Shown: positions 1-64,000 of the stretch, one piece after another
Position numbering within the stretch: position 1 is the first letter of the stretch
Layout: each line of letters starts with the position of its first letter
From: Oscillospiraceae bacterium
Lineage (GTDB): Bacteria; Bacillota; Clostridia; Oscillospirales; CAG-272
DNA: 64,000 nt
Direction: 5' to 3'
Assembly (NCBI GenBank): GCA_015064735.1
Contig: SVRP01000002.1
Location: 82,591 to 146,590, forward strand
Made by a program: the position numbers and the translations under genes
The notes under the pieces: generated by a model
What the model saw: the letters and a program-made list of their open reading frames with translations, nothing else
Told to the model about the DNA's origin: nothing
Database searches by the model: none

Positions 1-451
1 GAAACAATCCTTTGAAGCCGTTTATAAAAAACCTTCTGTTTATCACCATTATAGAAGCAGAAAAAATCATTTGAATAATCCCTAATAAAAAGGGTTTATT
101 TGAAACAAACTGCGGTAACGGAGCATTCCACATACCGTGCCCCATAGATATATACATGAGAACAGCAAGAAGAATTAAAGAAATACAGAAGCTGATTCCC
201 AGTCCCTTACTTTTTAAAGTATTTAACTCCTTGCTTTTGGGGGATTTTTTCGCAAATGCTTCTTCGGCGCTGTATCCCGCTTTTTTCACTGCTTCTATTA
301 TAATATCTGACGGCACGTCTCCGTCAACGACCATAGAATTTGTTAAAAGGTTCACAGAACATGAAAGAACTCCGTCTATTTCCGCTACCGCTTTTTGAAC
401 GCGGGAGCTACATGCGGCACAGCTCATGCCTTTTATGTCGTATTTCTTCAC
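1..451 (-). CDS. Heavy-metal (copper-type) translocating P1B-type ATPase, N-terminal part. The CDS continues past the left window edge.
   Basis: Absent from the ORF track because it is open at the edge. Reverse-strand translation from GTG at 451 gives VKKYDIKGMSCAACSSRVQKAVAEIDGVLSCSVNLLTNSMVVDGD..., an HMA domain with a GMxCxxC motif. It is followed by hydrophobic segments (LILLAVLMYISMGH...INRRFFINGFKGLF) typical of CopA-like pumps. GGAG lies 8 nt upstream of the GTG. Confidence 0.8.
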   Translation of the reverse strand, partial: MKKYDIKGMSCAACSSRVQKAVAEIDGVLSCSVNLLTNSMVVDGDVPSDIIIEAVKKAGYSAEEAFAKKSPKSKELNTLKSKGLGISFCISLILLAVLMYISMGHGMWNAPLPQFVSNKPFLLGIIQMIFSASIMVINRRFFINGFKGLF

Positions 452-508
452 GTAAATTTCTCCTTTCTCAAGCAGAATAAGGGATGCCTTGTGCATCCCT
501 TATTAATT

Positions 509-691
509 TTATTGATCTTTTCGGGCATGGCAATTCATGGCACATGACCCACAAGAGCATCCGCAGGAGCTTCTTCCTTTTTTCTTTTGACGAATCATAT
601 ATACAATTATAAATGCGACGATAGAAACAAGTGCGGCACATATAATTATAGTCCAAATGTTAGCTCCTATCCATGTAAGTAAGGCTTTCAT
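509..691 (-). CDS. FeoB-associated Cys-rich small membrane protein
   Basis: 60 aa with one TM helix and then a CGCSCGSCAMNCH cysteine cluster. It starts 18 nt after the feoB stop with an AAGGAG RBS. Architecture and position match the small Cys-rich proteins found after feoB in Firmicutes. Confidence 0.8.
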   Translation of the reverse strand: MKALLTWIGANIWTIIICAALVSIVAFIIVYMIRQKKKGRSSCGCSCGSCAMNCHARKDQ

Positions 692-709
692 AAGAAACTC
701 CTTTCTATA

Positions 710-3190
710 TTAGTTTTGATTGAGTTTTTTACCCTTTTTTTGAGAATCTTTAAAGGGCTTAAATATCATGAATAGCATAAATCCAAGCAATAGGAAAGAA
801 ATACACAGCCACAAAATATTTATGCCGCCCATAGCACCTGTAAAGAGTAAACCAAATTGATGAATAATTAAACAAACGGCATAGGCGAAGATGCATTGAT
901 AAGAAATTGCAAACGCCGTCCATTTCCAACTGTTCATTTCTCGGCGTATGGCTCCCATCGCCGCAAAACAAGGCGCGCAAAGAAGATTAAACATAAGAAA
1001 TGAAAATCCAACCAGACGTCCAAGTCCTGCAAAATCGGTTACTCCAAATACCGCTACGACCTCCTCTTTTGCGATAAGTCCCATAAAGGTAGCAACTGCT
1101 GCCGTGGGGTCTCCAAAGCCTAAGGGAGCGAATATCCAGCATATTGCCGAACCTATATAATCTATCACACTCTTACCGTGCTCAGGCATTTCAAGATAAA
1201 ATCCGAATCTACCGTCTACGACACCAAGCGTATTTCCAAGCCACAGTATAATCGTGGAAAGAAGTATAATCGTTCCTGCTTTTTTGATAAACGACCAGCC
1301 ACGCTCCCACATTGAGCGGAAAATGCTTCCGACAGTAGGAAGATGGTACATGGGAAGCTCCATGACGAAAGGTGAAGGATCTCCCGAAAACAACTTTGTC
1401 TTCTTGAGCATAAGTCCTGATAAGACGACCGCCAATATACCTGCAAAATAGCATACAGGTGCAAGCCACCAGCCGGATCCGGGTCCGCCAAATAAAGCAG
1501 CTGTGATCATTGCAATCATGGGAAGCTTGGCTCCGCAAGGAATAAAGCTGGTAGTTATAACCGTAATACGTCGGTCTCTCTCGTTTTCAATAGTTCTGCT
1601 TGCCATTATTCCGGGGACACTGCATCCGCTTCCTATAAGCATCGGTATAAAGGATTTACCCGAAAGACCGAACTTACGGAAAATACGGTCGAGAACAAAT
1701 GCAACGCGGGACATATATCCACATCCCTCAAGAAATGCTAAAAATAAAAACAGAACGAATAGCTGAGGTACAAAGCTTAAAACAGAACCAACACCGCCGA
1801 TAATTCCGTCAACTATCAGGCTATTTAACCACACCGGCGCGTTTGCTTTATTCAATCCCGTTGTCGCAAGAGCGGAGAATCCGGGGATCCAAGGACCGTA
1901 ATCTGACGGATACGGTTCTTCATAATTCACAGAATGAGCAATGTCAATGGCGGCATAAACCTCATCAGATGTAACGTAATACGTTTCATACGTTTCTTCA
2001 TCTTCGTAAGTCCATAGCTGTTGATCGGGAAGGTTATCATTATCAATATCAGCAAGCTGAATTTCAAGCAATATGGCTTTAGCGGCATCCCTTTTTGAGT
2101 CTGCATCCTGCGCATCGGTATAAATACTTACATCAATATCCCGTTGTTCCTCAGCGAATAGTATCATGCTGTCAACCAGCTCAACAGAGTTGGATTTTTC
2201 TTCATATTCCTCGGTTCCTATTCCAAGAAAATACCATCCGTCTCCAAACACACCGTCTCCTACCCAGTCGGTTGCAACGGTTCCTACAGTAGAAATTGAT
2301 ATGTAATAAACGAGGAACATTATTGCCATAAAAATAGGCAACGCTAACCATCTGTTGGTTACTACTCTGTCGATTTTTTCGGTAGATGTTATCTTGCCTG
2401 TGCTTCTCTTTTTATAACAGGTCTTGAGAACGTCGCTGACATAATTATATCTTTCATTTATAATGATGCTTTCCGCGTCGTCATCCATTTTCGATTCAAC
2501 AGCAACTATGTCCTTTTCAATATGCGCGAGTGTCTCGTCTGAAAGGTCCATTTGTTCAAGCACCTTGGGATCGCGCTCAAATATTTTGATTGCGTACCAT
2601 CTTTGTCTATCCTCGGGAAGATCGTGCACAGTTGCTTCCTCAATATGAGCTATTGCATGCTCTATATTGCCCGGAAAGAAATGAACAGGAGAAAGCTTCT
2701 TATTGGTTGCGGCATCAATAGCCGCTTTTACCGCTTCTTCAATCCCAAGTCCTTTTAAAGCGGAAATCTCGACAACATTACATTTAAGAGAATCGGATAA
2801 TTTCTCTGTATCTATCTTATCCCCATTTTTTCTGACAGCGTCCATCATATTTATTGCTATCACCACGGGAATTCCTAACTCCATCAGTTGTGTGGTGAGA
2901 TAGAGATTTCTTTCAATATTCGTTCCGTCAACAATGTTGAGTATTGCATCGGGACGTTCATTTATAAGATAATCTCTCGCCACAATTTCTTCCGGAGTAT
3001 ACGGTGAAAGCGAATAAATACCGGGAAGGTCTGTTATAATAACGTCCTCTTGCTTTTTCAGATTGCCCTCTTTTTTCTCAACAGTAACACCGGGCCAGTT
3101 TCCAACGTATTGATTAGAACCTGTCAGCGCGTTAAACAAGGTGGTCTTTCCACTGTTAGGATTGCCTGCAAGAGCAATTTTGATCCTCAT
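710..3190 (-). CDS. feoB: Ferrous iron transporter FeoB (826 aa)
   Basis: N-terminal G domain (GNPNSGKTTLFN, DLPG, NMMD), then a polytopic permease with the gate motif CGYMSRVAFVLDRIFRKFGLSGKSFIPMLIGSGCSVPG. AAGGAGAG RBS upstream. Confidence 0.95.
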   Translation of the reverse strand: MRIKIALAGNPNSGKTTLFNALTGSNQYVGNWPGVTVEKKEGNLKKQEDVIITDLPGIYSLSPYTPEEIVARDYLINERPDAILNIVDGTNIERNLYLTTQLMELGIPVVIAINMMDAVRKNGDKIDTEKLSDSLKCNVVEISALKGLGIEEAVKAAIDAATNKKLSPVHFFPGNIEHAIAHIEEATVHDLPEDRQRWYAIKIFERDPKVLEQMDLSDETLAHIEKDIVAVESKMDDDAESIIINERYNYVSDVLKTCYKKRSTGKITSTEKIDRVVTNRWLALPIFMAIMFLVYYISISTVGTVATDWVGDGVFGDGWYFLGIGTEEYEEKSNSVELVDSMILFAEEQRDIDVSIYTDAQDADSKRDAAKAILLEIQLADIDNDNLPDQQLWTYEDEETYETYYVTSDEVYAAIDIAHSVNYEEPYPSDYGPWIPGFSALATTGLNKANAPVWLNSLIVDGIIGGVGSVLSFVPQLFVLFLFLAFLEGCGYMSRVAFVLDRIFRKFGLSGKSFIPMLIGSGCSVPGIMASRTIENERDRRITVITTSFIPCGAKLPMIAMITAALFGGPGSGWWLAPVCYFAGILAVVLSGLMLKKTKLFSGDPSPFVMELPMYHLPTVGSIFRSMWERGWSFIKKAGTIILLSTIILWLGNTLGVVDGRFGFYLEMPEHGKSVIDYIGSAICWIFAPLGFGDPTAAVATFMGLIAKEEVVAVFGVTDFAGLGRLVGFSFLMFNLLCAPCFAAMGAIRREMNSWKWTAFAISYQCIFAYAVCLIIHQFGLLFTGAMGGINILWLCISFLLLGFMLFMIFKPFKDSQKKGKKLNQN

Positions 3191-3209
3191 AAAATCTCTC
3201 TCCTTCTTG

Positions 3210-3225
3210 GTTAGCCTATGCTAAC
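3210..3225. promoter_or_regulatory. Perfect inverted repeat GTTAGC-CTAT-GCTAAC between feoA and feoB; candidate metalloregulator operator
   Basis: Read directly from the sequence. It shares the GTTAGC/GCTAAC arms with the palindrome at 3521-3538 and lies about 6 nt upstream of the feoB RBS. Confidence 0.45.
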
Positions 3226-3272
3226 TCCATGTCAAAAATTATCCGGGTACAATAATGCCCCTTTAGAAAAAA

Positions 3273-3494
3273 TTACTCTACTTCAACCATTTGAGCGTCA
3301 TCTTTACGAAGGCTAAGCTCGTAACCTCTTACAGTAATTTCAATTGGGTCTCCAAGAGGCGCAACTCTTTTAACACGAACGATAACACCCTTGGTGATTC
3401 CCATATCCATAATTCGACGCTTTATTGCACCTTCTCCGTGAAGCTTAACAACCTTTGCTGCAGCTCCGATTTTTACCTCTCTAAGAGTTTTCAC
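3273..3494 (-). CDS. feoA: FeoA family iron transport protein (GTG start)
   Basis: 73 aa with an SH3-like FeoA signature (LREVKIG...VVKLHGEG...RRIMDMGITKG...V...APLGDPIEI..RGYELSLRK). Sits directly upstream of feoB. AAGGAGA RBS. Confidence 0.85.
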   Translation of the reverse strand: MKTLREVKIGAAAKVVKLHGEGAIKRRIMDMGITKGVIVRVKRVAPLGDPIEITVRGYELSLRKDDAQMVEVE

Positions 3495-3520
3495 GGTTAT
3501 TCTCCTTTATGTATTTCGCA

Positions 3521-3538
3521 AGTTAGCATATGCTAACT
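3521..3538. promoter_or_regulatory. 18-bp perfect palindrome AGTTAGCAT|ATGCTAACT at the predicted feoA transcription start; candidate DtxR/MntR-family operator
   Basis: Perfect dyad read from the sequence. It starts 6-7 nt downstream of the predicted -10 box (3545-3550, minus strand). The half-site GTTAGC resembles the DtxR/IdeR half-site (T)TAGGTTAGC. Confidence 0.55.
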
Positions 3539-3544
3539 GACATA

Positions 3545-3573
3545 ATTATATATTATTTTTAACGATTAGTCAA
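3545..3573 (-). promoter_or_regulatory. Sigma-A type promoter for feoA-feoB
   Basis: On the minus strand: TTGACT (3573-3568), 17-nt spacer, TATAAT (3550-3545). Confidence 0.55.
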
Positions 3574-3674
3574 CACTTTTTTATAATATTTTTCATTTTT
3601 GTTAAATTTTATATACAAGAAATATTTTGTAAAATTTCTTTTTGTTTATTTTGTCAATATCATATTTCATATTG

Positions 3675-3703
3675 TTGACAAAAAGTATTTTATATGATAT
3701 AAT
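3675..3703 (+). promoter_or_regulatory. Sigma-A type promoter for the DtxR-family regulator gene
   Basis: TTGACA (3675-3680), 17-nt spacer, TATAAT (3698-3703), preceded by TGA (extended -10). Confidence 0.55.
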
Positions 3704-3738
3704 TATCGAAACTCAGAGACTGTTAAGGAGGTGTTTTT

Positions 3739-4104
3739 ATGGCATTACAGGAATCCGGTGAAATGTACATTGAATCTATATATATACTGTCTCAGAAAAA
3801 AGAATGCGTACGTGCTATAGACGTCAGTGAGCACCTTGGATATTCAAAGCCTTCTGTCAGCCGTGCTATGGGTATATTGAAAAACGGCGGTTATATCGTC
3901 GTAGATAAGGATGGAAGTATTCATCTTACGGATGAAGGAAAAAACGTTGCCGTGGCAATGTACGAAAGACACATTTTACTTACGAAGTTTTTGAAAAGCC
4001 TTGGTGTTGATGAACAGACCGCATCTGATGATGCTTGTAAGATAGAACACGTTATAAGCAACGAATCCTTTGAGGCAATGAAAAGATTTATAAACAGTAA
4101 ATAG
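3739..4104 (+). CDS. DtxR/MntR-family metal-dependent transcriptional repressor (short form, no SH3 domain)
   Basis: 121 aa. N-terminal wHTH (MYIESIYIL...VRAIDVSEHLGYSKPSVSRAMGILKNGGYI) and a dimerisation/metal region (ERHILLTKFL..LGVD...A..DACKIEHVIS). AAGGAGG RBS. Divergent from feoAB. Confidence 0.85.
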   Translation: MALQESGEMYIESIYILSQKKECVRAIDVSEHLGYSKPSVSRAMGILKNGGYIVVDKDGSIHLTDEGKNVAVAMYERHILLTKFLKSLGVDEQTASDDACKIEHVISNESFEAMKRFINSK

Positions 4105-4110
4105 AATTTC

Positions 4111-4152
4111 AAGGGTACACCTATCTGCTTTGCGGCATGTGTACCCTTTTTT
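4111..4152 (+). terminator. Rho-independent terminator after the DtxR-family gene
   Basis: Stem AAGGGTACAC (4111-4120) pairs with GTGTACCCTT (4139-4148), followed by a T-run. Confidence 0.7.
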
Positions 4153-4177
4153 GATCGTTATTTGATAACAAATCTAA

Positions 4178-4207
4178 AAGCCTTCGCTCATTTAAGAACG
4201 AAGGCTT
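4178..4207 (-). terminator. Hairpin terminator after the anti-sigma-like gene
   Basis: AAGCCTTCG (4178-4186) pairs with CGAAGGCTT (4199-4207). A U-rich tract follows on the minus strand. Confidence 0.5.
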
Positions 4208-4214
4208 CAAATAT

Positions 4215-4799
4215 TTATTCGTTTATTATTCCATCACTTGGAGTATTATTTGTAGGTGTTATTACATAATCCTTAACTTCACTTAGATCTGCGGCGGGAT
4301 TCATGATTACATAGTAATGAGTTGTAGTCACCGCTTCTCCTTGATCTATGAACTTCAAGCCAACGGCAACATCGTCCGCTATTCCTTTAATAACATACAC
4401 CTCTCCGCGAAGCGCTTCGGGTTCGGATTTCCATTCGCCTTTACCATCCTTCCAACCTGCCGTCAAGTTTACCTCAGCGATCTTATTTCCAATCTTGTCC
4501 TCTGTAATAACCTTACCGCCAATATAGTTAGAATATGCGCCTTCGTTTATCTGATAGAAGTATCTGCTTTCGTATTGATACTCATCGCTCGGTATTTCTT
4601 CGGTAGGAACACTGGGGCTAGCATTCTTAAACAGCATGGGCGTAACGGTAAGAAACGTAGCAAGCATTACCGCAAAGCAAGCTACAATGGCCCCCCACTT
4701 GATCCAATTGTTTTTTTTGACCTTTTTTGCACGTGCTGCGCTTATAACGATATCATCATCCACTTGGTTCAAAGCATTTGCGATTCTCGGCTTTTTCAT
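4215..4799 (-). CDS. Putative anti-sigma factor / single-pass membrane protein coupled to the upstream sigma factor
   Basis: 194 aa: short cytoplasmic N-terminus, one TM (WGAIVACFAVMLATFLTV), then an extracytoplasmic domain. The start overlaps the sigma gene stop (ATGA at 4796-4799). No named family recognised, so the role is inferred from architecture and coupling. Confidence 0.5.
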   Translation of the reverse strand: MKKPRIANALNQVDDDIVISAARAKKVKKNNWIKWGAIVACFAVMLATFLTVTPMLFKNASPSVPTEEIPSDEYQYESRYFYQINEGAYSNYIGGKVITEDKIGNKIAEVNLTAGWKDGKGEWKSEPEALRGEVYVIKGIADDVAVGLKFIDQGEAVTTTHYYVIMNPAADLSEVKDYVITPTNNTPSDGIINE

Positions 4800-5350
4800 A
4801 TTTCAATGCCCTCCTTAATTAAATATTCTTTTAGTTTTTTTCTGGTGTGGAACAACATACTCTTGACCTTGCTTTCAGTGAATCCAAAACGCTCTGCTAT
4901 ATCAACGACAGAATCAAAGAAGTAGTATTTACGCATAAACACGTTCCGAACGTCCACGTTTTCATTTCGAAGAAAATCACTGATTGCTTTTGCTATATCT
5001 CCGTCACTCACATCGCTTGAAATATTTTCATCGGGCAAAATCTCTGCAAGCTCGTCAAGAGAAATAACCATTGTTGCAGAACGTTTTTGCCGTGTCATTG
5101 TCTCGATGCGTTTTAATGACAGATTGCGGGTAATTTTACAAACAAATGACATAAAGTTATTAGGTCTTGCAGGAGGAATGGCATTCCATACACCGATGTA
5201 GGTATCGTTTACGCACTCCTCGGCGTCTTGTTCGTTATTTAAGATATTATTTGCAATACTATGGCAGAGCCTGCCGTATTTTACATCGGTCTCCTTGATT
5301 GCTTTTTCATCTCTTTCAAAATACAGTTCGATGATTTCAAGATCATTCAA
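4796..5350 (-). CDS. RNA polymerase sigma-70 family (ECF-like) sigma factor
   Basis: 184 aa. Region 2 (RLCHSIANNILNNEQDAEECVNDTYIGVWNAIPP) and region 4 HTH (VVDIAERFGFTESKVKSMLFHTRKKLKEYL). AAGGAGG RBS. Confidence 0.85.
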   Translation of the reverse strand: MNDLEIIELYFERDEKAIKETDVKYGRLCHSIANNILNNEQDAEECVNDTYIGVWNAIPPARPNNFMSFVCKITRNLSLKRIETMTRQKRSATMVISLDELAEILPDENISSDVSDGDIAKAISDFLRNENVDVRNVFMRKYYFFDSVVDIAERFGFTESKVKSMLFHTRKKLKEYLIKEGIEI

Positions 5351-5398
5351 TGTTGTGCACCTCCTTTGTTTGAGTTAAAAGCGCTTTCACACTATAAG

Positions 5399-5423
5399 TA
5401 CGTTTTTTTATTCATTGGTTGCA
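5399..5423 (-). promoter_or_regulatory. Candidate ECF-type promoter upstream of the sigma gene
   Basis: Minus strand reads TGCAAC (5423-5418), 15 nt, CGTA (5402-5399). This resembles ECF promoters of the xGxAAC-N16/17-CGTx type, but the spacer is 1-2 nt short. Confidence 0.3.
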
Positions 5424-5581
5424 AGAATTTAAAAAAATCCTTATTCTTTTGAATGAGGACGCATATTCAATAATAATTTAAACAAAATTGATTTTTAGAC
5501 TTTTTGTTTACAAATTTTTAAGGGCTGACAGATCGTTTCTGCCAGCCCTAGTTCCATGGTCGTTCAAATAAATATTTGATG

Positions 5582-5911
5582 TTAAAAAATGCTGCCATTA
5601 TATTTTTTTATCACATAGAAGCTGATGACTATTCCCACAAGAATGCTTGTAATTAATTCTACTACACCGATGATTAGAAGAATTTTGAGTTGTGTTTGCT
5701 CAAAAAGTAAGAATAGAACGCCAAACACTATCATTGCAAGACCGATAATCAACGTTCCGAATCCGACGAGCTTTCCGAATGCTTTTCTGTTTCCTTCTGT
5801 CACCCGTTGCCTATGATACCAATGGAGAGAGGATATGTTACCTGTCATATTGATTACACCGAGAACTGAAATCAGTACGCCTAACCCAAATACAATTATA
5901 AATGTTGCCAT
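5582..5911 (-). CDS. Small membrane protein (DUF3784-like, 4 TM)
   Basis: 109 aa, with two TM pairs flanking a basic loop (SLHWYHRQRVTEGNRKAFGK). The family assignment is from memory of similar proteins. Confidence 0.55.
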   Translation of the reverse strand: MATFIIVFGLGVLISVLGVINMTGNISSLHWYHRQRVTEGNRKAFGKLVGFGTLIIGLAMIVFGVLFLLFEQTQLKILLIIGVVELITSILVGIVISFYVIKKYNGSIF

Positions 5912-5958
5912 TTCATATTTCTCACTCTACTTAAAGTTTATAGATAAAACGATTGGTG

Positions 5959-7119
5959 TCAGATTATATACGGCTTCTTTTTTAGATATGATTCTGCGTT
6001 TGCGCCATTATGTGACAGCGAAAAGACAGCGTTTATTCTATCGGAAAGTATGTTTTGTCTCAATGAAAAATCGAGATCGGCAGGCTTTGTTACGATTCTG
6101 AAGCCGTTATTCTTTCTGTTTTCGCACAGTAAAGCTCTTCCCTTTTCGTTGGCGGCAAGCAGCAAAGCCTCTTTGGGGAGCATACGAAGATCGTCATCCA
6201 TAACTCCCGCAAGGCAATATAGCATTACTCTGCGTAAATGCCCATCGATATATCTCTTTGTTTTTACCGATTCAAGAAGCTCGGAATAGGTGTTTGACGT
6301 TCTTGCCATAGAGCATATTCTGTTTGCGATGCCGCCGTCGGCGCCTGTTATTCCTTCAAAGAAGCTACCGTTATGCAATCTGAAAAATGAGATCCAAACA
6401 GGATCAAGTCTGCTGTAATCGGTCAGTTCCCCGTTGCAATATGCTTTTTTATATATTCCAAAGGCTTCACTCGGAATAAACGATGCAGAAGCCTCAAATT
6501 CACCGTTATCCCAAAGCTTACGAATTGCTTTAGCTGACGGGAAAATATCCTCTGTTACATTGTCGGCATTATATGCGGCACCCTGTCTTGCAATCGTTTT
6601 GAATTCAATATCTGCGTCTACGGACTGTGCTGCTCTTATATATTCAACACCGAGCAAATCGTTTGAGAACAATTCCACTTCGCATTTTTCTTTTATCATT
6701 TCATGATACAGCTGTGCGGCTTGAATGCCTTCTGTTAATCTTTCCCTAAACTCTTTTCTGAATAATTCAGTATTAGAAACGGTTGCGGCTTTTTTCAGTA
6801 CCTCAATATTACCACATTCTGAGCCGAAAAGTAATATTTCGCAGAAATTTTTAGCAATTTCAATTCCACCGTTCGCAAAATATTCCGCGCTTCCGCTACA
6901 CCATGGGAACGGCAATTCGACAACAAGATCAGCACCGCATTTGAGAAGCGCTTCTGCCCTTAAATATTTATCAGCAACGGCAAATTCGCCACGCTGTACG
7001 GTGTTTCCACTCATAATGCAGACAACTCGGTTTGCCCCTATTGATTTTGCGTGGTCGATAATATATTTATGTCCGTTATGAATTGGATTCATTTCACAGA
7101 TAATTCCTATATCCGGCAT
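5959..7119 (-). CDS. tmcAL: tRNA(Met) cytidine acetate ligase TmcAL (YlbM/UPF0348 family nucleotidyltransferase)
   Basis: 386 aa. The N-terminus GIICEMNPIHNGHKYII (HxGH nucleotidyltransferase motif) and overall length match the YlbM/TmcAL family. Confidence 0.8.
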   Translation of the reverse strand: MPDIGIICEMNPIHNGHKYIIDHAKSIGANRVVCIMSGNTVQRGEFAVADKYLRAEALLKCGADLVVELPFPWCSGSAEYFANGGIEIAKNFCEILLFGSECGNIEVLKKAATVSNTELFRKEFRERLTEGIQAAQLYHEMIKEKCEVELFSNDLLGVEYIRAAQSVDADIEFKTIARQGAAYNADNVTEDIFPSAKAIRKLWDNGEFEASASFIPSEAFGIYKKAYCNGELTDYSRLDPVWISFFRLHNGSFFEGITGADGGIANRICSMARTSNTYSELLESVKTKRYIDGHLRRVMLYCLAGVMDDDLRMLPKEALLLAANEKGRALLCENRKNNGFRIVTKPADLDFSLRQNILSDRINAVFSLSHNGANAESYLKKKPYII

Positions 7120-7168
7120 GCTTTTCTCACTTCCTTAAGATTTTTAGAAAAATTATGGTAAATAACTA

Positions 7169-7197
7169 TTGAAAAAAGATAAATAATGTTGTATAAT
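7169..7197 (+). promoter_or_regulatory. Consensus sigma-A promoter for ackA
   Basis: TTGAAA (7169-7174), 17-nt spacer, TATAAT (7192-7197). Confidence 0.6.
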
Positions 7198-7232
7198 ACT
7201 ACTTGGAAATTTATTTTACGGAGGTAGTTCAA

Positions 7233-8459
7233 ATGAACGTACTTGTTATAAACGCAGGCTCAAGCTCGCTTAAGTATCAGCTTATCGATACCGATACAGA
7301 TACGCTTTACGCGAAGGGCGTTTGTGAGAGAATCGGCGGAGCCGGATCTCTTATTGAGCACAAGCAGATTATTAAAGGAATTAAGGTTAAAAAGGAAAGT
7401 CCTATGAAGGACCACGCAGAGGCAATGCGACTCGTTGTTGAGTATCTCGTTGATCCTGAGGTTGGATGCATTAAGAGCATGGATGAAATCCAGGCTATCG
7501 GACACCGTGTTGTCCACGGCGGCGCTTACTTCTCTCAGTCTATTCTTCTTAACGACGACGTTCTTGCAAAGCTTGACAAGTGCCGCGACTTTGCTCCCCT
7601 TCACACTATAGCTCACCTTATGGGAATCAAGGGCTGCCTCGAGACTATGCCCGGTAAGCCTCAGGCACTTGTATTCGATACCGCATTCCACCAGACCATG
7701 GCTCCCGAAGCATACGTATATGCTCTTCCCTATGAAATGTACGAAAAGTACGGAATCCGCCGTTACGGTGCGCACGGAACATCTCACAGATACGTCAGTG
7801 CTGAAATGGCAAAGATTCTCGGCAAGCCTGTTGAAGAAACCAAGATTGTAACCTGCCACATCGGTAACGGTTCTTCTATTTCCGCAGTTAAGGGTGGAAA
7901 GGTTATGGATACATCTATGGGCTTTACTCCTCTTGCAGGCGTTGAGATGGGTACCCGTTGCGGAGATATTGACCCTGCTATCGTTCCCTACATGATGGAA
8001 AAGGAAAATCTCACCCCCGCGCAGGTAAACGATCTTATGAACAAAAAGTCGGGATTTCTCGGAGTTTCCGGATTTTCCTCTGACTCCAGAGACCTTGAAA
8101 GCGCAATAGCAGACGGTCCTTCTAATCCCAACTACGAAAGAGCAAAGCTTGCGGTAGATATTCTCAAGCACAATATCAAAAAGTTCATCGGCGCATACAC
8201 CGCTGTTATGAACGGACTCGACGCTGTAGTATTTACGGCAGGCATCGGTGAGAACAATCCTCACCTTCGTGAGCTTGTATGCGAGGATATGGAATTCTTC
8301 GGAATTAAATTTGATAAGGCTGCAAATGATGCCGCACCTCACGTTTCCGAGAACACTAAGATTTCTGCTGACGACTCTAAGGTAGCTGTTTACGTTCTTC
8401 CCACCAATGAAGAGCTTGTAATCGCTAAGGATACCGCAGCATTGGTAGCTGAGCTTTAA
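7233..8459 (+). CDS. ackA: Acetate kinase
   Basis: MNVLVINAGSSSLKYQL..., HRVVHGG, and the TSMGFTPLAG/GTRCGDIDP motifs. I prefer ATG 7233 (GGAGG 7 nt upstream) over the track start at 7203. Confidence 0.95.
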   Translation: MNVLVINAGSSSLKYQLIDTDTDTLYAKGVCERIGGAGSLIEHKQIIKGIKVKKESPMKDHAEAMRLVVEYLVDPEVGCIKSMDEIQAIGHRVVHGGAYFSQSILLNDDVLAKLDKCRDFAPLHTIAHLMGIKGCLETMPGKPQALVFDTAFHQTMAPEAYVYALPYEMYEKYGIRRYGAHGTSHRYVSAEMAKILGKPVEETKIVTCHIGNGSSISAVKGGKVMDTSMGFTPLAGVEMGTRCGDIDPAIVPYMMEKENLTPAQVNDLMNKKSGFLGVSGFSSDSRDLESAIADGPSNPNYERAKLAVDILKHNIKKFIGAYTAVMNGLDAVVFTAGIGENNPHLRELVCEDMEFFGIKFDKAANDAAPHVSENTKISADDSKVAVYVLPTNEELVIAKDTAALVAEL

Positions 8460-8492
8460 TACATTATAACATATAGTATTACAAAAATCAAT

Positions 8493-8527
8493 AAAAATCC
8501 GTCCCAAACAGGGACGGATTTTTATTT
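8493..8527. terminator. Bidirectional rho-independent terminator (ackA / zinc-ribbon gene)
   Basis: AAATCCGTCCC (8495-8505) pairs with GGGACGGATTT (8511-8521), flanked by an A-run and a T-run. Confidence 0.75.
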
Positions 8528-8568
8528 GCTCAATTACGATATACCAATTTTATTTTGATACGTTGACC

Positions 8569-8886
8569 TTACTGAGCGTTCTTGATCTCTTCGAAACATG
8601 CACTGCAGTATACGGGTCTGTCGTTGGAAGGCTGGAAAATAACCTTAGCAACGCCACCGCACTTTGCGCACGTGGTCTCGAAGTATTCACGAGGAGCTCT
8701 TCCTGCGTTCTTCTTGGCGTCGCGGCAAGCCTTGCAGCTCTTAGGCTTATTCAAAAAGCCCTTCTCCTTGTAGAAAGCCTGCTCACCTGCTGTGAAAACA
8801 AACTCGTTTCCGCACTCCTTGCATACAAGAGTTTCATCAACAAACTCGTTTTCAGCAACTTCTCCAACTTTTACTTCTTCGTTCAT
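8569..8886 (-). CDS. Zinc-ribbon protein with two CxxC...CxxC units
   Basis: CKECGNEFVFTAGEQAFYKEKGFLNKPKSCKACR and CAKCGGVAKVIFQPSNDRPVYCSACF. Start placed at ATG 8886 (GAGGT RBS) rather than track start 8940. Confidence 0.7.
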   Translation of the reverse strand: MNEEVKVGEVAENEFVDETLVCKECGNEFVFTAGEQAFYKEKGFLNKPKSCKACRDAKKNAGRAPREYFETTCAKCGGVAKVIFQPSNDRPVYCSACFEEIKNAQ

Positions 8887-8981
8887 GATTTTACCTCGCT
8901 TTGAAAATGGTTTTTTCGGAACACGGTGCTGAAGAATCACCGTAATCCGTATCTGATCGGCTTTGCCGTATCATTAAAGTG

Positions 8982-9578
8982 TCATTTGAGAAAAGCTCTG
9001 AGTTTTCTCCGTATCCTATATACTGCATTCCATACGGATTTTTCATCCTTATCGACTACGTCTCCAATCTCCTTTGCCGTTCTGCCCGACATATAAAGAC
9101 ACCATACAGTATATTCAAAGGAAGAAAGATTTTTACGGATAACAGAGTACAACGCCTTTACTCTCTCCTCTTCCAATACCCTATCGGAAGGATCCTCAGA
9201 ATCATGAACGAAAAACATAGAACTTGTCGAGTCTGTTAACTGTTCCGCTGTATGCTTTTTATGCAATCTTAACTGAGATACTAACGCATTGGAAATACAA
9301 ATTTTCGAATACAGTCCGAATTCAACCTCAGACTGATCAATATCGAAGGTTTGAATCGCACTGTAAAATTTTAAAACAGCCTCTTGACGAAGATCGTCGT
9401 AGCTAGCTCCGCCGTCATATGCATCGTAAAACTTTGATACCTGAGCTTCAATTAAAGGATCATACCTTTGAACCAGCTCGGAAAACGAATCCTGATCCCC
9501 ATTGCGAACCTTTTTTATAAGCTCAATAATTTTTTCCTTATCAAACGCATCGGTAAATTCCATGCTCAAAATTTTCAC
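8982..9578 (-). CDS. Sigma-70 family RNA polymerase sigma factor
   Basis: Region 2-like (FSELVQRYDPLIEAQVSKF...DLRQEAVLKFYSAIQTFD) and a C-terminal region-4 HTH (RTAKEIGDVVDKDEKSVWNAVYRIRRKLR). The start is uncertain: GTG 9578 or ATG 9563. Confidence 0.75.
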   Translation of the reverse strand: MKILSMEFTDAFDKEKIIELIKKVRNGDQDSFSELVQRYDPLIEAQVSKFYDAYDGGASYDDLRQEAVLKFYSAIQTFDIDQSEVEFGLYSKICISNALVSQLRLHKKHTAEQLTDSTSSMFFVHDSEDPSDRVLEEERVKALYSVIRKNLSSFEYTVWCLYMSGRTAKEIGDVVDKDEKSVWNAVYRIRRKLRAFLK

Positions 9579-9709
9579 CGCCTAAAGCATATAGTTAGGG
9601 CTTATTACCTCTATTATATCATGAAATTGTATAATGTCAATAGGTTATTACAAATTATTTTTGTAAAATTATAACGAAAATTAGCAATTTTCAAAAAAAA
9701 TAAAATACT

Positions 9710-10258
9710 TTAGTCGAACAAGTAATTTACGTTACCTGCAAGGAGAGCTGTTACACCTCTGTATATCGCCTCGGGTCTGTCATAAAAGTTCTGCCTCATT
9801 GCCTCTGCACGCTGAACGGTATCAACTACGAGGGTTTGACTGAATATCATTACGCCCTTTTCGGTAAAGGATGCATTGACCGAATATCTGCCATCATCAG
9901 TCTTTTCAATAATACATTTAGCAACGATATTCCTCTTTTTGAAGTTAAGGTATCTTAATGCTGCGGAGAGAGATTTATCTAAAATTGACGGTAAAATATC
10001 GGTTTTAAGCTCTCGTGCAACAATTCTTCCCTTTTCGGTTATAGCATAAACAGACTCCTCGTCGAGAATATCTATTTTTTCAATAAGATCACTGTCAAGC
10101 ATCCCGTTAAATGCTTCTGCGAAATCGAGATACATCACGTAATCCGTCTGCATAACTATATCGTTTATTGTAACAAAATCAAGAGGATAGTTTATGTTTT
10201 CCATGAGATACAATACAAATATTTTTACATTTCTTACACTGGCTATTGTTCCTCCCAT
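9710..10258 (-). CDS. DUF4364-family protein (predicted winged-helix, function unknown)
   Basis: The pattern KIFVLYLMENINYPLDFVTINDIVMQ...YAITEKGR recalls DUF4364. Start placed at ATG 10258 with an AAGGAG RBS. Confidence 0.6.
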   Translation of the reverse strand: MGGTIASVRNVKIFVLYLMENINYPLDFVTINDIVMQTDYVMYLDFAEAFNGMLDSDLIEKIDILDEESVYAITEKGRIVARELKTDILPSILDKSLSAALRYLNFKKRNIVAKCIIEKTDDGRYSVNASFTEKGVMIFSQTLVVDTVQRAEAMRQNFYDRPEAIYRGVTALLAGNVNYLFD

Positions 10259-10412
10259 CGAAAAACTCCTTTCTGAATCCAAAATAGTATTACTTTACAT
10301 AAATATTTTATCATAAAATCAAAAAAATTTCAATATATATTTGCAATTCTCAAAAAAATGTGGTATTATATTATAGATATCTCATTTTATAACAGATTTG
10401 CGAGGAAAAATA

Positions 10413-11618
10413 ATGATTAACATTGCAATATTAGGCTTTGGCGTAGTTGGAAGCGGTACTGCCGAGGTACTTACCGAGAACAAAAAAATCATTGAAGAAA
10501 GATTGGGATGTGAATATAATATTAAGTATATTCTTGATCTCCGCGATTTTCCGGATAGTCCCTTTTCCTCTTTGATAACCCATGATTTCAAGGATATTCT
10601 TGATGACCCCGAGGTTTCCGTGGTAGCGGAAATGATGGGTGGCTCTCATCCCGCATACGATTTTACCAAGGCATGTCTCGAAGCCGGAAAAAATGTGGTT
10701 ACGTCGAATAAAGAGGTTGTATCCACCTTCGGTGTTGAGCTTTGCGAAATTGCTCGCAAAAATGGTGTAAGATACCTGTTTGAAGCAAGTGTTGGCGGTG
10801 GTATTCCGGTTATCCGTCCTATGATAAACGACCTCTCCTCAAATAAGATAAACAAGATTAGCGGTATTCTTAACGGAACCACCAACTATATTCTTACCTC
10901 CATGAAAAATGAAGGTGCAAGCTTTGATGATGCTCTTTTGTGTGCGCAAAAGCTTGGATACGCGGAAGCAAATCCCTCCGCAGACGTAGACGGCATAGAC
11001 GCAGCGCGTAAAATTGTTATTCTTGCAGCATTGGCTTCAGGTAAGCTTATTGATCCTAGGGCTATTCCTACCGTGGGTATAACAAAGATCACTCTTGCAG
11101 ATACCGAAATGGCAAAAGAATTCGGTTGTACCATAAAGCTTATCGGATATTCCGAAATTGTTGACGGAAAGCTTTGCGCGTTTGTTTCTCCCAGATTTGT
11201 TCCAACTACAAATCCCCTTTCGAGAATCGATGACGTATTCAACGGAATACTCATAAATGCAAATATGGTCGGAGACGTAATGTTCTACGGTCCGGGTGCG
11301 GGAAAGCTTCCCACTGCAAGTGCAGTAGTCGCAGATATAATCGATATAATTGCCAACATAGATTCAGAGGTTAAGCCTATCGTTTGGGAAACGGCTTCAG
11401 AATCGGATATTAATAATTTCAGCGAATATTCCTGCCCAAGAGTATTTATATTTAACTGTAAGGCAAATATCCCCGCATCTCTTTCGAAATACGAAATCAA
11501 AGAATCAGGTAATAACATATGCGGCATAATGACAGATTCTATTACGGAGAACGAAGCAGATACAATCGCTGCTGAGTTTGGCAATAATAATCTCATTTCA
11601 GTTTACAGAGTTTTATAA
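10413..11618 (+). CDS. hom: Homoserine dehydrogenase
   Basis: NAD-binding IAILGFGVVGSG, a catalytic domain (FEASVGGGIPVI, LNGTTNYILT, AEANPSADVDGIDAARK) and a C-terminal ACT-like region. Start at ATG 10413. Confidence 0.9.
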   Translation: MINIAILGFGVVGSGTAEVLTENKKIIEERLGCEYNIKYILDLRDFPDSPFSSLITHDFKDILDDPEVSVVAEMMGGSHPAYDFTKACLEAGKNVVTSNKEVVSTFGVELCEIARKNGVRYLFEASVGGGIPVIRPMINDLSSNKINKISGILNGTTNYILTSMKNEGASFDDALLCAQKLGYAEANPSADVDGIDAARKIVILAALASGKLIDPRAIPTVGITKITLADTEMAKEFGCTIKLIGYSEIVDGKLCAFVSPRFVPTTNPLSRIDDVFNGILINANMVGDVMFYGPGAGKLPTASAVVADIIDIIANIDSEVKPIVWETASESDINNFSEYSCPRVFIFNCKANIPASLSKYEIKESGNNICGIMTDSITENEADTIAAEFGNNNLISVYRVL

Positions 11619-11621
11619 ATC

Positions 11622-11651
11622 AAAAAAGAGACTGCAAGCAGTCTCTTTTTT
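11622..11651. terminator. Bidirectional terminator between hom and the Cys-rich gene
   Basis: GAGACTGC (11628-11635) pairs with GCAGTCTC (11638-11645), flanked by A6 and T6. Confidence 0.75.
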
Positions 11652-11659
11652 GATTTAGA

Positions 11660-12502
11660 TTAACTTCCGCAACCGCACTTTGGAGGATTGTTATTCTCGC
11701 ATCTTGCGGGAATATAATCGGGCGGACAAAATTCCTGTGTTGGGAATGCCATATTGCGGAAAACCGCACAAGGGTTATCGTCTTCTGCTGAAATACATTC
11801 CTTATCGGGAACGCAGTACTCGGTAGCGTTAATAATATACTGAGCAGGACGAACAAGTCTTATAACCGAGAAAATTCCAAAAGATACGGAAATATATCTG
11901 CCCTCGGAATCACAAAGAGTGCCGTTAACCGACGATGCAATTCCCGATGGTATATCGTTACAGCAACAGCAGCAACAGCAATGCTCCTCGGGTTCGCGGA
12001 CCTTTGTGCCGAGGATTATGGGATCAACGGCTTCTACGATTGCAACGGGAAGATTCTTGGTTGAACAGCAGGGTTCGGGTATTGCACAAAAATCAGAAGA
12101 TGCGCCTGTGCTCTTGAATACGTTTACGTTACTTTCGCTTCCGTAAAGTATTACTCTCTTCTCTACTACCGCAACACCCTCAAATTCCTGACTTCTGCCT
12201 CCGCACAAACAAGCTTCAAAGGTTATCTTGATATAGAATTTAATTGTTATCGAATAAAATCCTCTGTTAAATCTTACCGGATCTATTCCGATGTACGTCC
12301 ACGAAATACATGCGCTTTTGGCTCTTATATTCGCTGTGTGCTCAAGGATCTCGTTGCCGAAATCGGTAAGCAATACCTTAACATCCTCAAAGCAATCCTT
12401 ATCGCGGCAGGAATCAAGTATACGGTTTGCTTCGATACAAACCGTTTCGGGCTTCATAGGATGCTTATCTGACTGAAAGCATGAAAATCTGTTATCCGAC
12501 AT
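11660..12502 (-). CDS. Cysteine-rich hypothetical protein (280 aa, 25 Cys, Cys7 run)
   Basis: Long ORF with an AAGGAG RBS 10 nt upstream of ATG 12502. HCCCCCCCN is encoded at 11960-11980. No family recognised. Confidence 0.7.
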   Translation of the reverse strand: MSDNRFSCFQSDKHPMKPETVCIEANRILDSCRDKDCFEDVKVLLTDFGNEILEHTANIRAKSACISWTYIGIDPVRFNRGFYSITIKFYIKITFEACLCGGRSQEFEGVAVVEKRVILYGSESNVNVFKSTGASSDFCAIPEPCCSTKNLPVAIVEAVDPIILGTKVREPEEHCCCCCCCNDIPSGIASSVNGTLCDSEGRYISVSFGIFSVIRLVRPAQYIINATEYCVPDKECISAEDDNPCAVFRNMAFPTQEFCPPDYIPARCENNNPPKCGCGS

Positions 12503-12714
12503 ATTTATAAAATCTCCTTTCGGATTAATCACAAAAGCATTTTGCTTTGTCTCTTTATTATAATATGCCGTCAAAAATGTTTTGACAACAACCGGATTAT
12601 TATATTTTACTATAAAAGGATAAAATATAAAAAGATATTTTCATTTACCTCTTGCAAAAATCTGCAAAATGTATTAGAATATATATATTATTACTTTGTT
12701 TCTGTGAGGACGGT

Positions 12715-14199
12715 ATGCAAACGATCGGATTTGATAATAACAAGTATATTCAACTGCAGTCGCAGAAGATTCAGGAAAGAATCTCAAGTTTCGGTGGAAA
12801 GCTGTATCTTGAATTTGGGGGAAAGCTTTTTGATGACTACCATGCGTCCCGTGTTCTGCCCGGCTTTAAACCTGACAGTAAGATTCATATGCTTCTCAGC
12901 ATGAAAGACGATGCCGAGACTATCATTGTAGTTTCTGCTTCTGCTATTGAGCAAAACAAAATACGCGGAGATTTAGGTATCACGTATGATATGGACACCT
13001 TAAGACTTATTGATACATTTGCGGAAATAGGTATCCTTATCGGCGGAGTTGTTATTACTCAGTATATGCGTCAGCCCTCGGTTGATGCTTTTATTAAGCG
13101 TCTTGAAAATCTCGGAATCCGTGTATACCGCCACTATCCTATTGAAGGATATCCTACAAACGTTCCAAAGATCGTAAGTGAAAATGGCTATGGAAAAAAC
13201 GAATACGTAGAAACCACCAAGCCGCTCGTTGTTGTTACAGCTCCCGGTCCCGGTAGTGGAAAAATGGCTACCTGCCTTTCACAGCTTTATCACGACCACA
13301 TTAGAGGAATAAAAGCCGGATACGCAAAATTTGAAACATTCCCCGTTTGGAATCTTCCCTTACGTCATCCCGTAAATATGGCTTATGAGGCTGCAACGAT
13401 TGATCTTAATGACGTAAATATGATAGACCCCTATCATCTTGAGGCTACGGGTATTACTGCAGTCAATTATAACAGAGACGTTGAAATATTCCCCGTTCTC
13501 CGTGCAATCTTTGAAAAGATTTACGGAACCTGTCCTTATAAATCCCCTACGGATATGGGAGTAAATATGGCAGGATACTGTATTACGGATAACGACGTAG
13601 TCTGTCGAGCTTCAAAAATGGAGATAATCAGACGCTATTACGATACTCTTTGCCGTAAGCGTAACGGCATCGCCGATGCAGAGGAGATTTACAAGGCAGA
13701 GCTTATTATGAATCAGGTAGGTATTGATACAAGCTTCCGTCAGGTGGTAAGATTTGCGCTTGAAAAGGCTGAAAGCACAGGAGATCCTGCCGCTGCCATT
13801 GAGCTTCCCGACGGTACTGTTGTAACCGGAAAAACGTCAAATCTTATGGGACCCGCAGCTGCTGCTCTTCTTAATGCGCTTAAAAAGCTGGGGGGAATAA
13901 ACGACGAATTCCTTCTTCTTCCTCCCGTTGTTATCGAGCCCTTACAAAAGCTCAAGATTGAAAATCTCGGCAACCAAAACCCCAGATTGCACGCAGATGA
14001 GATACTCATGGCTCTTGCGATATCCGCGACTACCAATCCCGTTGCCGCTCTTGCCATGGAACAGCTTCACAAGCTTCGCGGATGTCAAGCTCATATAAGC
14101 GTTATTGTCTCAAACGTAGACAAGAATATTTACAGAAAGCTCGGCATGGACCTTACATGTGAGCCAATATACGAAAGCAAAAAATTCTTTCACAGATAA
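12715..14199 (+). CDS. DUF1846 (UPF0371) family protein
   Basis: The N-terminus MQTIGFDNNKYIQLQSQKIQERI...KLYLEFGGKLFDDYHASRVLPGF is the conserved DUF1846 signature as I recall it. About 495 aa. Start at ATG 12715 (GAGGA RBS). Confidence 0.8.
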   Translation: MQTIGFDNNKYIQLQSQKIQERISSFGGKLYLEFGGKLFDDYHASRVLPGFKPDSKIHMLLSMKDDAETIIVVSASAIEQNKIRGDLGITYDMDTLRLIDTFAEIGILIGGVVITQYMRQPSVDAFIKRLENLGIRVYRHYPIEGYPTNVPKIVSENGYGKNEYVETTKPLVVVTAPGPGSGKMATCLSQLYHDHIRGIKAGYAKFETFPVWNLPLRHPVNMAYEAATIDLNDVNMIDPYHLEATGITAVNYNRDVEIFPVLRAIFEKIYGTCPYKSPTDMGVNMAGYCITDNDVVCRASKMEIIRRYYDTLCRKRNGIADAEEIYKAELIMNQVGIDTSFRQVVRFALEKAESTGDPAAAIELPDGTVVTGKTSNLMGPAAAALLNALKKLGGINDEFLLLPPVVIEPLQKLKIENLGNQNPRLHADEILMALAISATTNPVAALAMEQLHKLRGCQAHISVIVSNVDKNIYRKLGMDLTCEPIYESKKFFHR

Positions 14200-14226
14200 T
14201 CGGTAAAATCTTAATTTAACATAGTC

Positions 14227-14264
14227 AAGGGGCTGTCTCAAATAAAATTTTGAGACAGCCCCTT
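14227..14264. terminator. Bidirectional terminator hairpin (member of a recurring GGGGCTGTCTCAAA/TTTGAGACAGCCCC family)
   Basis: AAGGGGCTGTCTCAAA (14227-14242) pairs with TTTGAGACAGCCCCTT (14249-14264). Confidence 0.75.
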
Positions 14265-14275
14265 TATGTTTGCAG

Positions 14276-15541
14276 TTATGTTTTTCTCTTCTTAAAATAT
14301 GATTTCATAGCAACAGTCAAGATAATACCAATCAAAGGAAAAATTCCCGCTATAAGAAGTCCCGAACGCATACCTATCTGTTCGGTAGTTACGTTAAATG
14401 TATTTGCAAGAGATGTTCCAAATGCGGAAGAAGATATGATATCTGCCGCCGCTCCCACCATTTGAGGTGCAACGGAACATCCAAGATCACCTCCGGCAGC
14501 CATAAGAGCGTATGCCGCTACACCTGCTGTTGGGAATTTTTCGCCGACAAGTATTATATTTCCCGGCCAAAGCATAGAAACGCAAAAACCTGAAAGTACA
14601 CAGGCAATAAGTCCTACGTACGCGTTTCCTGACAGACTTGCAATTATGTAGCACACCGCCGAACCGCTCATTCCAAATATCATAAAATTCAAAATATTCT
14701 TTCCGCATTTTGAATATAAAGTTCTTCCAAGACCCAAAGCGGCGGCAAACATTGCCATTCCCAATATATTACCGACTATTTTGGAAATTCCCAGCGCTTT
14801 TTCCACATATCCTGATATCCACTGGGTCATTGCCCCCTCTGCGGCGCCTCCGAGAAATATACAGAAAAAGCACATGAGAAGACCTACGCCGAAAAGCTTT
14901 CCATTCTCCTGTTTTTCCGAATTAACATAAATCTTTGGAATCGGCGATCTTAAAAACATAATAAACGTAGAAATCGGAAAAAGCGAAAATGTCAAAGGAA
15001 GCCACATCCAATTTTGTGTTCCGATAAGAGATAAAAAGACAGTTCCGAAAATAACTACACCTACAAGTCCCCACGCATAGGTTGAATGGAGCTTACTCAT
15101 GTCTCTTTCCGGATTATCAGACGGAATTGCAGCTATAACAGGGCTGATGAGCACCTCACAAAGTCCTGCGGATGCGGAAAAGATAACCGTTCCAACAGAC
15201 AGCCACAAATATGCCGAGCTTGGGAATAATGCCGGCATAATCGAATATATAAATAATCCGATTATTGTTAACAAAGGCATAGTAATTATTGTTTTTCGTA
15301 TATTAAACACTGATGGAAAAAAAGTAAATATCAAATCAACCGCCAATTGCGTACAAAAGTTGATAACTACCAAAAATCCTAAAAGTGTATATGAAATTCC
15401 GTACGTTTCTTTAAAGGTAACAAACAGAATCGGAGAAATTGCTCCTACTGCCGCCATACCTACGTTGGTCATATAGCATGCAAATTTCGTAAGTCTGTAT
15501 TTTTTATTTTCGATTACTGATATCATTTTCTGTTTTCTCAC
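14276..15541 (-). CDS. MFS transporter
   Basis: 421 aa with about 12 hydrophobic segments in a 6+6 arrangement. The start is uncertain, because 15541 overlaps the upstream gene by 38 nt. Confidence 0.75.
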   Translation of the reverse strand: MRKQKMISVIENKKYRLTKFACYMTNVGMAAVGAISPILFVTFKETYGISYTLLGFLVVINFCTQLAVDLIFTFFPSVFNIRKTIITMPLLTIIGLFIYSIMPALFPSSAYLWLSVGTVIFSASAGLCEVLISPVIAAIPSDNPERDMSKLHSTYAWGLVGVVIFGTVFLSLIGTQNWMWLPLTFSLFPISTFIMFLRSPIPKIYVNSEKQENGKLFGVGLLMCFFCIFLGGAAEGAMTQWISGYVEKALGISKIVGNILGMAMFAAALGLGRTLYSKCGKNILNFMIFGMSGSAVCYIIASLSGNAYVGLIACVLSGFCVSMLWPGNIILVGEKFPTAGVAAYALMAAGGDLGCSVAPQMVGAAADIISSSAFGTSLANTFNVTTEQIGMRSGLLIAGIFPLIGIILTVAMKSYFKKRKT

Positions 15542-15941
15542 AAATCTCTAAAGAAAAAATCTCGTCTATATCAATAGCTTTTTTTGAGGAAAGGATCACC
15601 TTTCTTTCAAAATCGTCAATTTTATATACTGTTTCTTCCACAGTTTTATACTCTCCGCCGCTCTTTTTGCTATCGTAGATAAAGTATATTATTTTAACTT
15701 TAGGCTTATTTTTTATATTGTCAAAAATGTATTGAAGCTTCCGGTCAATAAGCTCCTTTTCATATTCATCAAGTTCAATTCGTTCGGATGTGAGGCGCTG
15801 AACCTCACTTACGGTATCTCCGTACCCTGTTAGCGCGGAAAACGGGGCAAACTGCGCAGCTCTGTCGGACACGGGCATTTGGCGTCTACTTTTTGATACG
15901 TGATGAGGAAGCGCTATTATATCGTCATATTCACCGCTCAT
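15504..15941 (-). CDS. YolD-like protein
   Basis: 145 aa. The motif SRRQMPVSDRAAQFAPFSALTGY is typical of YolD-like proteins. The start overlaps the polymerase stop (ATGA). Confidence 0.7.
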   Translation of the reverse strand: MSGEYDDIIALPHHVSKSRRQMPVSDRAAQFAPFSALTGYGDTVSEVQRLTSERIELDEYEKELIDRKLQYIFDNIKNKPKVKIIYFIYDSKKSGGEYKTVEETVYKIDDFERKVILSSKKAIDIDEIFSLEICEKTENDISNRK

Positions 15942-17428
15942 GCCTTGTGTCCTCCTATTTGCCTGTTTCTGCTCAAAGTGGTTGCGCCCTCTTCGAGATT
16001 CATACCCTTTATAATTGCATTTTTTCCGTATTTTTTCTTAATTTCAAGCATAGTTTCCTGCTTCTTTCGTTCTCTTTTTGCTTCTTCGTCTCTTAACTTT
16101 TCTTCCGCCTCTATATTTTCTGACAAAGTGAAGAAGTTTAGCTGTTCGAATTCCTCGTGGCTACCGACATTTTTTTCGTCTATAAGTCGGTTAGCGCTTA
16201 TATTTATTCGGCGAACGAGAAGGTTCGGGTCAGTTATCCTATCAAATAGCTCACCTACAGCTTTCATAATAACCTTGGTAGATGACGTATAATTTCCAAG
16301 ATTAACGGTACCGTGTCCATGTTTTGGAATTTTTCTTCCGTATCTGTCAACCGTTATTTCACCTTCGTATGTCTCTTCGTTTTTAACGTTATCAATATCA
16401 TAACCTACGGTAAGAACGATTTGATCTGTAACAAGATGCTTATCCACAAGGTCAAGAACCAATAAGTCGGTCATTTCCAAGGTAACAAGTCTTGCTTTTT
16501 CACAAGAATAAGGTGTCTGCAACACCTGACCCGAGCATATACTTGTGTTTTCGGGGCTGTAAGCCTTTATATCGGCAATGGTACATGGCTCCCACCCCCA
16601 CGCATGGTCTATAAGCAGCTCTGCGTTTACGCCAAACATTCCGTAAAGCAGATCTTCATGAGTGAGAGAGCATCTTGCTACATCCCCCATAGTCATCATT
16701 CCGTGTTCTTCAAGCTTTTTTGCATATCCCTTGCCAACTCGCCAAAAATCGGTAAGTGGAGTATGATTCCATAGTAGGCGTCGATAGCTTTCTTCGTTAA
16801 GTTCCGCAATACGAACTCCGTTCTCGTCCGGTGGAATATGCTTTGCGACTATGTCCATTGCGATTTTACAAAGATAAAGATTGCTTCCGATACCTGCAGT
16901 TGCCGTTATTCCGGTGGATTTCAATACGTCTCGTATAATTTTCATGGCAAGGCTGTGAGGATCAAGCTTATATGTTCCAAGGTAATCTGTAACGTCTATA
17001 AAAACCTCATCCACAGAATATACGTGTATATCCTCGTGTGATACATATTTAAGGTATATATTATATATCCTTGCAGAATACTCCATGTAATAAGCCATTC
17101 TGGGCGGTGCAACAATATAATCAACACCAAGAGACGGATCAGAATCCAAGGCTGTCTCGCTGTAGGAGTGTCCTTTTAATCCCCTTGCCTTTCTTGATCT
17201 TTCGTAATTCACTTCCCGAATTTTTTCAACGACTTCAAAAAGACGGGCTCTACCCGATATTCCGTATTTTTTCAACGACGGCGTTACGGCAAGACAGATA
17301 GTCTTTTCGGTTCTGTTTTTATCAGCTACCACCAAATTGGTATCCATAGGATCTAATCCACGCTCTATACACTCTACCGAAGCGTAAAAAGATTTCAGAT
17401 CTATTGCAATATAAGAACGAGCTTTCAC
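15938..17428 (-). CDS. Y-family DNA polymerase (ImpB/MucB/UmuC/YqjW-like)
   Basis: YIAIDLKSFYASVECIERGLDP...NLVVAD, then SVDEVFIDVT, then the little-finger region. 496 aa. Confidence 0.9.
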   Translation of the reverse strand: MKARSYIAIDLKSFYASVECIERGLDPMDTNLVVADKNRTEKTICLAVTPSLKKYGISGRARLFEVVEKIREVNYERSRKARGLKGHSYSETALDSDPSLGVDYIVAPPRMAYYMEYSARIYNIYLKYVSHEDIHVYSVDEVFIDVTDYLGTYKLDPHSLAMKIIRDVLKSTGITATAGIGSNLYLCKIAMDIVAKHIPPDENGVRIAELNEESYRRLLWNHTPLTDFWRVGKGYAKKLEEHGMMTMGDVARCSLTHEDLLYGMFGVNAELLIDHAWGWEPCTIADIKAYSPENTSICSGQVLQTPYSCEKARLVTLEMTDLLVLDLVDKHLVTDQIVLTVGYDIDNVKNEETYEGEITVDRYGRKIPKHGHGTVNLGNYTSSTKVIMKAVGELFDRITDPNLLVRRINISANRLIDEKNVGSHEEFEQLNFFTLSENIEAEEKLRDEEAKRERKKQETMLEIKKKYGKNAIIKGMNLEEGATTLSRNRQIGGHKA

Positions 17429-17512
17429 GATAACCTCCGACAGAATTTATTACAAAGGTATTATAATAAAATTATTCCGCAATGTCAATAAAATAATCCT
17501 ATATTTTTTAAC

Positions 17513-17548
17513 AAAAAATCGCTTTCACCGTTACGGTGAAAGCGATTT
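17513..17548 (-). terminator. Rho-independent terminator after the 412-aa membrane protein gene
   Basis: ATCGCTTTCACCG pairs with CGGTGAAAGCGAT, with a U-run on the minus strand. Confidence 0.75.
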
Positions 17549-17551
17549 GAA

Positions 17552-18790
17552 TCAGTTACTTGCTTTCTTTTCTTCCTTGCATGTCTTAATGAATACGTAT
17601 ATACATCTACCCAAGAAGATCAACAATGCGGCTGCAAGTATTCCCATGAATACGTATGCAACGATCTTACCGTTGTCAGCCTGATCCATTTTGTTTGTAA
17701 CTTCCTGAATATCTGCCTTATATTCTGCAATCTGAGCCTTGTAGGTTTCCAACTTCATATCGTACTTGGGATCTGATGTCTTAAGATTATGTATTGCTTT
17801 TTCGGTTCTTGAAAGTCTCTTGCTGATGCTTTCGATTTCGGCAGGTCCGTCTGTAATAACGTAATTTGCGGCTTCTCTGATTCTGTTAACAAGAACGATA
17901 CAACCAAAAGAAAGCGCGAGAGTAGGAACGGCAGCAGTAAGGAAATTGCGGGTCAACTGGTAAATCGCGCACGCAACAAGGACACCGAGAACGATTATTA
18001 CTGCAGATATTATAACGAGAGTGGTAATATCCTTGCCGAGCTCTGCATTCTCAAGTTTAAACGAATCTATTCTTTCAAAGAGGTCGTGGAATGCGAGAAT
18101 TTTGGGCTTCTTTTCGATAAATTCCTCAATTTCAAGATCAGTATTCTCAGCTGCAAACTTCTGAGCCTTGTCTGCAAGAGAATTTGCAATAGCGCGAGAG
18201 CCGAATATTGTAGCAACTACAGATATTACGGAGGAGCCAATCATCATTAATGTGGGGAATACGTACTTTAATGCGGTGGAAACCTTTGCTCTCTGCAACA
18301 CAAAAGTACCGAAATAGTAATAAAGTGTTATAGCCGAGAAGAATATAAGTGCCAAATTAACGAGGACAAACAAATGTGCAACGGTGAATGCTCCGGCAAC
18401 CGAAAGGACACCGCCTATTCCAACTATTATTCCGAATACAACATAAAGTATAATAGACATTATCTTATTTGTATTGGGCGTAAGCGAATCGACAGGTTCA
18501 TCAAAATAAACTCCGTTCCTGAATCTTAATATCATCGGGAACACGAGAGGAATCGCAAACAGGATAATCATATAGAAATATCTCATAAATCCGATTTTGG
18601 CTTCAGTACCAAACGCGGTTACCTGATCATATACAGAACCGTATATCCATACCATTCCGATGTTGCGGATTATGAGCGTAAGCGTTATAATTGCAAAAAT
18701 AGCAATTATCTTACTCATCTTCCATTTTGGGCCACGATATACGTTTTCTCTTTCATATACTGATTCAAAATTTTGATTTTCAACGGTCAT
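17552..18790 (-). CDS. Hypothetical polytopic membrane protein (412 aa)
   Basis: About 8-9 hydrophobic segments and two helical, charged soluble inserts. No family recognised. Confidence 0.6.
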   Translation of the reverse strand: MTVENQNFESVYERENVYRGPKWKMSKIIAIFAIITLTLIIRNIGMVWIYGSVYDQVTAFGTEAKIGFMRYFYMIILFAIPLVFPMILRFRNGVYFDEPVDSLTPNTNKIMSIILYVVFGIIVGIGGVLSVAGAFTVAHLFVLVNLALIFFSAITLYYYFGTFVLQRAKVSTALKYVFPTLMMIGSSVISVVATIFGSRAIANSLADKAQKFAAENTDLEIEEFIEKKPKILAFHDLFERIDSFKLENAELGKDITTLVIISAVIIVLGVLVACAIYQLTRNFLTAAVPTLALSFGCIVLVNRIREAANYVITDGPAEIESISKRLSRTEKAIHNLKTSDPKYDMKLETYKAQIAEYKADIQEVTNKMDQADNGKIVAYVFMGILAAALLIFLGRCIYVFIKTCKEEKKASN

Positions 18791-18910
18791 TTCAATTTGT
18801 TCTCCTTAACCATATTTTATCATTCTATATTCTAGCATATTTCTATATGTTTTGTCAAGATATATTACGATAATTATTTTTTTATTTCACAATAAAAAGT
18901 AAAAAAACTA

Positions 18911-18939
18911 TTGACAAACACTTTTTAATATGATATACT
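18911..18939 (+). promoter_or_regulatory. Sigma-A promoter for ylxM-ffh
   Basis: TTGACA (18911-18916), 17-nt spacer, TATACT (18934-18939), with TGA as an extended -10. Confidence 0.55.
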
Positions 18940-18989
18940 TGTAAAGCGTTTTGGTTTACACCACTCTTTCAAAGCGAAAGGACAACGTT

Positions 18990-19325
18990 ATGTTTGAAAA
19001 AAATCTTAACGTGGGTTATCTTTTGGATTTTTACGGAGAGCTTCTCCCCGATAGAAAGCGCTCGGTTCTCGATATGTATTATAATGAGGATTTTTCCCTT
19101 TCCGAAATTGCCGATGAAATCGGAATATCCCGTCAGGGGGTCAGAAATATTATAAAAAAATCCGAGAATGAGTTGTTCTTTTATGAAGAAAAATTAGGCC
19201 TCGCCGAAAAGCTTCTTACCGTAGAAAAATATTCTGCTTCCCTTTGCGAGCTTGCAAAGAAGAATCAGATTCCGGATGACCTGAAGGATGAAATACTTCG
19301 ATTGGCAGAAGCTATAAAACAGTAG
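18990..19325 (+). CDS. ylxM: YlxM (UPF0122) putative DNA-binding protein
   Basis: YLLDFYGELL...R..VL.MYYNEDFSLSEIADEIGISRQGVRNIIKK, in the conserved position upstream of ffh. Start at ATG 18990. Confidence 0.85.
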   Translation: MFEKNLNVGYLLDFYGELLPDRKRSVLDMYYNEDFSLSEIADEIGISRQGVRNIIKKSENELFFYEEKLGLAEKLLTVEKYSASLCELAKKNQIPDDLKDEILRLAEAIKQ

Positions 19326-19363
19326 CTTCATGGATTCACTCATATGGAAAGGAGGAGAATCGT

Positions 19364-20704
19364 ATGTTCCAGAGTCTTAGTGAAAAGCTTGAAAATGCTT
19401 TTAAAAAGTTCAGAAATAAAGGAAAGCTTACCGAGGCCGATATAAAAGCGGGTATGCGTGAGATCAAGCTCGCGCTTCTCGAAGCCGACGTAAACTTTAA
19501 GGTTGTAAAGGAATTTATTGCCACGGTTTCAGAAAGAGCTGTTGGTACGGAGGTTCTTGAATCTCTGCTTCCCGCACAGCAAATAGTAAAGATAGTAAAT
19601 GAAGAGCTTACTGCTCTTATGGGAGGAACTCAGTCAAAGCTCCAGATATCGTCAAAGCCACCAACGGTCGTGATGATGGTTGGTCTTCAGGGTGCAGGTA
19701 AAACCACTCATGCAGGAAAGCTTGCGGGTATGTACAAAAAGCAAGGTAAGAATCCCCTGCTCGTTGCCTGCGATATCTACCGTCCTGCTGCTATTAAGCA
19801 GTTGGAGATTGTCGGAGAAAAGCTTGGAATTCCCGTTTTCTCTATGGGGGATAAGGTTTCTCCGGTAAAAATTGCTAAGGAAGGATTAGCATATGCAAAG
19901 CAAAAAGGCTATGACATGGTATTTTTTGATACCGCCGGCCGTTTGCACATAGATGAAGAACTCATGGGCGAGCTCCAAAACATAAAAAAAGAGGTTGAGC
20001 CCACTGAAATACTGCTTACCATAGATGCAATGATCGGTCAGGACGCTGTAACCGTTGCAAAAACCTTTAACGAGCTGTTGGATATTACAGGTGTAATTCT
20101 TACTAAGTTGGACGGTGATACCCGTGGCGGCGCTGCCCTTTCTGTTAAGCACGTTACAGGAAAGCCTATTAAATTTATCGGTATCGGTGAAAAGCTTGAT
20201 GCAATCGAGCCCTTCCACCCCGATAGAATGGCATCACGAATTCTCGGAATGGGAGACGTTCTTTCTCTCATTGAAAAAGCCGAACAGGCATATGACGATA
20301 AAAAAGCTATAGAACTCGAAAAGAAGATACGCGAATCTTCCTTTACCCTTGACGATTATCTTGAGCAGTTTGCTCAGCTTAAAAGCATGGGAAATCTTGA
20401 TCAGCTTATGGGTATGATGCCCGGAATGAAGCCGGGTGCTCTCAAGGACGCAAAGATCGACGAAAAAGCATTAGCCCACATGGAGGCAATAATAAAATCC
20501 ATGACCTATTACGAAAGAGTTCACCCCGAGGTATTGAACGCGTCGAGAAAGAAACGAATCGCCGCGGGAAGCGGAACTACCGTAGAGGAAATCAACAAGC
20601 TTCTCAAGCAATTCGACCAGACCAAAAAGCTTATGAAGCAGTTCTCAAATCCCAAGCAGATGTCCAGATTTGGACGTAAAAAGATGAAAATTCCGTTTAA
20701 CTGA
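19364..20704 (+). CDS. ffh: Signal recognition particle protein Ffh
   Basis: N domain plus G domain (GLQGAGKTT, DTAGR, TKLDGD) and a Met-rich M domain (MGNLDQLMGMMPGM). Confidence 0.97.
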   Translation: MFQSLSEKLENAFKKFRNKGKLTEADIKAGMREIKLALLEADVNFKVVKEFIATVSERAVGTEVLESLLPAQQIVKIVNEELTALMGGTQSKLQISSKPPTVVMMVGLQGAGKTTHAGKLAGMYKKQGKNPLLVACDIYRPAAIKQLEIVGEKLGIPVFSMGDKVSPVKIAKEGLAYAKQKGYDMVFFDTAGRLHIDEELMGELQNIKKEVEPTEILLTIDAMIGQDAVTVAKTFNELLDITGVILTKLDGDTRGGAALSVKHVTGKPIKFIGIGEKLDAIEPFHPDRMASRILGMGDVLSLIEKAEQAYDDKKAIELEKKIRESSFTLDDYLEQFAQLKSMGNLDQLMGMMPGMKPGALKDAKIDEKALAHMEAIIKSMTYYERVHPEVLNASRKKRIAAGSGTTVEEINKLLKQFDQTKKLMKQFSNPKQMSRFGRKKMKIPFN

Positions 20705-20762
20705 TCACGGATTTTTATAAAACAAAAAATATTATAAATTTACATTTTGGAGGAAAACAAAA

Positions 20763-21002
20763 ATGGCAGTAAAAATGAGACTTAGAAGAATGGGCGCAAA
20801 GAAAGCTCCCACCTACCGTGTTATCGTAGCAGACAGCCGTTCTCCCAGAGACGGAAGATTCATCGAGGAGATCGGTTACTTCAATCCCCGCACGGATGAA
20901 GTAAAGATCGATGCTGATAAGGCTAAGACTTGGATTGCAAACGGCGCACAGCCCACCGATACGGTTAAGGCTCTTCTCAAGAAGACAAACATCGTTGACT
21001 AA
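20763..21002 (+). CDS. rpsP: 30S ribosomal protein S16
   Basis: [42 protein letters not shown]. Confidence 0.97.
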
Positions 21003-21021
21003 TTTTGATTGGTGATATATT

Positions 21022-21258
21022 ATGACCAATTTAAAAGAAACCCTGTGCGGCATTGCAAAGGCTATCGTTGACAATCCCGATGAGGTTTCCGTAATCGAAA
21101 CAGTTAACGGCAATAAAGTCAATTTGGTACTTAACGTTGCTGAGGACGATATGGGAATGGTTATCGGAAAAAACGGTAAAATTGCAAAGGCTATCCGTAC
21201 CGTAATGAGAGCAGCAGCTAATGTTGACGGTAAGGACGTTATCGTCGATATTCGTTAA
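21022..21258 (+). CDS. ylqC: KH-domain RNA-binding protein (YlqC/KhpA family)
   Basis: 78 aa with the GMVIGKNGKIAKAIRTVM GxxG KH motif, in the conserved position after rpsP. Confidence 0.9.
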   Translation: MTNLKETLCGIAKAIVDNPDEVSVIETVNGNKVNLVLNVAEDDMGMVIGKNGKIAKAIRTVMRAAANVDGKDVIVDIR

Positions 21259-21267
21259 AAAAGCAAA

Positions 21268-21312
21268 AAATCAGGTGTCATGTTTTCAAAAGTTTGACAC
21301 CTGATTTAATTT
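21268..21312 (+). terminator. Hairpin terminator after the KH gene
   Basis: AAATCAGGTGTCA (21268-21280) pairs with TGACACCTGATTT (21295-21307), followed by a T-rich tail. Confidence 0.6.
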
Positions 21313-21325
21313 TTAAGGAAAAGCA

Positions 21326-21790
21326 ATGAACAACAGCATTTTGACCAGAAAAAAGGACACCGTAAATAAAGTAAGTCTTGCATTAAGCAATGCTACGGCA
21401 CCACTTAATGATTACTATAATTTTTTCCCCGAGGATATAAAAGCAGGACTTATCTCCTTTAAGGAACGCAGTATAGACATAAAAAGTGCATATTTTATCT
21501 GTGCATCGAAAGTAATAAATTCTATTTCTCACGTTGAATCGTATTTATCTTCCCTGCCGTCGCTTATGATTGACGCCGATAGACTTGGGGATACACATAC
21601 TGTACTGTTTTGTGATCAGGTACTTCTTGAATTTGGAGAACTGAGAAAAGCGTTAAATACGTTTACAGCTCAAAGCGAGAAAATATTGTCTACTGTCCCA
21701 CCTTCATATTCAGGATTAATTACTGTTCTATCGGAATTCAGAGTAAAGCTTAACAAGTTTATACAGTATATTAAAGCTCTTGAATGTTAA
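21326..21790 (+). CDS. Hypothetical protein (154 aa)
   Basis: ORF only. AAGGAA lies upstream of the ATG. No recognisable motif. The 3' end overlaps the convergent glycosyltransferase gene by 20 nt. Confidence 0.45.
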   Translation: MNNSILTRKKDTVNKVSLALSNATAPLNDYYNFFPEDIKAGLISFKERSIDIKSAYFICASKVINSISHVESYLSSLPSLMIDADRLGDTHTVLFCDQVLLEFGELRKALNTFTAQSEKILSTVPPSYSGLITVLSEFRVKLNKFIQYIKALEC

Positions 21791-22910
21791 CATCCCGCCG
21801 ACAAGCCAGCTTCTCATACAATGAGTAGGTTTGTCGGCTCATTTCTTTTGCATTTAGCTCGTTTTTGTAGCGCGTGTAAGCATTTTTTGATAAAAATTTA
21901 TATTTATCCACGCTGTTTGAAAGCTCTATCAAATACGTAGCCAATATTTCGTAATTCCCTACAGGATAAACATAACCGTTATATCCGTTACGCACCATAT
22001 ACGGATTTCCGCCAAAGCTACTTACAACTGCGGGGATACCAAGGCTCATTCCCTCTGAAAGAGCAAGAGACGAGGTCTCTGTTCCCTTTGAGCAATTTAC
22101 GTTTATATCTGTTATATTAAAATATGGAGCTGTATTTTCAATAAAACCCGTAAAAATCACATATCTATCAAGTCCAAGCTCTTTGCATTTTTTCTTCAAA
22201 GCATGCTCCTCACTACCGCTTCCTACAATCAGAAATCTGAAATTATCAGATTTCTCAATAATTATTTTAGCAGCATTTAACAGATCATCATGTCCCTTGC
22301 ATTTTTCAAGTCTTGCAAAAATGCTGACCAACTTAGATTCCTCGGGAATTTTTAAATTCTTCCTCAGTTGTTTTTTTTCATTATCCGAGATTCTCTCTAT
22401 TCCGTTTACCCCATTTACAATCACCGATATGTTTTTTTCTTGAATTCCCATTTCGGTTAAATTCTTTTTAGCAGCTTCAGCAACAGCTATAATATGGTGT
22501 GAAAGTAACTTCTGGCTTAACCCGTTTATATTTCTGTACAGTTTACTTTTTTGAATTTTACTTAAAGGAAAGGCACAATGTCTTGTATACAATCTCACAG
22601 GCACACGGCAAATAAATGCCGCTATTCTGCAGGATAGCGTACCGTGGCAGTTAATTATATCGGGAGAAAGTTTTCTCAGAAGCCTTATATACATAAACAC
22701 CGCAAAAAAGTCAAAGGATTTATCCCCTCTAACCCTTGCCTCAATTACTTTTATTCCGTTATCCTCAAGTCTCTTTTTTAACACACTTTTAACAGGAATA
22801 ATTACGGAAGTGTTTTGTACATACTTTTCGGGGGCGGATGAAATCCTTGTAATTAGAACCAAGCCTGCACCACCAATATTTGTATCACTTATCACCTCGA
22901 CAATTTTCAT
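21771..22910 (-). CDS. Glycosyltransferase family 4 (GT-B, GT1 superfamily)
   Basis: N-terminal GGAG..V (ISDTNIGGAGLVL) and the C-terminal EGMSLGIPAVVSSFGGNPYMV (E-x7-E type) motif. Start placed at ATG 22910 (GGAGGG RBS). Confidence 0.85.
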   Translation of the reverse strand: MKIVEVISDTNIGGAGLVLITRISSAPEKYVQNTSVIIPVKSVLKKRLEDNGIKVIEARVRGDKSFDFFAVFMYIRLLRKLSPDIINCHGTLSCRIAAFICRVPVRLYTRHCAFPLSKIQKSKLYRNINGLSQKLLSHHIIAVAEAAKKNLTEMGIQEKNISVIVNGVNGIERISDNEKKQLRKNLKIPEESKLVSIFARLEKCKGHDDLLNAAKIIIEKSDNFRFLIVGSGSEEHALKKKCKELGLDRYVIFTGFIENTAPYFNITDINVNCSKGTETSSLALSEGMSLGIPAVVSSFGGNPYMVRNGYNGYVYPVGNYEILATYLIELSNSVDKYKFLSKNAYTRYKNELNAKEMSRQTYSLYEKLACRRDVNIQEL

Positions 22911-22968
22911 CAAGCCCTCCAAGTATTTATCATGTACGTATATTGTTTAAAATTCCCTTAAAAAGCGA

Positions 22969-23007
22969 AAAAAATTCCTTATCGGCAAAACCGATAAGGA
23001 ATTTTTT
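22969..23007 (-). terminator. Terminator after the XRE-S24 regulator gene
   Basis: AAAAAATTCCTTATCGG pairs with CCGATAAGGAATTTTTT. Confidence 0.7.
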
Positions 23008-23016
23008 ATAAACGAA

Positions 23017-23802
23017 TTATTTTTTCTTAAGTCTCCCTACAACTCTTCCGCAGCAGACAGCTTCGGCATATTCTCTGAGAAGTATATCCCCGTACTCCGG
23101 ATTCAAGGAAATCAACGTATCTCCACCGTATTTTTTGAAATAGCCGTTGCCGTCAAGAATAAATATACCAAGCTCACCAACATCAACCGAATCGGTATTC
23201 TCAACCAAAAGAATGTCTCCGTCGTGATATTTGGGCTCCATACTGTTTCCCTTTATGCGAAGCGCATAATCCGCGGTCTTTGTCTTATCATTGTCAGGCA
23301 CGTTTATTGTATCGGCAGTGGTATCGTCAAGATAAACACCGGGACCTGCAGAAACAGGTAAATCATACAGAAGTATAGAACGTTTTCCGATACGTGTGCT
23401 TTCTTTTGGAGAAGGAATAGGTGAAAGAATCTTTGCTGTTTTTCTTTCGTTCGAAAGCTCAGGACTGACTCCGGCACCTACTCGCTGTGATTCCTTGGCA
23501 ACTACAAGTCTTACAAGCTCCTGACCGAATCCATCAAGGGAGCGGTATTCCTCAACAAGGGACATCTCATCCGCACTCAAGGTACAATTATTTGTGTTTT
23601 GACATGTACCGCTTACAAGATAATCTACGGTGCATCCCAAGGCATCGGCAATAGCGACAATATTAGAAAGCTTTGGAGAATCACTTATACCCGCCAAAAT
23701 CTTACTTAAAGTTCCAAGCGGTATACCTGTAAGTGAAGAAAGCTTTTCGTTTGTTATCTTCTTTTCATTCTTAATCTGCTTTATTCTGTCGATATAATCC
23801 AT
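23017..23802 (-). CDS. XRE-family HTH + S24 (LexA/CI-like) autopeptidase transcriptional repressor
   Basis: N-terminal HTH_XRE (ITNEKLSSLTGIPLGTLSKILAG). A candidate Ala-Gly cleavage site (LPVSAGPGVY). S24 catalytic motifs GNSMEP and a downstream lysine (YFKKYG). Start at ATG 23802 (GGAGGGG RBS). Confidence 0.85.
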   Translation of the reverse strand: MDYIDRIKQIKNEKKITNEKLSSLTGIPLGTLSKILAGISDSPKLSNIVAIADALGCTVDYLVSGTCQNTNNCTLSADEMSLVEEYRSLDGFGQELVRLVVAKESQRVGAGVSPELSNERKTAKILSPIPSPKESTRIGKRSILLYDLPVSAGPGVYLDDTTADTINVPDNDKTKTADYALRIKGNSMEPKYHDGDILLVENTDSVDVGELGIFILDGNGYFKKYGGDTLISLNPEYGDILLREYAEAVCCGRVVGRLKKK

Positions 23803-23901
23803 GAAGTTCCCCTCCATAATTCCTTTTATGGAACTATTATATCACAAAAAGCTATACTTGTAAAGGGGTTTTTATAAAAAAATTCCATTTTCCGAAAAAT
23901 A

Positions 23902-25092
23902 TTATAATATTTCTGAAATTGCTTTTGCAACCAGCTTTGCAGAAAGTACTGCTTCCTCAAGACTGTTTCCGCATGCTCCTATTTCAAGCAAAAGAGAGGA
24001 ATATGCAAGCTCTTGATTGTACGTAGAAGACTTCAAATAAGGTGGACGGCAAAGGTTTTCGTATTTGTCATTCAAGTTTTTTCTCAACTGTAAGGCAAGT
24101 GCAAGGTTTCTTTCCCAGTTTGGATTATGTTCTCCGCCCCAACTGCTTCCGACTACGCACATAATCTGCGCCGCAGCCTTTCCGTCAACTACTGTTACCG
24201 GACGCACGAGGGCGCCGTCTGATTTAATAATCGCGTCTCTGTGTATATCTATAACCAGTTCAATCGTAGGATATTGCTTCATGTATTTTTCTATTGTTTC
24301 TTTTGCCTTTCCGTATGCACTGCCATATCCTCCGCTGTCATGCATTATTTCACAGTGAATACTCTTTATTCCAAGCTTATCTAACTCTTTTGCCAATGCA
24401 GCTCCGACAGAAACCGTATTCTTATTCTTATCAGAGGTTCTTGCTATTTCAGAGCCGTCATCACGGTATGAGATTGCCCCATTCGCACTGTATGCCTCTG
24501 TTCCGTGAGTGTGTACTATAAGAACCTTTGGAGATGTTCCGGATGAAAGATACTCTAATTTTGGATATGCGTTTAAGTTCATATTCAGAAGGGCTGTTGT
24601 ATTGGGAGTTAGACCCGTACTGTTTTGAATATAAGAGTTTCCGTATTCCGAAAGAGAAAGATCCATTGGAACTATGGGCAGATCTCCGGAGGGAACCTTG
24701 GTATAATCAAAATCGTATATATTATCTTTGGTTACGCTTGAGCCGTTTGAATTATTGTTTTTATCATTCGGTATACTTACCGTATCTTTTGAAGGCAACA
24801 GAACTCCGTTGACGCTTTGAGACGGTTTAGTATCTATATTTGTAGTCTGCCCCGAATTATCAGAAAGTCCATACAAAATTCTTTGATATAAGGACTCACC
24901 TCGGTTGAATTTTCCGAGAAAAATAACTCCTATACATAGAATTGCAATAATTGCTGCCGTTACAAAATACATTCTGTAAATAATCTTCAGCTTTTTTTCC
25001 TTTTTCTCATAAAATATGCATTCGTCATATATCGCCATATTAAGCAATGGGGTATCCTTGGGTGGCATCAACTTTTTTACTCTATCAATCAT
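23902..25092 (-). CDS. spoIIP: Stage II sporulation protein P
   Basis: N-terminal TM, then VLIVHTHGTEAY and the DIHRD motifs characteristic of SpoIIP. Adjacent to gpr, as in Bacillus. Confidence 0.85.
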   Translation of the reverse strand: MIDRVKKLMPPKDTPLLNMAIYDECIFYEKKEKKLKIIYRMYFVTAAIIAILCIGVIFLGKFNRGESLYQRILYGLSDNSGQTTNIDTKPSQSVNGVLLPSKDTVSIPNDKNNNSNGSSVTKDNIYDFDYTKVPSGDLPIVPMDLSLSEYGNSYIQNSTGLTPNTTALLNMNLNAYPKLEYLSSGTSPKVLIVHTHGTEAYSANGAISYRDDGSEIARTSDKNKNTVSVGAALAKELDKLGIKSIHCEIMHDSGGYGSAYGKAKETIEKYMKQYPTIELVIDIHRDAIIKSDGALVRPVTVVDGKAAAQIMCVVGSSWGGEHNPNWERNLALALQLRKNLNDKYENLCRPPYLKSSTYNQELAYSSLLLEIGACGNSLEEAVLSAKLVAKAISEIL

Positions 25093-25138
25093 TTTCTGTC
25101 CTCCGTGTTTTTTAGAATTATATTCAGAGCATAAACAT

Positions 25139-25951
25139 TTAATTCCCCCAAAATGCCTTGTTAATTGTTTCTGAAAGTAAAATTGCTCCTGATTTTATTA
25201 TAAGTTCTATTTCTTTCGGAGTTATAAAATATTTTTTCCTTTTTTCAATATCATCTGATTTTTTAGTATCGCCATACATAAAAGATGATAGATTGGCAAC
25301 TGTGGGAATCCCTATTGATATTACCGGAATTCCGAGAGTTTCTTTATCTATTTGCTGCCTGCTTCGCCCAAGACCGCTTCCGGGAGAAAGTCCGTAATTT
25401 GATATCTGGACAGTAGATGCCAGTCTGTATATACTGCGCGCAGCAAGCGAATCAATAACAATTACTAAGTTCGGACGCAAGCTGTTTACCATAGCAAGGA
25501 TATACTTTGTGCTTTCTATTCCCGTATTTATTTCAACATCGGGAACAATAGAATATACCCTTCTTTTACCGGCGCCTTGCAACCCTGTTTTAATGTTTTT
25601 CACCGTCTCGGGACCCAAGGAATCGGTACTGAAGAAAGGATTCCCAAGACCTACGGTCAAAACAGAATAAATATCATTTTTCCCAGCCATCTGCTCTGTT
25701 ACCATTGAACTTATATCGTCAGACATTTTTGATTGCAGCAAAAAGAAATCCACGTCATTTATTTCCCAAATTTGCGGAGTAAAGTAAATTATGCTGCGCT
25801 TATTTTCGACGTTTTCAAAGTTAATTGTTTGTTTTTCAATATTTTCGGAAATTTTCTGTCTGAAAATATGAGTCGGATAAGAACTTTTTTTATTACTTTC
25901 AACAGTATTATCTGCAATCTCACAGGCAAGATCGGTAAAAATATGATTCAT
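25139..25951 (-). CDS. gpr: GPR spore (germination) endopeptidase
   Basis: MNHIFTDLACE..., VGLGNPFFSTDSLGP, VIDSLAARS, ISNYGLSPGSG, GIPVISIGIPTV. Start placed at ATG 25951 (GGAGGAAATA RBS). The 101-codon upstream extension in the track is AT-rich junk. Confidence 0.85.
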   Translation of the reverse strand: MNHIFTDLACEIADNTVESNKKSSYPTHIFRQKISENIEKQTINFENVENKRSIIYFTPQIWEINDVDFFLLQSKMSDDISSMVTEQMAGKNDIYSVLTVGLGNPFFSTDSLGPETVKNIKTGLQGAGKRRVYSIVPDVEINTGIESTKYILAMVNSLRPNLVIVIDSLAARSIYRLASTVQISNYGLSPGSGLGRSRQQIDKETLGIPVISIGIPTVANLSSFMYGDTKKSDDIEKRKKYFITPKEIELIIKSGAILLSETINKAFWGN

Positions 25952-26135
25952 TATTTCCTCCTTATAAATAAGTATGTAAAAATTGCACAAGTTATAGTTG
26001 TTTGTATTGTGCATATATCCAAAAGAAAAAACATTACCTAAATAGCTATTGATTTTATATATAAATAATGTTATAATAATATGAAAATAGCCGACCATCA
26101 GGCTACCTATAAACACCGCAGGAGGTTTCCATAAA

Positions 26136-28196
26136 ATGATGAAGAAAATTATTTCTCTTTTGCTTTGTTTGATTACTTTATTGACCGTATTTACCGGTTG
26201 TTCAAGCAAGCCCGAGGATGTGGGCGGAGAGATACATATGTATGTCGCTGACACAGTTTATAATTTTGACCCGGCACGTGCCTACGGCAACGAGTCAGCA
26301 CTGAAAGTTATAAGCCTTATGTTTGACAATCTGTTTTATCTTAACAAAAACGGCAAGGTAGAAAAGTCCTTGGCTGAAAAATACGAGATTATCGAAGATG
26401 AAAAGCTTGACGAGTATAAAATGATCATCACGCTTAAAAAGTCTGCTTGGTCTAACGGATTTGCTCTTACTGCTGATGACGTTGTATACTCTTGGAAGAG
26501 AATTCTTGATCCCGGCAACTCTTTCGAAGCTGCTGCTCTTCTCTATGATGTTAAAAACGCAAAGGCCGCAAAGAACGGCGAAAAGTCAATTGATGACGTT
26601 CTTATTTATGCCCTCAATGAGTCTCAGGTAGAAATCTGCTTTAACGGTAAGATAGACTATGACAGATTTCTCCTTAATCTTACAAGCTATGCTCTCGCTC
26701 CCGTCAAGGAAAGCATTGTAAACGGAGTTGCTGTTGAACATGACTGGGCTAAGAAAGCAACGCTTATCGCAACAAGCGGACCTTTCATGATAGACGAGGT
26801 TATTTATGCCGGAGATAGCGCAAAGCTTGTTCTTGAAAGAAACCCCAATTATATGCGTAAAGTTGATAAGGATGCCTTTGATAAATATGTTAAGCCCTAT
26901 AAGCTCGTAATTGATTACTCTTTGACAGACGAAGAAATTAAGCAGAGTGTTGAAGACGGAAGCATCCTCTATATCGGTGATATTCCCCTCTCTATCAGAA
27001 AGGATCTTGAAAACAACAAGAGACTTAAGAGAAGCGACGCGCTGAGCACCCATACATATATGCTCAATCAGGATGCTGTTATTCGGTATTATGATGCAAA
27101 AGGATTCGAAAATCTTTCTACTGTTTCCAAAGGCACTAATAAAGATGATGAATTGATCGAAGGCGTTAACGGAGAAAAGATATTTGCTAACAAAACCGTC
27201 CGCCAGGTTCTTTCACTTGTTCTCAACAGAACTGCTATCGCTGATTCCGTTGTTTTTGCAAAGCCCGCTACCGGTCTTGTATCCTACGGTGTATTTGATG
27301 TAAAGAAGAACAAATCCTTCCGCGAAGAAGGAGGGGATATTCTCGCAACCTCCGCAAGCTCGGCTGAACAGCTCAAGCAGACTCTTATCGCTGCCGGAGT
27401 TGAGCCCGAAAAGTATATGTTTGCTATTTCCGTGACTGCTTATGACGATGTTCATATGGAAATTGCAAAGCAGGTTCAGGCTGCATGGTCTTCTCTCGGT
27501 TTCCATGTTGCAATTCAAGCAATAGACGTTATTGATAATACGGATATCGACAAAACAACTCAGGAACCGATCTCTAACATTAAGGATGATCTGTTTGCAG
27601 AAAGATATCTTGAAGGTAAATTTGATGTTGCTGCTATCGATTACGTAGCATACAGCGTAGACCCATTCTCTGTTCTCGCTCCCTTTGCTTACGGATATAC
27701 CGGTCGTGCCGCAATTAATTCAAGTTCTTTCGATTTTAAGGTTCCCAACCACATTACAGGATACAATAGCGATGCATATAACGAAAAGATAGCTGCGGCT
27801 CATGCTGCCGAAGATAACGATACGCGCATTGCACTTCTCCATGAGGCAGAAAAGATTCTTATGGATGATATGGCTGTTATCCCCGTTGTATTCAACGAAA
27901 ATGCTACTATTACCGGCAAGGAGCTCAGAGGTGCTAAGTTTTCCTACTACGGAATGCCTATATTCACCAAGCTTGCATTCAAGAACGTTGGTATGATAGT
28001 TCTTTCGATTGTTCTTATTCTTGTTATTGCTCTTGGATTGGGACTTATCCCCGCCAAGATTGCTAAGAAGATGGGATATAACTTCATTATTTGGTGGGTA
28101 TACGGAACATTATTGTTTGTTATTGCGGCCGTTCATATACTCGTTATAAAAATAATAGCAAAAAATAAAGCTAAAAAAGCTGCTAAAACTGCATAA
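26136..28196 (+). CDS. ABC-type peptide/nickel family (family 5) solute-binding lipoprotein with a C-terminal double-TM extension
   Basis: Signal peptide with lipobox (LLTVFTGC). SBP_bac_5-like body (TADDVVYSWKRILDP, ...LERNPNY...). The last ~70 aa contain two hydrophobic helices and a Lys-rich tail. Confidence 0.8.
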   Translation: MMKKIISLLLCLITLLTVFTGCSSKPEDVGGEIHMYVADTVYNFDPARAYGNESALKVISLMFDNLFYLNKNGKVEKSLAEKYEIIEDEKLDEYKMIITLKKSAWSNGFALTADDVVYSWKRILDPGNSFEAAALLYDVKNAKAAKNGEKSIDDVLIYALNESQVEICFNGKIDYDRFLLNLTSYALAPVKESIVNGVAVEHDWAKKATLIATSGPFMIDEVIYAGDSAKLVLERNPNYMRKVDKDAFDKYVKPYKLVIDYSLTDEEIKQSVEDGSILYIGDIPLSIRKDLENNKRLKRSDALSTHTYMLNQDAVIRYYDAKGFENLSTVSKGTNKDDELIEGVNGEKIFANKTVRQVLSLVLNRTAIADSVVFAKPATGLVSYGVFDVKKNKSFREEGGDILATSASSAEQLKQTLIAAGVEPEKYMFAISVTAYDDVHMEIAKQVQAAWSSLGFHVAIQAIDVIDNTDIDKTTQEPISNIKDDLFAERYLEGKFDVAAIDYVAYSVDPFSVLAPFAYGYTGRAAINSSSFDFKVPNHITGYNSDAYNEKIAAAHAAEDNDTRIALLHEAEKILMDDMAVIPVVFNENATITGKELRGAKFSYYGMPIFTKLAFKNVGMIVLSIVLILVIALGLGLIPAKIAKKMGYNFIIWWVYGTLLFVIAAVHILVIKIIAKNKAKKAAKTA

Positions 28197-28210
28197 TTAT
28201 TAAAGTCAAA

Positions 28211-28244
28211 GGAGCTTACTCAAATGGAATTTTGAGTAAGCTCC
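28211..28244 (+). terminator. Terminator after the SBP gene
   Basis: GGAGCTTACTCAAA pairs with TTTGAGTAAGCTCC, followed by a T-rich tail. Confidence 0.7.
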
Positions 28245-28380
28245 TTCTTTTATTAAAAATGAAATTTGTAATATATTTTATACAAAAAGATCCACTTTCA
28301 CTATCCTTTTCCAGATAGAAAAATGGATCTTTTTTCCTAAGTAGTTTTTTGTATGTGGTGAATCAATCAGTTACTTTAAA

Positions 28381-28980
28381 TCAAACGTCTCTTCTGCCCT
28401 CAATAGCACGTCCGAGTGTAACCTCGTCAGCATATTCAAGATCAGACCCCACAGGTATACCGTATGCAAGCCTGGTTACCTTTACACCTAAAGGTTTGAG
28501 ATATTTAGAAATGTACATAGCTGTAACCTCGCCATCGGGAGTAGGGTTGGTTGCTATAATTACCTCTTCTACATCATCATTTCCTACACGCTCAATAAGC
28601 TCACGGAACCGTATCTTATCGGGAGTAATACCGTTAACGGGAGAAATAACTCCTCCAAGCACGTGATAAACGCCCTTATATTCTCTGACCTTCTCAATGG
28701 ACATTACAGCCTTTACGTCCTCAACGACGCAAACAATCCTTCTGTCGCGTGAATCATCATTACAAACCGTACAAACGTCCTCATCGGTCAAATTTCCGCA
28801 TATAGGACACGCATGTATTTTTTCCTTTGCTTCCATTATGGCAGCCGCAAAATCCGCTGCATCTGAAACATCCATTTCAACAACAGAAAATGCCATTCTC
28901 ATTGCGGATTTCCTGCCTACGCCCTGCAATCTTCCAAACTGCTCGGCAAGCTTTTGGAGAGATTCGATGTAGTCAGCCAT
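28381..28980 (-). CDS. recR: Recombination protein RecR
   Basis: HhH (LQGVGRKSAMRMAF), a C4 zinc finger (CPICGNL...CTVC) and a Toprim domain. Confidence 0.97.
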   Translation of the reverse strand: MADYIESLQKLAEQFGRLQGVGRKSAMRMAFSVVEMDVSDAADFAAAIMEAKEKIHACPICGNLTDEDVCTVCNDDSRDRRIVCVVEDVKAVMSIEKVREYKGVYHVLGGVISPVNGITPDKIRFRELIERVGNDDVEEVIIATNPTPDGEVTAMYISKYLKPLGVKVTRLAYGIPVGSDLEYADEVTLGRAIEGRRDV

Positions 28981-28982
28981 AA

Positions 28983-29339
28983 TCAGAACAATCCGGGAAT
29001 TCCGGAAAGTCCCGCACTTCCGGTAATCTTGGACATCTCCGCGTTATTTGTATCGTCAACTCTCTTTATTGCCTCATTTACAGCGGCAACAAGAATATCG
29101 GAAAGTGTCTCTATATCATCGGGGTCAACTATTTCAGGCTGGATATCAATAGAAAGTATTTCCTTTTTGCCGTTGATCTTTACACCAACAACTCCACCTC
29201 CGGCAGAAATCTCATATTCTCTTGAATCAAGCTCTTCCTGAAGCGCTTCCATTTCCTCCTGCATCTTCTGTGCCTGACGTATCATTGCGTTCATGTTTTG
29301 GGGACCGCCGCCCATTCCCTTAGGTATATTTGCTTTCAT
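28983..29339 (-). CDS. ybaB: YbaB/EbfC family nucleoid-associated protein
   Basis: MNAMIRQAQKMQEEMEALQEEL...ISAGGGVVGVKINGKKEI. Conserved dnaX-ybaB-recR order. Confidence 0.95.
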   Translation of the reverse strand: MKANIPKGMGGGPQNMNAMIRQAQKMQEEMEALQEELDSREYEISAGGGVVGVKINGKKEILSIDIQPEIVDPDDIETLSDILVAAVNEAIKRVDDTNNAEMSKITGSAGLSGIPGLF

Positions 29340-29362
29340 TTTTATTTTATCTCCTTTTAAAT

Positions 29363-30973
29363 TTATAAATCAAGATTTTCAAATTCATCAAGATCGGAAA
29401 TGTTTTCCTTACCCGATATAAGGTCAAAAATAAGCTCTGAATCGTCAATGCTTATCTGCATATCAATATTTATTGCCGCACGGATATTATCACGAATTTG
29501 CGGAATATTCACCATAGACATTGCAAAATCATTGGAAAACTTAACGTAAATTAATCCGTTGGATCCCAAATATGCTTTTGCCCCTTTGAGAAATCCTACT
29601 TTGGAAACGTCCCCTACGGCAGCTCTGTGCGCTATTTCGTTCCATCCGCGCAAGGGCTTTAGAACCGGACCTTCATTAGTGCCGCTCTGAGATGCATCTT
29701 TAATATCAGCTTCTTTAACGGTAATCTTTGGGAATACGTTGTCAGCTTCTTCATTAACCTTTTTATGTTTATCTTCGGAATAATCGGTATCAGTGCTTGG
29801 CATCTGAGATGCTGTTATTCTACCGCTTGCAATAAGATTTTCAAGCTTTGATATGCGCGAAAGGAGTGCATCTGCAGACGTATCCAATGACATATCACAC
29901 ATCTTAACAAGTGCCATTTCGGCAGTTGTACGTTTAGAGATTGTCCCACTGTATAAAAGTATGCGCAATGTATCGTCAAGAATCCTACAGTGATGTATCA
30001 AGGTCTCTTTTGTAAACAGTGAGGTTATATTCTTAAGCCTTTCTGTTTCATTTTCCGTAAGGTCAAGATACCTTTCAGCTCCCGAGGCTGTTTTAAATAC
30101 AAGCATATCGCGGTAGTAGGATACAAGCTCCTGCCAGAATACCGAAATATCTCTTGACGAGCGTACAACCGAATCTATGGAACTGAAAAGCGTATCATAA
30201 TCTGATTTTGCAATCGCCTTTACGGTTCTTTCTATATTCTCTCTTCCGCCCGATCCTATTGTGTTGTCAACAAGCTCCGCAGTTATTTTTGAACGTGTTC
30301 CTGCGCAAAGCTCCAAAAGGCTTATGGCATCTCTCATACCACCCTGAGCAAATTTCGATATAAGCCGTAATGCTTCGGACTCATATTCAATATTTTCCTG
30401 CTCTGAAATATAAGCCAATCTGTCGCTCAAAACAGCAGTAGTAATTCTTCTGAAATCAAATCTCTGACATCTTGAAACAATAGTAGACGGTAGTTTATGA
30501 AGCTCTGTGGTTGCAAGTATAAAAACAACGTGCTCCGGGGGCTCCTCAAGAGTTTTCAGCAAGGCATTGAATGCGCTTCCCGAAAGCATATGAACCTCGT
30601 CAACAATATAAACTCTATATTTCAAGGCAGACGGAGTATAGACGACCTCGTCTCTTATATCTCTTATGTTCTCAACACCGTTGTTTGATGCAGCATCCAT
30701 TTCGAGAACGTCGGTTGCCGTTCCCGCGTTGATTGCCATACATGATGAACATTTATTACAAGGATTACCGTTTTGCGGATTTTCACAGTTTACAGCCTTT
30801 GCAAGAATTTTGGCGCATGATGTTTTTCCCGTTCCTCTTGAACCGCAAAACAAGTACGCATGAGAAAACCTGTTATTTGCTGTTTCATATTTTAAAACGG
30901 AAGTTATATGCTCCTGCCCGCAGACCTCATCAAATGTCTGTGGACGCCATTTTCTGTATAATGCCTGATGCAT
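29363..30973 (-). CDS. dnaX: DNA polymerase III subunit gamma/tau
   Basis: MHQALYRKWRPQTFDEVCGQEHI, Walker A GSRGTGKTS, a Zn module (CENPQNGNPCNKCSSC), DEVHML and SRCQRF. Start at ATG 30973 (GGAGGGG RBS). The track start 31039 would overlap the SRP RNA. Confidence 0.95.
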   Translation of the reverse strand: MHQALYRKWRPQTFDEVCGQEHITSVLKYETANNRFSHAYLFCGSRGTGKTSCAKILAKAVNCENPQNGNPCNKCSSCMAINAGTATDVLEMDAASNNGVENIRDIRDEVVYTPSALKYRVYIVDEVHMLSGSAFNALLKTLEEPPEHVVFILATTELHKLPSTIVSRCQRFDFRRITTAVLSDRLAYISEQENIEYESEALRLISKFAQGGMRDAISLLELCAGTRSKITAELVDNTIGSGGRENIERTVKAIAKSDYDTLFSSIDSVVRSSRDISVFWQELVSYYRDMLVFKTASGAERYLDLTENETERLKNITSLFTKETLIHHCRILDDTLRILLYSGTISKRTTAEMALVKMCDMSLDTSADALLSRISKLENLIASGRITASQMPSTDTDYSEDKHKKVNEEADNVFPKITVKEADIKDASQSGTNEGPVLKPLRGWNEIAHRAAVGDVSKVGFLKGAKAYLGSNGLIYVKFSNDFAMSMVNIPQIRDNIRAAINIDMQISIDDSELIFDLISGKENISDLDEFENLDL

Positions 30974-30993
30974 TTTCCCCTCCTTGTAATAAA

Positions 30994-31300
30994 AAGCAGA
31001 CTGCAAAATAAGACCATACACCTTTGGATCGAACTTCACCTCTACGTGATCTTCGTACCTATCTGCTCCGAGCAGGCTACCTCACGGCACATCAGACAAT
31101 CCGCTTAATGCTGCTTGGTTCCCCACCTGACATGGTTCACAGCGCCTGATTGCGCAAGACCCGCCCTTCAACGCAGCAGGTACGACTCAAGCCGTATCAG
31201 ATCCATCCTCAAGAAAGGAATGAACCCCTGCTGTAGCGGATTTCAGGTACAGGGCTCCGCTAATTCCCCGGCTGGTATGGCCTTATTTTGCAGTCTGCTT
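30994..31300 (-). ncRNA. ffs: Signal recognition particle RNA (large Bacillus-type scRNA/ffs), including a 5'/3' precursor stem
   Basis: On the minus strand, GUCAGGUGGGGAACCAAGCAGC (31131-31110) matches the conserved domain IV motif GUCAGGUCCGGAAGGAAGCAGC. A long helix-5-like self-complementarity is visible (CCUUUCUUGAGGAUGGAUC ... GAUCCAAAGG). A 22-nt terminal stem pairs 31300-31279 with 31015-30994. The position upstream of dnaX matches B. subtilis scr. Mature ends are not determinable by eye. Confidence 0.8.
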
Positions 31301-31333
31301 TAGATGTCTTCCTTACGGCAGACTTACCTATAT

Positions 31334-31362
31334 ATTATAACAGATACTTAGTCTTTTTTCAA
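31334..31362 (-). promoter_or_regulatory. Sigma-A promoter for the SRP RNA
   Basis: Minus strand: TTGAAA (31362-31357), 17-nt spacer, TATAAT (31339-31334). Confidence 0.6.
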
Positions 31363-31390
31363 TAGTATTTTTAAATTTTACAAACATTTT

Positions 31391-32770
31391 TTATTCGAGC
31401 ATATACTTTGTGTCAACCGCGTGTTTTATAGCAAAGAACGCTCTTGCAAACATACATATACAAATAATGGCAAACACAAAATTAATTGCTCCCATATATA
31501 TTACCTTTGGGGTAAATATATCGTACAGAATATCGGTTACAATATATAATCCAGCAAAAACGTACGCAACAATCAGATTCTTTTGCAATTCCTTTTGAAG
31601 AGTTGCTATCATCTTAGCCTCGGTTTCACTGTGGTGATGTGTACCCGAAACATATCCCGTATGCATTTTTATCATCCTTGTAAGCATAATATACATATCT
31701 ATGAGCACTGCAACAAATGCAAGCGCCTTGATTATATTAACGGCAACTAAAATTGTATACAACTGCTGTGCCTTAAGGTTTCTGAATATTGCACCGTAAT
31801 AGTATTCTTTGAAGAAAGCATCCTCACAAAGAGTGGACATAACCGAAAAATAGAAGAATGCTGACGTGGAGATTATCCAGGATTTCTTCTTAGTTTTTGT
31901 GTGATTAGCAATAAATATAAACGATGCGAAAAAAAGTATCGCAGCTATAAAATCGGGTAATACACTTCGGTATTCAACTCTGAAATCGACGGTAAAGCAA
32001 AGCGCCGCTATTGCAATAAGCAAAAAAGAATGATAATTTCTCTTAATAAACATTCCCTTTCGCGGTAAAACCTCTTTTTCGTACTTATCCGATATTCCCC
32101 TCATGAAGATTTCATCACGGTGAAGATAATTGAAATACTTAATGATATTTATTAGCCAGATAATACCTATAATTAACATAGGAATAAATGCCAACAAACG
32201 CATTATTCCGATATATTCGTATATATTTACAACGCCCATTCCAAGGTTCTCGTCATAAGAAGCGTTTGTAAGGTCTGCAAGCTCCGGTAACACAGCAAGA
32301 GTCGCCTTTGAAATAACAAAGAAGGCTGTTCTCTTCCTTGCCTTGTTTATTCTACCGCTCTTTTTCTCATTTGAAAGAATGGTATTGTTGGGAATAAGAT
32401 ATCCAAGCTGTATAATTCCTTCAAAAAGCTTTTTGTATGCAGGCAACAAAAACATCAGCTCTACAACGGAAAATACAAACGTAAATAAAAGTATGGACGA
32501 ATTTTTTTGGTCCACAACAGTCATATTGAAGGTCCAAAAAATTGCAAGCCATTTTCCTGCATCAACAAGAATCATTCGCTTGAATATTTTCAGCGCATCG
32601 TATAAATAGTCGTTAATATCCGCAATTTTGGTCAATGCACAACAAAGAAGTATGTATCCTATAAAGTCGGGCAAAACGTCGATTATAGAAACATTGGGAT
32701 TAAATAAAAATATAAACGAAATTATCAACGGAATCCTATTTATAATAGTTTTTTCTTTCATATTTTTCAT
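31391..32770 (-). CDS. Hypothetical polytopic membrane protein (459 aa) with an internally repeated LPDFI motif
   Basis: Many hydrophobic segments. The motif VLPDFIGYILL appears near residue 30 and VLPDFIAAILF near residue 270. The start overlaps the upstream gene stop (ATGA). Confidence 0.6.
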   Translation of the reverse strand: MKNMKEKTIINRIPLIISFIFLFNPNVSIIDVLPDFIGYILLCCALTKIADINDYLYDALKIFKRMILVDAGKWLAIFWTFNMTVVDQKNSSILLFTFVFSVVELMFLLPAYKKLFEGIIQLGYLIPNNTILSNEKKSGRINKARKRTAFFVISKATLAVLPELADLTNASYDENLGMGVVNIYEYIGIMRLLAFIPMLIIGIIWLINIIKYFNYLHRDEIFMRGISDKYEKEVLPRKGMFIKRNYHSFLLIAIAALCFTVDFRVEYRSVLPDFIAAILFFASFIFIANHTKTKKKSWIISTSAFFYFSVMSTLCEDAFFKEYYYGAIFRNLKAQQLYTILVAVNIIKALAFVAVLIDMYIMLTRMIKMHTGYVSGTHHHSETEAKMIATLQKELQKNLIVAYVFAGLYIVTDILYDIFTPKVIYMGAINFVFAIICICMFARAFFAIKHAVDTKYMLE

Positions 32771-33489
32771 TTTTTCTTTTTCCTTTGAGCTCTACGTTCT
32801 CTTCTCTCTTTTCTGTATTCTTCGTCCGCAAGCCTTGCTTGCTCGCTTCTTCTATCCTGCTTTTCACGGAATTTGTTTACGAACTCAAATTTTGACGGCT
32901 TTCGTTCCATCTCCATATCGGATTCATCACAAATTCTCGCATAGCACGAAAACAGAAGCACGATATTCAAAATACTGCAAATAAAATACATTATCCATGT
33001 TATAAGCGCAAACTCAGCCTTTGCCGAACGAATTCCTTCGGTTGGAACAAAGCTTAAAGCATATACAAAATAGTACATACAGAAGAATATAAAGTTTCTT
33101 ACGGCATTGTTGGCGATTTTATCGACCTCGGTTTCCTTGGCTATTTTTAAAACACCCCAAATAAGCGTTGCATTAAAGACAAAAGATACAACCTGTCCCG
33201 AATATTCTATTACAGCCTCTGCGGTTTTCGAAAAGAATCTTGAGCTTATCAGAAGATTTTCAAACAGAAGTCGGTCAACGCTTATGGCAAATACAAGAAT
33301 CGAAATGCAAAGCATACCAGCAATCCCGGCTAACGTAACGTTAAAGGAATCGTTATATTTTCTGAGCTTAAGTGTTGCAAAAACCATAAGCATGAGTCCG
33401 AAAATACGTATAAGTGTTCCCGCTATTCCGAACATCTGCATATTCATTACAGTAAAAAAGTATCCGATAAAAAGCCATCCAAAGCCCAT
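32767..33489 (-). CDS. Hypothetical membrane protein (240 aa) with a highly charged C-terminal tail
   Basis: About 6 hydrophobic segments, then KFREKQDRRSEQARLADEEYRKERRERRAQRKKKK. AAGGAGAA RBS. Starts 37 nt after the secA stop. Confidence 0.6.
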   Translation of the reverse strand: MGFGWLFIGYFFTVMNMQMFGIAGTLIRIFGLMLMVFATLKLRKYNDSFNVTLAGIAGMLCISILVFAISVDRLLFENLLISSRFFSKTAEAVIEYSGQVVSFVFNATLIWGVLKIAKETEVDKIANNAVRNFIFFCMYYFVYALSFVPTEGIRSAKAEFALITWIMYFICSILNIVLLFSCYARICDESDMEMERKPSKFEFVNKFREKQDRRSEQARLADEEYRKERRERRAQRKKKK

Positions 33490-33526
33490 TTTTTCTCCTT
33501 AGACTGCTAAGCGTCCTTTTTAAAGG

Positions 33527-36316
33527 TCAATCGTTTCCCTTACCCGGCGCGCCGCAGCATTTCTTATATTTTTTTCCAGATCCGCAAGGGCAAAGATCGT
33601 TTCTTCCCACGTTATCTTCTGCCTTTTTTGTAACAGTAACCTTCTTTACATTTTTACTTCCGTTTCCCTCAAATCCCTCGGTCAGGGGCTTAGCAAGCTG
33701 AACTCTCTTAACCTCGGGAGTTGCAATGGTTACTGAAAGGATCATTCTTGTGGTCTTATCGCGAATATCGCTTATCATTGCGTCGAACATGTCAGCACCC
33801 TGAATACGGTATTCATTTACGGGATCTCTCTGAGCATATGCCTGAAGTCTTATGCTGTCCTTAAGGTCATCCATGGCATCGATATGATCCATCCAGTTGC
33901 GGTCAACCGCTTGTAAAAGAACTGCTCTTTCTATCTCGCGGAAGCGTTCCTCACCTATTGTCTTTTCCTTTTCGTGATATATCTTCAAAGCTCTGTCGCA
34001 AAGCTCATCACAAATATCATCGCTCTTTATACGCTTCAATTCGCTTTCACTGTAATTAAAGTCCTCAGGCGTTGTTAAAAGTCCCTTGTACATATCGCGA
34101 AGTCCCGCCAAATCCCAAAGAGTCTTATCGTCTCCGCCAAGACATATATTTACATTATCTGTAATTGTAGCAAGAATCATCTTCTGAATTGTCTCACTGA
34201 TGTTTTCACCGTTAAGAACGTCATTTCTCTGCTTGTAAATAAGATTTCTTTGCTGATTCATAACATCGTCATAAGTAAGAACGTACTTACGGCGCTTGAA
34301 ATTCTGATCCTCTATCTTCTTTTGAGCGGATTCAATAGCATTGGAAAGAATCTTTGCATCAATGGGGGTATCATCCGGCAATCCCATTCTTTCAATAAGT
34401 GTGATAAATCGGTCAGATCCGAAAAGCCTCATAAGATCGTCCTGAAGAGACAGATAAAATCTTGATTCGCCGGGGTCGCCCTGACGTCCCGAACGTCCTC
34501 GGAGCTGGTTATCGATTCGACGGCTTTCATGTCTTTCCGTGCCGAGAATAAACAAACCGCCTGCCGCTCTTACAGCATCCGCTTCGGGTGCTATTTCAAG
34601 CTTGAACTTCTCATAAAGCTCTTTGAATATTTTTCTTGCCTCACGTACGTTTTCATCGTCTATATCGGCGGTTCCGGTTGCCATGGCGATCAAATATTCA
34701 TCGATCTCCATTTTGCGCATTTCCTTTTTCGCCATATGCTCGGGATTTCCGCCAAGCATAATATCTGTTCCTCGACCTGCCATATTTGTAGATATGGTTA
34801 CAGCGCCAAGCTTACCTGCCTGTGCGACGATTTCAGCCTCTTTGTCGTGATATTTTGCATTAAGAACGGTATGAGCGATTCCCTCACGCTTCAGTCTGCG
34901 TGAAAGCTCCTCTGACTTATCTATGGATACCGTTCCCACAAGAACAGGCTGTCCCTTTTTATGACATTCAATTATTTGATTAACAACAGCATCGTATTTT
35001 GCGCTGATAGTCTTGTACACCGCGTCGGGATGATCCTTTCTTATCATGGGCATGTTTGTAGGAATCTCGACAACATCAAGATCGTATATCTCGCGGAATT
35101 CGTTTTCCTCCGTAAGTGCCGTTCCTGTCATACCCGAAAGCTTACTGTACATTCTGAAGTAATTCTGGAACGTAATAGTTGCAAGGGTCTTGTTTTCCTT
35201 TTCAACCTTTACTCCCTCTTTTGCCTCAATTGCCTGATGTAAGCCGTTGGAATATCTGCGCCCGGGCATAAGACGGCCGGTGAAGGTATCAACAATCATA
35301 ACCCCTTTTTCGTTTACAACGTAATCAACGTCTCTCTTCATTACGCCGTGAGCGCGGATTGCTTGATTGATGTGGTGAGACAATTCGGAGTTTTCAGCAT
35401 CGGAAAGATTTTCAACACCGAAGAATGCCTCTGCCTTTTTAGCACCCGCAGGAGTTAGAATGGCATTATTTGCCTTTTCGTCAACGATATAATCTGCCTG
35501 AATATCATCGTAGCTTTCCTTGTTGTCCATTTCCTTGATAACATACTTTTTAAGCTTTCTTGCAAAGCTGTCTGCGCGGTCGTACATATCCGTAGACTTT
35601 TCCCCCGCACCCGAAATGATAAGAGGAGTTCTCGCCTCATCCACAAGAATAGAGTCAACCTCGTCAACAATCGCAAAGTTATGACCTCTTTGAACCATTC
35701 TTTCCTTATATACAACCATGTTATCGCGAAGATAATCAAAGCCATACTCATTATTGGTTCCGTAGGTTATATCAGCCATATATGCCGCTTTTTTCTCCTC
35801 GGGAGATAGACCGTGAACAACAAGACCGGTTGTAAGCCCCATAAACGCATATACTCTGCCCATTTCCTCGCTGTCTCTGCGAGCAAGATAATCATTTACA
35901 GTTACAACGTGAACACCTTTTCCGCTAAGCGCATTTAGATATGCGGGCATAGTAGCAACGAGTGTCTTACCTTCACCCGTCTTCATTTCGGCAATTCTAC
36001 CTTGATGAAGTATAATTCCGCCTATTACCTGAACACGGAAGGGTCTCTTTCCAAGTACTCTGTAATCAGCCTCTCGTATAGCAGCATATGCATCTGCCAT
36101 AATATCGTCAAGTGTTTCCCCATTTGCAAGTCTGTCCTTTAAAATTACAGTGGTACCCGCAAGCTCCTCGTTTGACATTGCCGCGTATTTGGGTGCCAAA
36201 GACTCTATATAATCTACGTATTTTTTTAATTTCTTTAACTGCTTTTCGCTATACGTTCCAAACATCTTTGTACGAAGTCTCCTGTTTTTAAAATTATTCA
36301 TTTTATTATACATCAT
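33527..36316 (-). CDS. secA: Preprotein translocase ATPase SecA
   Basis: DEAD-like motor (MKTGEGKTL, DEVDSILVDEARTPLIISG, TNMAGRGTDI) and a C-terminal zinc finger CPCGSGKKYKKCCG. The start is ambiguous (36316, 36301 or 36265). Confidence 0.97.
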   Translation of the reverse strand: MMYNKMNNFKNRRLRTKMFGTYSEKQLKKLKKYVDYIESLAPKYAAMSNEELAGTTVILKDRLANGETLDDIMADAYAAIREADYRVLGKRPFRVQVIGGIILHQGRIAEMKTGEGKTLVATMPAYLNALSGKGVHVVTVNDYLARRDSEEMGRVYAFMGLTTGLVVHGLSPEEKKAAYMADITYGTNNEYGFDYLRDNMVVYKERMVQRGHNFAIVDEVDSILVDEARTPLIISGAGEKSTDMYDRADSFARKLKKYVIKEMDNKESYDDIQADYIVDEKANNAILTPAGAKKAEAFFGVENLSDAENSELSHHINQAIRAHGVMKRDVDYVVNEKGVMIVDTFTGRLMPGRRYSNGLHQAIEAKEGVKVEKENKTLATITFQNYFRMYSKLSGMTGTALTEENEFREIYDLDVVEIPTNMPMIRKDHPDAVYKTISAKYDAVVNQIIECHKKGQPVLVGTVSIDKSEELSRRLKREGIAHTVLNAKYHDKEAEIVAQAGKLGAVTISTNMAGRGTDIMLGGNPEHMAKKEMRKMEIDEYLIAMATGTADIDDENVREARKIFKELYEKFKLEIAPEADAVRAAGGLFILGTERHESRRIDNQLRGRSGRQGDPGESRFYLSLQDDLMRLFGSDRFITLIERMGLPDDTPIDAKILSNAIESAQKKIEDQNFKRRKYVLTYDDVMNQQRNLIYKQRNDVLNGENISETIQKMILATITDNVNICLGGDDKTLWDLAGLRDMYKGLLTTPEDFNYSESELKRIKSDDICDELCDRALKIYHEKEKTIGEERFREIERAVLLQAVDRNWMDHIDAMDDLKDSIRLQAYAQRDPVNEYRIQGADMFDAMISDIRDKTTRMILSVTIATPEVKRVQLAKPLTEGFEGNGSKNVKKVTVTKKAEDNVGRNDLCPCGSGKKYKKCCGAPGKGND

Positions 36317-36443
36317 TTTAATAATTTTTTCAAGAGATTTATACGATAAGAATATATACTTATTGTAAATTTTTTTACATACACTTGAAAAAATATGTCA
36401 AATATAATATAATTATACTATAAAAATATCAAGGCAGAAAGAT

Positions 36444-36947
36444 ATGAAAAAGATAAATATAGTTTTACATGAACCTGAAATTCCGCAGAATACCGGAAAT
36501 ATAGCGAGAACCTGCGCAGCAACCGGCGCTTCCCTTCACATAATCCGGCCCATGGGATTTGAGATAGACGATAAAAAGCTCAAACGCGCAGGGCTTGATT
36601 ATTGGGATAAGCTTGACATAACGTACTACGACGATATTAACGATTTCTTTACCAAGAATCCTTCGGCAATAAATAATACGTATTATTTTACAACAAAAGC
36701 CCCCAAGGCATATACAGATATAACCTACAGTGATAACGTATTTATTATGTTTGGAAAAGAAACCAAAGGACTTCCCGAAGATCTCCTTTACAGAAACAAG
36801 GACTTCTCTGTAAGAATCCCCATGCGTGATACGATTCGCTCCTTGAATCTTTCAAACTCGGTTGCCATAGCCGTATTTGAAATACTCAGGCAGTGGGATT
36901 TTGAAGGTCTTTGCGAGGAAGGTCAGCTTACAAAATTTACATGGTAA
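36444..36947 (+). CDS. trmL: tRNA (cytidine/uridine-34 2'-O)-methyltransferase, TrmL/SpoU family
   Basis: IVLHEPEIPQNTGNIARTCAATGASLHIIRP and a C-terminal SLNLSNSVAIAVFE knot motif. Confidence 0.85.
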   Translation: MKKINIVLHEPEIPQNTGNIARTCAATGASLHIIRPMGFEIDDKKLKRAGLDYWDKLDITYYDDINDFFTKNPSAINNTYYFTTKAPKAYTDITYSDNVFIMFGKETKGLPEDLLYRNKDFSVRIPMRDTIRSLNLSNSVAIAVFEILRQWDFEGLCEEGQLTKFTW

Positions 36948-36971
36948 AATTTAACGAGGTTAATTGCTTTT

Positions 36972-38039
36972 ATGTGTAAAAAGATTCTCGTAGCAATGAG
37001 CGGAGGTGTTGACAGCACTGTATGCGCATTTGTTTTAAAAGCCAAGGGATATACGGCTGAGGGAATAACCCTGCGTCTTTGGTCCGATTCGGAAAATATT
37101 CCCGATTCTTTTGATACTTCCCCCGATCAAAACTGTACAGATGCGGCAAATGCCGCCCGTCAGTTAAGTATTCCTCACCACTCTGTAGCTCTTGGCGAAA
37201 GCTTCAGAAAATGTGTGGTCAATAAATTCATACAGGATTATATAGACGGCAAAACCCCCAACCCGTGTGTTGAGTGTAATAAGCACATAAAGCTCGGAGA
37301 GCTTATTAAAATTGCAAAATCTCTTGGATTTGATGCCCTTGCAACCGGACATTATGCGAGGATAGAACAGCAATCATCGGGAGAGTTCGTATTAAAAAAG
37401 GCGGTTGATACATCAAAGGATCAATCCTATTTTCTCTGGTCAGTAAAAAAGGAATATCTTCCGTTTATTATTATGCCGTTGGGTACGTATACAAAGCAAG
37501 AGGTCCGAAGCATAGCAGAAGAAAACAGGCTCGAATGCGCACACCGCTCAGACAGTCAGGATATATGCTTTATTCCTGATAACGATTACGTATCATTTAT
37601 AAAAAGCAATACAAATACTGATTTCCCGGAAGGAAATTTCATTTCATCCGACGGCATAGTACTTGGCAGGCATAAAGGAATTATCAATTACACAGTAGGA
37701 CAGCGAAAGGGCTTGGGAATAGCGCTTGGATATCCCGCTTTTGTAGGCAAAAAAAGTGTCTCCGACAATTCGGTTACTCTTTGCTCCGATTCAGAGTTGT
37801 ATTCAGACGTGCTTTATGCCGGCTCTCTTAACTTCCTTTGCGGCGATTTTCCGTCAGCTCCCTTCAGATGTCAGGCAAAGATAAGATACCGTCATTGCCC
37901 GGCAGATGCCATAGCAGAGCCTTTGGATGATGGCAGAATACGCGTTTTATTTGACGTTCCGCAGAGAGCAATCACACCCGGTCAGTCGGTTGTATTATAT
38001 TCGGGAGATACGGTTATCGGCGGAGGAATTATCGAATAA
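36972..38039 (+). CDS. mnmA: tRNA 2-thiouridine(34) synthase MnmA
   Basis: PP-loop VAMSGGVDSTV, NPCVECNKHIK, ATGHYAR and KDQSYFL. Confidence 0.95.
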   Translation: MCKKILVAMSGGVDSTVCAFVLKAKGYTAEGITLRLWSDSENIPDSFDTSPDQNCTDAANAARQLSIPHHSVALGESFRKCVVNKFIQDYIDGKTPNPCVECNKHIKLGELIKIAKSLGFDALATGHYARIEQQSSGEFVLKKAVDTSKDQSYFLWSVKKEYLPFIIMPLGTYTKQEVRSIAEENRLECAHRSDSQDICFIPDNDYVSFIKSNTNTDFPEGNFISSDGIVLGRHKGIINYTVGQRKGLGIALGYPAFVGKKSVSDNSVTLCSDSELYSDVLYAGSLNFLCGDFPSAPFRCQAKIRYRHCPADAIAEPLDDGRIRVLFDVPQRAITPGQSVVLYSGDTVIGGGIIE

Positions 38040-38121
38040 AAAGATTCATTTCAGCGTCTTGATTAACTGCGCACTTTATGTTATAATTATATTTAATAAA
38101 TTTTCTTGAGGAGAAAAAATA

Positions 38122-38886
38122 ATGCTTCCATTATTTTCAAATTTGTTTATTTGGGGATTTGCAGGAAATTATCTTGTATTTAACCCCGATCTGACCAATG
38201 CTGTCAGAGTATTTGCGTTTGTTGCTTCTGTATTCATTATCATTATGTCGTCTTATCTTCTCGGCAGCCTTAATTTCGCAATTATTATTTCGGGAAGACA
38301 GTATAATCAAGATATACGCTCATACGGAAGCAAGAATGCCGGAATGACAAATATGATGCGTACCTACGGCAAAAAAGCCGCTGCACTTACACTTGTAGGC
38401 GATATGCTTAAGGCTGTTGTTTCATGTATCATCGGATACCTGTTACTAGGGCTTTTAGGAGCGCATATTGCAGGTCTGTTTTGTGTTGTGGGACATGTCT
38501 TTCCTTTGTACTACAAGTTTAGGGGGGGAAAGGGTGTTGCTACTGCCGCTATGGTAATATTAATGTGTAACCCCCTTGTTTTTGCAATCCTTCTGCTCAT
38601 TTTCGTACTTATTGTTTTGGGAACAAAATATATTTCTGTCGGTTCTATCATGTGCGTTATGCTCTACCCCATTCTTCTTGACCGCTTTGATAAGTGGATG
38701 TACGGCGGAAGCTACGGTGTTTTGTTTGCAATACTTATAACGATCCTTGTTGTATTTAAGCATTGGTCTAATATAAAACGACTTAAGGAAGGAACAGAAA
38801 ACAAGTTTTCTTTCAAAAAGAGTGTTAAGAAATCAGATATGCAAAATATAGAAGTTAACGAAAACGAGGGTGAAAAGGACGCGTAA
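38122..38886 (+). CDS. plsY: Glycerol-3-phosphate acyltransferase PlsY (long form with N- and C-terminal extensions)
   Basis: GSKNAGMTN, GHVFPLYYKFRGGKGVAT. 254 aa, against about 200 aa for typical PlsY. Confidence 0.88.
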   Translation: MLPLFSNLFIWGFAGNYLVFNPDLTNAVRVFAFVASVFIIIMSSYLLGSLNFAIIISGRQYNQDIRSYGSKNAGMTNMMRTYGKKAAALTLVGDMLKAVVSCIIGYLLLGLLGAHIAGLFCVVGHVFPLYYKFRGGKGVATAAMVILMCNPLVFAILLLIFVLIVLGTKYISVGSIMCVMLYPILLDRFDKWMYGGSYGVLFAILITILVVFKHWSNIKRLKEGTENKFSFKKSVKKSDMQNIEVNENEGEKDA

Positions 38887-40088
38887 TGGACAATGTAAAA
38901 GCAAATTCGCCAATACAGCACATATGCGAGTTGATTTTATTTGCATCTGAAAAAGAAAAGCTAAAAAAAGTCGTTCTTTCAAAATCACGGAATACAAGCA
39001 TTAAAAAAGCTGTTATTTCTACGAAAATATCCTCATGCAAGAGCTTTCTTCAGGTAGAATATTTTCATACAGATAACAAAGTAACGCATAAAAACATAGA
39101 TATTGATGTAAATTCTCTTTCGGTTCTTATGAATCTTTCCTGTGATTTTTCTCAAATAAATCTTTTAACCGCAGACGGAGAATGTGAATACAAGAAATCT
39201 TCCTCCGGCAAGGAAATTGTTTTGGGAGCCGATAAGCTTCAAAAGAAACTTGAACAAAATCCCGATAATACGATTATACCCGATTCTGCAAACAGAAAAA
39301 AGAAATATATTCTTGACGGAAGCGAGGATTTTCTTATTCATCTTGACGTATCCGATAAAAACGGACGCGTCTACGATAAACGTCAGGCAAAATTCCGACA
39401 GATCAACAGATTTCTCGAGCTTGTACGCGACGTGGAGGACAAGCTCCCCGACGGTGAAATAAGGATATGCGATCTCTGCTGCGGAAAAAGCTATCTTTCC
39501 TTTGCGGTATATCACTATTTTGCAAATATCAAGGGCTTCAAGGTATCAATGACCGGTGTCGATCTAAAGCCCGACGTAGTAGAGCGATGCAACAAGACAG
39601 CCCGTGAGCTCAATTTTGAAGGTCTGGAATTTATCTGTATGAACGTAAACGATTATGAGCCTGCTGTTCTGCCGTCTCTCGTTATTTCGCTTCATGCATG
39701 TGATATTGCCACGGATTTCGTACTTAATAAGGCGGCTGAATGGAAGACCGACGTTATTCTTTCAACTCCTTGCTGCCACCACGAGCTTAATCACAGTATA
39801 GACTCCCCCGCTCTTTCGTTTATAACCGATTATTCCATGCTCCGCCAAAAGCTTTGCGATGCGGCGACAGATGCACTTAGACTTTGCAGACTTGAGGCAG
39901 AGGGATACACTACAGTAGCCCTTGAACTTATTGACCCCGATGAAACACCTAAAAATATAATGCTTCGTGCCATACGAAAAAAGAACTTTGATAAAAACTC
40001 CAAGGAAGCAAAGCTTGCAGCACAAAAATATCTTGACGCGAAGAAATTTCTTTGCGGAGAAAATTTCAGCCGAGAGTTACATTTTTGA
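38886..40088 (+). CDS. Class I SAM-dependent methyltransferase with an uncharacterised ~170-aa N-terminal domain
   Basis: Motif I-like ICDLCCGKSYLS and post-I VDLKPDVV. The start codon overlaps the plsY stop (TAATG). Substrate unknown. Confidence 0.7.
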   Translation: MDNVKANSPIQHICELILFASEKEKLKKVVLSKSRNTSIKKAVISTKISSCKSFLQVEYFHTDNKVTHKNIDIDVNSLSVLMNLSCDFSQINLLTADGECEYKKSSSGKEIVLGADKLQKKLEQNPDNTIIPDSANRKKKYILDGSEDFLIHLDVSDKNGRVYDKRQAKFRQINRFLELVRDVEDKLPDGEIRICDLCCGKSYLSFAVYHYFANIKGFKVSMTGVDLKPDVVERCNKTARELNFEGLEFICMNVNDYEPAVLPSLVISLHACDIATDFVLNKAAEWKTDVILSTPCCHHELNHSIDSPALSFITDYSMLRQKLCDAATDALRLCRLEAEGYTTVALELIDPDETPKNIMLRAIRKKNFDKNSKEAKLAAQKYLDAKKFLCGENFSRELHF

Positions 40089-40108
40089 TTTTAAAAAAGG
40101 AGAATAAT

Positions 40109-41365
40109 ATGACATATAATAACGCACAAAAATATATTCTGAATTCTCCTGACTATGTTGAAAGCGTAACTTCCGGAGAAAATCTCAGAGCACTTTGGAA
40201 TGAGCTCGGACATCCCGAGAAAGGTATGAAATATATTCAGCTTACGGGAAGTAACGGAAAATCCGTAACTGCGGAAATGCTCGTTTCCGTATATAAAAAT
40301 ACCGATTATTCTGTTGGTGCGCTCACAACATCTTTGCGTAACGATCTGAGGCAGAATATAATCGTAAACGGTGCGCCACTTTCCTTCGATGATATGGCAG
40401 AGTGTGTAGGAATTATTTATAAGATTGCATCAAAAAAAAGCAAACAAGCATTAGATTCAAAGAGCTTTATTTTAACAAAACAGGAAATATTGCTTACAGC
40501 AGCACTTCTTGCCTTCAAAAAAGCAAAATGCGATCTGTGTCTTATTGAAAGCGATCACAAGCATACAGATCCGACTGTTTTTCTTCCCCCGCCCTTTACC
40601 GTCGCTATATGCGGTGTAATTCCAAGCCAGAACAAAAACGAGATACAGCGAATACGTTCTTATATATCTCATGGGATTGAGGAAATCGTAAGCTCACCGC
40701 AGGATCACGAAGCGTATAATGTAATCTCCAACACCTGCGCAGCCGTAAATTGCCGACTGACGATTCCCGCAAAATCAGAGCTTGAAGTCAAGCAGCTTAG
40801 TCTTAAGGGTAGCGAATTTTCATATCGGGGCTTAGATTACAAGCTTGGAATTTGCGGAAAATTTCAAATAAGTAACGCTATATTCTCCATTGAGCTTTTT
40901 AACAGACTATCCGTCAAGGGTTATCCCGTAACCTATGAACAGATATACAACGGTTTGAAAAATCTTAAGCTTCCGGCAAAATTCGAGGTTCTTTCTATTA
41001 ACCCCACTATAATTGCTGACAGTACTCACTCCGACGTTGCCATATCAACCGTTTGCGAATCCATGTCAGATTTCAGAAATGTACTGGGATCGAAAATAAG
41101 TCTTTGTCTTCCCGATTCCCCTATTGTGAAGGAATACGTAAGAGTGCTGAATGAAAAAAAATACGAAATCGAAAACATTATTGTCTTCGGAGAAAGCCAA
41201 GATACAAACTTAGATTGTATTTACTGTAAAACAACAAAAGATATTATTAAATCAATTTTGGAGCTTATAAAGGGAGACAGTGTCCTTCTAATATCGGGAC
41301 CATCGTCTTTTACACAGAAAATAAGATACGAGCTATTGCTCCGTTTGGGATATCTTCCTCTATAA
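40109..41365 (+). CDS. Mur-ligase family protein, folylpolyglutamate synthase (FolC)-like
   Basis: The N-terminus (YNNAQKYILNS...) and the P-loop-like LTGSNGKSVTAEML resemble FolC (GTNGKGS). Similarity is divergent. Start at ATG 40109 (AAGGAG RBS). Confidence 0.6.
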   Translation: MTYNNAQKYILNSPDYVESVTSGENLRALWNELGHPEKGMKYIQLTGSNGKSVTAEMLVSVYKNTDYSVGALTTSLRNDLRQNIIVNGAPLSFDDMAECVGIIYKIASKKSKQALDSKSFILTKQEILLTAALLAFKKAKCDLCLIESDHKHTDPTVFLPPPFTVAICGVIPSQNKNEIQRIRSYISHGIEEIVSSPQDHEAYNVISNTCAAVNCRLTIPAKSELEVKQLSLKGSEFSYRGLDYKLGICGKFQISNAIFSIELFNRLSVKGYPVTYEQIYNGLKNLKLPAKFEVLSINPTIIADSTHSDVAISTVCESMSDFRNVLGSKISLCLPDSPIVKEYVRVLNEKKYEIENIIVFGESQDTNLDCIYCKTTKDIIKSILELIKGDSVLLISGPSSFTQKIRYELLLRLGYLPL

Positions 41366-41370
41366 TATCG

Positions 41371-41402
41371 AAAAAGCACTCAACATATGATGAGTGCTTT
41401 TT
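41371..41402. terminator. Bidirectional terminator (FolC-like / deacetylase genes)
   Basis: AAAAAGCACTCA pairs with TGAGTGCTTTTT. Confidence 0.7.
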
Positions 41403-41409
41403 CTTTCTT

Positions 41410-42198
41410 TCAGGAACGTGTCAGCTCGTCAAGAGTCCCGAATCTGTATCCCTGACTCTTAAGCGTTCTTATTACGTCCCTCATTATCTTGGCGTTTGTT
41501 GCAGAGGTAGGATGCATAAGAATAACTGCTCCGTTGTGAATATTATCAAATATCTTCTTTTTTGCAAGCTCGGCTTTCGGCTGGTTGTTATTATCCCAGT
41601 CAGCATACGCCAAACTCCAGAAGACAGTCTTATATCCAAGCTCAGAAAGGTATTCCATGCTTCTTTGGCTAAAGCGTCCCTCAGGTGGTCTGAAATATTT
41701 TGACATCTCCCTGCCGGTTGCTTCTCTGTAAACGGAATTCATCTCTTCAAGCTCACACATAAGCTCTTCTTTACTTTCAAATTTCGTTATATCCTTGTGA
41801 GATGCAGTATGATTGGCAACGGTATGTCCGTCTTCTGCCATTCTTATAACAAGCTCTTTATTTTTTATAACGAGATTCTCAAGGATGAAAAATGCCGCAG
41901 ATACCTGTTCTTCCTTAAGAACATTCAATATCTTCTCTATATTTCCGTTTTCATACCCCGCATCAAAGGTAAGATATATTACCTTTTCGCCGTTTGGATC
42001 GGCATGAGCCTTGTCAACGTAGTATCCGTTGTATTTTTCTACAATCGACAACTTGCTATCTGCCACAGGTTGTTTATGCTCTTTGTTTCTCACGCAATAC
42101 CAGCTTATCGATTCATTTTCGGCTGCCGATATTGAGGAGTTAAGGAATACCGCTACGCATAAAATCGCGAAAATTCCAATGAAAATTAATTTTTTCAT
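41410..42198 (-). CDS. Polysaccharide deacetylase (PdaA-like, sporulation-type NodB domain)
   Basis: Signal peptide, WYCVRNKEHKQP, LTFDAGYENGN, HTVANHTASH. Confidence 0.8.
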   Translation of the reverse strand: MKKLIFIGIFAILCVAVFLNSSISAAENESISWYCVRNKEHKQPVADSKLSIVEKYNGYYVDKAHADPNGEKVIYLTFDAGYENGNIEKILNVLKEEQVSAAFFILENLVIKNKELVIRMAEDGHTVANHTASHKDITKFESKEELMCELEEMNSVYREATGREMSKYFRPPEGRFSQRSMEYLSELGYKTVFWSLAYADWDNNNQPKAELAKKKIFDNIHNGAVILMHPTSATNAKIMRDVIRTLKSQGYRFGTLDELTRS

Positions 42199-42263
42199 TG
42201 TTTCACCCCTGCTATTATTATGCCTTAAACAGAAGCATTAAAACATTGAAAAATTTTCTAAAA

Positions 42264-44996
42264 TTATTTCTTTATTTTAGCGGTTATCTTTATCTTTTCA
42301 GGAGTTGCGGATTTTACAAACGCTCTTGCCAGTCCGTAGTGAAGCCTTACGTTCCAAGTCGTATCTTTTACAGTTTTTCCTATCTTAACGTATCCCGAAA
42401 TAGGCTTACTCGTAAAGTCATCCTGAACAGAGACTACCTTGATCTCATTATTTCCCTCTTTGAAATCACAGTAGAAACGGTAAGGACGGACAGATGCGTA
42501 CGAAATTCGACCGTTTCGCTTGTTGTTTCCTATTTCTTCTCCGTTCAAGTATACGGTAGTGGGTCCGCCGAAGCGTTCAAACTCTATGTATTGATACTCC
42601 GATACGTTTGTAACGGTAGTAGTATATACTTCCTCTCTCTCCTCGGAAAGTGAATCCTTGAATTTTGCAATGTTACGGTAATCGTTATCAAATCCCTCAA
42701 CAGCAGATTCACACTCCATGTAGTCAAATCGTCTGCGAGCATAATTTTCAATCTTAAGCGGAATAGAATATAATCCGTTCTCGCAATTAAAGTTCCTGAT
42801 GTATACAGCTTCCTCGCTCGGGAGCTTTTGCTCATAATCAAGACATGCAGGGTCTCCGTTTCCGACTCCTACGAACGCTCCGTTTTCTACCGTAATGTCA
42901 AGCATATTCGACGCAAGTCTGCAAAGCACTCCGTTTTTGTCATACGCCTCAAATTGATATACCGAAACGTCATTATCGCTGTTACCTACAAGAACAGGCA
43001 CACAACGTATCTCTGCAGTTTTATCGGATGTCTTAACCTCGTCACGGTAGGTTACACCGTTTCTGATGCCCTCAACAGATATTACGCCTGCTTCATATTC
43101 AACGGTGAACATAGGCGCGTCAAAGCGCTCTACCTTCTTTGTTTCAATAGCTCTTCCGTTTATATAAAGGGTTATTTCCTCGCAGTTTGTAAACACCGCC
43201 ATGGTTACGGTATCGCCCTCATTGTGATTCCAATGAGGTGTAAGCTTCAACACGGGTTCGTCAGTCCACCATGCCTTGTAATAATAGAACGGAGGCTTTT
43301 CCATTCCGCAAAGATCAATGGTTCCAAAGCTTGAAGAAACGTTGGAGAACACAAAAGGATTAGGCTCACCGCGGTAATCAAAGCCAGTCCACATAAAGCT
43401 TCCGGCAAGATAAGGACGCTTTTCAAAATACTTTACCCAGCCCTTGGGAGTTTGTCCCCATGCCATGGTAACCATACCGGTAGAATCAAGAAGTCCGCTT
43501 CCGAGGTCTGTTACCGCTCCACCGCGGCTAAGCACGTAGCTGCTCTCCTCTGTACCTATCATAGGCTGATTGGGATGTTCTTCGTGGTATATATCTGTCC
43601 AAGGCGCTCTGCTTCTTATATAGTTGATTCCCCTTACCTCAGCAACCGAATTGGCTCCCAAAAATTTATTTCCGTTATTTCCTCCGTAGGTTACGGATCT
43701 CGTGTCATCAAGCGACTTTGCAATACGCGTAATCTTTTCCATAAGACTTGCGCTTATGGGCTCGTTCTGTATAGAAAATTCCTCGTTTCCGAGCGACCAT
43801 ATGAACACGCAAGGGTGATTTCGGTCTCTCTCAATAAGGTCTGTAAGCTGCCTTACAGCCTCCGCGGACGTTCCAAACATGCGTGTTTCATCCATAACGA
43901 GCATTCCAAGCTCGTCGCAAGCATTAAGTAACGCAGGAGACGGAGCATGATGAGCGCATCTGTACGCATTAACCCCCATATCCTTAAGACGCTGAATTTT
44001 GTATCTGTTAAGATTATCCGAAAGAGCAACACCGACACCGCCAAAGTCCTGATGTACGCAAGCGCCTCTCACCTTAAGAGGCTTACCGTTAAGAAAGAAA
44101 CCTTTGTCAGTATCAAATGCGACGGTTCGAATTCCGAATTTTTCGGTAAATTCCTCATTATTTGCTTTCAGCTTAAGCGTGTAAAGATAAGCTGCGTCTA
44201 CGCTCCAAAGATTAGGCTCATCGACCTTGAGTTCTAAGGATACCTTTTTCTCCGAATAAGGCTCGACAGTTACAGTTCGTCTTGTTTCTGCTACCTTTCT
44301 TCCTTTTTGATCATGTATCTTACATATAATAGGCATTTTCTCTTCATTCTCGGAATCGTTGAGAACAATTGTACCTACAAAAACCCTTCCGTCAATGTCT
44401 GTTTTAATAACGGTCTGATTATACTTGAAATATACAGGTTCACCCACAAGAATATTTACGTTCCTGTAAATTCCGGAGCCCTCATACCACCAGCCCTCGG
44501 GCTGTTCGCTGTCAACGCGTACGGCAATGGAATTATCAATATCCGAGTACAGATGGTCGGTAAGCTCAACAATAAAGCTTGTATATCCGCTGGTGTGTCT
44601 GTCCATGTATGAGCCGTTCACAAAGACCGTTGCATCACGGAAAACGCCTTCAAATTCAACGAAAATGCGTTTGCCTTGCCACTCTTCCGGCATTCTGAAT
44701 TGCTTTCTGTACCATCCAATATTGTACACAGTATCAATTTTTGAACGCTTTTCGGTCATAAATCTGTTAAACGAGGAATTTGCTCTTGCACCTGCAAAGG
44801 TATTCGCCCTGAGATCCTTAGGTAAGGCAACCGCCCAGTCATGAGGAAGATCTATCTTATCCCAGTTGTTGTAATCGTAGAAGCGACCGCCTGCACCGCC
44901 TGCCTCCGCGTATTTTTCAAAGCCAAAAACGTTAAATGCTTCCAAATCATTTTCAAGCTTGAATTCCCAATCCTTGTTGAAACAGTATTTTTTCAT
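42264..44996 (-). CDS. Glycoside hydrolase family 2 (beta-galactosidase/beta-glucuronidase-like), 910 aa
   Basis: Sugar-binding domain (DWEFKL..., HDW), TIM barrel with NHPCVFIWSLGNEE (acid/base Glu) and C-terminal Ig-like domains. Confidence 0.9.
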   Translation of the reverse strand: MKKYCFNKDWEFKLENDLEAFNVFGFEKYAEAGGAGGRFYDYNNWDKIDLPHDWAVALPKDLRANTFAGARANSSFNRFMTEKRSKIDTVYNIGWYRKQFRMPEEWQGKRIFVEFEGVFRDATVFVNGSYMDRHTSGYTSFIVELTDHLYSDIDNSIAVRVDSEQPEGWWYEGSGIYRNVNILVGEPVYFKYNQTVIKTDIDGRVFVGTIVLNDSENEEKMPIICKIHDQKGRKVAETRRTVTVEPYSEKKVSLELKVDEPNLWSVDAAYLYTLKLKANNEEFTEKFGIRTVAFDTDKGFFLNGKPLKVRGACVHQDFGGVGVALSDNLNRYKIQRLKDMGVNAYRCAHHAPSPALLNACDELGMLVMDETRMFGTSAEAVRQLTDLIERDRNHPCVFIWSLGNEEFSIQNEPISASLMEKITRIAKSLDDTRSVTYGGNNGNKFLGANSVAEVRGINYIRSRAPWTDIYHEEHPNQPMIGTEESSYVLSRGGAVTDLGSGLLDSTGMVTMAWGQTPKGWVKYFEKRPYLAGSFMWTGFDYRGEPNPFVFSNVSSSFGTIDLCGMEKPPFYYYKAWWTDEPVLKLTPHWNHNEGDTVTMAVFTNCEEITLYINGRAIETKKVERFDAPMFTVEYEAGVISVEGIRNGVTYRDEVKTSDKTAEIRCVPVLVGNSDNDVSVYQFEAYDKNGVLCRLASNMLDITVENGAFVGVGNGDPACLDYEQKLPSEEAVYIRNFNCENGLYSIPLKIENYARRRFDYMECESAVEGFDNDYRNIAKFKDSLSEEREEVYTTTVTNVSEYQYIEFERFGGPTTVYLNGEEIGNNKRNGRISYASVRPYRFYCDFKEGNNEIKVVSVQDDFTSKPISGYVKIGKTVKDTTWNVRLHYGLARAFVKSATPEKIKITAKIKK

Positions 44997-45128
44997 TTTT
45001 TCCTCCTGAATATAAATATTCTGTATATTGACATGAATCTATAATCATAGTATAATATAAGAGTTGTATAATGTAAATATAAAATTACTTGTATTTATAT
45101 AAAAATCCTACACAGGGGAAATTGTTAT

Positions 45129-45920
45129 ATGAACGAAAAATATATAAAGGCTTCTCCTAAAGGAAAAGCTCTGCCCATATACGCAATAACCGTGGGTATT
45201 AACCACACTCAAGAAAAAATATTCCGCCCTAACGGAAGCATTTTTCACCATATAATGTTTGTTCAAGAGGGCGAAGGTGTTTTTGAATTAAACAATGAAA
45301 AGCATGTCCTTAAAGCAGGTACTGCGATGTTTTTCAGTAAAAATATGCCAATAAATTATTATGCAAGCGGTTCCCTTTTCAAAACAGCTTGGATAACCTT
45401 TGACGGAATATCGACCGAAAGCATTTTTGAATACTTTTCAGCAAAAGGCTTTTCTTTTATTGAAAACAGCTCACTGATTTCTAAAATCCTCGCATTTGTC
45501 AAGCATGTTGAGAACGGTGAATCCTTTGAGGGGCTTTCAAAAGCGGTATATGACATAGTAATAACCTATTTTTCGGAGTTAAACAAAGCCACCTGCCCGG
45601 TGGTGCTGTCAAACGCAAAAAATTATATAGCCACGAACTTCAAAAACGACATATCCATAGCAGAAATTGCCGCATACGTCGGAATATCCCAATCACTTCT
45701 GTTCAGACTTTTTAAGGCTAACGAGAAATGCACACCAATAGAATATTTAAAACGGACGCGCATAGAAAGCGCAAAGCTTTTACTGTCAAACGAACAAAAT
45801 ATGAACATAAAAGATGTTGGCTCATCCTGCGGTTTTTCGGATACTTCCTATTTCGTTAAGGTGTTTCGCGATGAAACGGGAGTTACGCCAAAAAATTTCA
45901 GAAAGCTGTACGGAATATAG
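45129..45920 (+). CDS. AraC-family transcriptional regulator
   Basis: N-terminal cupin-like sensor and a C-terminal double HTH (IAEIAAYVGISQSLLFRLFK...DVGSSCGFSDTSYFVKVFR). Divergent from the GH2 gene. Confidence 0.9.
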   Translation: MNEKYIKASPKGKALPIYAITVGINHTQEKIFRPNGSIFHHIMFVQEGEGVFELNNEKHVLKAGTAMFFSKNMPINYYASGSLFKTAWITFDGISTESIFEYFSAKGFSFIENSSLISKILAFVKHVENGESFEGLSKAVYDIVITYFSELNKATCPVVLSNAKNYIATNFKNDISIAEIAAYVGISQSLLFRLFKANEKCTPIEYLKRTRIESAKLLLSNEQNMNIKDVGSSCGFSDTSYFVKVFRDETGVTPKNFRKLYGI

Positions 45921-45961
45921 AAAAGGGGCTGTCTCAAATCACATTTGAGACAGCCCCTTTT
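45921..45961. terminator. Bidirectional terminator hairpin, second copy of the GGGGCTGTCTCAAA/TTTGAGACAGCCCC family
   Basis: AAAAGGGGCTGTCTCAAAT (45921-45939) pairs with ATTTGAGACAGCCCCTTTT (45943-45961). Confidence 0.75.
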
Positions 45962-45969
45962 TACAGCTG

Positions 45970-46665
45970 TTATTTATTTTCTGCAGCCTTTTCCTTGGAT
46001 TCCTCTTTTTTCTTTTCCTTTTTCTTTTCTTTTTCTTCCTTTTCCTTTATCTTTTCTGCTTTATCCTTCTTAGGCTTCTCTTCTCTTTCCTCTTTTTCCT
46101 CGGGTTCTTCGGGGATCGGATATTTTTCGTCGATTAAAGCCTGTGCAATATTTTTAAGGAATCCACTGAGCGAAAGAAGCGAGCCGACGACCAGCATAAA
46201 GTCCTTTTCATCTTCTATATTCAAGGAATTGTTCTTTATAAGCTCCTTAAGTATACCTTGAGAATACTCTCTGTTCTCGGTTTTTATATCTATATATCTA
46301 TCGTATATTTTAACAAGCTCATCACCGCTGAAGTCCTCAAGCGCATATGCTCCGTCAAGAAGTCTCTTTATTTCTCCGATTGAGAGTGTATTCTTCAATG
46401 TATATACGGTAAGTATCTGAACGATCTGCTCCTTACTATACTTTTTGCCTTTTATGGGTGTTATAAGTCCGTCCTTGGAATAATTGTTTATCATAGTTTT
46501 TGTAAGCTGTTTGTCGTGGTATCTTTCCGAGCTTAATTGGGTTTTATCAGCCACAAGATTTATTATCTGATCTACGTAAAGATCTATTGCCGGAATATCA
46601 GCCCCCTTAAGCTCCTCTTCTCTTACAGCTTCTTTTGCTATATTATACAGTTCCTTATCGTTCAA
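45970..46665 (-). CDS. DUF1836-like protein with a Lys/Glu-rich C-terminal tail
   Basis: IDLYVDQIINLV...LTKTMINNYSKDGLITPIKGKKYSKEQIVQIL resembles DUF1836. The last ~47 aa are K/E low complexity. Confidence 0.65.
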   Translation of the reverse strand: MNDKELYNIAKEAVREEELKGADIPAIDLYVDQIINLVADKTQLSSERYHDKQLTKTMINNYSKDGLITPIKGKKYSKEQIVQILTVYTLKNTLSIGEIKRLLDGAYALEDFSGDELVKIYDRYIDIKTENREYSQGILKELIKNNSLNIEDEKDFMLVVGSLLSLSGFLKNIAQALIDEKYPIPEEPEEKEEREEKPKKDKAEKIKEKEEKEKKKEKKKEESKEKAAENK

Positions 46666-46852
46666 TTTTTTATCTCACTTTCAAAAAGTTTAATCTTTTC
46701 AGCACAGACTCGGTGTCATCTACTATAATACACCATTTTAAAAATCATGTCAAGCGATTTACAAAAAATTTCGCAGTATCATTAAAACATCTTGAAATAT
46801 TCCGCATTGTATGATATACTGTCATTACAGTATGATTTTTGGAGGAATTCCA

Positions 46853-47416
46853 ATGGGTGATATTCATAGCTATGAAAAAATTGTAAAGCTTAAGGCAGAG
46901 GGCAAAATTCTTTCGAAGAAGATAATATTTATATGTATCTATGCTTTTTTGGTATTGGTAGGCATTCCTTTTGCAATAGTAAAGCTTAACGGAAATATAC
47001 CGATAATTCTTACGCTTACTGCCATGATAGGCGGATTTATATACTTTTCATGGAAGCAGACCAACATTGAATATGAATATTCTATTATTTCGGGAACATT
47101 TTTCCTTACAAGAATATACGGAAAATCTCGACGAAAGGAAGTATTTGAAGCCGAGCTTCACGATGCTTTGATAATTGCCCCATTTAATGAAGCATATTGT
47201 GAAAAAGCCGAAAAATGCGAGCCCGATGACGTTTTTTACGCAATTTCCTCACGCAAAGCGAAAAACGCTTGGTTTATAATCTTTGATGAATCGGGCGGAG
47301 TTAAAACGCTGATTCTTTTTGAAGCGGATGAACGCGCAATTTCGACACTCAGACACTATTGCCCCCGTGCCACAGTAAGAGACAAATCCAATCTAAATAA
47401 TAATTGCAACCATTAA
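46853..47416 (+). CDS. Hypothetical membrane protein (2 TM + soluble C-terminal domain)
   Basis: ORF with a GGAGG RBS. Two hydrophobic helices follow a short N-terminus. No family confidently recognised. Confidence 0.5.
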   Translation: MGDIHSYEKIVKLKAEGKILSKKIIFICIYAFLVLVGIPFAIVKLNGNIPIILTLTAMIGGFIYFSWKQTNIEYEYSIISGTFFLTRIYGKSRRKEVFEAELHDALIIAPFNEAYCEKAEKCEPDDVFYAISSRKAKNAWFIIFDESGGVKTLILFEADERAISTLRHYCPRATVRDKSNLNNNCNH

Positions 47417-47433
47417 GATAGCGAGGAATAATT

Positions 47434-47982
47434 ATGCTTGATTACGAAATCCACCCCATAATTGCCGCAGTTAAAAGCAGAGACGATCTTGAAATTGCGC
47501 TTCAATCAGAAACCGAGGTTGTTTTTCTTTTGAGTTCAAATATAATCGATATTAAAAATATAGCCGATCACACGCATGAAAGCGGAAAAAGGCTTTTTAT
47601 ACATACAGACTTTGTAGACGGGCTGAGCAAGGATGCCGCCGGTGTCAGATATCTTTCCACCAAAGGAATCGACGGAATAATCAGCACTCGTTCCAATATA
47701 ATATCCGCCGCCCACGACACCGGGATTTGTTCTGTTCAGCGTTTTTTTATGATAGACTCCCGCTCGGTTGATACGGCACTTGAAACGCTTAAACAGTCAA
47801 AAGCAGACATGATCGAAATCATGCCTGCCTTAGCTTATAAATCTATTACAAAAATCAAGAAAAATATTCGTATTCCAATAATCGCGGGCGGTCTTATCGA
47901 CAGCCGCGAGGAAGTTTACAAAGCGCTTGGCGCGGGGGCGTCCATGATATCCACGGGATGTCAGGATTTATGGAATGATTGA
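47434..47982 (+). CDS. glpP: GlpP-family glycerol-3-phosphate-responsive antiterminator
   Basis: IIAAVKS...LE.AL.S...VVFLL...I.....H..GK.LFIHTDFVDGL..D..G..YL......DGIISTR matches the GlpP family pattern. 182 aa. Confidence 0.78.
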   Translation: MLDYEIHPIIAAVKSRDDLEIALQSETEVVFLLSSNIIDIKNIADHTHESGKRLFIHTDFVDGLSKDAAGVRYLSTKGIDGIISTRSNIISAAHDTGICSVQRFFMIDSRSVDTALETLKQSKADMIEIMPALAYKSITKIKKNIRIPIIAGGLIDSREEVYKALGAGASMISTGCQDLWND

Positions 47983-49130
47983 CCTTTCTTCTCTCCTGTG
48001 CGGTCATTTGTATAATTTTTAAAATATTGATATAATCCGCAAGGAATCATTCCGTTATACAGTTTACGCACCTTATCCGCACGTCTACCGTAAAGTCTTT
48101 CGAAGTTTTCGGCTGACGTCAAAATATATATTTGCCACGGTGAGAGACCCGCAAAGGTCTCTCCCATTTTTTTATACAGAAGCTCAACTTCTTTTACAGT
48201 CATCAGCCGTTCCCCATAGGGCGGATTGCATACGATGGTTCCTTTTCTGTCAAGCTTTTTTATTTTTGTTGCGTCCTCTTTAAATATTTTTATTCTGTCC
48301 GCAACGCCTGCTCTCTTTGCGTTTTCTCTTGCAACCTCAAGGATGCTTTCGTCTATATCCGAAGCATAAGCTTCAAAATTCGAATCCTCAACTATATCTC
48401 CAACCGCTCGGTCTCGCTCCTCATCCCATACGTCCGAGGCTATAAGCGGAAAGCTTTCTCCTGCAAAGTTACGGTTAAGTCCCGGTGCGCAGTTGCTCAT
48501 AAGCATTGCCGCCTCAATTGCAATAGTTCCTGAACCGCAAAACGGATCCCAAAATAAAACGTCCTCTCTCGGTCTTGAAATGATCGCCATTGCCGCAGCA
48601 AGAGTTTCACGAAGCGGTGCTTCTCCCGATTGAGGTCTGTAACCTCTTTTGTGAAGTGCTGTTCCCGACGTATCTATCATCAGCGTAGCAATATCCTTAA
48701 AGATAAAAAATTCTACCTGATATTTAACACCTTCCTCTGTAAACCATCTTATACCGTAATTATTTGAAAGTCTGTCCACAATGGCTTTTTTAACTATACT
48801 CTGACAATCAGGAACAGAAAAAAGCTTACTGCGTATTGCGTGTCCCTTTACCGGAAAAGCATCATCCTTTCCTATCCACATCTCCCACGGAAGCGCCTTT
48901 ACTCCCTCAAACAGTGAGTCAAAATTATCTGCGCGAAAGCTTCCCATCTTAATGAAAATCCTTTCTGCGCAGCGCAATCTTATGTTCGCAGCCGCAAGAG
49001 CATATTCGTCGCCCTCAAAGGTTACGCGTCCGTCCATTGTTTCTATTCTTTTACACCCCAAAGCGTCTATTTCTTCGCCAAGAAGCCTTTCAAGTCCAAA
49101 AAGGCAGGTTGCGACCATTTCCATTTTCAT
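47961..49130 (-). CDS. THUMP-domain class I SAM-dependent RNA methyltransferase (RlmL/YpsC-like)
   Basis: N-terminal ferredoxin-like/THUMP region, PLRETLAAAM, DPFCGSGTIAIEAA and NPPYGERL. Confidence 0.85.
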   Translation of the reverse strand: MKMEMVATCLFGLERLLGEEIDALGCKRIETMDGRVTFEGDEYALAAANIRLRCAERIFIKMGSFRADNFDSLFEGVKALPWEMWIGKDDAFPVKGHAIRSKLFSVPDCQSIVKKAIVDRLSNNYGIRWFTEEGVKYQVEFFIFKDIATLMIDTSGTALHKRGYRPQSGEAPLRETLAAAMAIISRPREDVLFWDPFCGSGTIAIEAAMLMSNCAPGLNRNFAGESFPLIASDVWDEERDRAVGDIVEDSNFEAYASDIDESILEVARENAKRAGVADRIKIFKEDATKIKKLDRKGTIVCNPPYGERLMTVKEVELLYKKMGETFAGLSPWQIYILTSAENFERLYGRRADKVRKLYNGMIPCGLYQYFKNYTNDRTGEKKGQSFHKS

Positions 49131-49290
49131 AGTAAATACCTCTTAAAATAAATCAATAATATTATAAGTTATATATTTTATAATGTCAATAAGAATTTTC
49201 TTTATAAAACGGAAAAATAAAATTGTTGACAAAATTATCTTTTTGTTGTATAATTCATTGAAAACAAAAGAATACCTAGGAGAAAAAAAC

Positions 49291-50121
49291 ATGGCATACC
49301 CCAGAATTTTAACGGTACAGGACATTTCATGCGTAGGTCAGTGTTCACTTACCGCGGCTATCCCCGTGGTGTCCGCCTGCGGAGTCGAATGTTGCCCTAT
49401 TCCCTCAGCTGTCCTTTCAACACACACGGCAGGATTTAAGGAATTTACGTTCAAGGATCTTACCGATGATATCCCACTTATAAACAAGCATTGGGTCAGC
49501 GAAGGACTTACGTTTGATGCTATTTATACAGGATATCTCGGAAGCGCAAAGCAAATCGAATGCGTTGAAAAGCTTATGAACAGCGTATTAAAAAAAGACG
49601 GAGTTTCGGTAATCGACCCTGCTATGGCAGACAACGGAAAGCTTTACGTCGGATTTGATATGAACTTTGTTGCAGAAATGAAAAAGCTTTGTTCTAAAGC
49701 AAACTACCTTGTTCCCAATATTACCGAAGCGTCTCTGCTTACGGGAATCGAATACAAAACCGAATACGATCGCGATTATATCAATTCCCTTCTCACCGCT
49801 TTAACTGAGCTTGGATGTAAAAACGTAGTTCTGACCGGAGTATCGTACGAGCCCTCAACGACAGGTGTTGTAGTATTCGAAAACGGAAAATACAGCTACT
49901 ACAAGCATGAAAAAATAGAGCGCGGCTGCCATGGCACCGGAGACATATACGCATCAGCGTTTGTCGGCGCTCTCATGCGTGGCAAATCCGCTTTTGATGC
50001 GGCAAAAATTGCGGCAGATTTTACTCTCGACTGCATTAAAGAAACACTCGACGAGCCCGAGCATTGGTACGGAGTCAAATTTGAGCCCGTTCTCGGAAAT
50101 CTTATAAGTTATCTCAAATGA
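49291..50121 (+). CDS. pdxK: Pyridoxamine/pyridoxal kinase (PdxK/PdxY family)
   Basis: ILTVQDISCVGQCSLT, YTGYLGS, DPAMADNGKLY and a GTGDIYASAF anion hole. Start at ATG 49291 (AGGAG RBS). Confidence 0.85.
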   Translation: MAYPRILTVQDISCVGQCSLTAAIPVVSACGVECCPIPSAVLSTHTAGFKEFTFKDLTDDIPLINKHWVSEGLTFDAIYTGYLGSAKQIECVEKLMNSVLKKDGVSVIDPAMADNGKLYVGFDMNFVAEMKKLCSKANYLVPNITEASLLTGIEYKTEYDRDYINSLLTALTELGCKNVVLTGVSYEPSTTGVVVFENGKYSYYKHEKIERGCHGTGDIYASAFVGALMRGKSAFDAAKIAADFTLDCIKETLDEPEHWYGVKFEPVLGNLISYLK

Positions 50122-50163
50122 ATAATGAAAAATGCTTTCGCAAAACCGCGAAAGCATTTTTTA

Positions 50164-51123
50164 TTACATTATGTTTTTGATTGTTTTTATAAGATTTTCA
50201 GCATAAAATGAAAAACCGTTGTCATTGGGGTGAAGGTATTCATCATGGAAAAGCGACGGCATGGGAGGAACAAGCGTAAGTCCGTCTACATGAATGAATC
50301 CAAAGCTATTTGCCTCATCAATAACAATCTGACGGCACCCCTCAAATGTACCCATAGCCTTTCCTTCTCTGTGCTCTCTCCATATCGGAGATATAACGAA
50401 TATCTTTTTACCCTTGTATTCATTTGCAATAAGCGAAAGATGCTCGTGGCAGTGCCCTTTAAATTCATCATAGGTCTTATAATGACTGAAATCATTCGTT
50501 CCGTAGGACACGAACACAAAATCGGGGGCAAAATCAATATGGTCAAAGCTGTCTTCATTGTAGTACGCTCCGCCAATTCCTTGGATAATACTCTCAGCAT
50601 TAAAGAAATCCGATACTCTGTACGCATATGAGTAGGAATCCAAGGACGATGCCCATCCCTGTGTAATGGAATCGCCAATAAAAAGCATTTTGCAATCAAA
50701 TATATGAGGATTAACGTAAGAGCCGTCATCAAGCTCAACGTATTCAATAACAGCAGGTGCGTTGTGCGAAGGAAGAACGACCGTAACTCTATGCTCTCCG
50801 CCCATATGTCCGAGAGGATCACATATCTTGTGTGAAATCACATCTCCTGCCTCAGGACGGTAAACAGCGACAGTAAGACCGTCTATCTTTATTTCATATT
50901 TTGAACCGCTGATTGCTTTAAAAGCAAGGGTCTTTGAGTCGGTATGGAAATCAAGCCTTACTCCGGTAGTTGCTCTTGACCTGTCATATAGCTCTTCCTT
51001 TTTTTCAAGCCATGCTTTTTCCTGCTTTTCGGTACACTTGGCAAAATGTATGCCGTCGCTATGTGCTTCTGTTCTGACAGAACCAACCGTTATCGCTTTA
51101 ATCTGCTCAAGCGTGAGTCTCAT
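50164..51123 (-). CDS. SGNH/GDSL-family hydrolase
   Basis: Block I FIGDSITQGW, block III GTND and block V-like HPNDNG. Start at ATG 51123 (AAGGAG RBS). The longer track ORF reads through two tRNA genes. Confidence 0.75.
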   Translation of the reverse strand: MRLTLEQIKAITVGSVRTEAHSDGIHFAKCTEKQEKAWLEKKEELYDRSRATTGVRLDFHTDSKTLAFKAISGSKYEIKIDGLTVAVYRPEAGDVISHKICDPLGHMGGEHRVTVVLPSHNAPAVIEYVELDDGSYVNPHIFDCKMLFIGDSITQGWASSLDSYSYAYRVSDFFNAESIIQGIGGAYYNEDSFDHIDFAPDFVFVSYGTNDFSHYKTYDEFKGHCHEHLSLIANEYKGKKIFVISPIWREHREGKAMGTFEGCRQIVIDEANSFGFIHVDGLTLVPPMPSLFHDEYLHPNDNGFSFYAENLIKTIKNIM

Positions 51124-51154
51124 AATAAAAATCTCCTTAAAAGTTTTGCATAAC

Positions 51155-51188
51155 AAAAATCGACAGGATGTAAAACCCTGTCGATTTT
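51155..51188 (-). terminator. Terminator after the tRNA pair
   Basis: On the minus strand, AAAATCGACAGG pairs with CCTGTCGATTTT, followed by a U-run. It abuts the tRNA-Glu CCA end. Confidence 0.7.
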
Positions 51189-51263
51189 TGGTGACCCGTG
51201 GGAGAATCGAACTCCCGTTACCGCCGTGAAAGGGCGGTGTCTTAGCCGCTTGACCAACGGGCC
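51189..51263 (-). tRNA. tRNA-Glu (anticodon UUC), CCA encoded
   Basis: Minus strand reads GGCCCGTTGGTCAAGCGGCTAAGACACCGCCCTTTCACGGCGGTAACGGGAGTTCGATTCTCCCACGGGTCACCA. A cloverleaf can be drawn, and the anticodon loop CTTTCAC gives TTC. Confidence 0.93.
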
Positions 51264-51265
51264 GA

Positions 51266-51342
51266 TGGTAGCGGGAATTGGACTTGAACCCATGACCTAC
51301 CGGGTATGAACCGGTTGCTCTAGCCAACTGAGCTATCCCGCC
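51266..51342 (-). tRNA. tRNA with CAU anticodon, most likely elongator tRNA-Met (tRNA-Ile2/lysidine type not excluded), CCA encoded
   Basis: Minus strand reads GGCGGGATAGCTCAGTTGGCTAGAGCAACCGGTTCATACCCGGTAGGTCATGGGTTCAAGTCCAATTCCCGCTACCA, with anticodon loop TTCATAC. It is not an initiator, because the anticodon stem has no three consecutive G-C pairs and position 1-72 is paired. Confidence 0.88.
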
Positions 51343-51372
51343 ATACGTCCGCCGATTGCCGAACGCTCGACT

Positions 51373-51401
51373 ATTATATCACAATCAAAGCATATTGTCA
51401 A
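51373..51401 (-). promoter_or_regulatory. Consensus sigma-A promoter for the tRNA-Met/tRNA-Glu unit
   Basis: Minus strand: TTGACA (51401-51396), 17-nt spacer, TATAAT (51378-51373). Confidence 0.6.
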
Positions 51402-51564
51402 TAGCTTTTTTGAAAATTTTTCAGATTTTTTGCGCTTTATTTTATCCTGTCTGTTTTCTGAAAAAATTGCAAAATAATTTTTTATCACAATATATGATTA
51501 CATACTTTTGTATAAAAAAAGCAAAATAATAATGAGGCTACCTAATATTTTTTACAATTAGATA

Positions 51565-51593
51565 TTGACATATACAAACAAATATGTTATAAT
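51565..51593 (+). promoter_or_regulatory. Consensus sigma-A promoter for the atp operon
   Basis: TTGACA (51565-51570), 17-nt spacer, TATAAT (51588-51593). Confidence 0.6.
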
Positions 51594-51667
51594 CTAGTAA
51601 AATATATATTATTGGAGCTAGCTGTCTGTCAGGGAAGGTTGGCTCTTTGTGCTTTTATGGAGTATTT

Positions 51668-52057
51668 ATGAAAAAAATCGACCCCGTTATTCTAAAAGAA
51701 ACCAAATACATTGCAACATGGATTGTAATATTGAGTATGCTCATGCAGTCTGTCTTTTTAATAATCGGGAAATGGAATTACACGGTTCTTCTCGGAAATA
51801 TATACAGTGCAGCATTTGGAACGCTAAACTTCCTTTTAATGGGACTTACCGTTCAGAAGGCGCTCGAGAAGGAAGAAAAGGATGCAAAAAAATTTATACG
51901 TTTTTCTCAACTATACCGCAACATTATGCTTCTTCTCATAATGGTTTTGGGTGTGTTTATTCCTTTTTTCAATACATTGGCAGTACTTATTCCCATGTTT
52001 TTTGCGGGAATAGCGGTCTATATCAAGCCATTGGTAAACAAAATAATGAAAAAATAA
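51668..52057 (+). CDS. atpI: ATP synthase subunit I-like small membrane protein
   Basis: 129 aa, 4 hydrophobic helices, first gene of the atp operon. Frame chosen over the overlapping 51649..52068 ORF, whose product is not membrane-like. Confidence 0.7.
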   Translation: MKKIDPVILKETKYIATWIVILSMLMQSVFLIIGKWNYTVLLGNIYSAAFGTLNFLLMGLTVQKALEKEEKDAKKFIRFSQLYRNIMLLLIMVLGVFIPFFNTLAVLIPMFFAGIAVYIKPLVNKIMKK

Positions 52058-52075
52058 AACGGAGGTAGATCAGAA

Positions 52076-53276
<1,201 letters not shown>

Positions 53277-53306
53277 TCACTAAAACTAAAAAAACGGAGA
53301 AAAGCT

Positions 53307-53813
53307 ATGCAAACATTAGATGTCATTTCTGTCAACATATGGCAGATATTGATCTCTCTGCTAAATCTTGTTTTGCTCTTCTTTATTCTCAAAAAGTTTC
53401 TCTTTAAGCCCGTAAAAAACATACTTGCCAAGCGTCAGAGCGAAATCGACAGCAAGTACGATGTTGCCGACCAAGCAATAAACGAAGCCGAGCAAAGCCG
53501 TGTTGAATATGAAGAAAAGCTTTCCGGTGCGAAAGCTGAAGCAGATGCTATTTTACAAACAGCTACCGATACCGCAAAACTGAGGGGCGATAAAATTGTC
53601 GCCGATGCTCAACTAAAGGCTGATGGTATTATCAGACGTGCCGAAACAGAGGCTGAGCTTGAGCGTAAAAAAGCAATTGACGGTATAAAGCAGGAAATCG
53701 TATCCGTATCGGGTGCTATCGCCGAAAAGATGATCGAACGTGAAATTAACACCGACGATCACAGAGCGCTTATTGATTCCTTTATTGAAGAAATAGGTGA
53801 AGACAATGATTGA
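53307..53813 (+). CDS. atpF: F0F1 ATP synthase subunit b
   Basis: A single N-terminal TM, then a long charged helix (KPVKNILAKRQSEI...). Confidence 0.9.
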   Translation: MQTLDVISVNIWQILISLLNLVLLFFILKKFLFKPVKNILAKRQSEIDSKYDVADQAINEAEQSRVEYEEKLSGAKAEADAILQTATDTAKLRGDKIVADAQLKADGIIRRAETEAELERKKAIDGIKQEIVSVSGAIAEKMIEREINTDDHRALIDSFIEEIGEDND

Positions 53814-54336
53814 TGTAGGTAAGGAATACGGAGCCGCACTCTTTATGCTTGCCTGCGAGCGGAATAAGAAAAAGGAATATGCAGGAGAATTAAAGCTTAT
53901 AGAAGAAGCTTTTAAGGAGTCCACGGAATATGCGGAGTTTCTGTCTTCCCCGAGTATTCCGGTAAAAGAAAGACTGTCAGCTATAGAAAGTGCATTTGCC
54001 GGCAGTCTTTCAGAGGACGTACTCTCATTTTTCCTTCTTCTTTGTGAGAAAGGACGTATGCCCTGCCTCGAGATCGCAATAAATGAATATAACGCTCTTT
54101 TAGATGCTTCTGAGCGTATTTCCACCGCAAGGGTAATAAGTGCGATTCCCTTGACTGACGGTGAAAAAGCAAAGCTTAAAGAAAAACTTGAAGTAATGTA
54201 CAAGCGCACTGTAAACCTCGAATGCTCGGTTGATGAAAATGTGCTTGGAGGTCTTATAGTTGAGGTTGACGGTAATACTATGGACGGAAGTCTGCGTTAC
54301 CGTTTACGTGAGGTAAAGGAAGTGATGAACAGATGA
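53806..54336 (+). CDS. atpH: F0F1 ATP synthase subunit delta
   Basis: OSCP-like (YGAALFMLA..., [18 protein letters not shown]). Start at ATG 53806 overlaps the atpF stop (ATGATTGA). Confidence 0.9.
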
Positions 54337-55826
54337 ACACAAGGCCTGAAGAGATCAGTAACGTGATCAAAGAACAGATAAAAAATTACAGATCCAAGGT
54401 TGAAATGAAGGAAACGGGTACCGTTATTCTCGTAGGAGACGGTATAGCGCGTGTATACGGACTACGTGCGTGTATGTCCAGTGAGCTTCTTGAATTTGAA
54501 GACGGAAGCTTTGGAATGGCACAAAATCTTGAAACTGAAACAGTTTCTGTTGCCCTTCTTTCTGACTCTAACAATATTCGTGAAGGTTCAACCGTAAAAA
54601 GAACCGGAAAGGTTTTATCGGTTCCCGTGGGCGATGCTCTCCTTGGAAGAGTAGTTAACGCCCTCGGCGCACCTATCGACGGAAAAGGCCCTGTCGAAAC
54701 AACAGAAATTCGCCCTATTGAATCGGAAGCTCCCGGTATTATAGAAAGAAAGAGCGTTTCCGTTCCCCTTCAAACAGGAATAAAAGCAATTGACAGTATG
54801 ATTCCAATTGGACGAGGTCAGCGCGAGCTTATTATAGGCGACCGACAGACGGGTAAAACAGAAATTGCAATCGACACGATCATAAACCAAAGGAATACCG
54901 ACGTTATATGTATTTACGTAGCTATCGGTCAGAAGAACAGCTCTGTTGTACAGCTTGCGAATGAGCTTACAAAGGCGGGTGCTATGGAATACACCATTAT
55001 CGTCTCGGCTTCGGCATCCGAATCCGCACCGCTACAGTACGTTGCGCCCTATTCCGGATGCGCTATGGCTGAATATTTCAGAGAGCAAGGAAAGGACGTT
55101 CTTATTATTTATGACGACCTTTCAAAGCATGCAGTAGCATACAGAGCTCTTTCCCTGCTAATCCGCCGTCCTCCCGGACGTGAGGCTTACCCCGGAGACG
55201 TATTCTATCTCCATTCCCGTCTTCTTGAGAGAGCGGCATGCGTTGCCCCCGAATTCGGTGGCGGCTCCATTACTGCGCTCCCACTCATTGAAACTCAGGC
55301 AGGCGACGTATCCGCATATATTCCTACCAACGTTATTTCTATTACTGACGGACAGATATTCCTTGAGACAGAGCTTTTCCATTCGGGTGTTATGCCCGCA
55401 ATAAACCCCGGTATCTCTGTAAGCCGCGTAGGAGGTTCTGCACAGCTTAAGGGAATGAAAAAGGTATCGGGCGAATTGAAGCTTCTTTACTCACAGTACC
55501 GCGAGCTTAAGGCATTTGCGCAGTTTGGAAGCGATCTTGATGCAGATACAAAAGCACGTCTTGCCCTTGGTGAAAGAATCGTTGAGGTTCTCAAGCAAAG
55601 CAAGAATTCTCCCATAAGAGTCGGTTGTCAGGTTGCTATCGTATATGCGGTAATTAACGGTTACCTGAACGATACTCCTGTAAACAAGGTAAAGGAATAT
55701 GAAGCAAATCTTTACGAGTTGCTTGAAAATAAACACAGCAGCTTCCTTGAAAGAGTCGAATCCGGTTCATGGGACGATAACGATATAGCAGAGTTAAAGA
55801 CGGCTCTCGAAGAGCTCAAGAGGTAA
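54333..55826 (+). CDS. atpA: F0F1 ATP synthase subunit alpha
   Basis: GDRQTGKT Walker [10 protein letters not shown]. Confidence 0.98.
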
Positions 55827-55830
55827 TCGC

Positions 55831-56634
55831 ATGGGAGCTGATATAAAGCAACTGCGCGTAAGAATAAAGAGTGTTGACTCTACCCTGCACCTTACAAAAG
55901 CGATGGGGCTTGTAGCTTCGTCAAAAATACGCAAAGCTACCGATTCCATGAATAAGGGCAAGGAATATTCTCGAGCTCTTGAAGATACGGTCGAACAGCT
56001 TTCCACCTATGACGAATGTAAAAAAAGCCCCTATATGGCTTCTCGCAATACAGGTAAGCTTTGTCTTATAGTCGTTGCGGGAGACCGAGGTCTTGCGGGA
56101 GGCTACAACGCAAATATCTTCAGATTAATGCGTGAATATCCCGACGCGCACGTTATTCCCATCGGAAAACGAGCTTGCGACAGATACGGCGGAGAAATCC
56201 GTCTTGCGGAAGGCTTTTCATACAGTGAAGCAAAACTTATTACCGACCAAATATGTAAGGATTTTATCGAAGAAAAATTCGACAAAGTAGGTATAGTTTG
56301 CACAAAGTATATTTCCATAATGTCTCAAGAAGCGCATATAAAATGGCTTCTTCCCCTTGAAAGGAAAGAAAATGCTAAATCAGTAAGCGCGATTTTTGAG
56401 CCCGATGAGATAACAGTTCTGAACAACGCAATACCCGAATTTATTGCGGGTATAATCACTTCCTGTGTCAAAGAAAGCTTTGCAAGTGAGGTTGCAGCAA
56501 GACGCGTAGCAATGGATAACGCGGGAAAGAACGCGCAGGAAATGATAAATGATCTTGGTCTGAAATACAACAGAGCAAGACAAGGCGCAATCACCCAGGA
56601 GATCACCGAGATCGTAGCGGGAAGCGGCCTATAA
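55831..56634 (+). CDS. atpG: F0F1 ATP synthase subunit gamma
   Basis: IKSVDSTLHLTKAMGLVASSKIRKA at the N-terminus and ARQGAITQEITEIVAG at the C-terminus. Confidence 0.95.
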   Translation: MGADIKQLRVRIKSVDSTLHLTKAMGLVASSKIRKATDSMNKGKEYSRALEDTVEQLSTYDECKKSPYMASRNTGKLCLIVVAGDRGLAGGYNANIFRLMREYPDAHVIPIGKRACDRYGGEIRLAEGFSYSEAKLITDQICKDFIEEKFDKVGIVCTKYISIMSQEAHIKWLLPLERKENAKSVSAIFEPDEITVLNNAIPEFIAGIITSCVKESFASEVAARRVAMDNAGKNAQEMINDLGLKYNRARQGAITQEITEIVAGSGL

Positions 56635-56643
56635 ATCTTTTAA

Positions 56644-58314
<1,671 letters not shown>

Positions 58315-58316
<2 letters not shown>

Positions 58317-58356
58317 AAAAATACTGTCTCAAATTTTTTTGAGACAGTATTTTTTT
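58315..58356. terminator. Bidirectional terminator (atp operon / pfk), related to the TGTCTCAAA/TTTGAGACA hairpin family
   Basis: AAAAAAATACTGTCTCAAA (58315-58333) pairs with TTTGAGACAGTATTTTTTT (58338-58356). Confidence 0.8.
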
Positions 58357-59578
58357 ATAGTCTTTCCTTGAGAACAAACTGAATCGGCAGACCGTTTCTT
58401 ACCTGAAGATTCTGCTCTCCCTGAATAAGAGGCAGACAGTAATCTATTGCATCTTGAGTTACGTCGTGCCCGTTTTCGTTTATCCATTCAAGAGGGAAAT
58501 ATTTTACCTTATTTGCAACAAGTGATGTTTCTACATGCTCTATGCGGATAATGTAAGGATGGTTGGATACACGCTTAAATACCATGGTAACCCCTGAATA
58601 TCCATCAAGCGCAACCTTGACAGCCGCACCGCCTATCCTTTCTGCTTCGGTAATATCTCGCTTTGAGCTTATATGCGATGAGCACCTCTGCATTACGTTA
58701 AGCTCAATAGCTCTTACCTTACATCCAATCTCCTTTGCAACAATCTTTGACAATGCCTTGGCAACTCCCGCAAGATACTTATGTCCAAAATTGTCAACGT
58801 AACCCGACTGAAAATCTCCGCCAACCTCTTCAGGGTCAGGAGAAACACCTTCGGAAACAGCAACTATAACCGCGTAATGCTTATTTTGCGCTTCTCTAAC
58901 ATCATCAATAAATCTCCTGACAGAAAACTTATTTTCGGGAAGATAGATAAGGTGAGGGGACACTTCTCCATTCGCGCGAAGCACAGCGGTTGCCGCCGTA
59001 AGCCAACCGGTATCTCTACCCATTATCTCAACAATAGTAACAGATGGGATAGAATATACACTACTGTCTCTCGTTATTTCCTGAATGGTAGTTGCTACGT
59101 ATTTTGCCGCAGAACCGAATCCGGGAGTATGGTCGGTATAAGGCAGATCATTATCGATTGTCTTGGGAATTCCTATGACTTTTATGTCAATATTCTCTTT
59201 TGTAAAATATCTGTGTAGCTTGTCCACCGTATCCATGGAATCGTTTCCGCCTATATAGAAAAAAGCTCCAATGTTATGCCTTTTAAGAGTGTGAGTTATG
59301 GATTTGTAAACGCTTTCATCCTTCTCAAAATCCGGAAGCTTATATCTGCACGAACCGAGCAAGGTAGACGGAGTCTGTCTTATAAGCTCTACGTCCTCGT
59401 CGGTTTTAATAATATTTTTAAGATCAACAATATGGTCTTTGATAAGCCCCTCTATTCCATTGACAGAACCGTAAACGGTCTTGATCTCGTCATACTTTAC
59501 CGCATGTCTGAAAACTCCCATAAGAGACGCGTTAATAGCGCAAGTAGGTCCTCCCGATTGTGCAACTGCAATGTTCAT
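58355..59578 (-). CDS. Phosphofructokinase, probably PPi-dependent (diphosphate-fructose-6-phosphate 1-phosphotransferase)
   Basis: PFK fold (AVAQSGGPTCAINAS). GGNDS and PKTIDND are present instead of the ATP-type GGDGS and PGTIDND. Confidence 0.85.
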   Translation of the reverse strand: MNIAVAQSGGPTCAINASLMGVFRHAVKYDEIKTVYGSVNGIEGLIKDHIVDLKNIIKTDEDVELIRQTPSTLLGSCRYKLPDFEKDESVYKSITHTLKRHNIGAFFYIGGNDSMDTVDKLHRYFTKENIDIKVIGIPKTIDNDLPYTDHTPGFGSAAKYVATTIQEITRDSSVYSIPSVTIVEIMGRDTGWLTAATAVLRANGEVSPHLIYLPENKFSVRRFIDDVREAQNKHYAVIVAVSEGVSPDPEEVGGDFQSGYVDNFGHKYLAGVAKALSKIVAKEIGCKVRAIELNVMQRCSSHISSKRDITEAERIGGAAVKVALDGYSGVTMVFKRVSNHPYIIRIEHVETSLVANKVKYFPLEWINENGHDVTQDAIDYCLPLIQGEQNLQVRNGLPIQFVLKERL

Positions 59579-59610
59579 TTTCTTCCTCCGTTGATATAAA
59601 AATATATAAA

Positions 59611-59634
59611 GGTCTCTGCATAAATGCAGAGACC
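59611..59634 (-). terminator. Terminator after trxA
   Basis: GGTCTCTGCA pairs with TGCAGAGACC. A U/A-rich tract follows on the minus strand. Confidence 0.6.
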
Positions 59635-59641
59635 ATGTTGT

Positions 59642-59956
59642 TTATTTAATTCCGAGAGCCTCAACTATCGAAGCCTTGGGGTATGCCCCAACTATTTTTT
59701 TAGATACCTCGCCCTTGTTCATTACAATGAGCGTAGGAATACTTACGATACCAAACTGTACGGCGAGCTCGGGGCAATCGTCAACGTTGATCTTTCCAAC
59801 GAGTATCTCAGGATACTCCTCTGCAATCTCGTCAACAATAGGCGAAACCATGCGGCAAGGACCGCACCAATCGGCATAGAAGTCCAAAAGAACCGTCTTT
59901 TCGCTTGTCTTGATTTCATTTTCAAAATTAACTTTATTTACACTTAATACAGACAT
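59642..59956 (-). CDS. trxA: Thioredoxin
   Basis: 104 aa with the active site DFYADWCGPCRM. Confidence 0.95.
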   Translation of the reverse strand: MSVLSVNKVNFENEIKTSEKTVLLDFYADWCGPCRMVSPIVDEIAEEYPEILVGKINVDDCPELAVQFGIVSIPTLIVMNKGEVSKKIVGAYPKASIVEALGIK

Positions 59957-59962
59957 CTTTCA

Positions 59963-60169
59963 TTATCCTTTTGATTTATAATATAGCATACAGTGGCAGT
60001 ACCCCTCAAAATTGGGATCGGCTATCTGCGCCTTGAATTCCTCGCAAATACATTTGTATTCTTCGAGCTTTGGTATTCTGCAGGGGCAATATCCGTCTTT
60101 TTTCTTTAATCCCTCTTTTATACGGGCAACAACTTCCTTATCGGGATTCAGAGTGATATTCGGTTTCAT
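59963..60169 (-). CDS. Ferredoxin-thioredoxin reductase catalytic-subunit-like protein (68 aa)
   Basis: GYCPCR...CIC...GYCHC is a CPC/CxC/CHC triad. The first-to-last spacing is the same as in FTR catalytic subunits. It sits 6 nt upstream of trxA. Confidence 0.7.
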   Translation of the reverse strand: MKPNITLNPDKEVVARIKEGLKKKDGYCPCRIPKLEEYKCICEEFKAQIADPNFEGYCHCMLYYKSKG

Positions 60170-60251
60170 TCTTATTCCCTCCTGTTTTGCTTTACACGAT
60201 TATTGTATCATATTTTTCTTAAAAATACAATAGCTTTTTTAATGTTTTTCT

Positions 60252-60725
60252 TTATTTTTCAAAACCGTGTATAAAGCCCGTTATTTCTGCCGAACAAATA
60301 TCGCCGCCTATAACTCTGTTTCTGTAAACAAAGATGTTTGCGTAAACCTTTCCTTCATAATTCGGATAATTGGTTATTTCATATGTATACTTCATGACCT
60401 TTTTTCCCTTATAATCAGAAAGATCAAGTCCCTGTTTTTTCTGTATTTCGTTATATCCGGAAAAAAGGCTGTCGAACTCTGACGGGACAGTTGTTTCTGT
60501 GCTGTTAACAGGCTCAGATTTTACTTCCCAACCGAATTGAGAAAGAAATGAAATTCTGTTCTCATTGTTAGCAACGCCTGTGTAGTCTATTTTTTTATCC
60601 TGTATAACCGCTAAATCCTCCGTACCCGCGGGAACAAACGCAATGAGAGTAATAACTGCCGCCAACGCAACACAGATAACTGCAAACAGCTTCAACGTAC
60701 TTGCCTTTAAGGTATAAATAAACAT
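60252..60725 (-). CDS. DUF4830-like protein (N-terminal TM anchor)
   Basis: N-terminal TM, then NENRISFLSQFGWEV...VPSEFD..F..YN.IQK.QGLDL..YKGK. The family assignment is from memory. Confidence 0.6.
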   Translation of the reverse strand: MFIYTLKASTLKLFAVICVALAAVITLIAFVPAGTEDLAVIQDKKIDYTGVANNENRISFLSQFGWEVKSEPVNSTETTVPSEFDSLFSGYNEIQKKQGLDLSDYKGKKVMKYTYEITNYPNYEGKVYANIFVYRNRVIGGDICSAEITGFIHGFEK

Positions 60726-60794
60726 AGAGAAATCCTCCGATCACCGTATAATTCTAATAAATTATATTATGACCGGAGAATTTATATTACTTTT

Positions 60795-61922
60795 TTACGT
60801 TGCTTTGAAGTAAAAGCTTTTTTCTCTTGCATAGACGCTGTTAGCAAGTCCTATAAGCAGGTACATAGCAAGCACCGACGAACCTCCGCAGCTCAGGAAC
60901 GGAAGCGTTATTCCGACAACAGGAACCAACGCAAGGCACATCCACAGATTTTCCATTGACTGAACGATAATGATTGCGGCTATTCCGGCGCAAATCAGCC
61001 TTCCAACGTTATCTCGGCATTTTATAGCTATAGTTATCAATCTTACAGTTATTACCGACAAAGCAACAACTACACTTGCACCCCCAACAAACCCAAACTT
61101 TTCACAAATAGTTGCAAATATAAAGTCGGTGTGGGATGCGGCAAGATCCTCGTAATGCCCCGCAGTTTTAAGGCCGATTCCAAACCATCCGCCGGCGGCT
61201 ATGGTCTCTCGGCTCAAAAGCGGTTGCTTGCCCACGTTATTGGGATCAAGCTCGGGAGCAAAACCGAATATTATTCGGCTCTGCTGATAGGGTGCAAGCA
61301 GATCCCATATAAAAGGAAATGCCAAAACAATAATTGCAGCAAAAAGCAACAAATACCATACGGATATTCCGGCGCAAAATAGCATCACGGCTATAATTCC
61401 AAGATAAACAAGGGCAACTCCCAAATCTCCAGATAACAAAATAAGTCCTACAACAACAAACGCATGCAAAAGTACCCAAGCAAGTGTCTTAGGCTTATTT
61501 ATAGTATCTTTTACCTTGTTCAGATGAAAGGAAAAGCTACACAAAAAGGCTACCTTTACAAATTCCGAGGGCTGTATTGCTATACCAAAGACAGGAATTC
61601 TCAACCAGCTTTTATTTGCCGTTACCATTTTATCGCCTGTACTACCGAAAATAAGGGTGATTGCAAGAAGCATTACTGACCCTATAAGCATATATAACCA
61701 AAATCTGTCAATAAGAAATTTATAATCTATACGGGAAATGATAAACATGGCAACAAAGCCCACAAGCGTCATAGCGATCTGCATTACAAGCTTTATTCTT
61801 CCAAAATTCTCTACCGCTCCGTATACGGTCAGTATACTTAATACTGATAAATATGCCGTTGCAATGAAGAGTATAGGATCCAAACGCATAGTTCTTGCGC
61901 CTGATTTGTTTCTTCTGTTCAT
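60795..61922 (-). CDS. FtsW/RodA/SpoVE family SEDS glycosyltransferase
   Basis: 10-TM pattern, with SEFVK, GDLG and the TDFIFA...E..G motifs. Confidence 0.9.
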   Translation of the reverse strand: MNRRNKSGARTMRLDPILFIATAYLSVLSILTVYGAVENFGRIKLVMQIAMTLVGFVAMFIISRIDYKFLIDRFWLYMLIGSVMLLAITLIFGSTGDKMVTANKSWLRIPVFGIAIQPSEFVKVAFLCSFSFHLNKVKDTINKPKTLAWVLLHAFVVVGLILLSGDLGVALVYLGIIAVMLFCAGISVWYLLLFAAIIVLAFPFIWDLLAPYQQSRIIFGFAPELDPNNVGKQPLLSRETIAAGGWFGIGLKTAGHYEDLAASHTDFIFATICEKFGFVGGASVVVALSVITVRLITIAIKCRDNVGRLICAGIAAIIIVQSMENLWMCLALVPVVGITLPFLSCGGSSVLAMYLLIGLANSVYAREKSFYFKAT

Positions 61923-61953
61923 ATCACTTCCCCCTTTCGCAATTTATATAGCA

Positions 61954-61981
61954 AACGGCGAAGCGTTAATACTTCGCCGTT
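61954..61981 (-). terminator. Hairpin terminator after proS
   Basis: AACGGCGAAG pairs with CTTCGCCGTT. Confidence 0.55.
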
Positions 61982-61987
61982 ATGTAA

Positions 61988-63427
61988 TTAATACTGTCTG
62001 CCGAATACAACCATATGCTTTGCGGGCTTTCCGCAGCATACACACTTATCGGATATATTCTCTTCCACAAAAGGAATACAGCGAGATTTTACTCCGCCCG
62101 TTTCGTCCTTAAGCTTGTCCTCACACTCTGCATCTCCACACCACATTGCCTTAATAAATCCGGGATTATTCTGAGCAATATCAAGGAATTCATCGTGATT
62201 TCGAGCAATGTTCATTTTCTCTGCAAGATTCTTCTCTGCTCTTGCATAAAGCTCATCGTGAACTGCCTTCAATGCCTTCTCTACCTCTTCAACTATATTA
62301 TCAAGAGATACAAAGGTCTTTTCTCTGCTTACGCGGCTTACGAGAACACAGGAATTGTTTTCAATATCACGGGGACCTATTTCAAGTCTGAGCGGTACTC
62401 CCTTCATCTCATACTGGCTAAACTTCCAGCCGGTGGAATTATCACTATCATCAAGCTTTACACGGAACTTTTCAGAAAGCTGTTCCTTAAGTGCGTTTGC
62501 TTTCTCAAGTACTCCCTCCTTATGCTGTGCTACGGGAATGATAGCTACCTGAATAGGAGCTACCTTAGGAGGAAGGATAAGTCCGTTATCGTCTCCGTGG
62601 GTCATGATAATAGCGCCTATCATTCTCGTAGAAACACCCCACGAGGTCTGATGAGGATACTGTACCTTATTTTCTCTGTCCGTATACGTTATATCAAAAG
62701 CTTTGGCAAATCCGTCTCCGAAATAGTGAGAGGTTCCGCCCTGAAGGGCAACACCGTTATGCATCATGGGCTCAATGGTATAAGTCTCCTTTGCGCCCGC
62801 AAATTTCTCCTTCTCGGTCTTTCTTCCTGTTACGGCAGGAATAGCAAGAGTTTCACGGTAGAAGTCCTCATAACACTTAAGCATTTTTAATGTTTCTTCT
62901 CTTGCCTGCTCCTCATTCTCATGCATGGTATGCCCCTCCTGCCAAAGGAACTCAGAAGTACGGAGAAACGGTCGGGTGGTCTTTTCCCATCTTACAACAT
63001 TACACCACTGATTGTAAAGCTTGGGAAGATCTCTGTAAGAATGAATTATATTTTTATAGTGATCGCAAAAAAGTGTCTCGGAGGTAGGACGAACGACAAG
63101 TCTTTCAGCAAGCCTATTCTGTCCTCCAATCGTTACTATCGCGCATTCGGGAGCAAATCCTTCAACGTGATCCTTTTCCTTCTGAAGGAGGCTTTCGGGA
63201 ATAAACATGGGCATATATACGTTTTCGTGTCCCAATTTTTTGAATCTCGCGTCAAGGTCATGCTGAATATTCTCCCAGATCGCATATCCGTAAGGACGAA
63301 TTATCATACAGCCCTTAACACCCGAATAATCAACCAATTCAGCCTTTTTTACTACGTCGGTATACCACTGAGCAAAATCAACGTCCATAGACGTAATCTG
63401 CTCTACCATCTTCTTATCGTTTGCCAT
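61988..63427 (-). CDS. proS: Proline-tRNA ligase (archaeal/eukaryote-like short type, ~480 aa)
   Basis: [34 protein letters not shown], class II motifs and a C-terminal Zn-binding domain (CVCCGKPA). Confidence 0.95.
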
Positions 63428-63478
63428 TTTTTACCCTTTCTCTGCAAAGACATAATTACTAAAAACTTATACCATATT

Positions 63479-63507
63479 ATTATAAATCATAAAGCGAGAA
63501 AAGTCAA
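63479..63507 (-). promoter_or_regulatory. Sigma-A promoter for proS
   Basis: Minus strand: TTGACT (63507-63502), 17-nt spacer, TATAAT (63484-63479). Confidence 0.55.
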
Positions 63508-63577
63508 TAGCCGAAAACTTATAATTTTAATTATATATGGAAAAATATCTTATAAAAAAGAAAGGTGGGCGATTTTT

Positions 63578-64000
63578 GTGAACAATTCAGCAATAAATAT
63601 TCTTGGAATCACATTTAAATTACGAAGCAAAGAAGAAATAATAAAAGAAATAAAAGGATTATTGACCTCCCGCCAAAAGTCAGAAACAGTTTTCACTCCA
63701 AATGCGGAAATTCTTTTTAAAGCGTACCGAGATGACACATACAGAAAAACGATAAACTCTGCTTCACTACTGATACCCGATGGAATCGGAATTAATATTG
63801 CTATTAAGGCACTTAGCAAGAAAAGGTCGGAAAGAACAACGGGAATCGAAATTGCGGAATATGTTCTCGGAGCGGCATCAAAAAACGGTCAGCGCATTTT
63901 TCTTCTTGGAGGAAAGGACGGAATTGCGGAAAAAGCAAAAGAAAGATTAGAATCAAGGTATGAAAATATTTGTATTACCGGAACTCATCACGGATATTTT
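63578..64000 (+). CDS. WecB/TagA/CpsF-family glycosyltransferase, N-terminal part. The CDS continues past the right window edge.
   Basis: Absent from the track because it is open-ended. Translation from GTG 63578 (AAAGGTGG RBS) gives VNNSAINILGITFKLRSKEE...TVFTPNAEILFKAYRDDTYRKTINSASLLIPDGIGINIA...IFLLGGKDGIAEKAKERLESRYENICITGTHHGYF, typical of TagA-like enzymes. Confidence 0.8.
   Translation, partial: MNNSAINILGITFKLRSKEEIIKEIKGLLTSRQKSETVFTPNAEILFKAYRDDTYRKTINSASLLIPDGIGINIAIKALSKKRSERTTGIEIAEYVLGAASKNGQRIFLLGGKDGIAEKAKERLESRYENICITGTHHGYF

What the first reader, a model, noticed from the sequence alone, without database searches (positions are those of the whole stretch)
11660..12502. Orphan 280-aa cysteine-rich protein with an uninterrupted Cys7 run
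**Seen in sequence:**
- A monocistronic minus-strand CDS with a strong RBS (AAGGAG 10 nt before ATG 12502).
- It encodes 25 Cys in 280 aa (about 9 percent).
- HCCCCCCCN is encoded by alternating TGC/TGT codons at 11960-11980, so this is not a simple slippage-prone homopolymer.
- It also contains a PCC pair, the N-terminal motif VCIEANRILDSCRDKDC, and a C-terminal CENNNPPKCGCGS.
- It is bracketed by a bidirectional terminator (11622-11651) and a 212-bp divergent promoter region containing the dyad GTCAAAA-ATG-TTTTGAC (12570-12586).

I cannot place it in a named family.

**Inference:** the window carries spoIIP, gpr and a PdaA-like deacetylase, so the host sporulates. Cys-rich proteins such as CotY/CotZ/ExsY and CdeC build disulfide-crosslinked outer spore layers, so a coat/exosporium role is a plausible hypothesis. 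A metal- or cluster-binding role is the alternative.
Basis: partly seen in the sequence, partly recalled or inferred. Interest (0 to 1): 0.55.

Follow-up and report, generated by a model that had tools for sequence, protein, structure and literature searches.

The report
Divergent CsxA-type cysteine-rich spore-envelope protein
The "orphan" cysteine-rich gene is a distant relative of CsxA, the protein that tiles the outer spore sac of Clostridium sporogenes and C. botulinum, which suggests that uncultured gut and rumen Oscillospiraceae build their outer spore layer in a similar way.

Summary
The CDS at 11660-12502 (-) encodes 280 aa with 25 Cys. HCCCCCCCN is encoded by mixed TGC/TGT codons at 11960-11980.

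The protein is not an orphan.
- It is 100% identical to a deposited "hypothetical protein" from a Ruminococcaceae/Oscillospiraceae MAG.
- It has more than 2,300 close database relatives, 901 clusters at 50% identity, and relatives in at least 569 GTDB species. Named sources are almost all Clostridia.
- Profile comparisons tie the family over nearly its full length to CsxA (Pfam PF27077): hhalign probability 98.9%, E 1e-17. The C. sporogenes spore proteins CsxC and CsxB, used as controls, do not match.
- Six Cys are near-invariant across both families.

Upstream, 74 of 78 orthologous regions share TGTCAAA-N12-GCATAnnAT. This is a mother-cell (sigma K/E-type) -10 box, and the window's version is CATATTAT. 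A 5' stem-loop follows it.

The window also carries spoIIP, gpr and a pdaA-like gene.

Best reading: a mother-cell-expressed, self-assembling, disulfide-cross-linked spore-envelope scaffold. The long poly-Cys run belongs to the relatives sharing about 55% identity or more, and its length varies (3-9).

The exosporium idea is supported by homology and promoter, not by experiment. Novelty is modest.

The parts
11660..12502 (-). CDS for a 280-aa, 25-Cys protein that is a divergent member of the CsxA superfamily.
   Evidence: The ORF and its translation were read directly. It is 100% identical to MBE6667031.1, a 'hypothetical protein'. The family profile matches CsxA with hhalign probability 98.1-98.9%, and HMMER agrees.
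11960..11980 (-). Seven consecutive Cys codons (TGC TGT TGC TGC TGT TGC TGT), residues 175-181, in a low-confidence surface linker.
   Evidence: The codons were read. pLDDT dips in this segment. Run length is 3-9 in close relatives, and interrupted runs persist down to about 56% identity.
12392..12448 (-). N-terminal core motif ETVCIEANRILDSCRDKDC (residues 19-37), carrying the superfamily-conserved C22, C32 and C37.
   Evidence: The merged alignment A5 of this family with CsxA homologues shows these Cys at 90% conservation or more. hhalign aligns this stretch with CsxA VEICCIQVPKVFDQCLRKEC.
11720..11896 (-). C-terminal core (residues 203-261: YISVSFGIFSVIRL...EYCVPDKEC...DNPCAVF...FPTQEFCPP), carrying conserved C230, C236 and C245. 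This is the best-conserved block shared with CsxA.
   Evidence: BLASTP against CsxA gives E 9e-5 over residues 203-255. hhalign and alignment A5 cover the same block.
12514..12519 (-). Ribosome-binding site AAGGAG, 11 nt upstream of the ATG.
   Evidence: The sequence was read. Orthologous loci have AGGAGG-type sites at the same place.
12560..12567 (-). -10 element CATATTAT, of the mother-cell sigma factor (sigma K/E) type.
   Evidence: 72 of 74 scored orthologous upstream regions have CATA at this position, with T7 at 100% and a preceding G at 85%. The string is identical to the 'canonical -10 box for mother cell sigma factors' quoted in PMC3789822.
12583..12588 (-). -35-like box TTGTCA. The conserved C lies 16 nt upstream of CATA.
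   Evidence: The position table shows C at 82% and the following A at 86%. The sigma-70 scan also reads TTGTCA-17-TATTAT with 10 of 12 matches.
12570..12586 (.). It overlaps the -35 box and the promoter spacer.
   Evidence: It is present in the window. The spacer positions are not conserved across loci, so the dyad is lineage-specific or incidental.
12531..12550 (-). Stem-loop at or near the predicted 5' end of the transcript (ACAAAGCA-AAA-TGCTTTTGT).
   Evidence: Across 74 loci the mean folding z-score is -1.77. Perfect stems of 6 bp or more occur in 62% of loci against 17% of shuffles, with 50 distinct arm sequences. The window's leader folds with z -2.2.
11622..11651 (.). Bidirectional intrinsic terminator (A6-GAGACTG-CTTG-CAGTCTC-T6), shared with the convergent homoserine dehydrogenase gene.
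   Evidence: It folds at -24.4 kcal/mol on both strands, z -8.9 and -7.7. The hom gene at 10398-11618 (+) was identified.

Best explanation
The gene encodes a divergent member of the CsxA superfamily. [quoted passage not shown]

**Proposed mechanism**
- The monocistronic gene is transcribed late in sporulation in the mother cell, from a sigma K-type (possibly sigma E-type) promoter.
- The mRNA starts with a stabilising 5' stem-loop.
- The all-beta protein oligomerises and tiles the surface of the developing spore.
- The lattice is locked by cooperative disulfide bonds. Six Cys form the core conserved across the superfamily. The remaining Cys, including the surface poly-Cys loop, supply inter-subunit cross-links.

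**Shown here**
- Homology to CsxA.
- The conserved Cys core.
- A conserved promoter motif with a mother-cell-type -10 box.
- Sporulation genes in the same genome.

**Inferred**
- Timing and cell type of expression.
- Self-assembly.
- Location in the exosporium rather than a coat layer.
- The cross-linking role of the Cys run.
For: **Homology to CsxA**
- The family profile A2 against C. sporogenes CsxA gives hhalign probability 98.1%, E 7e-14, over 221 columns.
- A2 against the CsxA-family profile A4 gives 98.9%, E 1.1e-17, over 212 columns.
- The HMM built from this family hits CsxA (46.5 bits) and all 87 CsxA homologues, but not CsxB or CsxC.
- The CsxA-family HMM scores the window protein 29.4 bits, E 2.4e-5 at Z = 1e6. 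It scores intermediate family members up to 76.6 bits.
- Two family members (P0275, P0386) already carry the precomputed PF27077 (CsxA) hit.
- The negative control CsxC, a cysteine-rich C. sporogenes spore protein with 14 Cys, gives hhalign probability 0.3%.

**Shared architecture**
- The window protein has 280 aa and 25 Cys. CsxA has 299 aa and 25 Cys.
- C22, C32, C37, C230, C236 and C245 are at least 90% conserved across both families.
- The AF2 model is confident (pLDDT 80.4) and all-beta, with the Cys run in a low-confidence linker.

**Expression signals**
- 74 of 78 orthologous upstream regions share tTGTCAAA-N12-GCATAnnATnTTA.
- A strict form of the motif is found in 46 of 78 regions, against 0.34 in shuffles.
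- The window's -10 box, CATATTAT, equals the canonical mother-cell box quoted in PMC3789822.
- C. sporogenes csxA itself has TCACA-N16-CATACTATA, which fits AC-N17-CATAnnnTA.

**Genomic setting**
- spoIIP, gpr and a pdaA-like gene lie in the window.
- sigG lies directly upstream in 8 related loci.
- Named sources of homologues are Clostridia, apart from one bin labelled Bulleidia.
Against: - There are no expression, localisation or assembly data for any member of this branch.
- The curated Pfam CsxA model does not register for the window protein's own 90% cluster. The precomputed field is '-'.
- Pairwise identity to CsxA is only about 17-22%.
- The csxA neighbourhood of C. sporogenes (collagen-like bclA genes, a glycosyltransferase, a divergent 587-aa partner) is absent here. 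No CsxB or CsxC homologue was found in the window or in 80 related loci.
- The -35 box is TC/GTCA, not the textbook AC (sigma K) or ATA (sigma E).
- The same DNA also reads as a good sigma-A promoter, TTGTCA-17-TATTAT.
- Foldseek found no related solved or viral structure, so the claimed SPOCS/tripod fold could not be checked.
Confidence: 0.75

Rival explanations
1. The protein is a CsxA-superfamily member with a different place in the spore envelope. It could be a coat or parasporal layer component or a morphogenetic organiser, as CsxC, CdeC, CotE and SipL are, rather than an exosporium basal-layer tile. This would fit a host whose spores have no sac-like exosporium.
For: - No collagen-like (BclA-type) or glycosyltransferase genes lie near the gene in the window or in 80 related loci. 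In Clostridium these genes usually accompany csxA (PMC7333573).
- The family is very distant from CsxA, at 17-22% identity.
- The 2026 preprint describes related folds used for several different envelope roles.
Against: - The sequence relationship is specifically to CsxA and not to CsxC.
- Length, Cys count and the conserved core match CsxA.
- Nothing here positively indicates a coat location.
Confidence: 0.2
2. The protein is a metal-binding, Fe-S-binding or redox-buffering protein. The Cys7 run and the C-terminal CGC would chelate metal or scavenge oxidants, with no structural role in the spore.
For: - Cys content is 8.9%, with an uninterrupted C7 run and a conserved C-terminal K-C-G-C.
- No experiment excludes metal binding.
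Against: - No metallothionein, ferredoxin or other metal-binding family matched in Pfam or NCBIfam.
- The run length varies from 3 to 9 and is interrupted by N, G, K, T, S, H or Q in relatives. More distant family members have only 1-3 consecutive Cys. That is not expected for a defined metal site.
- The conserved Cys lie in beta-strand core motifs shared with a known structural lattice protein.
Confidence: 0.04
3. The conserved upstream motif is an ordinary sigma-A promoter (TTGTCA-17-TAnnAT). The protein would then be made in vegetative cells, for example as a cell-surface or stress protein, so the link to sporulation would be only ancestral.
For: - The sigma-70 scan scores TTGTCA-17-TATTAT at 10 of 12 matches with the optimal spacing.
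- The -35 box resembles TTGACA more than it resembles the AC or ATA elements of sigma K or sigma E.
Against: - The three bases before the TA are G (85%), C (97%) and A (100%). This gives GCATA, not the TGn of extended sigma-A promoters.
- The inner two positions of the hexamer are unconstrained, as in CATAnnnT(A) mother-cell boxes.
- A subgroup of loci has a canonical AC-N16-CATA.
- C. sporogenes csxA shows the same GCATAnnAT box with AC-N17.
- The protein has no signal peptide or membrane segment, judged from the sequence and not run through a predictor. That fits assembly inside the mother cell.
Confidence: 0.08

Closest known systems
[quoted passage not shown]
   Same: - Homology over nearly the full length by profile methods.
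- Similar size and Cys count: 280 aa with 25 Cys here, 299 aa with 25 Cys in CsxA.
- The same N-terminal motif, VCI-x3-(K/R)-(I/V)-x-D-x-C-x2-K-x-C.
- The same C-terminal motif, TLG-x-F-x-I-V-...-P-A-Y-x-Y-C-x-P-x3-C-x4-6-DPC-x2-F.
- A Cys-dense variable linker before the last beta-hairpin.
- A GCATAnnAT mother-cell-type -10 box upstream.
- A monocistronic gene.
   Different: - Identity is only about 17-22%.
- The curated Pfam model does not register for this protein's own cluster.
- The host is an Oscillospiraceae/Ruminococcaceae gut or rumen lineage, not Clostridium sensu stricto.
- A homopolymeric Cys run of 5-9 replaces CsxA's C-G-G-G-C-N-C-G-C-T-C. It lies on the other side of the short linker helix in the MAFFT alignment.
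- It has a C-terminal KCGCGS in place of CsxA's long acidic tail.
- No neighbouring bclA-like, glycosyltransferase or divergent 587-aa genes.
CsxC, CdeC and C. sordellii CsA/CsB: cysteine-rich SPOCS/DUF3794-fold spore-envelope proteins of Clostridia
   Same: They are cysteine-rich, made for the spore envelope, and proposed to form disulfide-stabilised trimers and lattices (bioRxiv 10.64898/2026.09.03.749163).
   Different: - No sequence relationship to CsxC is detectable (hhalign probability 0.3%).
- CsxC hits Pfam DUF7852 and, weakly, SipL/SPOCS. The window protein and its family hit neither.
- CdeC, CsA and CsB sequences were not on hand and were not compared.
ExsY, CotY and CotZ of Bacillus: cysteine-rich exosporium or crust proteins that self-assemble
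   Same: They represent the same physical strategy: a small cysteine-rich protein forms a high-symmetry 2D array that is disulfide cross-linked inside the mother cell (PMC7333573).
   Different: They are analogous, not homologous. No Pfam match of any kind was found for the window protein or 54 family members. The published work also states that CsxA and ExsY/CotY are unrelated in sequence and fold.

Membership tests
CsxA family (Pfam PF27077, 'exosporium protein CsxA') | Significant sequence homology to CsxA over most of its length. | tested here: met
   hhalign gives 98.1% (E 7e-14, 221 columns) against CsxA and 98.9% (E 1e-17, 212 columns) against the CsxA-family profile. HMMER hits are reciprocal: 46.5 bits for CsxA and 29.4 bits for the window protein. 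The controls CsxB and CsxC are negative.
CsxA family (Pfam PF27077, 'exosporium protein CsxA') | Recognition by the curated Pfam PF27077 model. | tested here: not met
   The precomputed Pfam field is '-' for the window protein's own 90% cluster (P0001) and for 118 of the 120 family members listed. Only P0275 and P0386 carry PF27077. The model is absent from the local Pfam copy, so it could not be run directly.
CsxA family (Pfam PF27077, 'exosporium protein CsxA') | A cysteine-rich protein of about 250-300 aa with the conserved Cys core. | tested here: met
   The window protein has 25 Cys in 280 aa. CsxA has 25 in 299. C22, C32, C37, C230, C236 and C245 are at least 90% conserved across the merged alignment.
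CsxA family (Pfam PF27077, 'exosporium protein CsxA') | Self-assembly into a hexagonal, reducible (disulfide cross-linked) 2D lattice. | not testable with these tools
   This needs recombinant expression with EM or AFM, or at least multimer structure prediction. Only a monomer AF2 model was possible.
CsxA family (Pfam PF27077, 'exosporium protein CsxA') | Location in the exosporium, and a requirement for it. | not testable with these tools
   No spore proteome or mutant exists for this lineage in the library searched.
CsxA family (Pfam PF27077, 'exosporium protein CsxA') | Sporulation-specific expression in the mother cell. | tested here: inconclusive
   A conserved GCATAnnAT -10 box with a C 16 nt upstream is present in 74 of 78 loci, and C. 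sporogenes csxA has a similar box. The -35 is atypical and a sigma-A reading is possible. There are no transcript data.
CsxA family (Pfam PF27077, 'exosporium protein CsxA') | Co-location with collagen-like-repeat (BclA-type) and glycosyltransferase genes. This is frequent for csxA but not universal. | tested here: not met
   No G-X-Y repeat ORF occurs in the 64-kb window. No such genes recur within about 4.5 kb of the gene in 80 related loci. The nearest GT4 glycosyltransferase in the window is 9 kb away, at 21771-22922.
SPOCS / DUF3794 (SipL, PF12673) fold superfamily | A sequence or structure match to the SPOCS domain. | tested here: not met
   The window protein and 54 family members gave no PF12673 hit at E up to 1-10. 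Foldseek against PDB and BFVD gave nothing at E<1e-3. A fold-level test against AlphaFold models of CsxA, CotE and SipL could not be run.
CotY/CotZ/ExsY family (Bacillus) | A Pfam or sequence match. | tested here: not met
   No Pfam or NCBIfam family reached significance.
Metallothionein or Fe-S proteins | A match to a known metal-binding family, and a fixed Cys spacing. | tested here: not met
   No family match was found. The length and composition of the Cys run vary among close relatives.

The most novel reading that the evidence does not exclude
The poly-Cys loop is more than extra cross-linking capacity. In a CsxA-type lattice, the loops of neighbouring subunits would converge at symmetry axes or pores. 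Each node would then hold a cluster of some 20-40 thiols. Such a cluster could act as a redox-sensitive gate, an oxygen or oxidant sink, or a metal trap on spores of strict anaerobes. The in-frame (TGY)n length variation (3-9 Cys) would tune cross-link density or gating between lineages.
Probability: 0.1. Interest if true: 0.6.

Novelty: new member of a known kind. Interest (0 to 1): 0.33.

Why it matters
- CsxA-type lattices have been described only in Clostridium sensu stricto and close relatives.
- This result places a very large, unannotated family inside the same superfamily. The family has relatives in at least 569 GTDB species of gut and rumen Clostridia, and every named source calls it "hypothetical".
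- It therefore gives a concrete candidate for the outermost spore scaffold of Oscillospiraceae-type commensals, whose spores mediate host-to-host transmission. That last point rests on my background knowledge, not on a source cited here.
- It shows that the current Pfam CsxA model misses this branch.
- It offers a natural series of poly-Cys loop lengths for testing the proposed principle of cooperative disulfide cross-linking.
- It is an annotation and homology-extension result, not a new kind of system.

Tried and rejected
**Searches that found nothing**
- Direct scans of the protein against Pfam, NCBIfam, PHROGs and PDB sequences gave nothing significant.
- A Pfam scan of 54 family members gave only scattered chance hits.
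- A profile search of PDB sequences gave 0 hits.
- The first AF2 run, with 22 close homologues, was poor (pLDDT 55). The second, with 54 diverse homologues, gave pLDDT 80.4.
- Foldseek of that second model against PDB and BFVD gave nothing at E<1e-3. The top hits (SecB, secretins, phage neck proteins) have TM-scores of 0.2 or less and were dismissed.

**Context checks**
- No operon or functional neighbour is conserved across the family.
  - The divergent DUF1846 gene is kept only in 11 close loci (all at least 65% identical).
  - clpX/clpP lies downstream in about 20 loci.
  - sigG lies upstream in 8 loci.
- I looked for C. sporogenes exosporium-cluster partners in the window and in 80 loci and found none. 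The partners were CsxB, CsxC, the divergent 587-aa protein, the 206-aa Cys-rich protein and DUF4489.
- No collagen-like repeats occur in the window.
- The promoter motif was searched for elsewhere, to look for a regulon. There are no further good sites in the window. Off-target hits in the loci are at chance level: 5 found, 5.3 expected.

**Readings rejected**
- GCATA as a forespore (sigma F/G) -35 element. No conserved -10 follows it, and a conserved box sits at -35 distance upstream.
- TTG 12574 as the start codon (304 aa). It lies upstream of the -10 box, and every homologue aligns from the ATG.
- The first pattern I used for the window had one N too many, so it missed the real site. This was corrected.
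Full report
**1. The observation**

The minus-strand ORF from ATG 12502 to the stop at 11660 encodes 280 aa. It contains 25 Cys (8.9%), at residues 8, 22, 32, 37, 65, 98, 100, 139, 145, 146, 175-181, 197, 230, 236, 245, 259, 268, 276 and 278.

The Cys run is encoded by CAT TGC TGT TGC TGC TGT TGC TGT AAC at 11960-11980.

The signals around the gene check out as follows.
- The RBS AAGGAG sits at 12514-12519.
- The hairpin at 11622-11651 folds at -24.4 kcal/mol in both orientations, z -8.9 and -7.7. It is shared with the convergent homoserine dehydrogenase gene at 10398-11618.
- The divergent neighbour at 12652/12715-14199 is a PRK13663/DUF1846-type protein.
- The window carries spoIIP (23902-25092, 162 bits against a cutoff of 123) and gpr (25139-26254, 168 bits against 120).
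- It also carries a pdaA-like deacetylase (41410-42198, 267 bits, below the equivalog cutoff of 298).

The description is accurate. The word "orphan" is not.

**2. It is not an orphan**

- The protein is 100% identical to MBE6667031.1. That entry is annotated as a hypothetical protein of a Ruminococcaceae/Oscillospiraceae MAG.
- A search of the 90%-clustered protein collection returned 2,330 hits. The best 120 are 69-90% identical and cover nearly the full length.
- An exhaustive HMMER scan of 50%-identity representatives gave 901 clusters at E<1e-3 and 122 at E<1e-30.
- A profile search gave 4,669 hits.
The 80 loci kept are almost all gut, rumen or faecal Clostridia MAGs.
- Wherever a name is given it is "hypothetical protein". 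Named organisms include Solibaculum mannosilyticum (Oscillospiraceae) and Candidatus Avimonoglobus.
- Among 22 close homologues, 21 of the 25 Cys positions are at least 90% conserved.

**3. What it is related to**

Direct scans were empty.
- Pfam, NCBIfam and PDB sequences gave nothing for the protein itself.
- A Pfam scan of 54 diverse family members also gave nothing.

The lead came from the literature on clostridial exosporia.
- CsxA of C. sporogenes has 299 residues and 25 cysteines. It forms the disulfide-cross-linked hexagonal basal layer of the exosporium (PMC4942563, PMC7333573).
- A September 2026 preprint reports that it is essential for the exosporium. The preprint models it as an intertwined trimer of the SPOCS/DUF3794 fold.

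I took the CsxA sequence from the supplement of PMC4942563 and compared it with the window protein and its family.
- BLASTP detects only the C-terminal 53 residues (28% identity, E 9e-5).
- The family profile A2 aligns with CsxA over 221 columns (hhalign probability 98.1%, E 7e-14).
- A2 aligns with a profile of 37 CsxA homologues (A4) over 212 columns (probability 98.9%, E 1.1e-17).
- With HMMER, the HMM of this family hits CsxA (46.5 bits) and all 87 CsxA homologues. It hits neither CsxB nor CsxC.
- The CsxA-family HMM scores the window protein 29.4 bits (E 2.4e-5 with Z set to 1e6).
- It finds 333 of 391 members of this family at E<1e-3. Intermediates such as P0386 reach 76.6 bits.
- CsxC, another cysteine-rich spore protein, served as a negative control and gave hhalign probability 0.3%. 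The signal is therefore not just shared Cys richness.

All CsxA homologues carry the precomputed Pfam domain PF27077, which a later call names "CsxA". In this family only 2 of the 120 listed members do, and the window protein's own cluster does not.

The merged alignment shows the shared core.
- N-terminal motif: E-x-VCI-x3-(K/R)-(I/V)-x-D-x-C-x2-K-x-C, carrying C22, C32 and C37.
- C-terminal motif: TLG-x-F-x-I-V-...-Q-L-L-I-P-A-Y-x-Y-C-x-P-x3-C-x4-6-D-P-C-x2-F-...-P-...-F-x-P, carrying C230, C236 and C245.

The protein is thus a deeply divergent branch of the CsxA superfamily, about 17-22% identical to CsxA. The curated Pfam model mostly misses this branch.

**4. Structure**

- With 54 diverse homologues, AF2 gave a confident monomer: pLDDT 80.4, pTM 0.74, and 140 residues above 90.
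- The model has long beta-strands at 21-46, 59-75, 82-99, 103-120, 153-169 and 203-224.
- Confidence is low for residues 121-152, the Cys-run linker and the C-terminal tail.
- Foldseek found nothing at E<1e-3 in PDB or BFVD. A profile search of PDB sequences found nothing either.
- The published claim of a SPOCS/DUF3794 tripod for CsxA could not be checked for this protein. No multimer prediction or AlphaFold DB library was available.
- At sequence level there is no SipL/SPOCS hit. CsxC does give a weak one.

**5. The poly-Cys run**

- The run lies in the variable linker between the VEAVDPIIL strand and the final conserved hairpin.
- In relatives at least about 70% identical, the longest run is 3-9 Cys. 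Counts by run length are 3:3, 4:12, 5:32, 6:17, 7:26, 8:24 and 9:6.
- More distant family members have runs of 1-3, and CsxA homologues 1-2.
- At DNA level the run is a (TGY)n tract that gains and loses codons. It is interrupted by N, G, K, T, S, H or Q down to about 56% identity.
- The loop is therefore consistently Cys-dense, while the homopolymer itself is an expansion of variable length confined to these closer relatives. The mixed TGC/TGT codons have not made it length-stable.
- CsxA's own Cys cluster (DCGGGCNCGCTC) lies in the same linker. hhalign aligned the two clusters in one comparison but not in the other.
- MAFFT puts them on opposite sides of a short helix. I claim the same linker, not the same position.

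**6. Expression signals**

I aligned the upstream regions of 78 orthologues.
- 74 of them carry tTGTCAAA-N12-GCATAnnATnTTAnnGA, with the C of CATA mostly about 50-70 nt before the ATG.
- Conservation at key positions is C of GTCA 82%, G before CATA 85%, CATA in 72 of 74, and T7 100%.
- A strict regular expression matched 46 of 78 regions, against 0.34 expected from shuffles.
- Within 1.7 Mb of loci plus window, counting both strands, almost all matches lie upstream of this gene. The remainder is at chance level.
- In the window the boxes are TTGTCA (12588-12583) and CATATTAT (12567-12560).
- CATATTAT is literally the "canonical -10 box for mother cell sigma factors" quoted by Saujet et al. 2013. 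[quoted passage not shown]
- Here the conserved C lies 16 nt upstream of CATA. A subgroup of loci has a textbook AC-N16-CATA.
- C. sporogenes csxA has TCACA-N16-CATACTATA, and Hathewaya csxA has GTAACA-N15-TATATTATA.

I therefore favour a sigma K-type late mother-cell promoter. Sigma E is not excluded.

There is a caveat. The same bases score 10 of 12 as a sigma-A promoter, TTGTCA-17-TATTAT. Two things argue against that reading: the near-invariant G-C-A before the TA, and the unconstrained inner positions of the hexamer.

**7. Leader stem-loop**

- Immediately downstream of the -10 box, at the expected 5' end of the transcript, nearly every locus has a stem-loop whose sequence differs while the pairing is kept.
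- The mean folding z-score is -1.77 over 74 loci.
- Perfect stems of 6 bp or more occur in 62% of loci against 17% of shuffles, with 50 distinct arm sequences.
- In the window the stem-loop lies at about 12531-12550.
- A 5'-terminal stem-loop is a known way of stabilising mRNA in Firmicutes. That statement rests on my background knowledge and is inference here.

**8. Context**

- The gene is monocistronic, and no operon partner is conserved.
- The divergent DUF1846 gene is retained only in 11 close loci, all at least 65% identical.
- clpX/clpP lies convergently downstream in about 20 loci, and sigG lies directly upstream in 8.
- No G-X-Y repeat ORF occurs in the window, and no glycosyltransferase recurs beside the gene. 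No homologue of CsxB, CsxC or the other C. sporogenes cluster proteins occurs in the window or in the 80 loci.

**9. Mechanism and rivals**

Best-supported explanation (confidence about 0.75): a spore-envelope scaffold made in the mother cell. It self-assembles like CsxA and is locked by disulfides, and the poly-Cys loop provides extra inter-subunit cross-links.

Whether the layer is a true sac-like exosporium or another outer layer is open. I put the alternative-layer reading at about 0.2. The metal/redox reading (about 0.04) and the vegetative sigma-A reading (about 0.08) have little support.

**10. Novelty**

This is a known kind of protein in a lineage where it has not been annotated. In the library searched, no paper clearly links CsxA to Oscillospiraceae or Ruminococcaceae. 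One paper contains these terms, but I did not open it.

The finding is useful for annotation and for spore biology of gut commensals. It is not a new category of system.

Noticed in passing
window 12531-12550 (-), and the same position in L001-L080: A stem-loop sits at the predicted 5' end of the mRNA. Its structure is conserved but its sequence is not: 50 distinct arm sequences, and stems of 6 bp or more in 62% of loci against 17% of shuffles. It is probably an mRNA-stabilising 5' hairpin for a heavily expressed late gene.
   Followed up: partly
window 12556-12588 (-), and L001-L080 upstream regions: The conserved -35 box is TGTCA(A/T)A, not the textbook AC or ATA. Downstream of CATAnnAT there is a further conserved T-T-A-n-n-G-A. 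This may reflect lineage-specific sigma K recognition or an overlapping regulator site. TTGTC resembles a SpoIIID half-site as I recall it, which I did not test.
   Followed up: partly
window 8982-9578 (-): A 198-aa sigma-70-family protein lies 2 kb from the gene. Its best NCBIfam matches are SigH-type models, but far below their cutoffs (83.7 bits against 212). Next to it is a small CxxC-x17-CxxC protein at 8569-8886.
   Followed up: no
window 15504-17428 (-) and 23017-23817 (-): A 145-aa ORF overlaps the start of a Y-family DNA polymerase IV gene. That layout looks like a YolD-like/DinB SOS-type pair, but the 145-aa ORF had no NCBIfam match. A LexA/RstR-like repressor lies 6 kb away.
   Followed up: no
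L081 1236-1856 (+) and L082 4946-5740 (+): Next to bona fide csxA, C. sporogenes encodes a 206-aa protein with 22 Cys (including CGGCCCNCDCD). Hathewaya encodes a 264-aa DUF4489 protein with 22 Cys. Short Cys runs therefore recur in proteins of exosporium loci. Neither protein has a homologue in the window.
   Followed up: partly
L021, L025, L037, L041, L044 and related loci, about 90 nt upstream of the csxA-like gene: In 8 related loci the gene lies directly downstream of a SigG-like sporulation sigma factor gene on the same strand. I identified it as SigG-like by eye, from recalled similarity to B. subtilis SigG. This is a lineage-specific link to a sporulation locus.
   Followed up: partly
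L029 11006-11281 and L062 11116-11436: A small Cys-rich ORF (motif CGCEKH...KCDV.NC.YHD.D.YCTA) lies a few kb from the csxA-like gene in two loci. I recall it as DUF1540-like and possibly spore-associated. It was not examined.
   Followed up: no
Pfam annotation: The Pfam CsxA model (PF27077) registers for all 87 Clostridium-type CsxA homologues, but for only 2 of 120 members of this Oscillospiraceae-type branch. The model's coverage of the superfamily is incomplete.
   Followed up: yes
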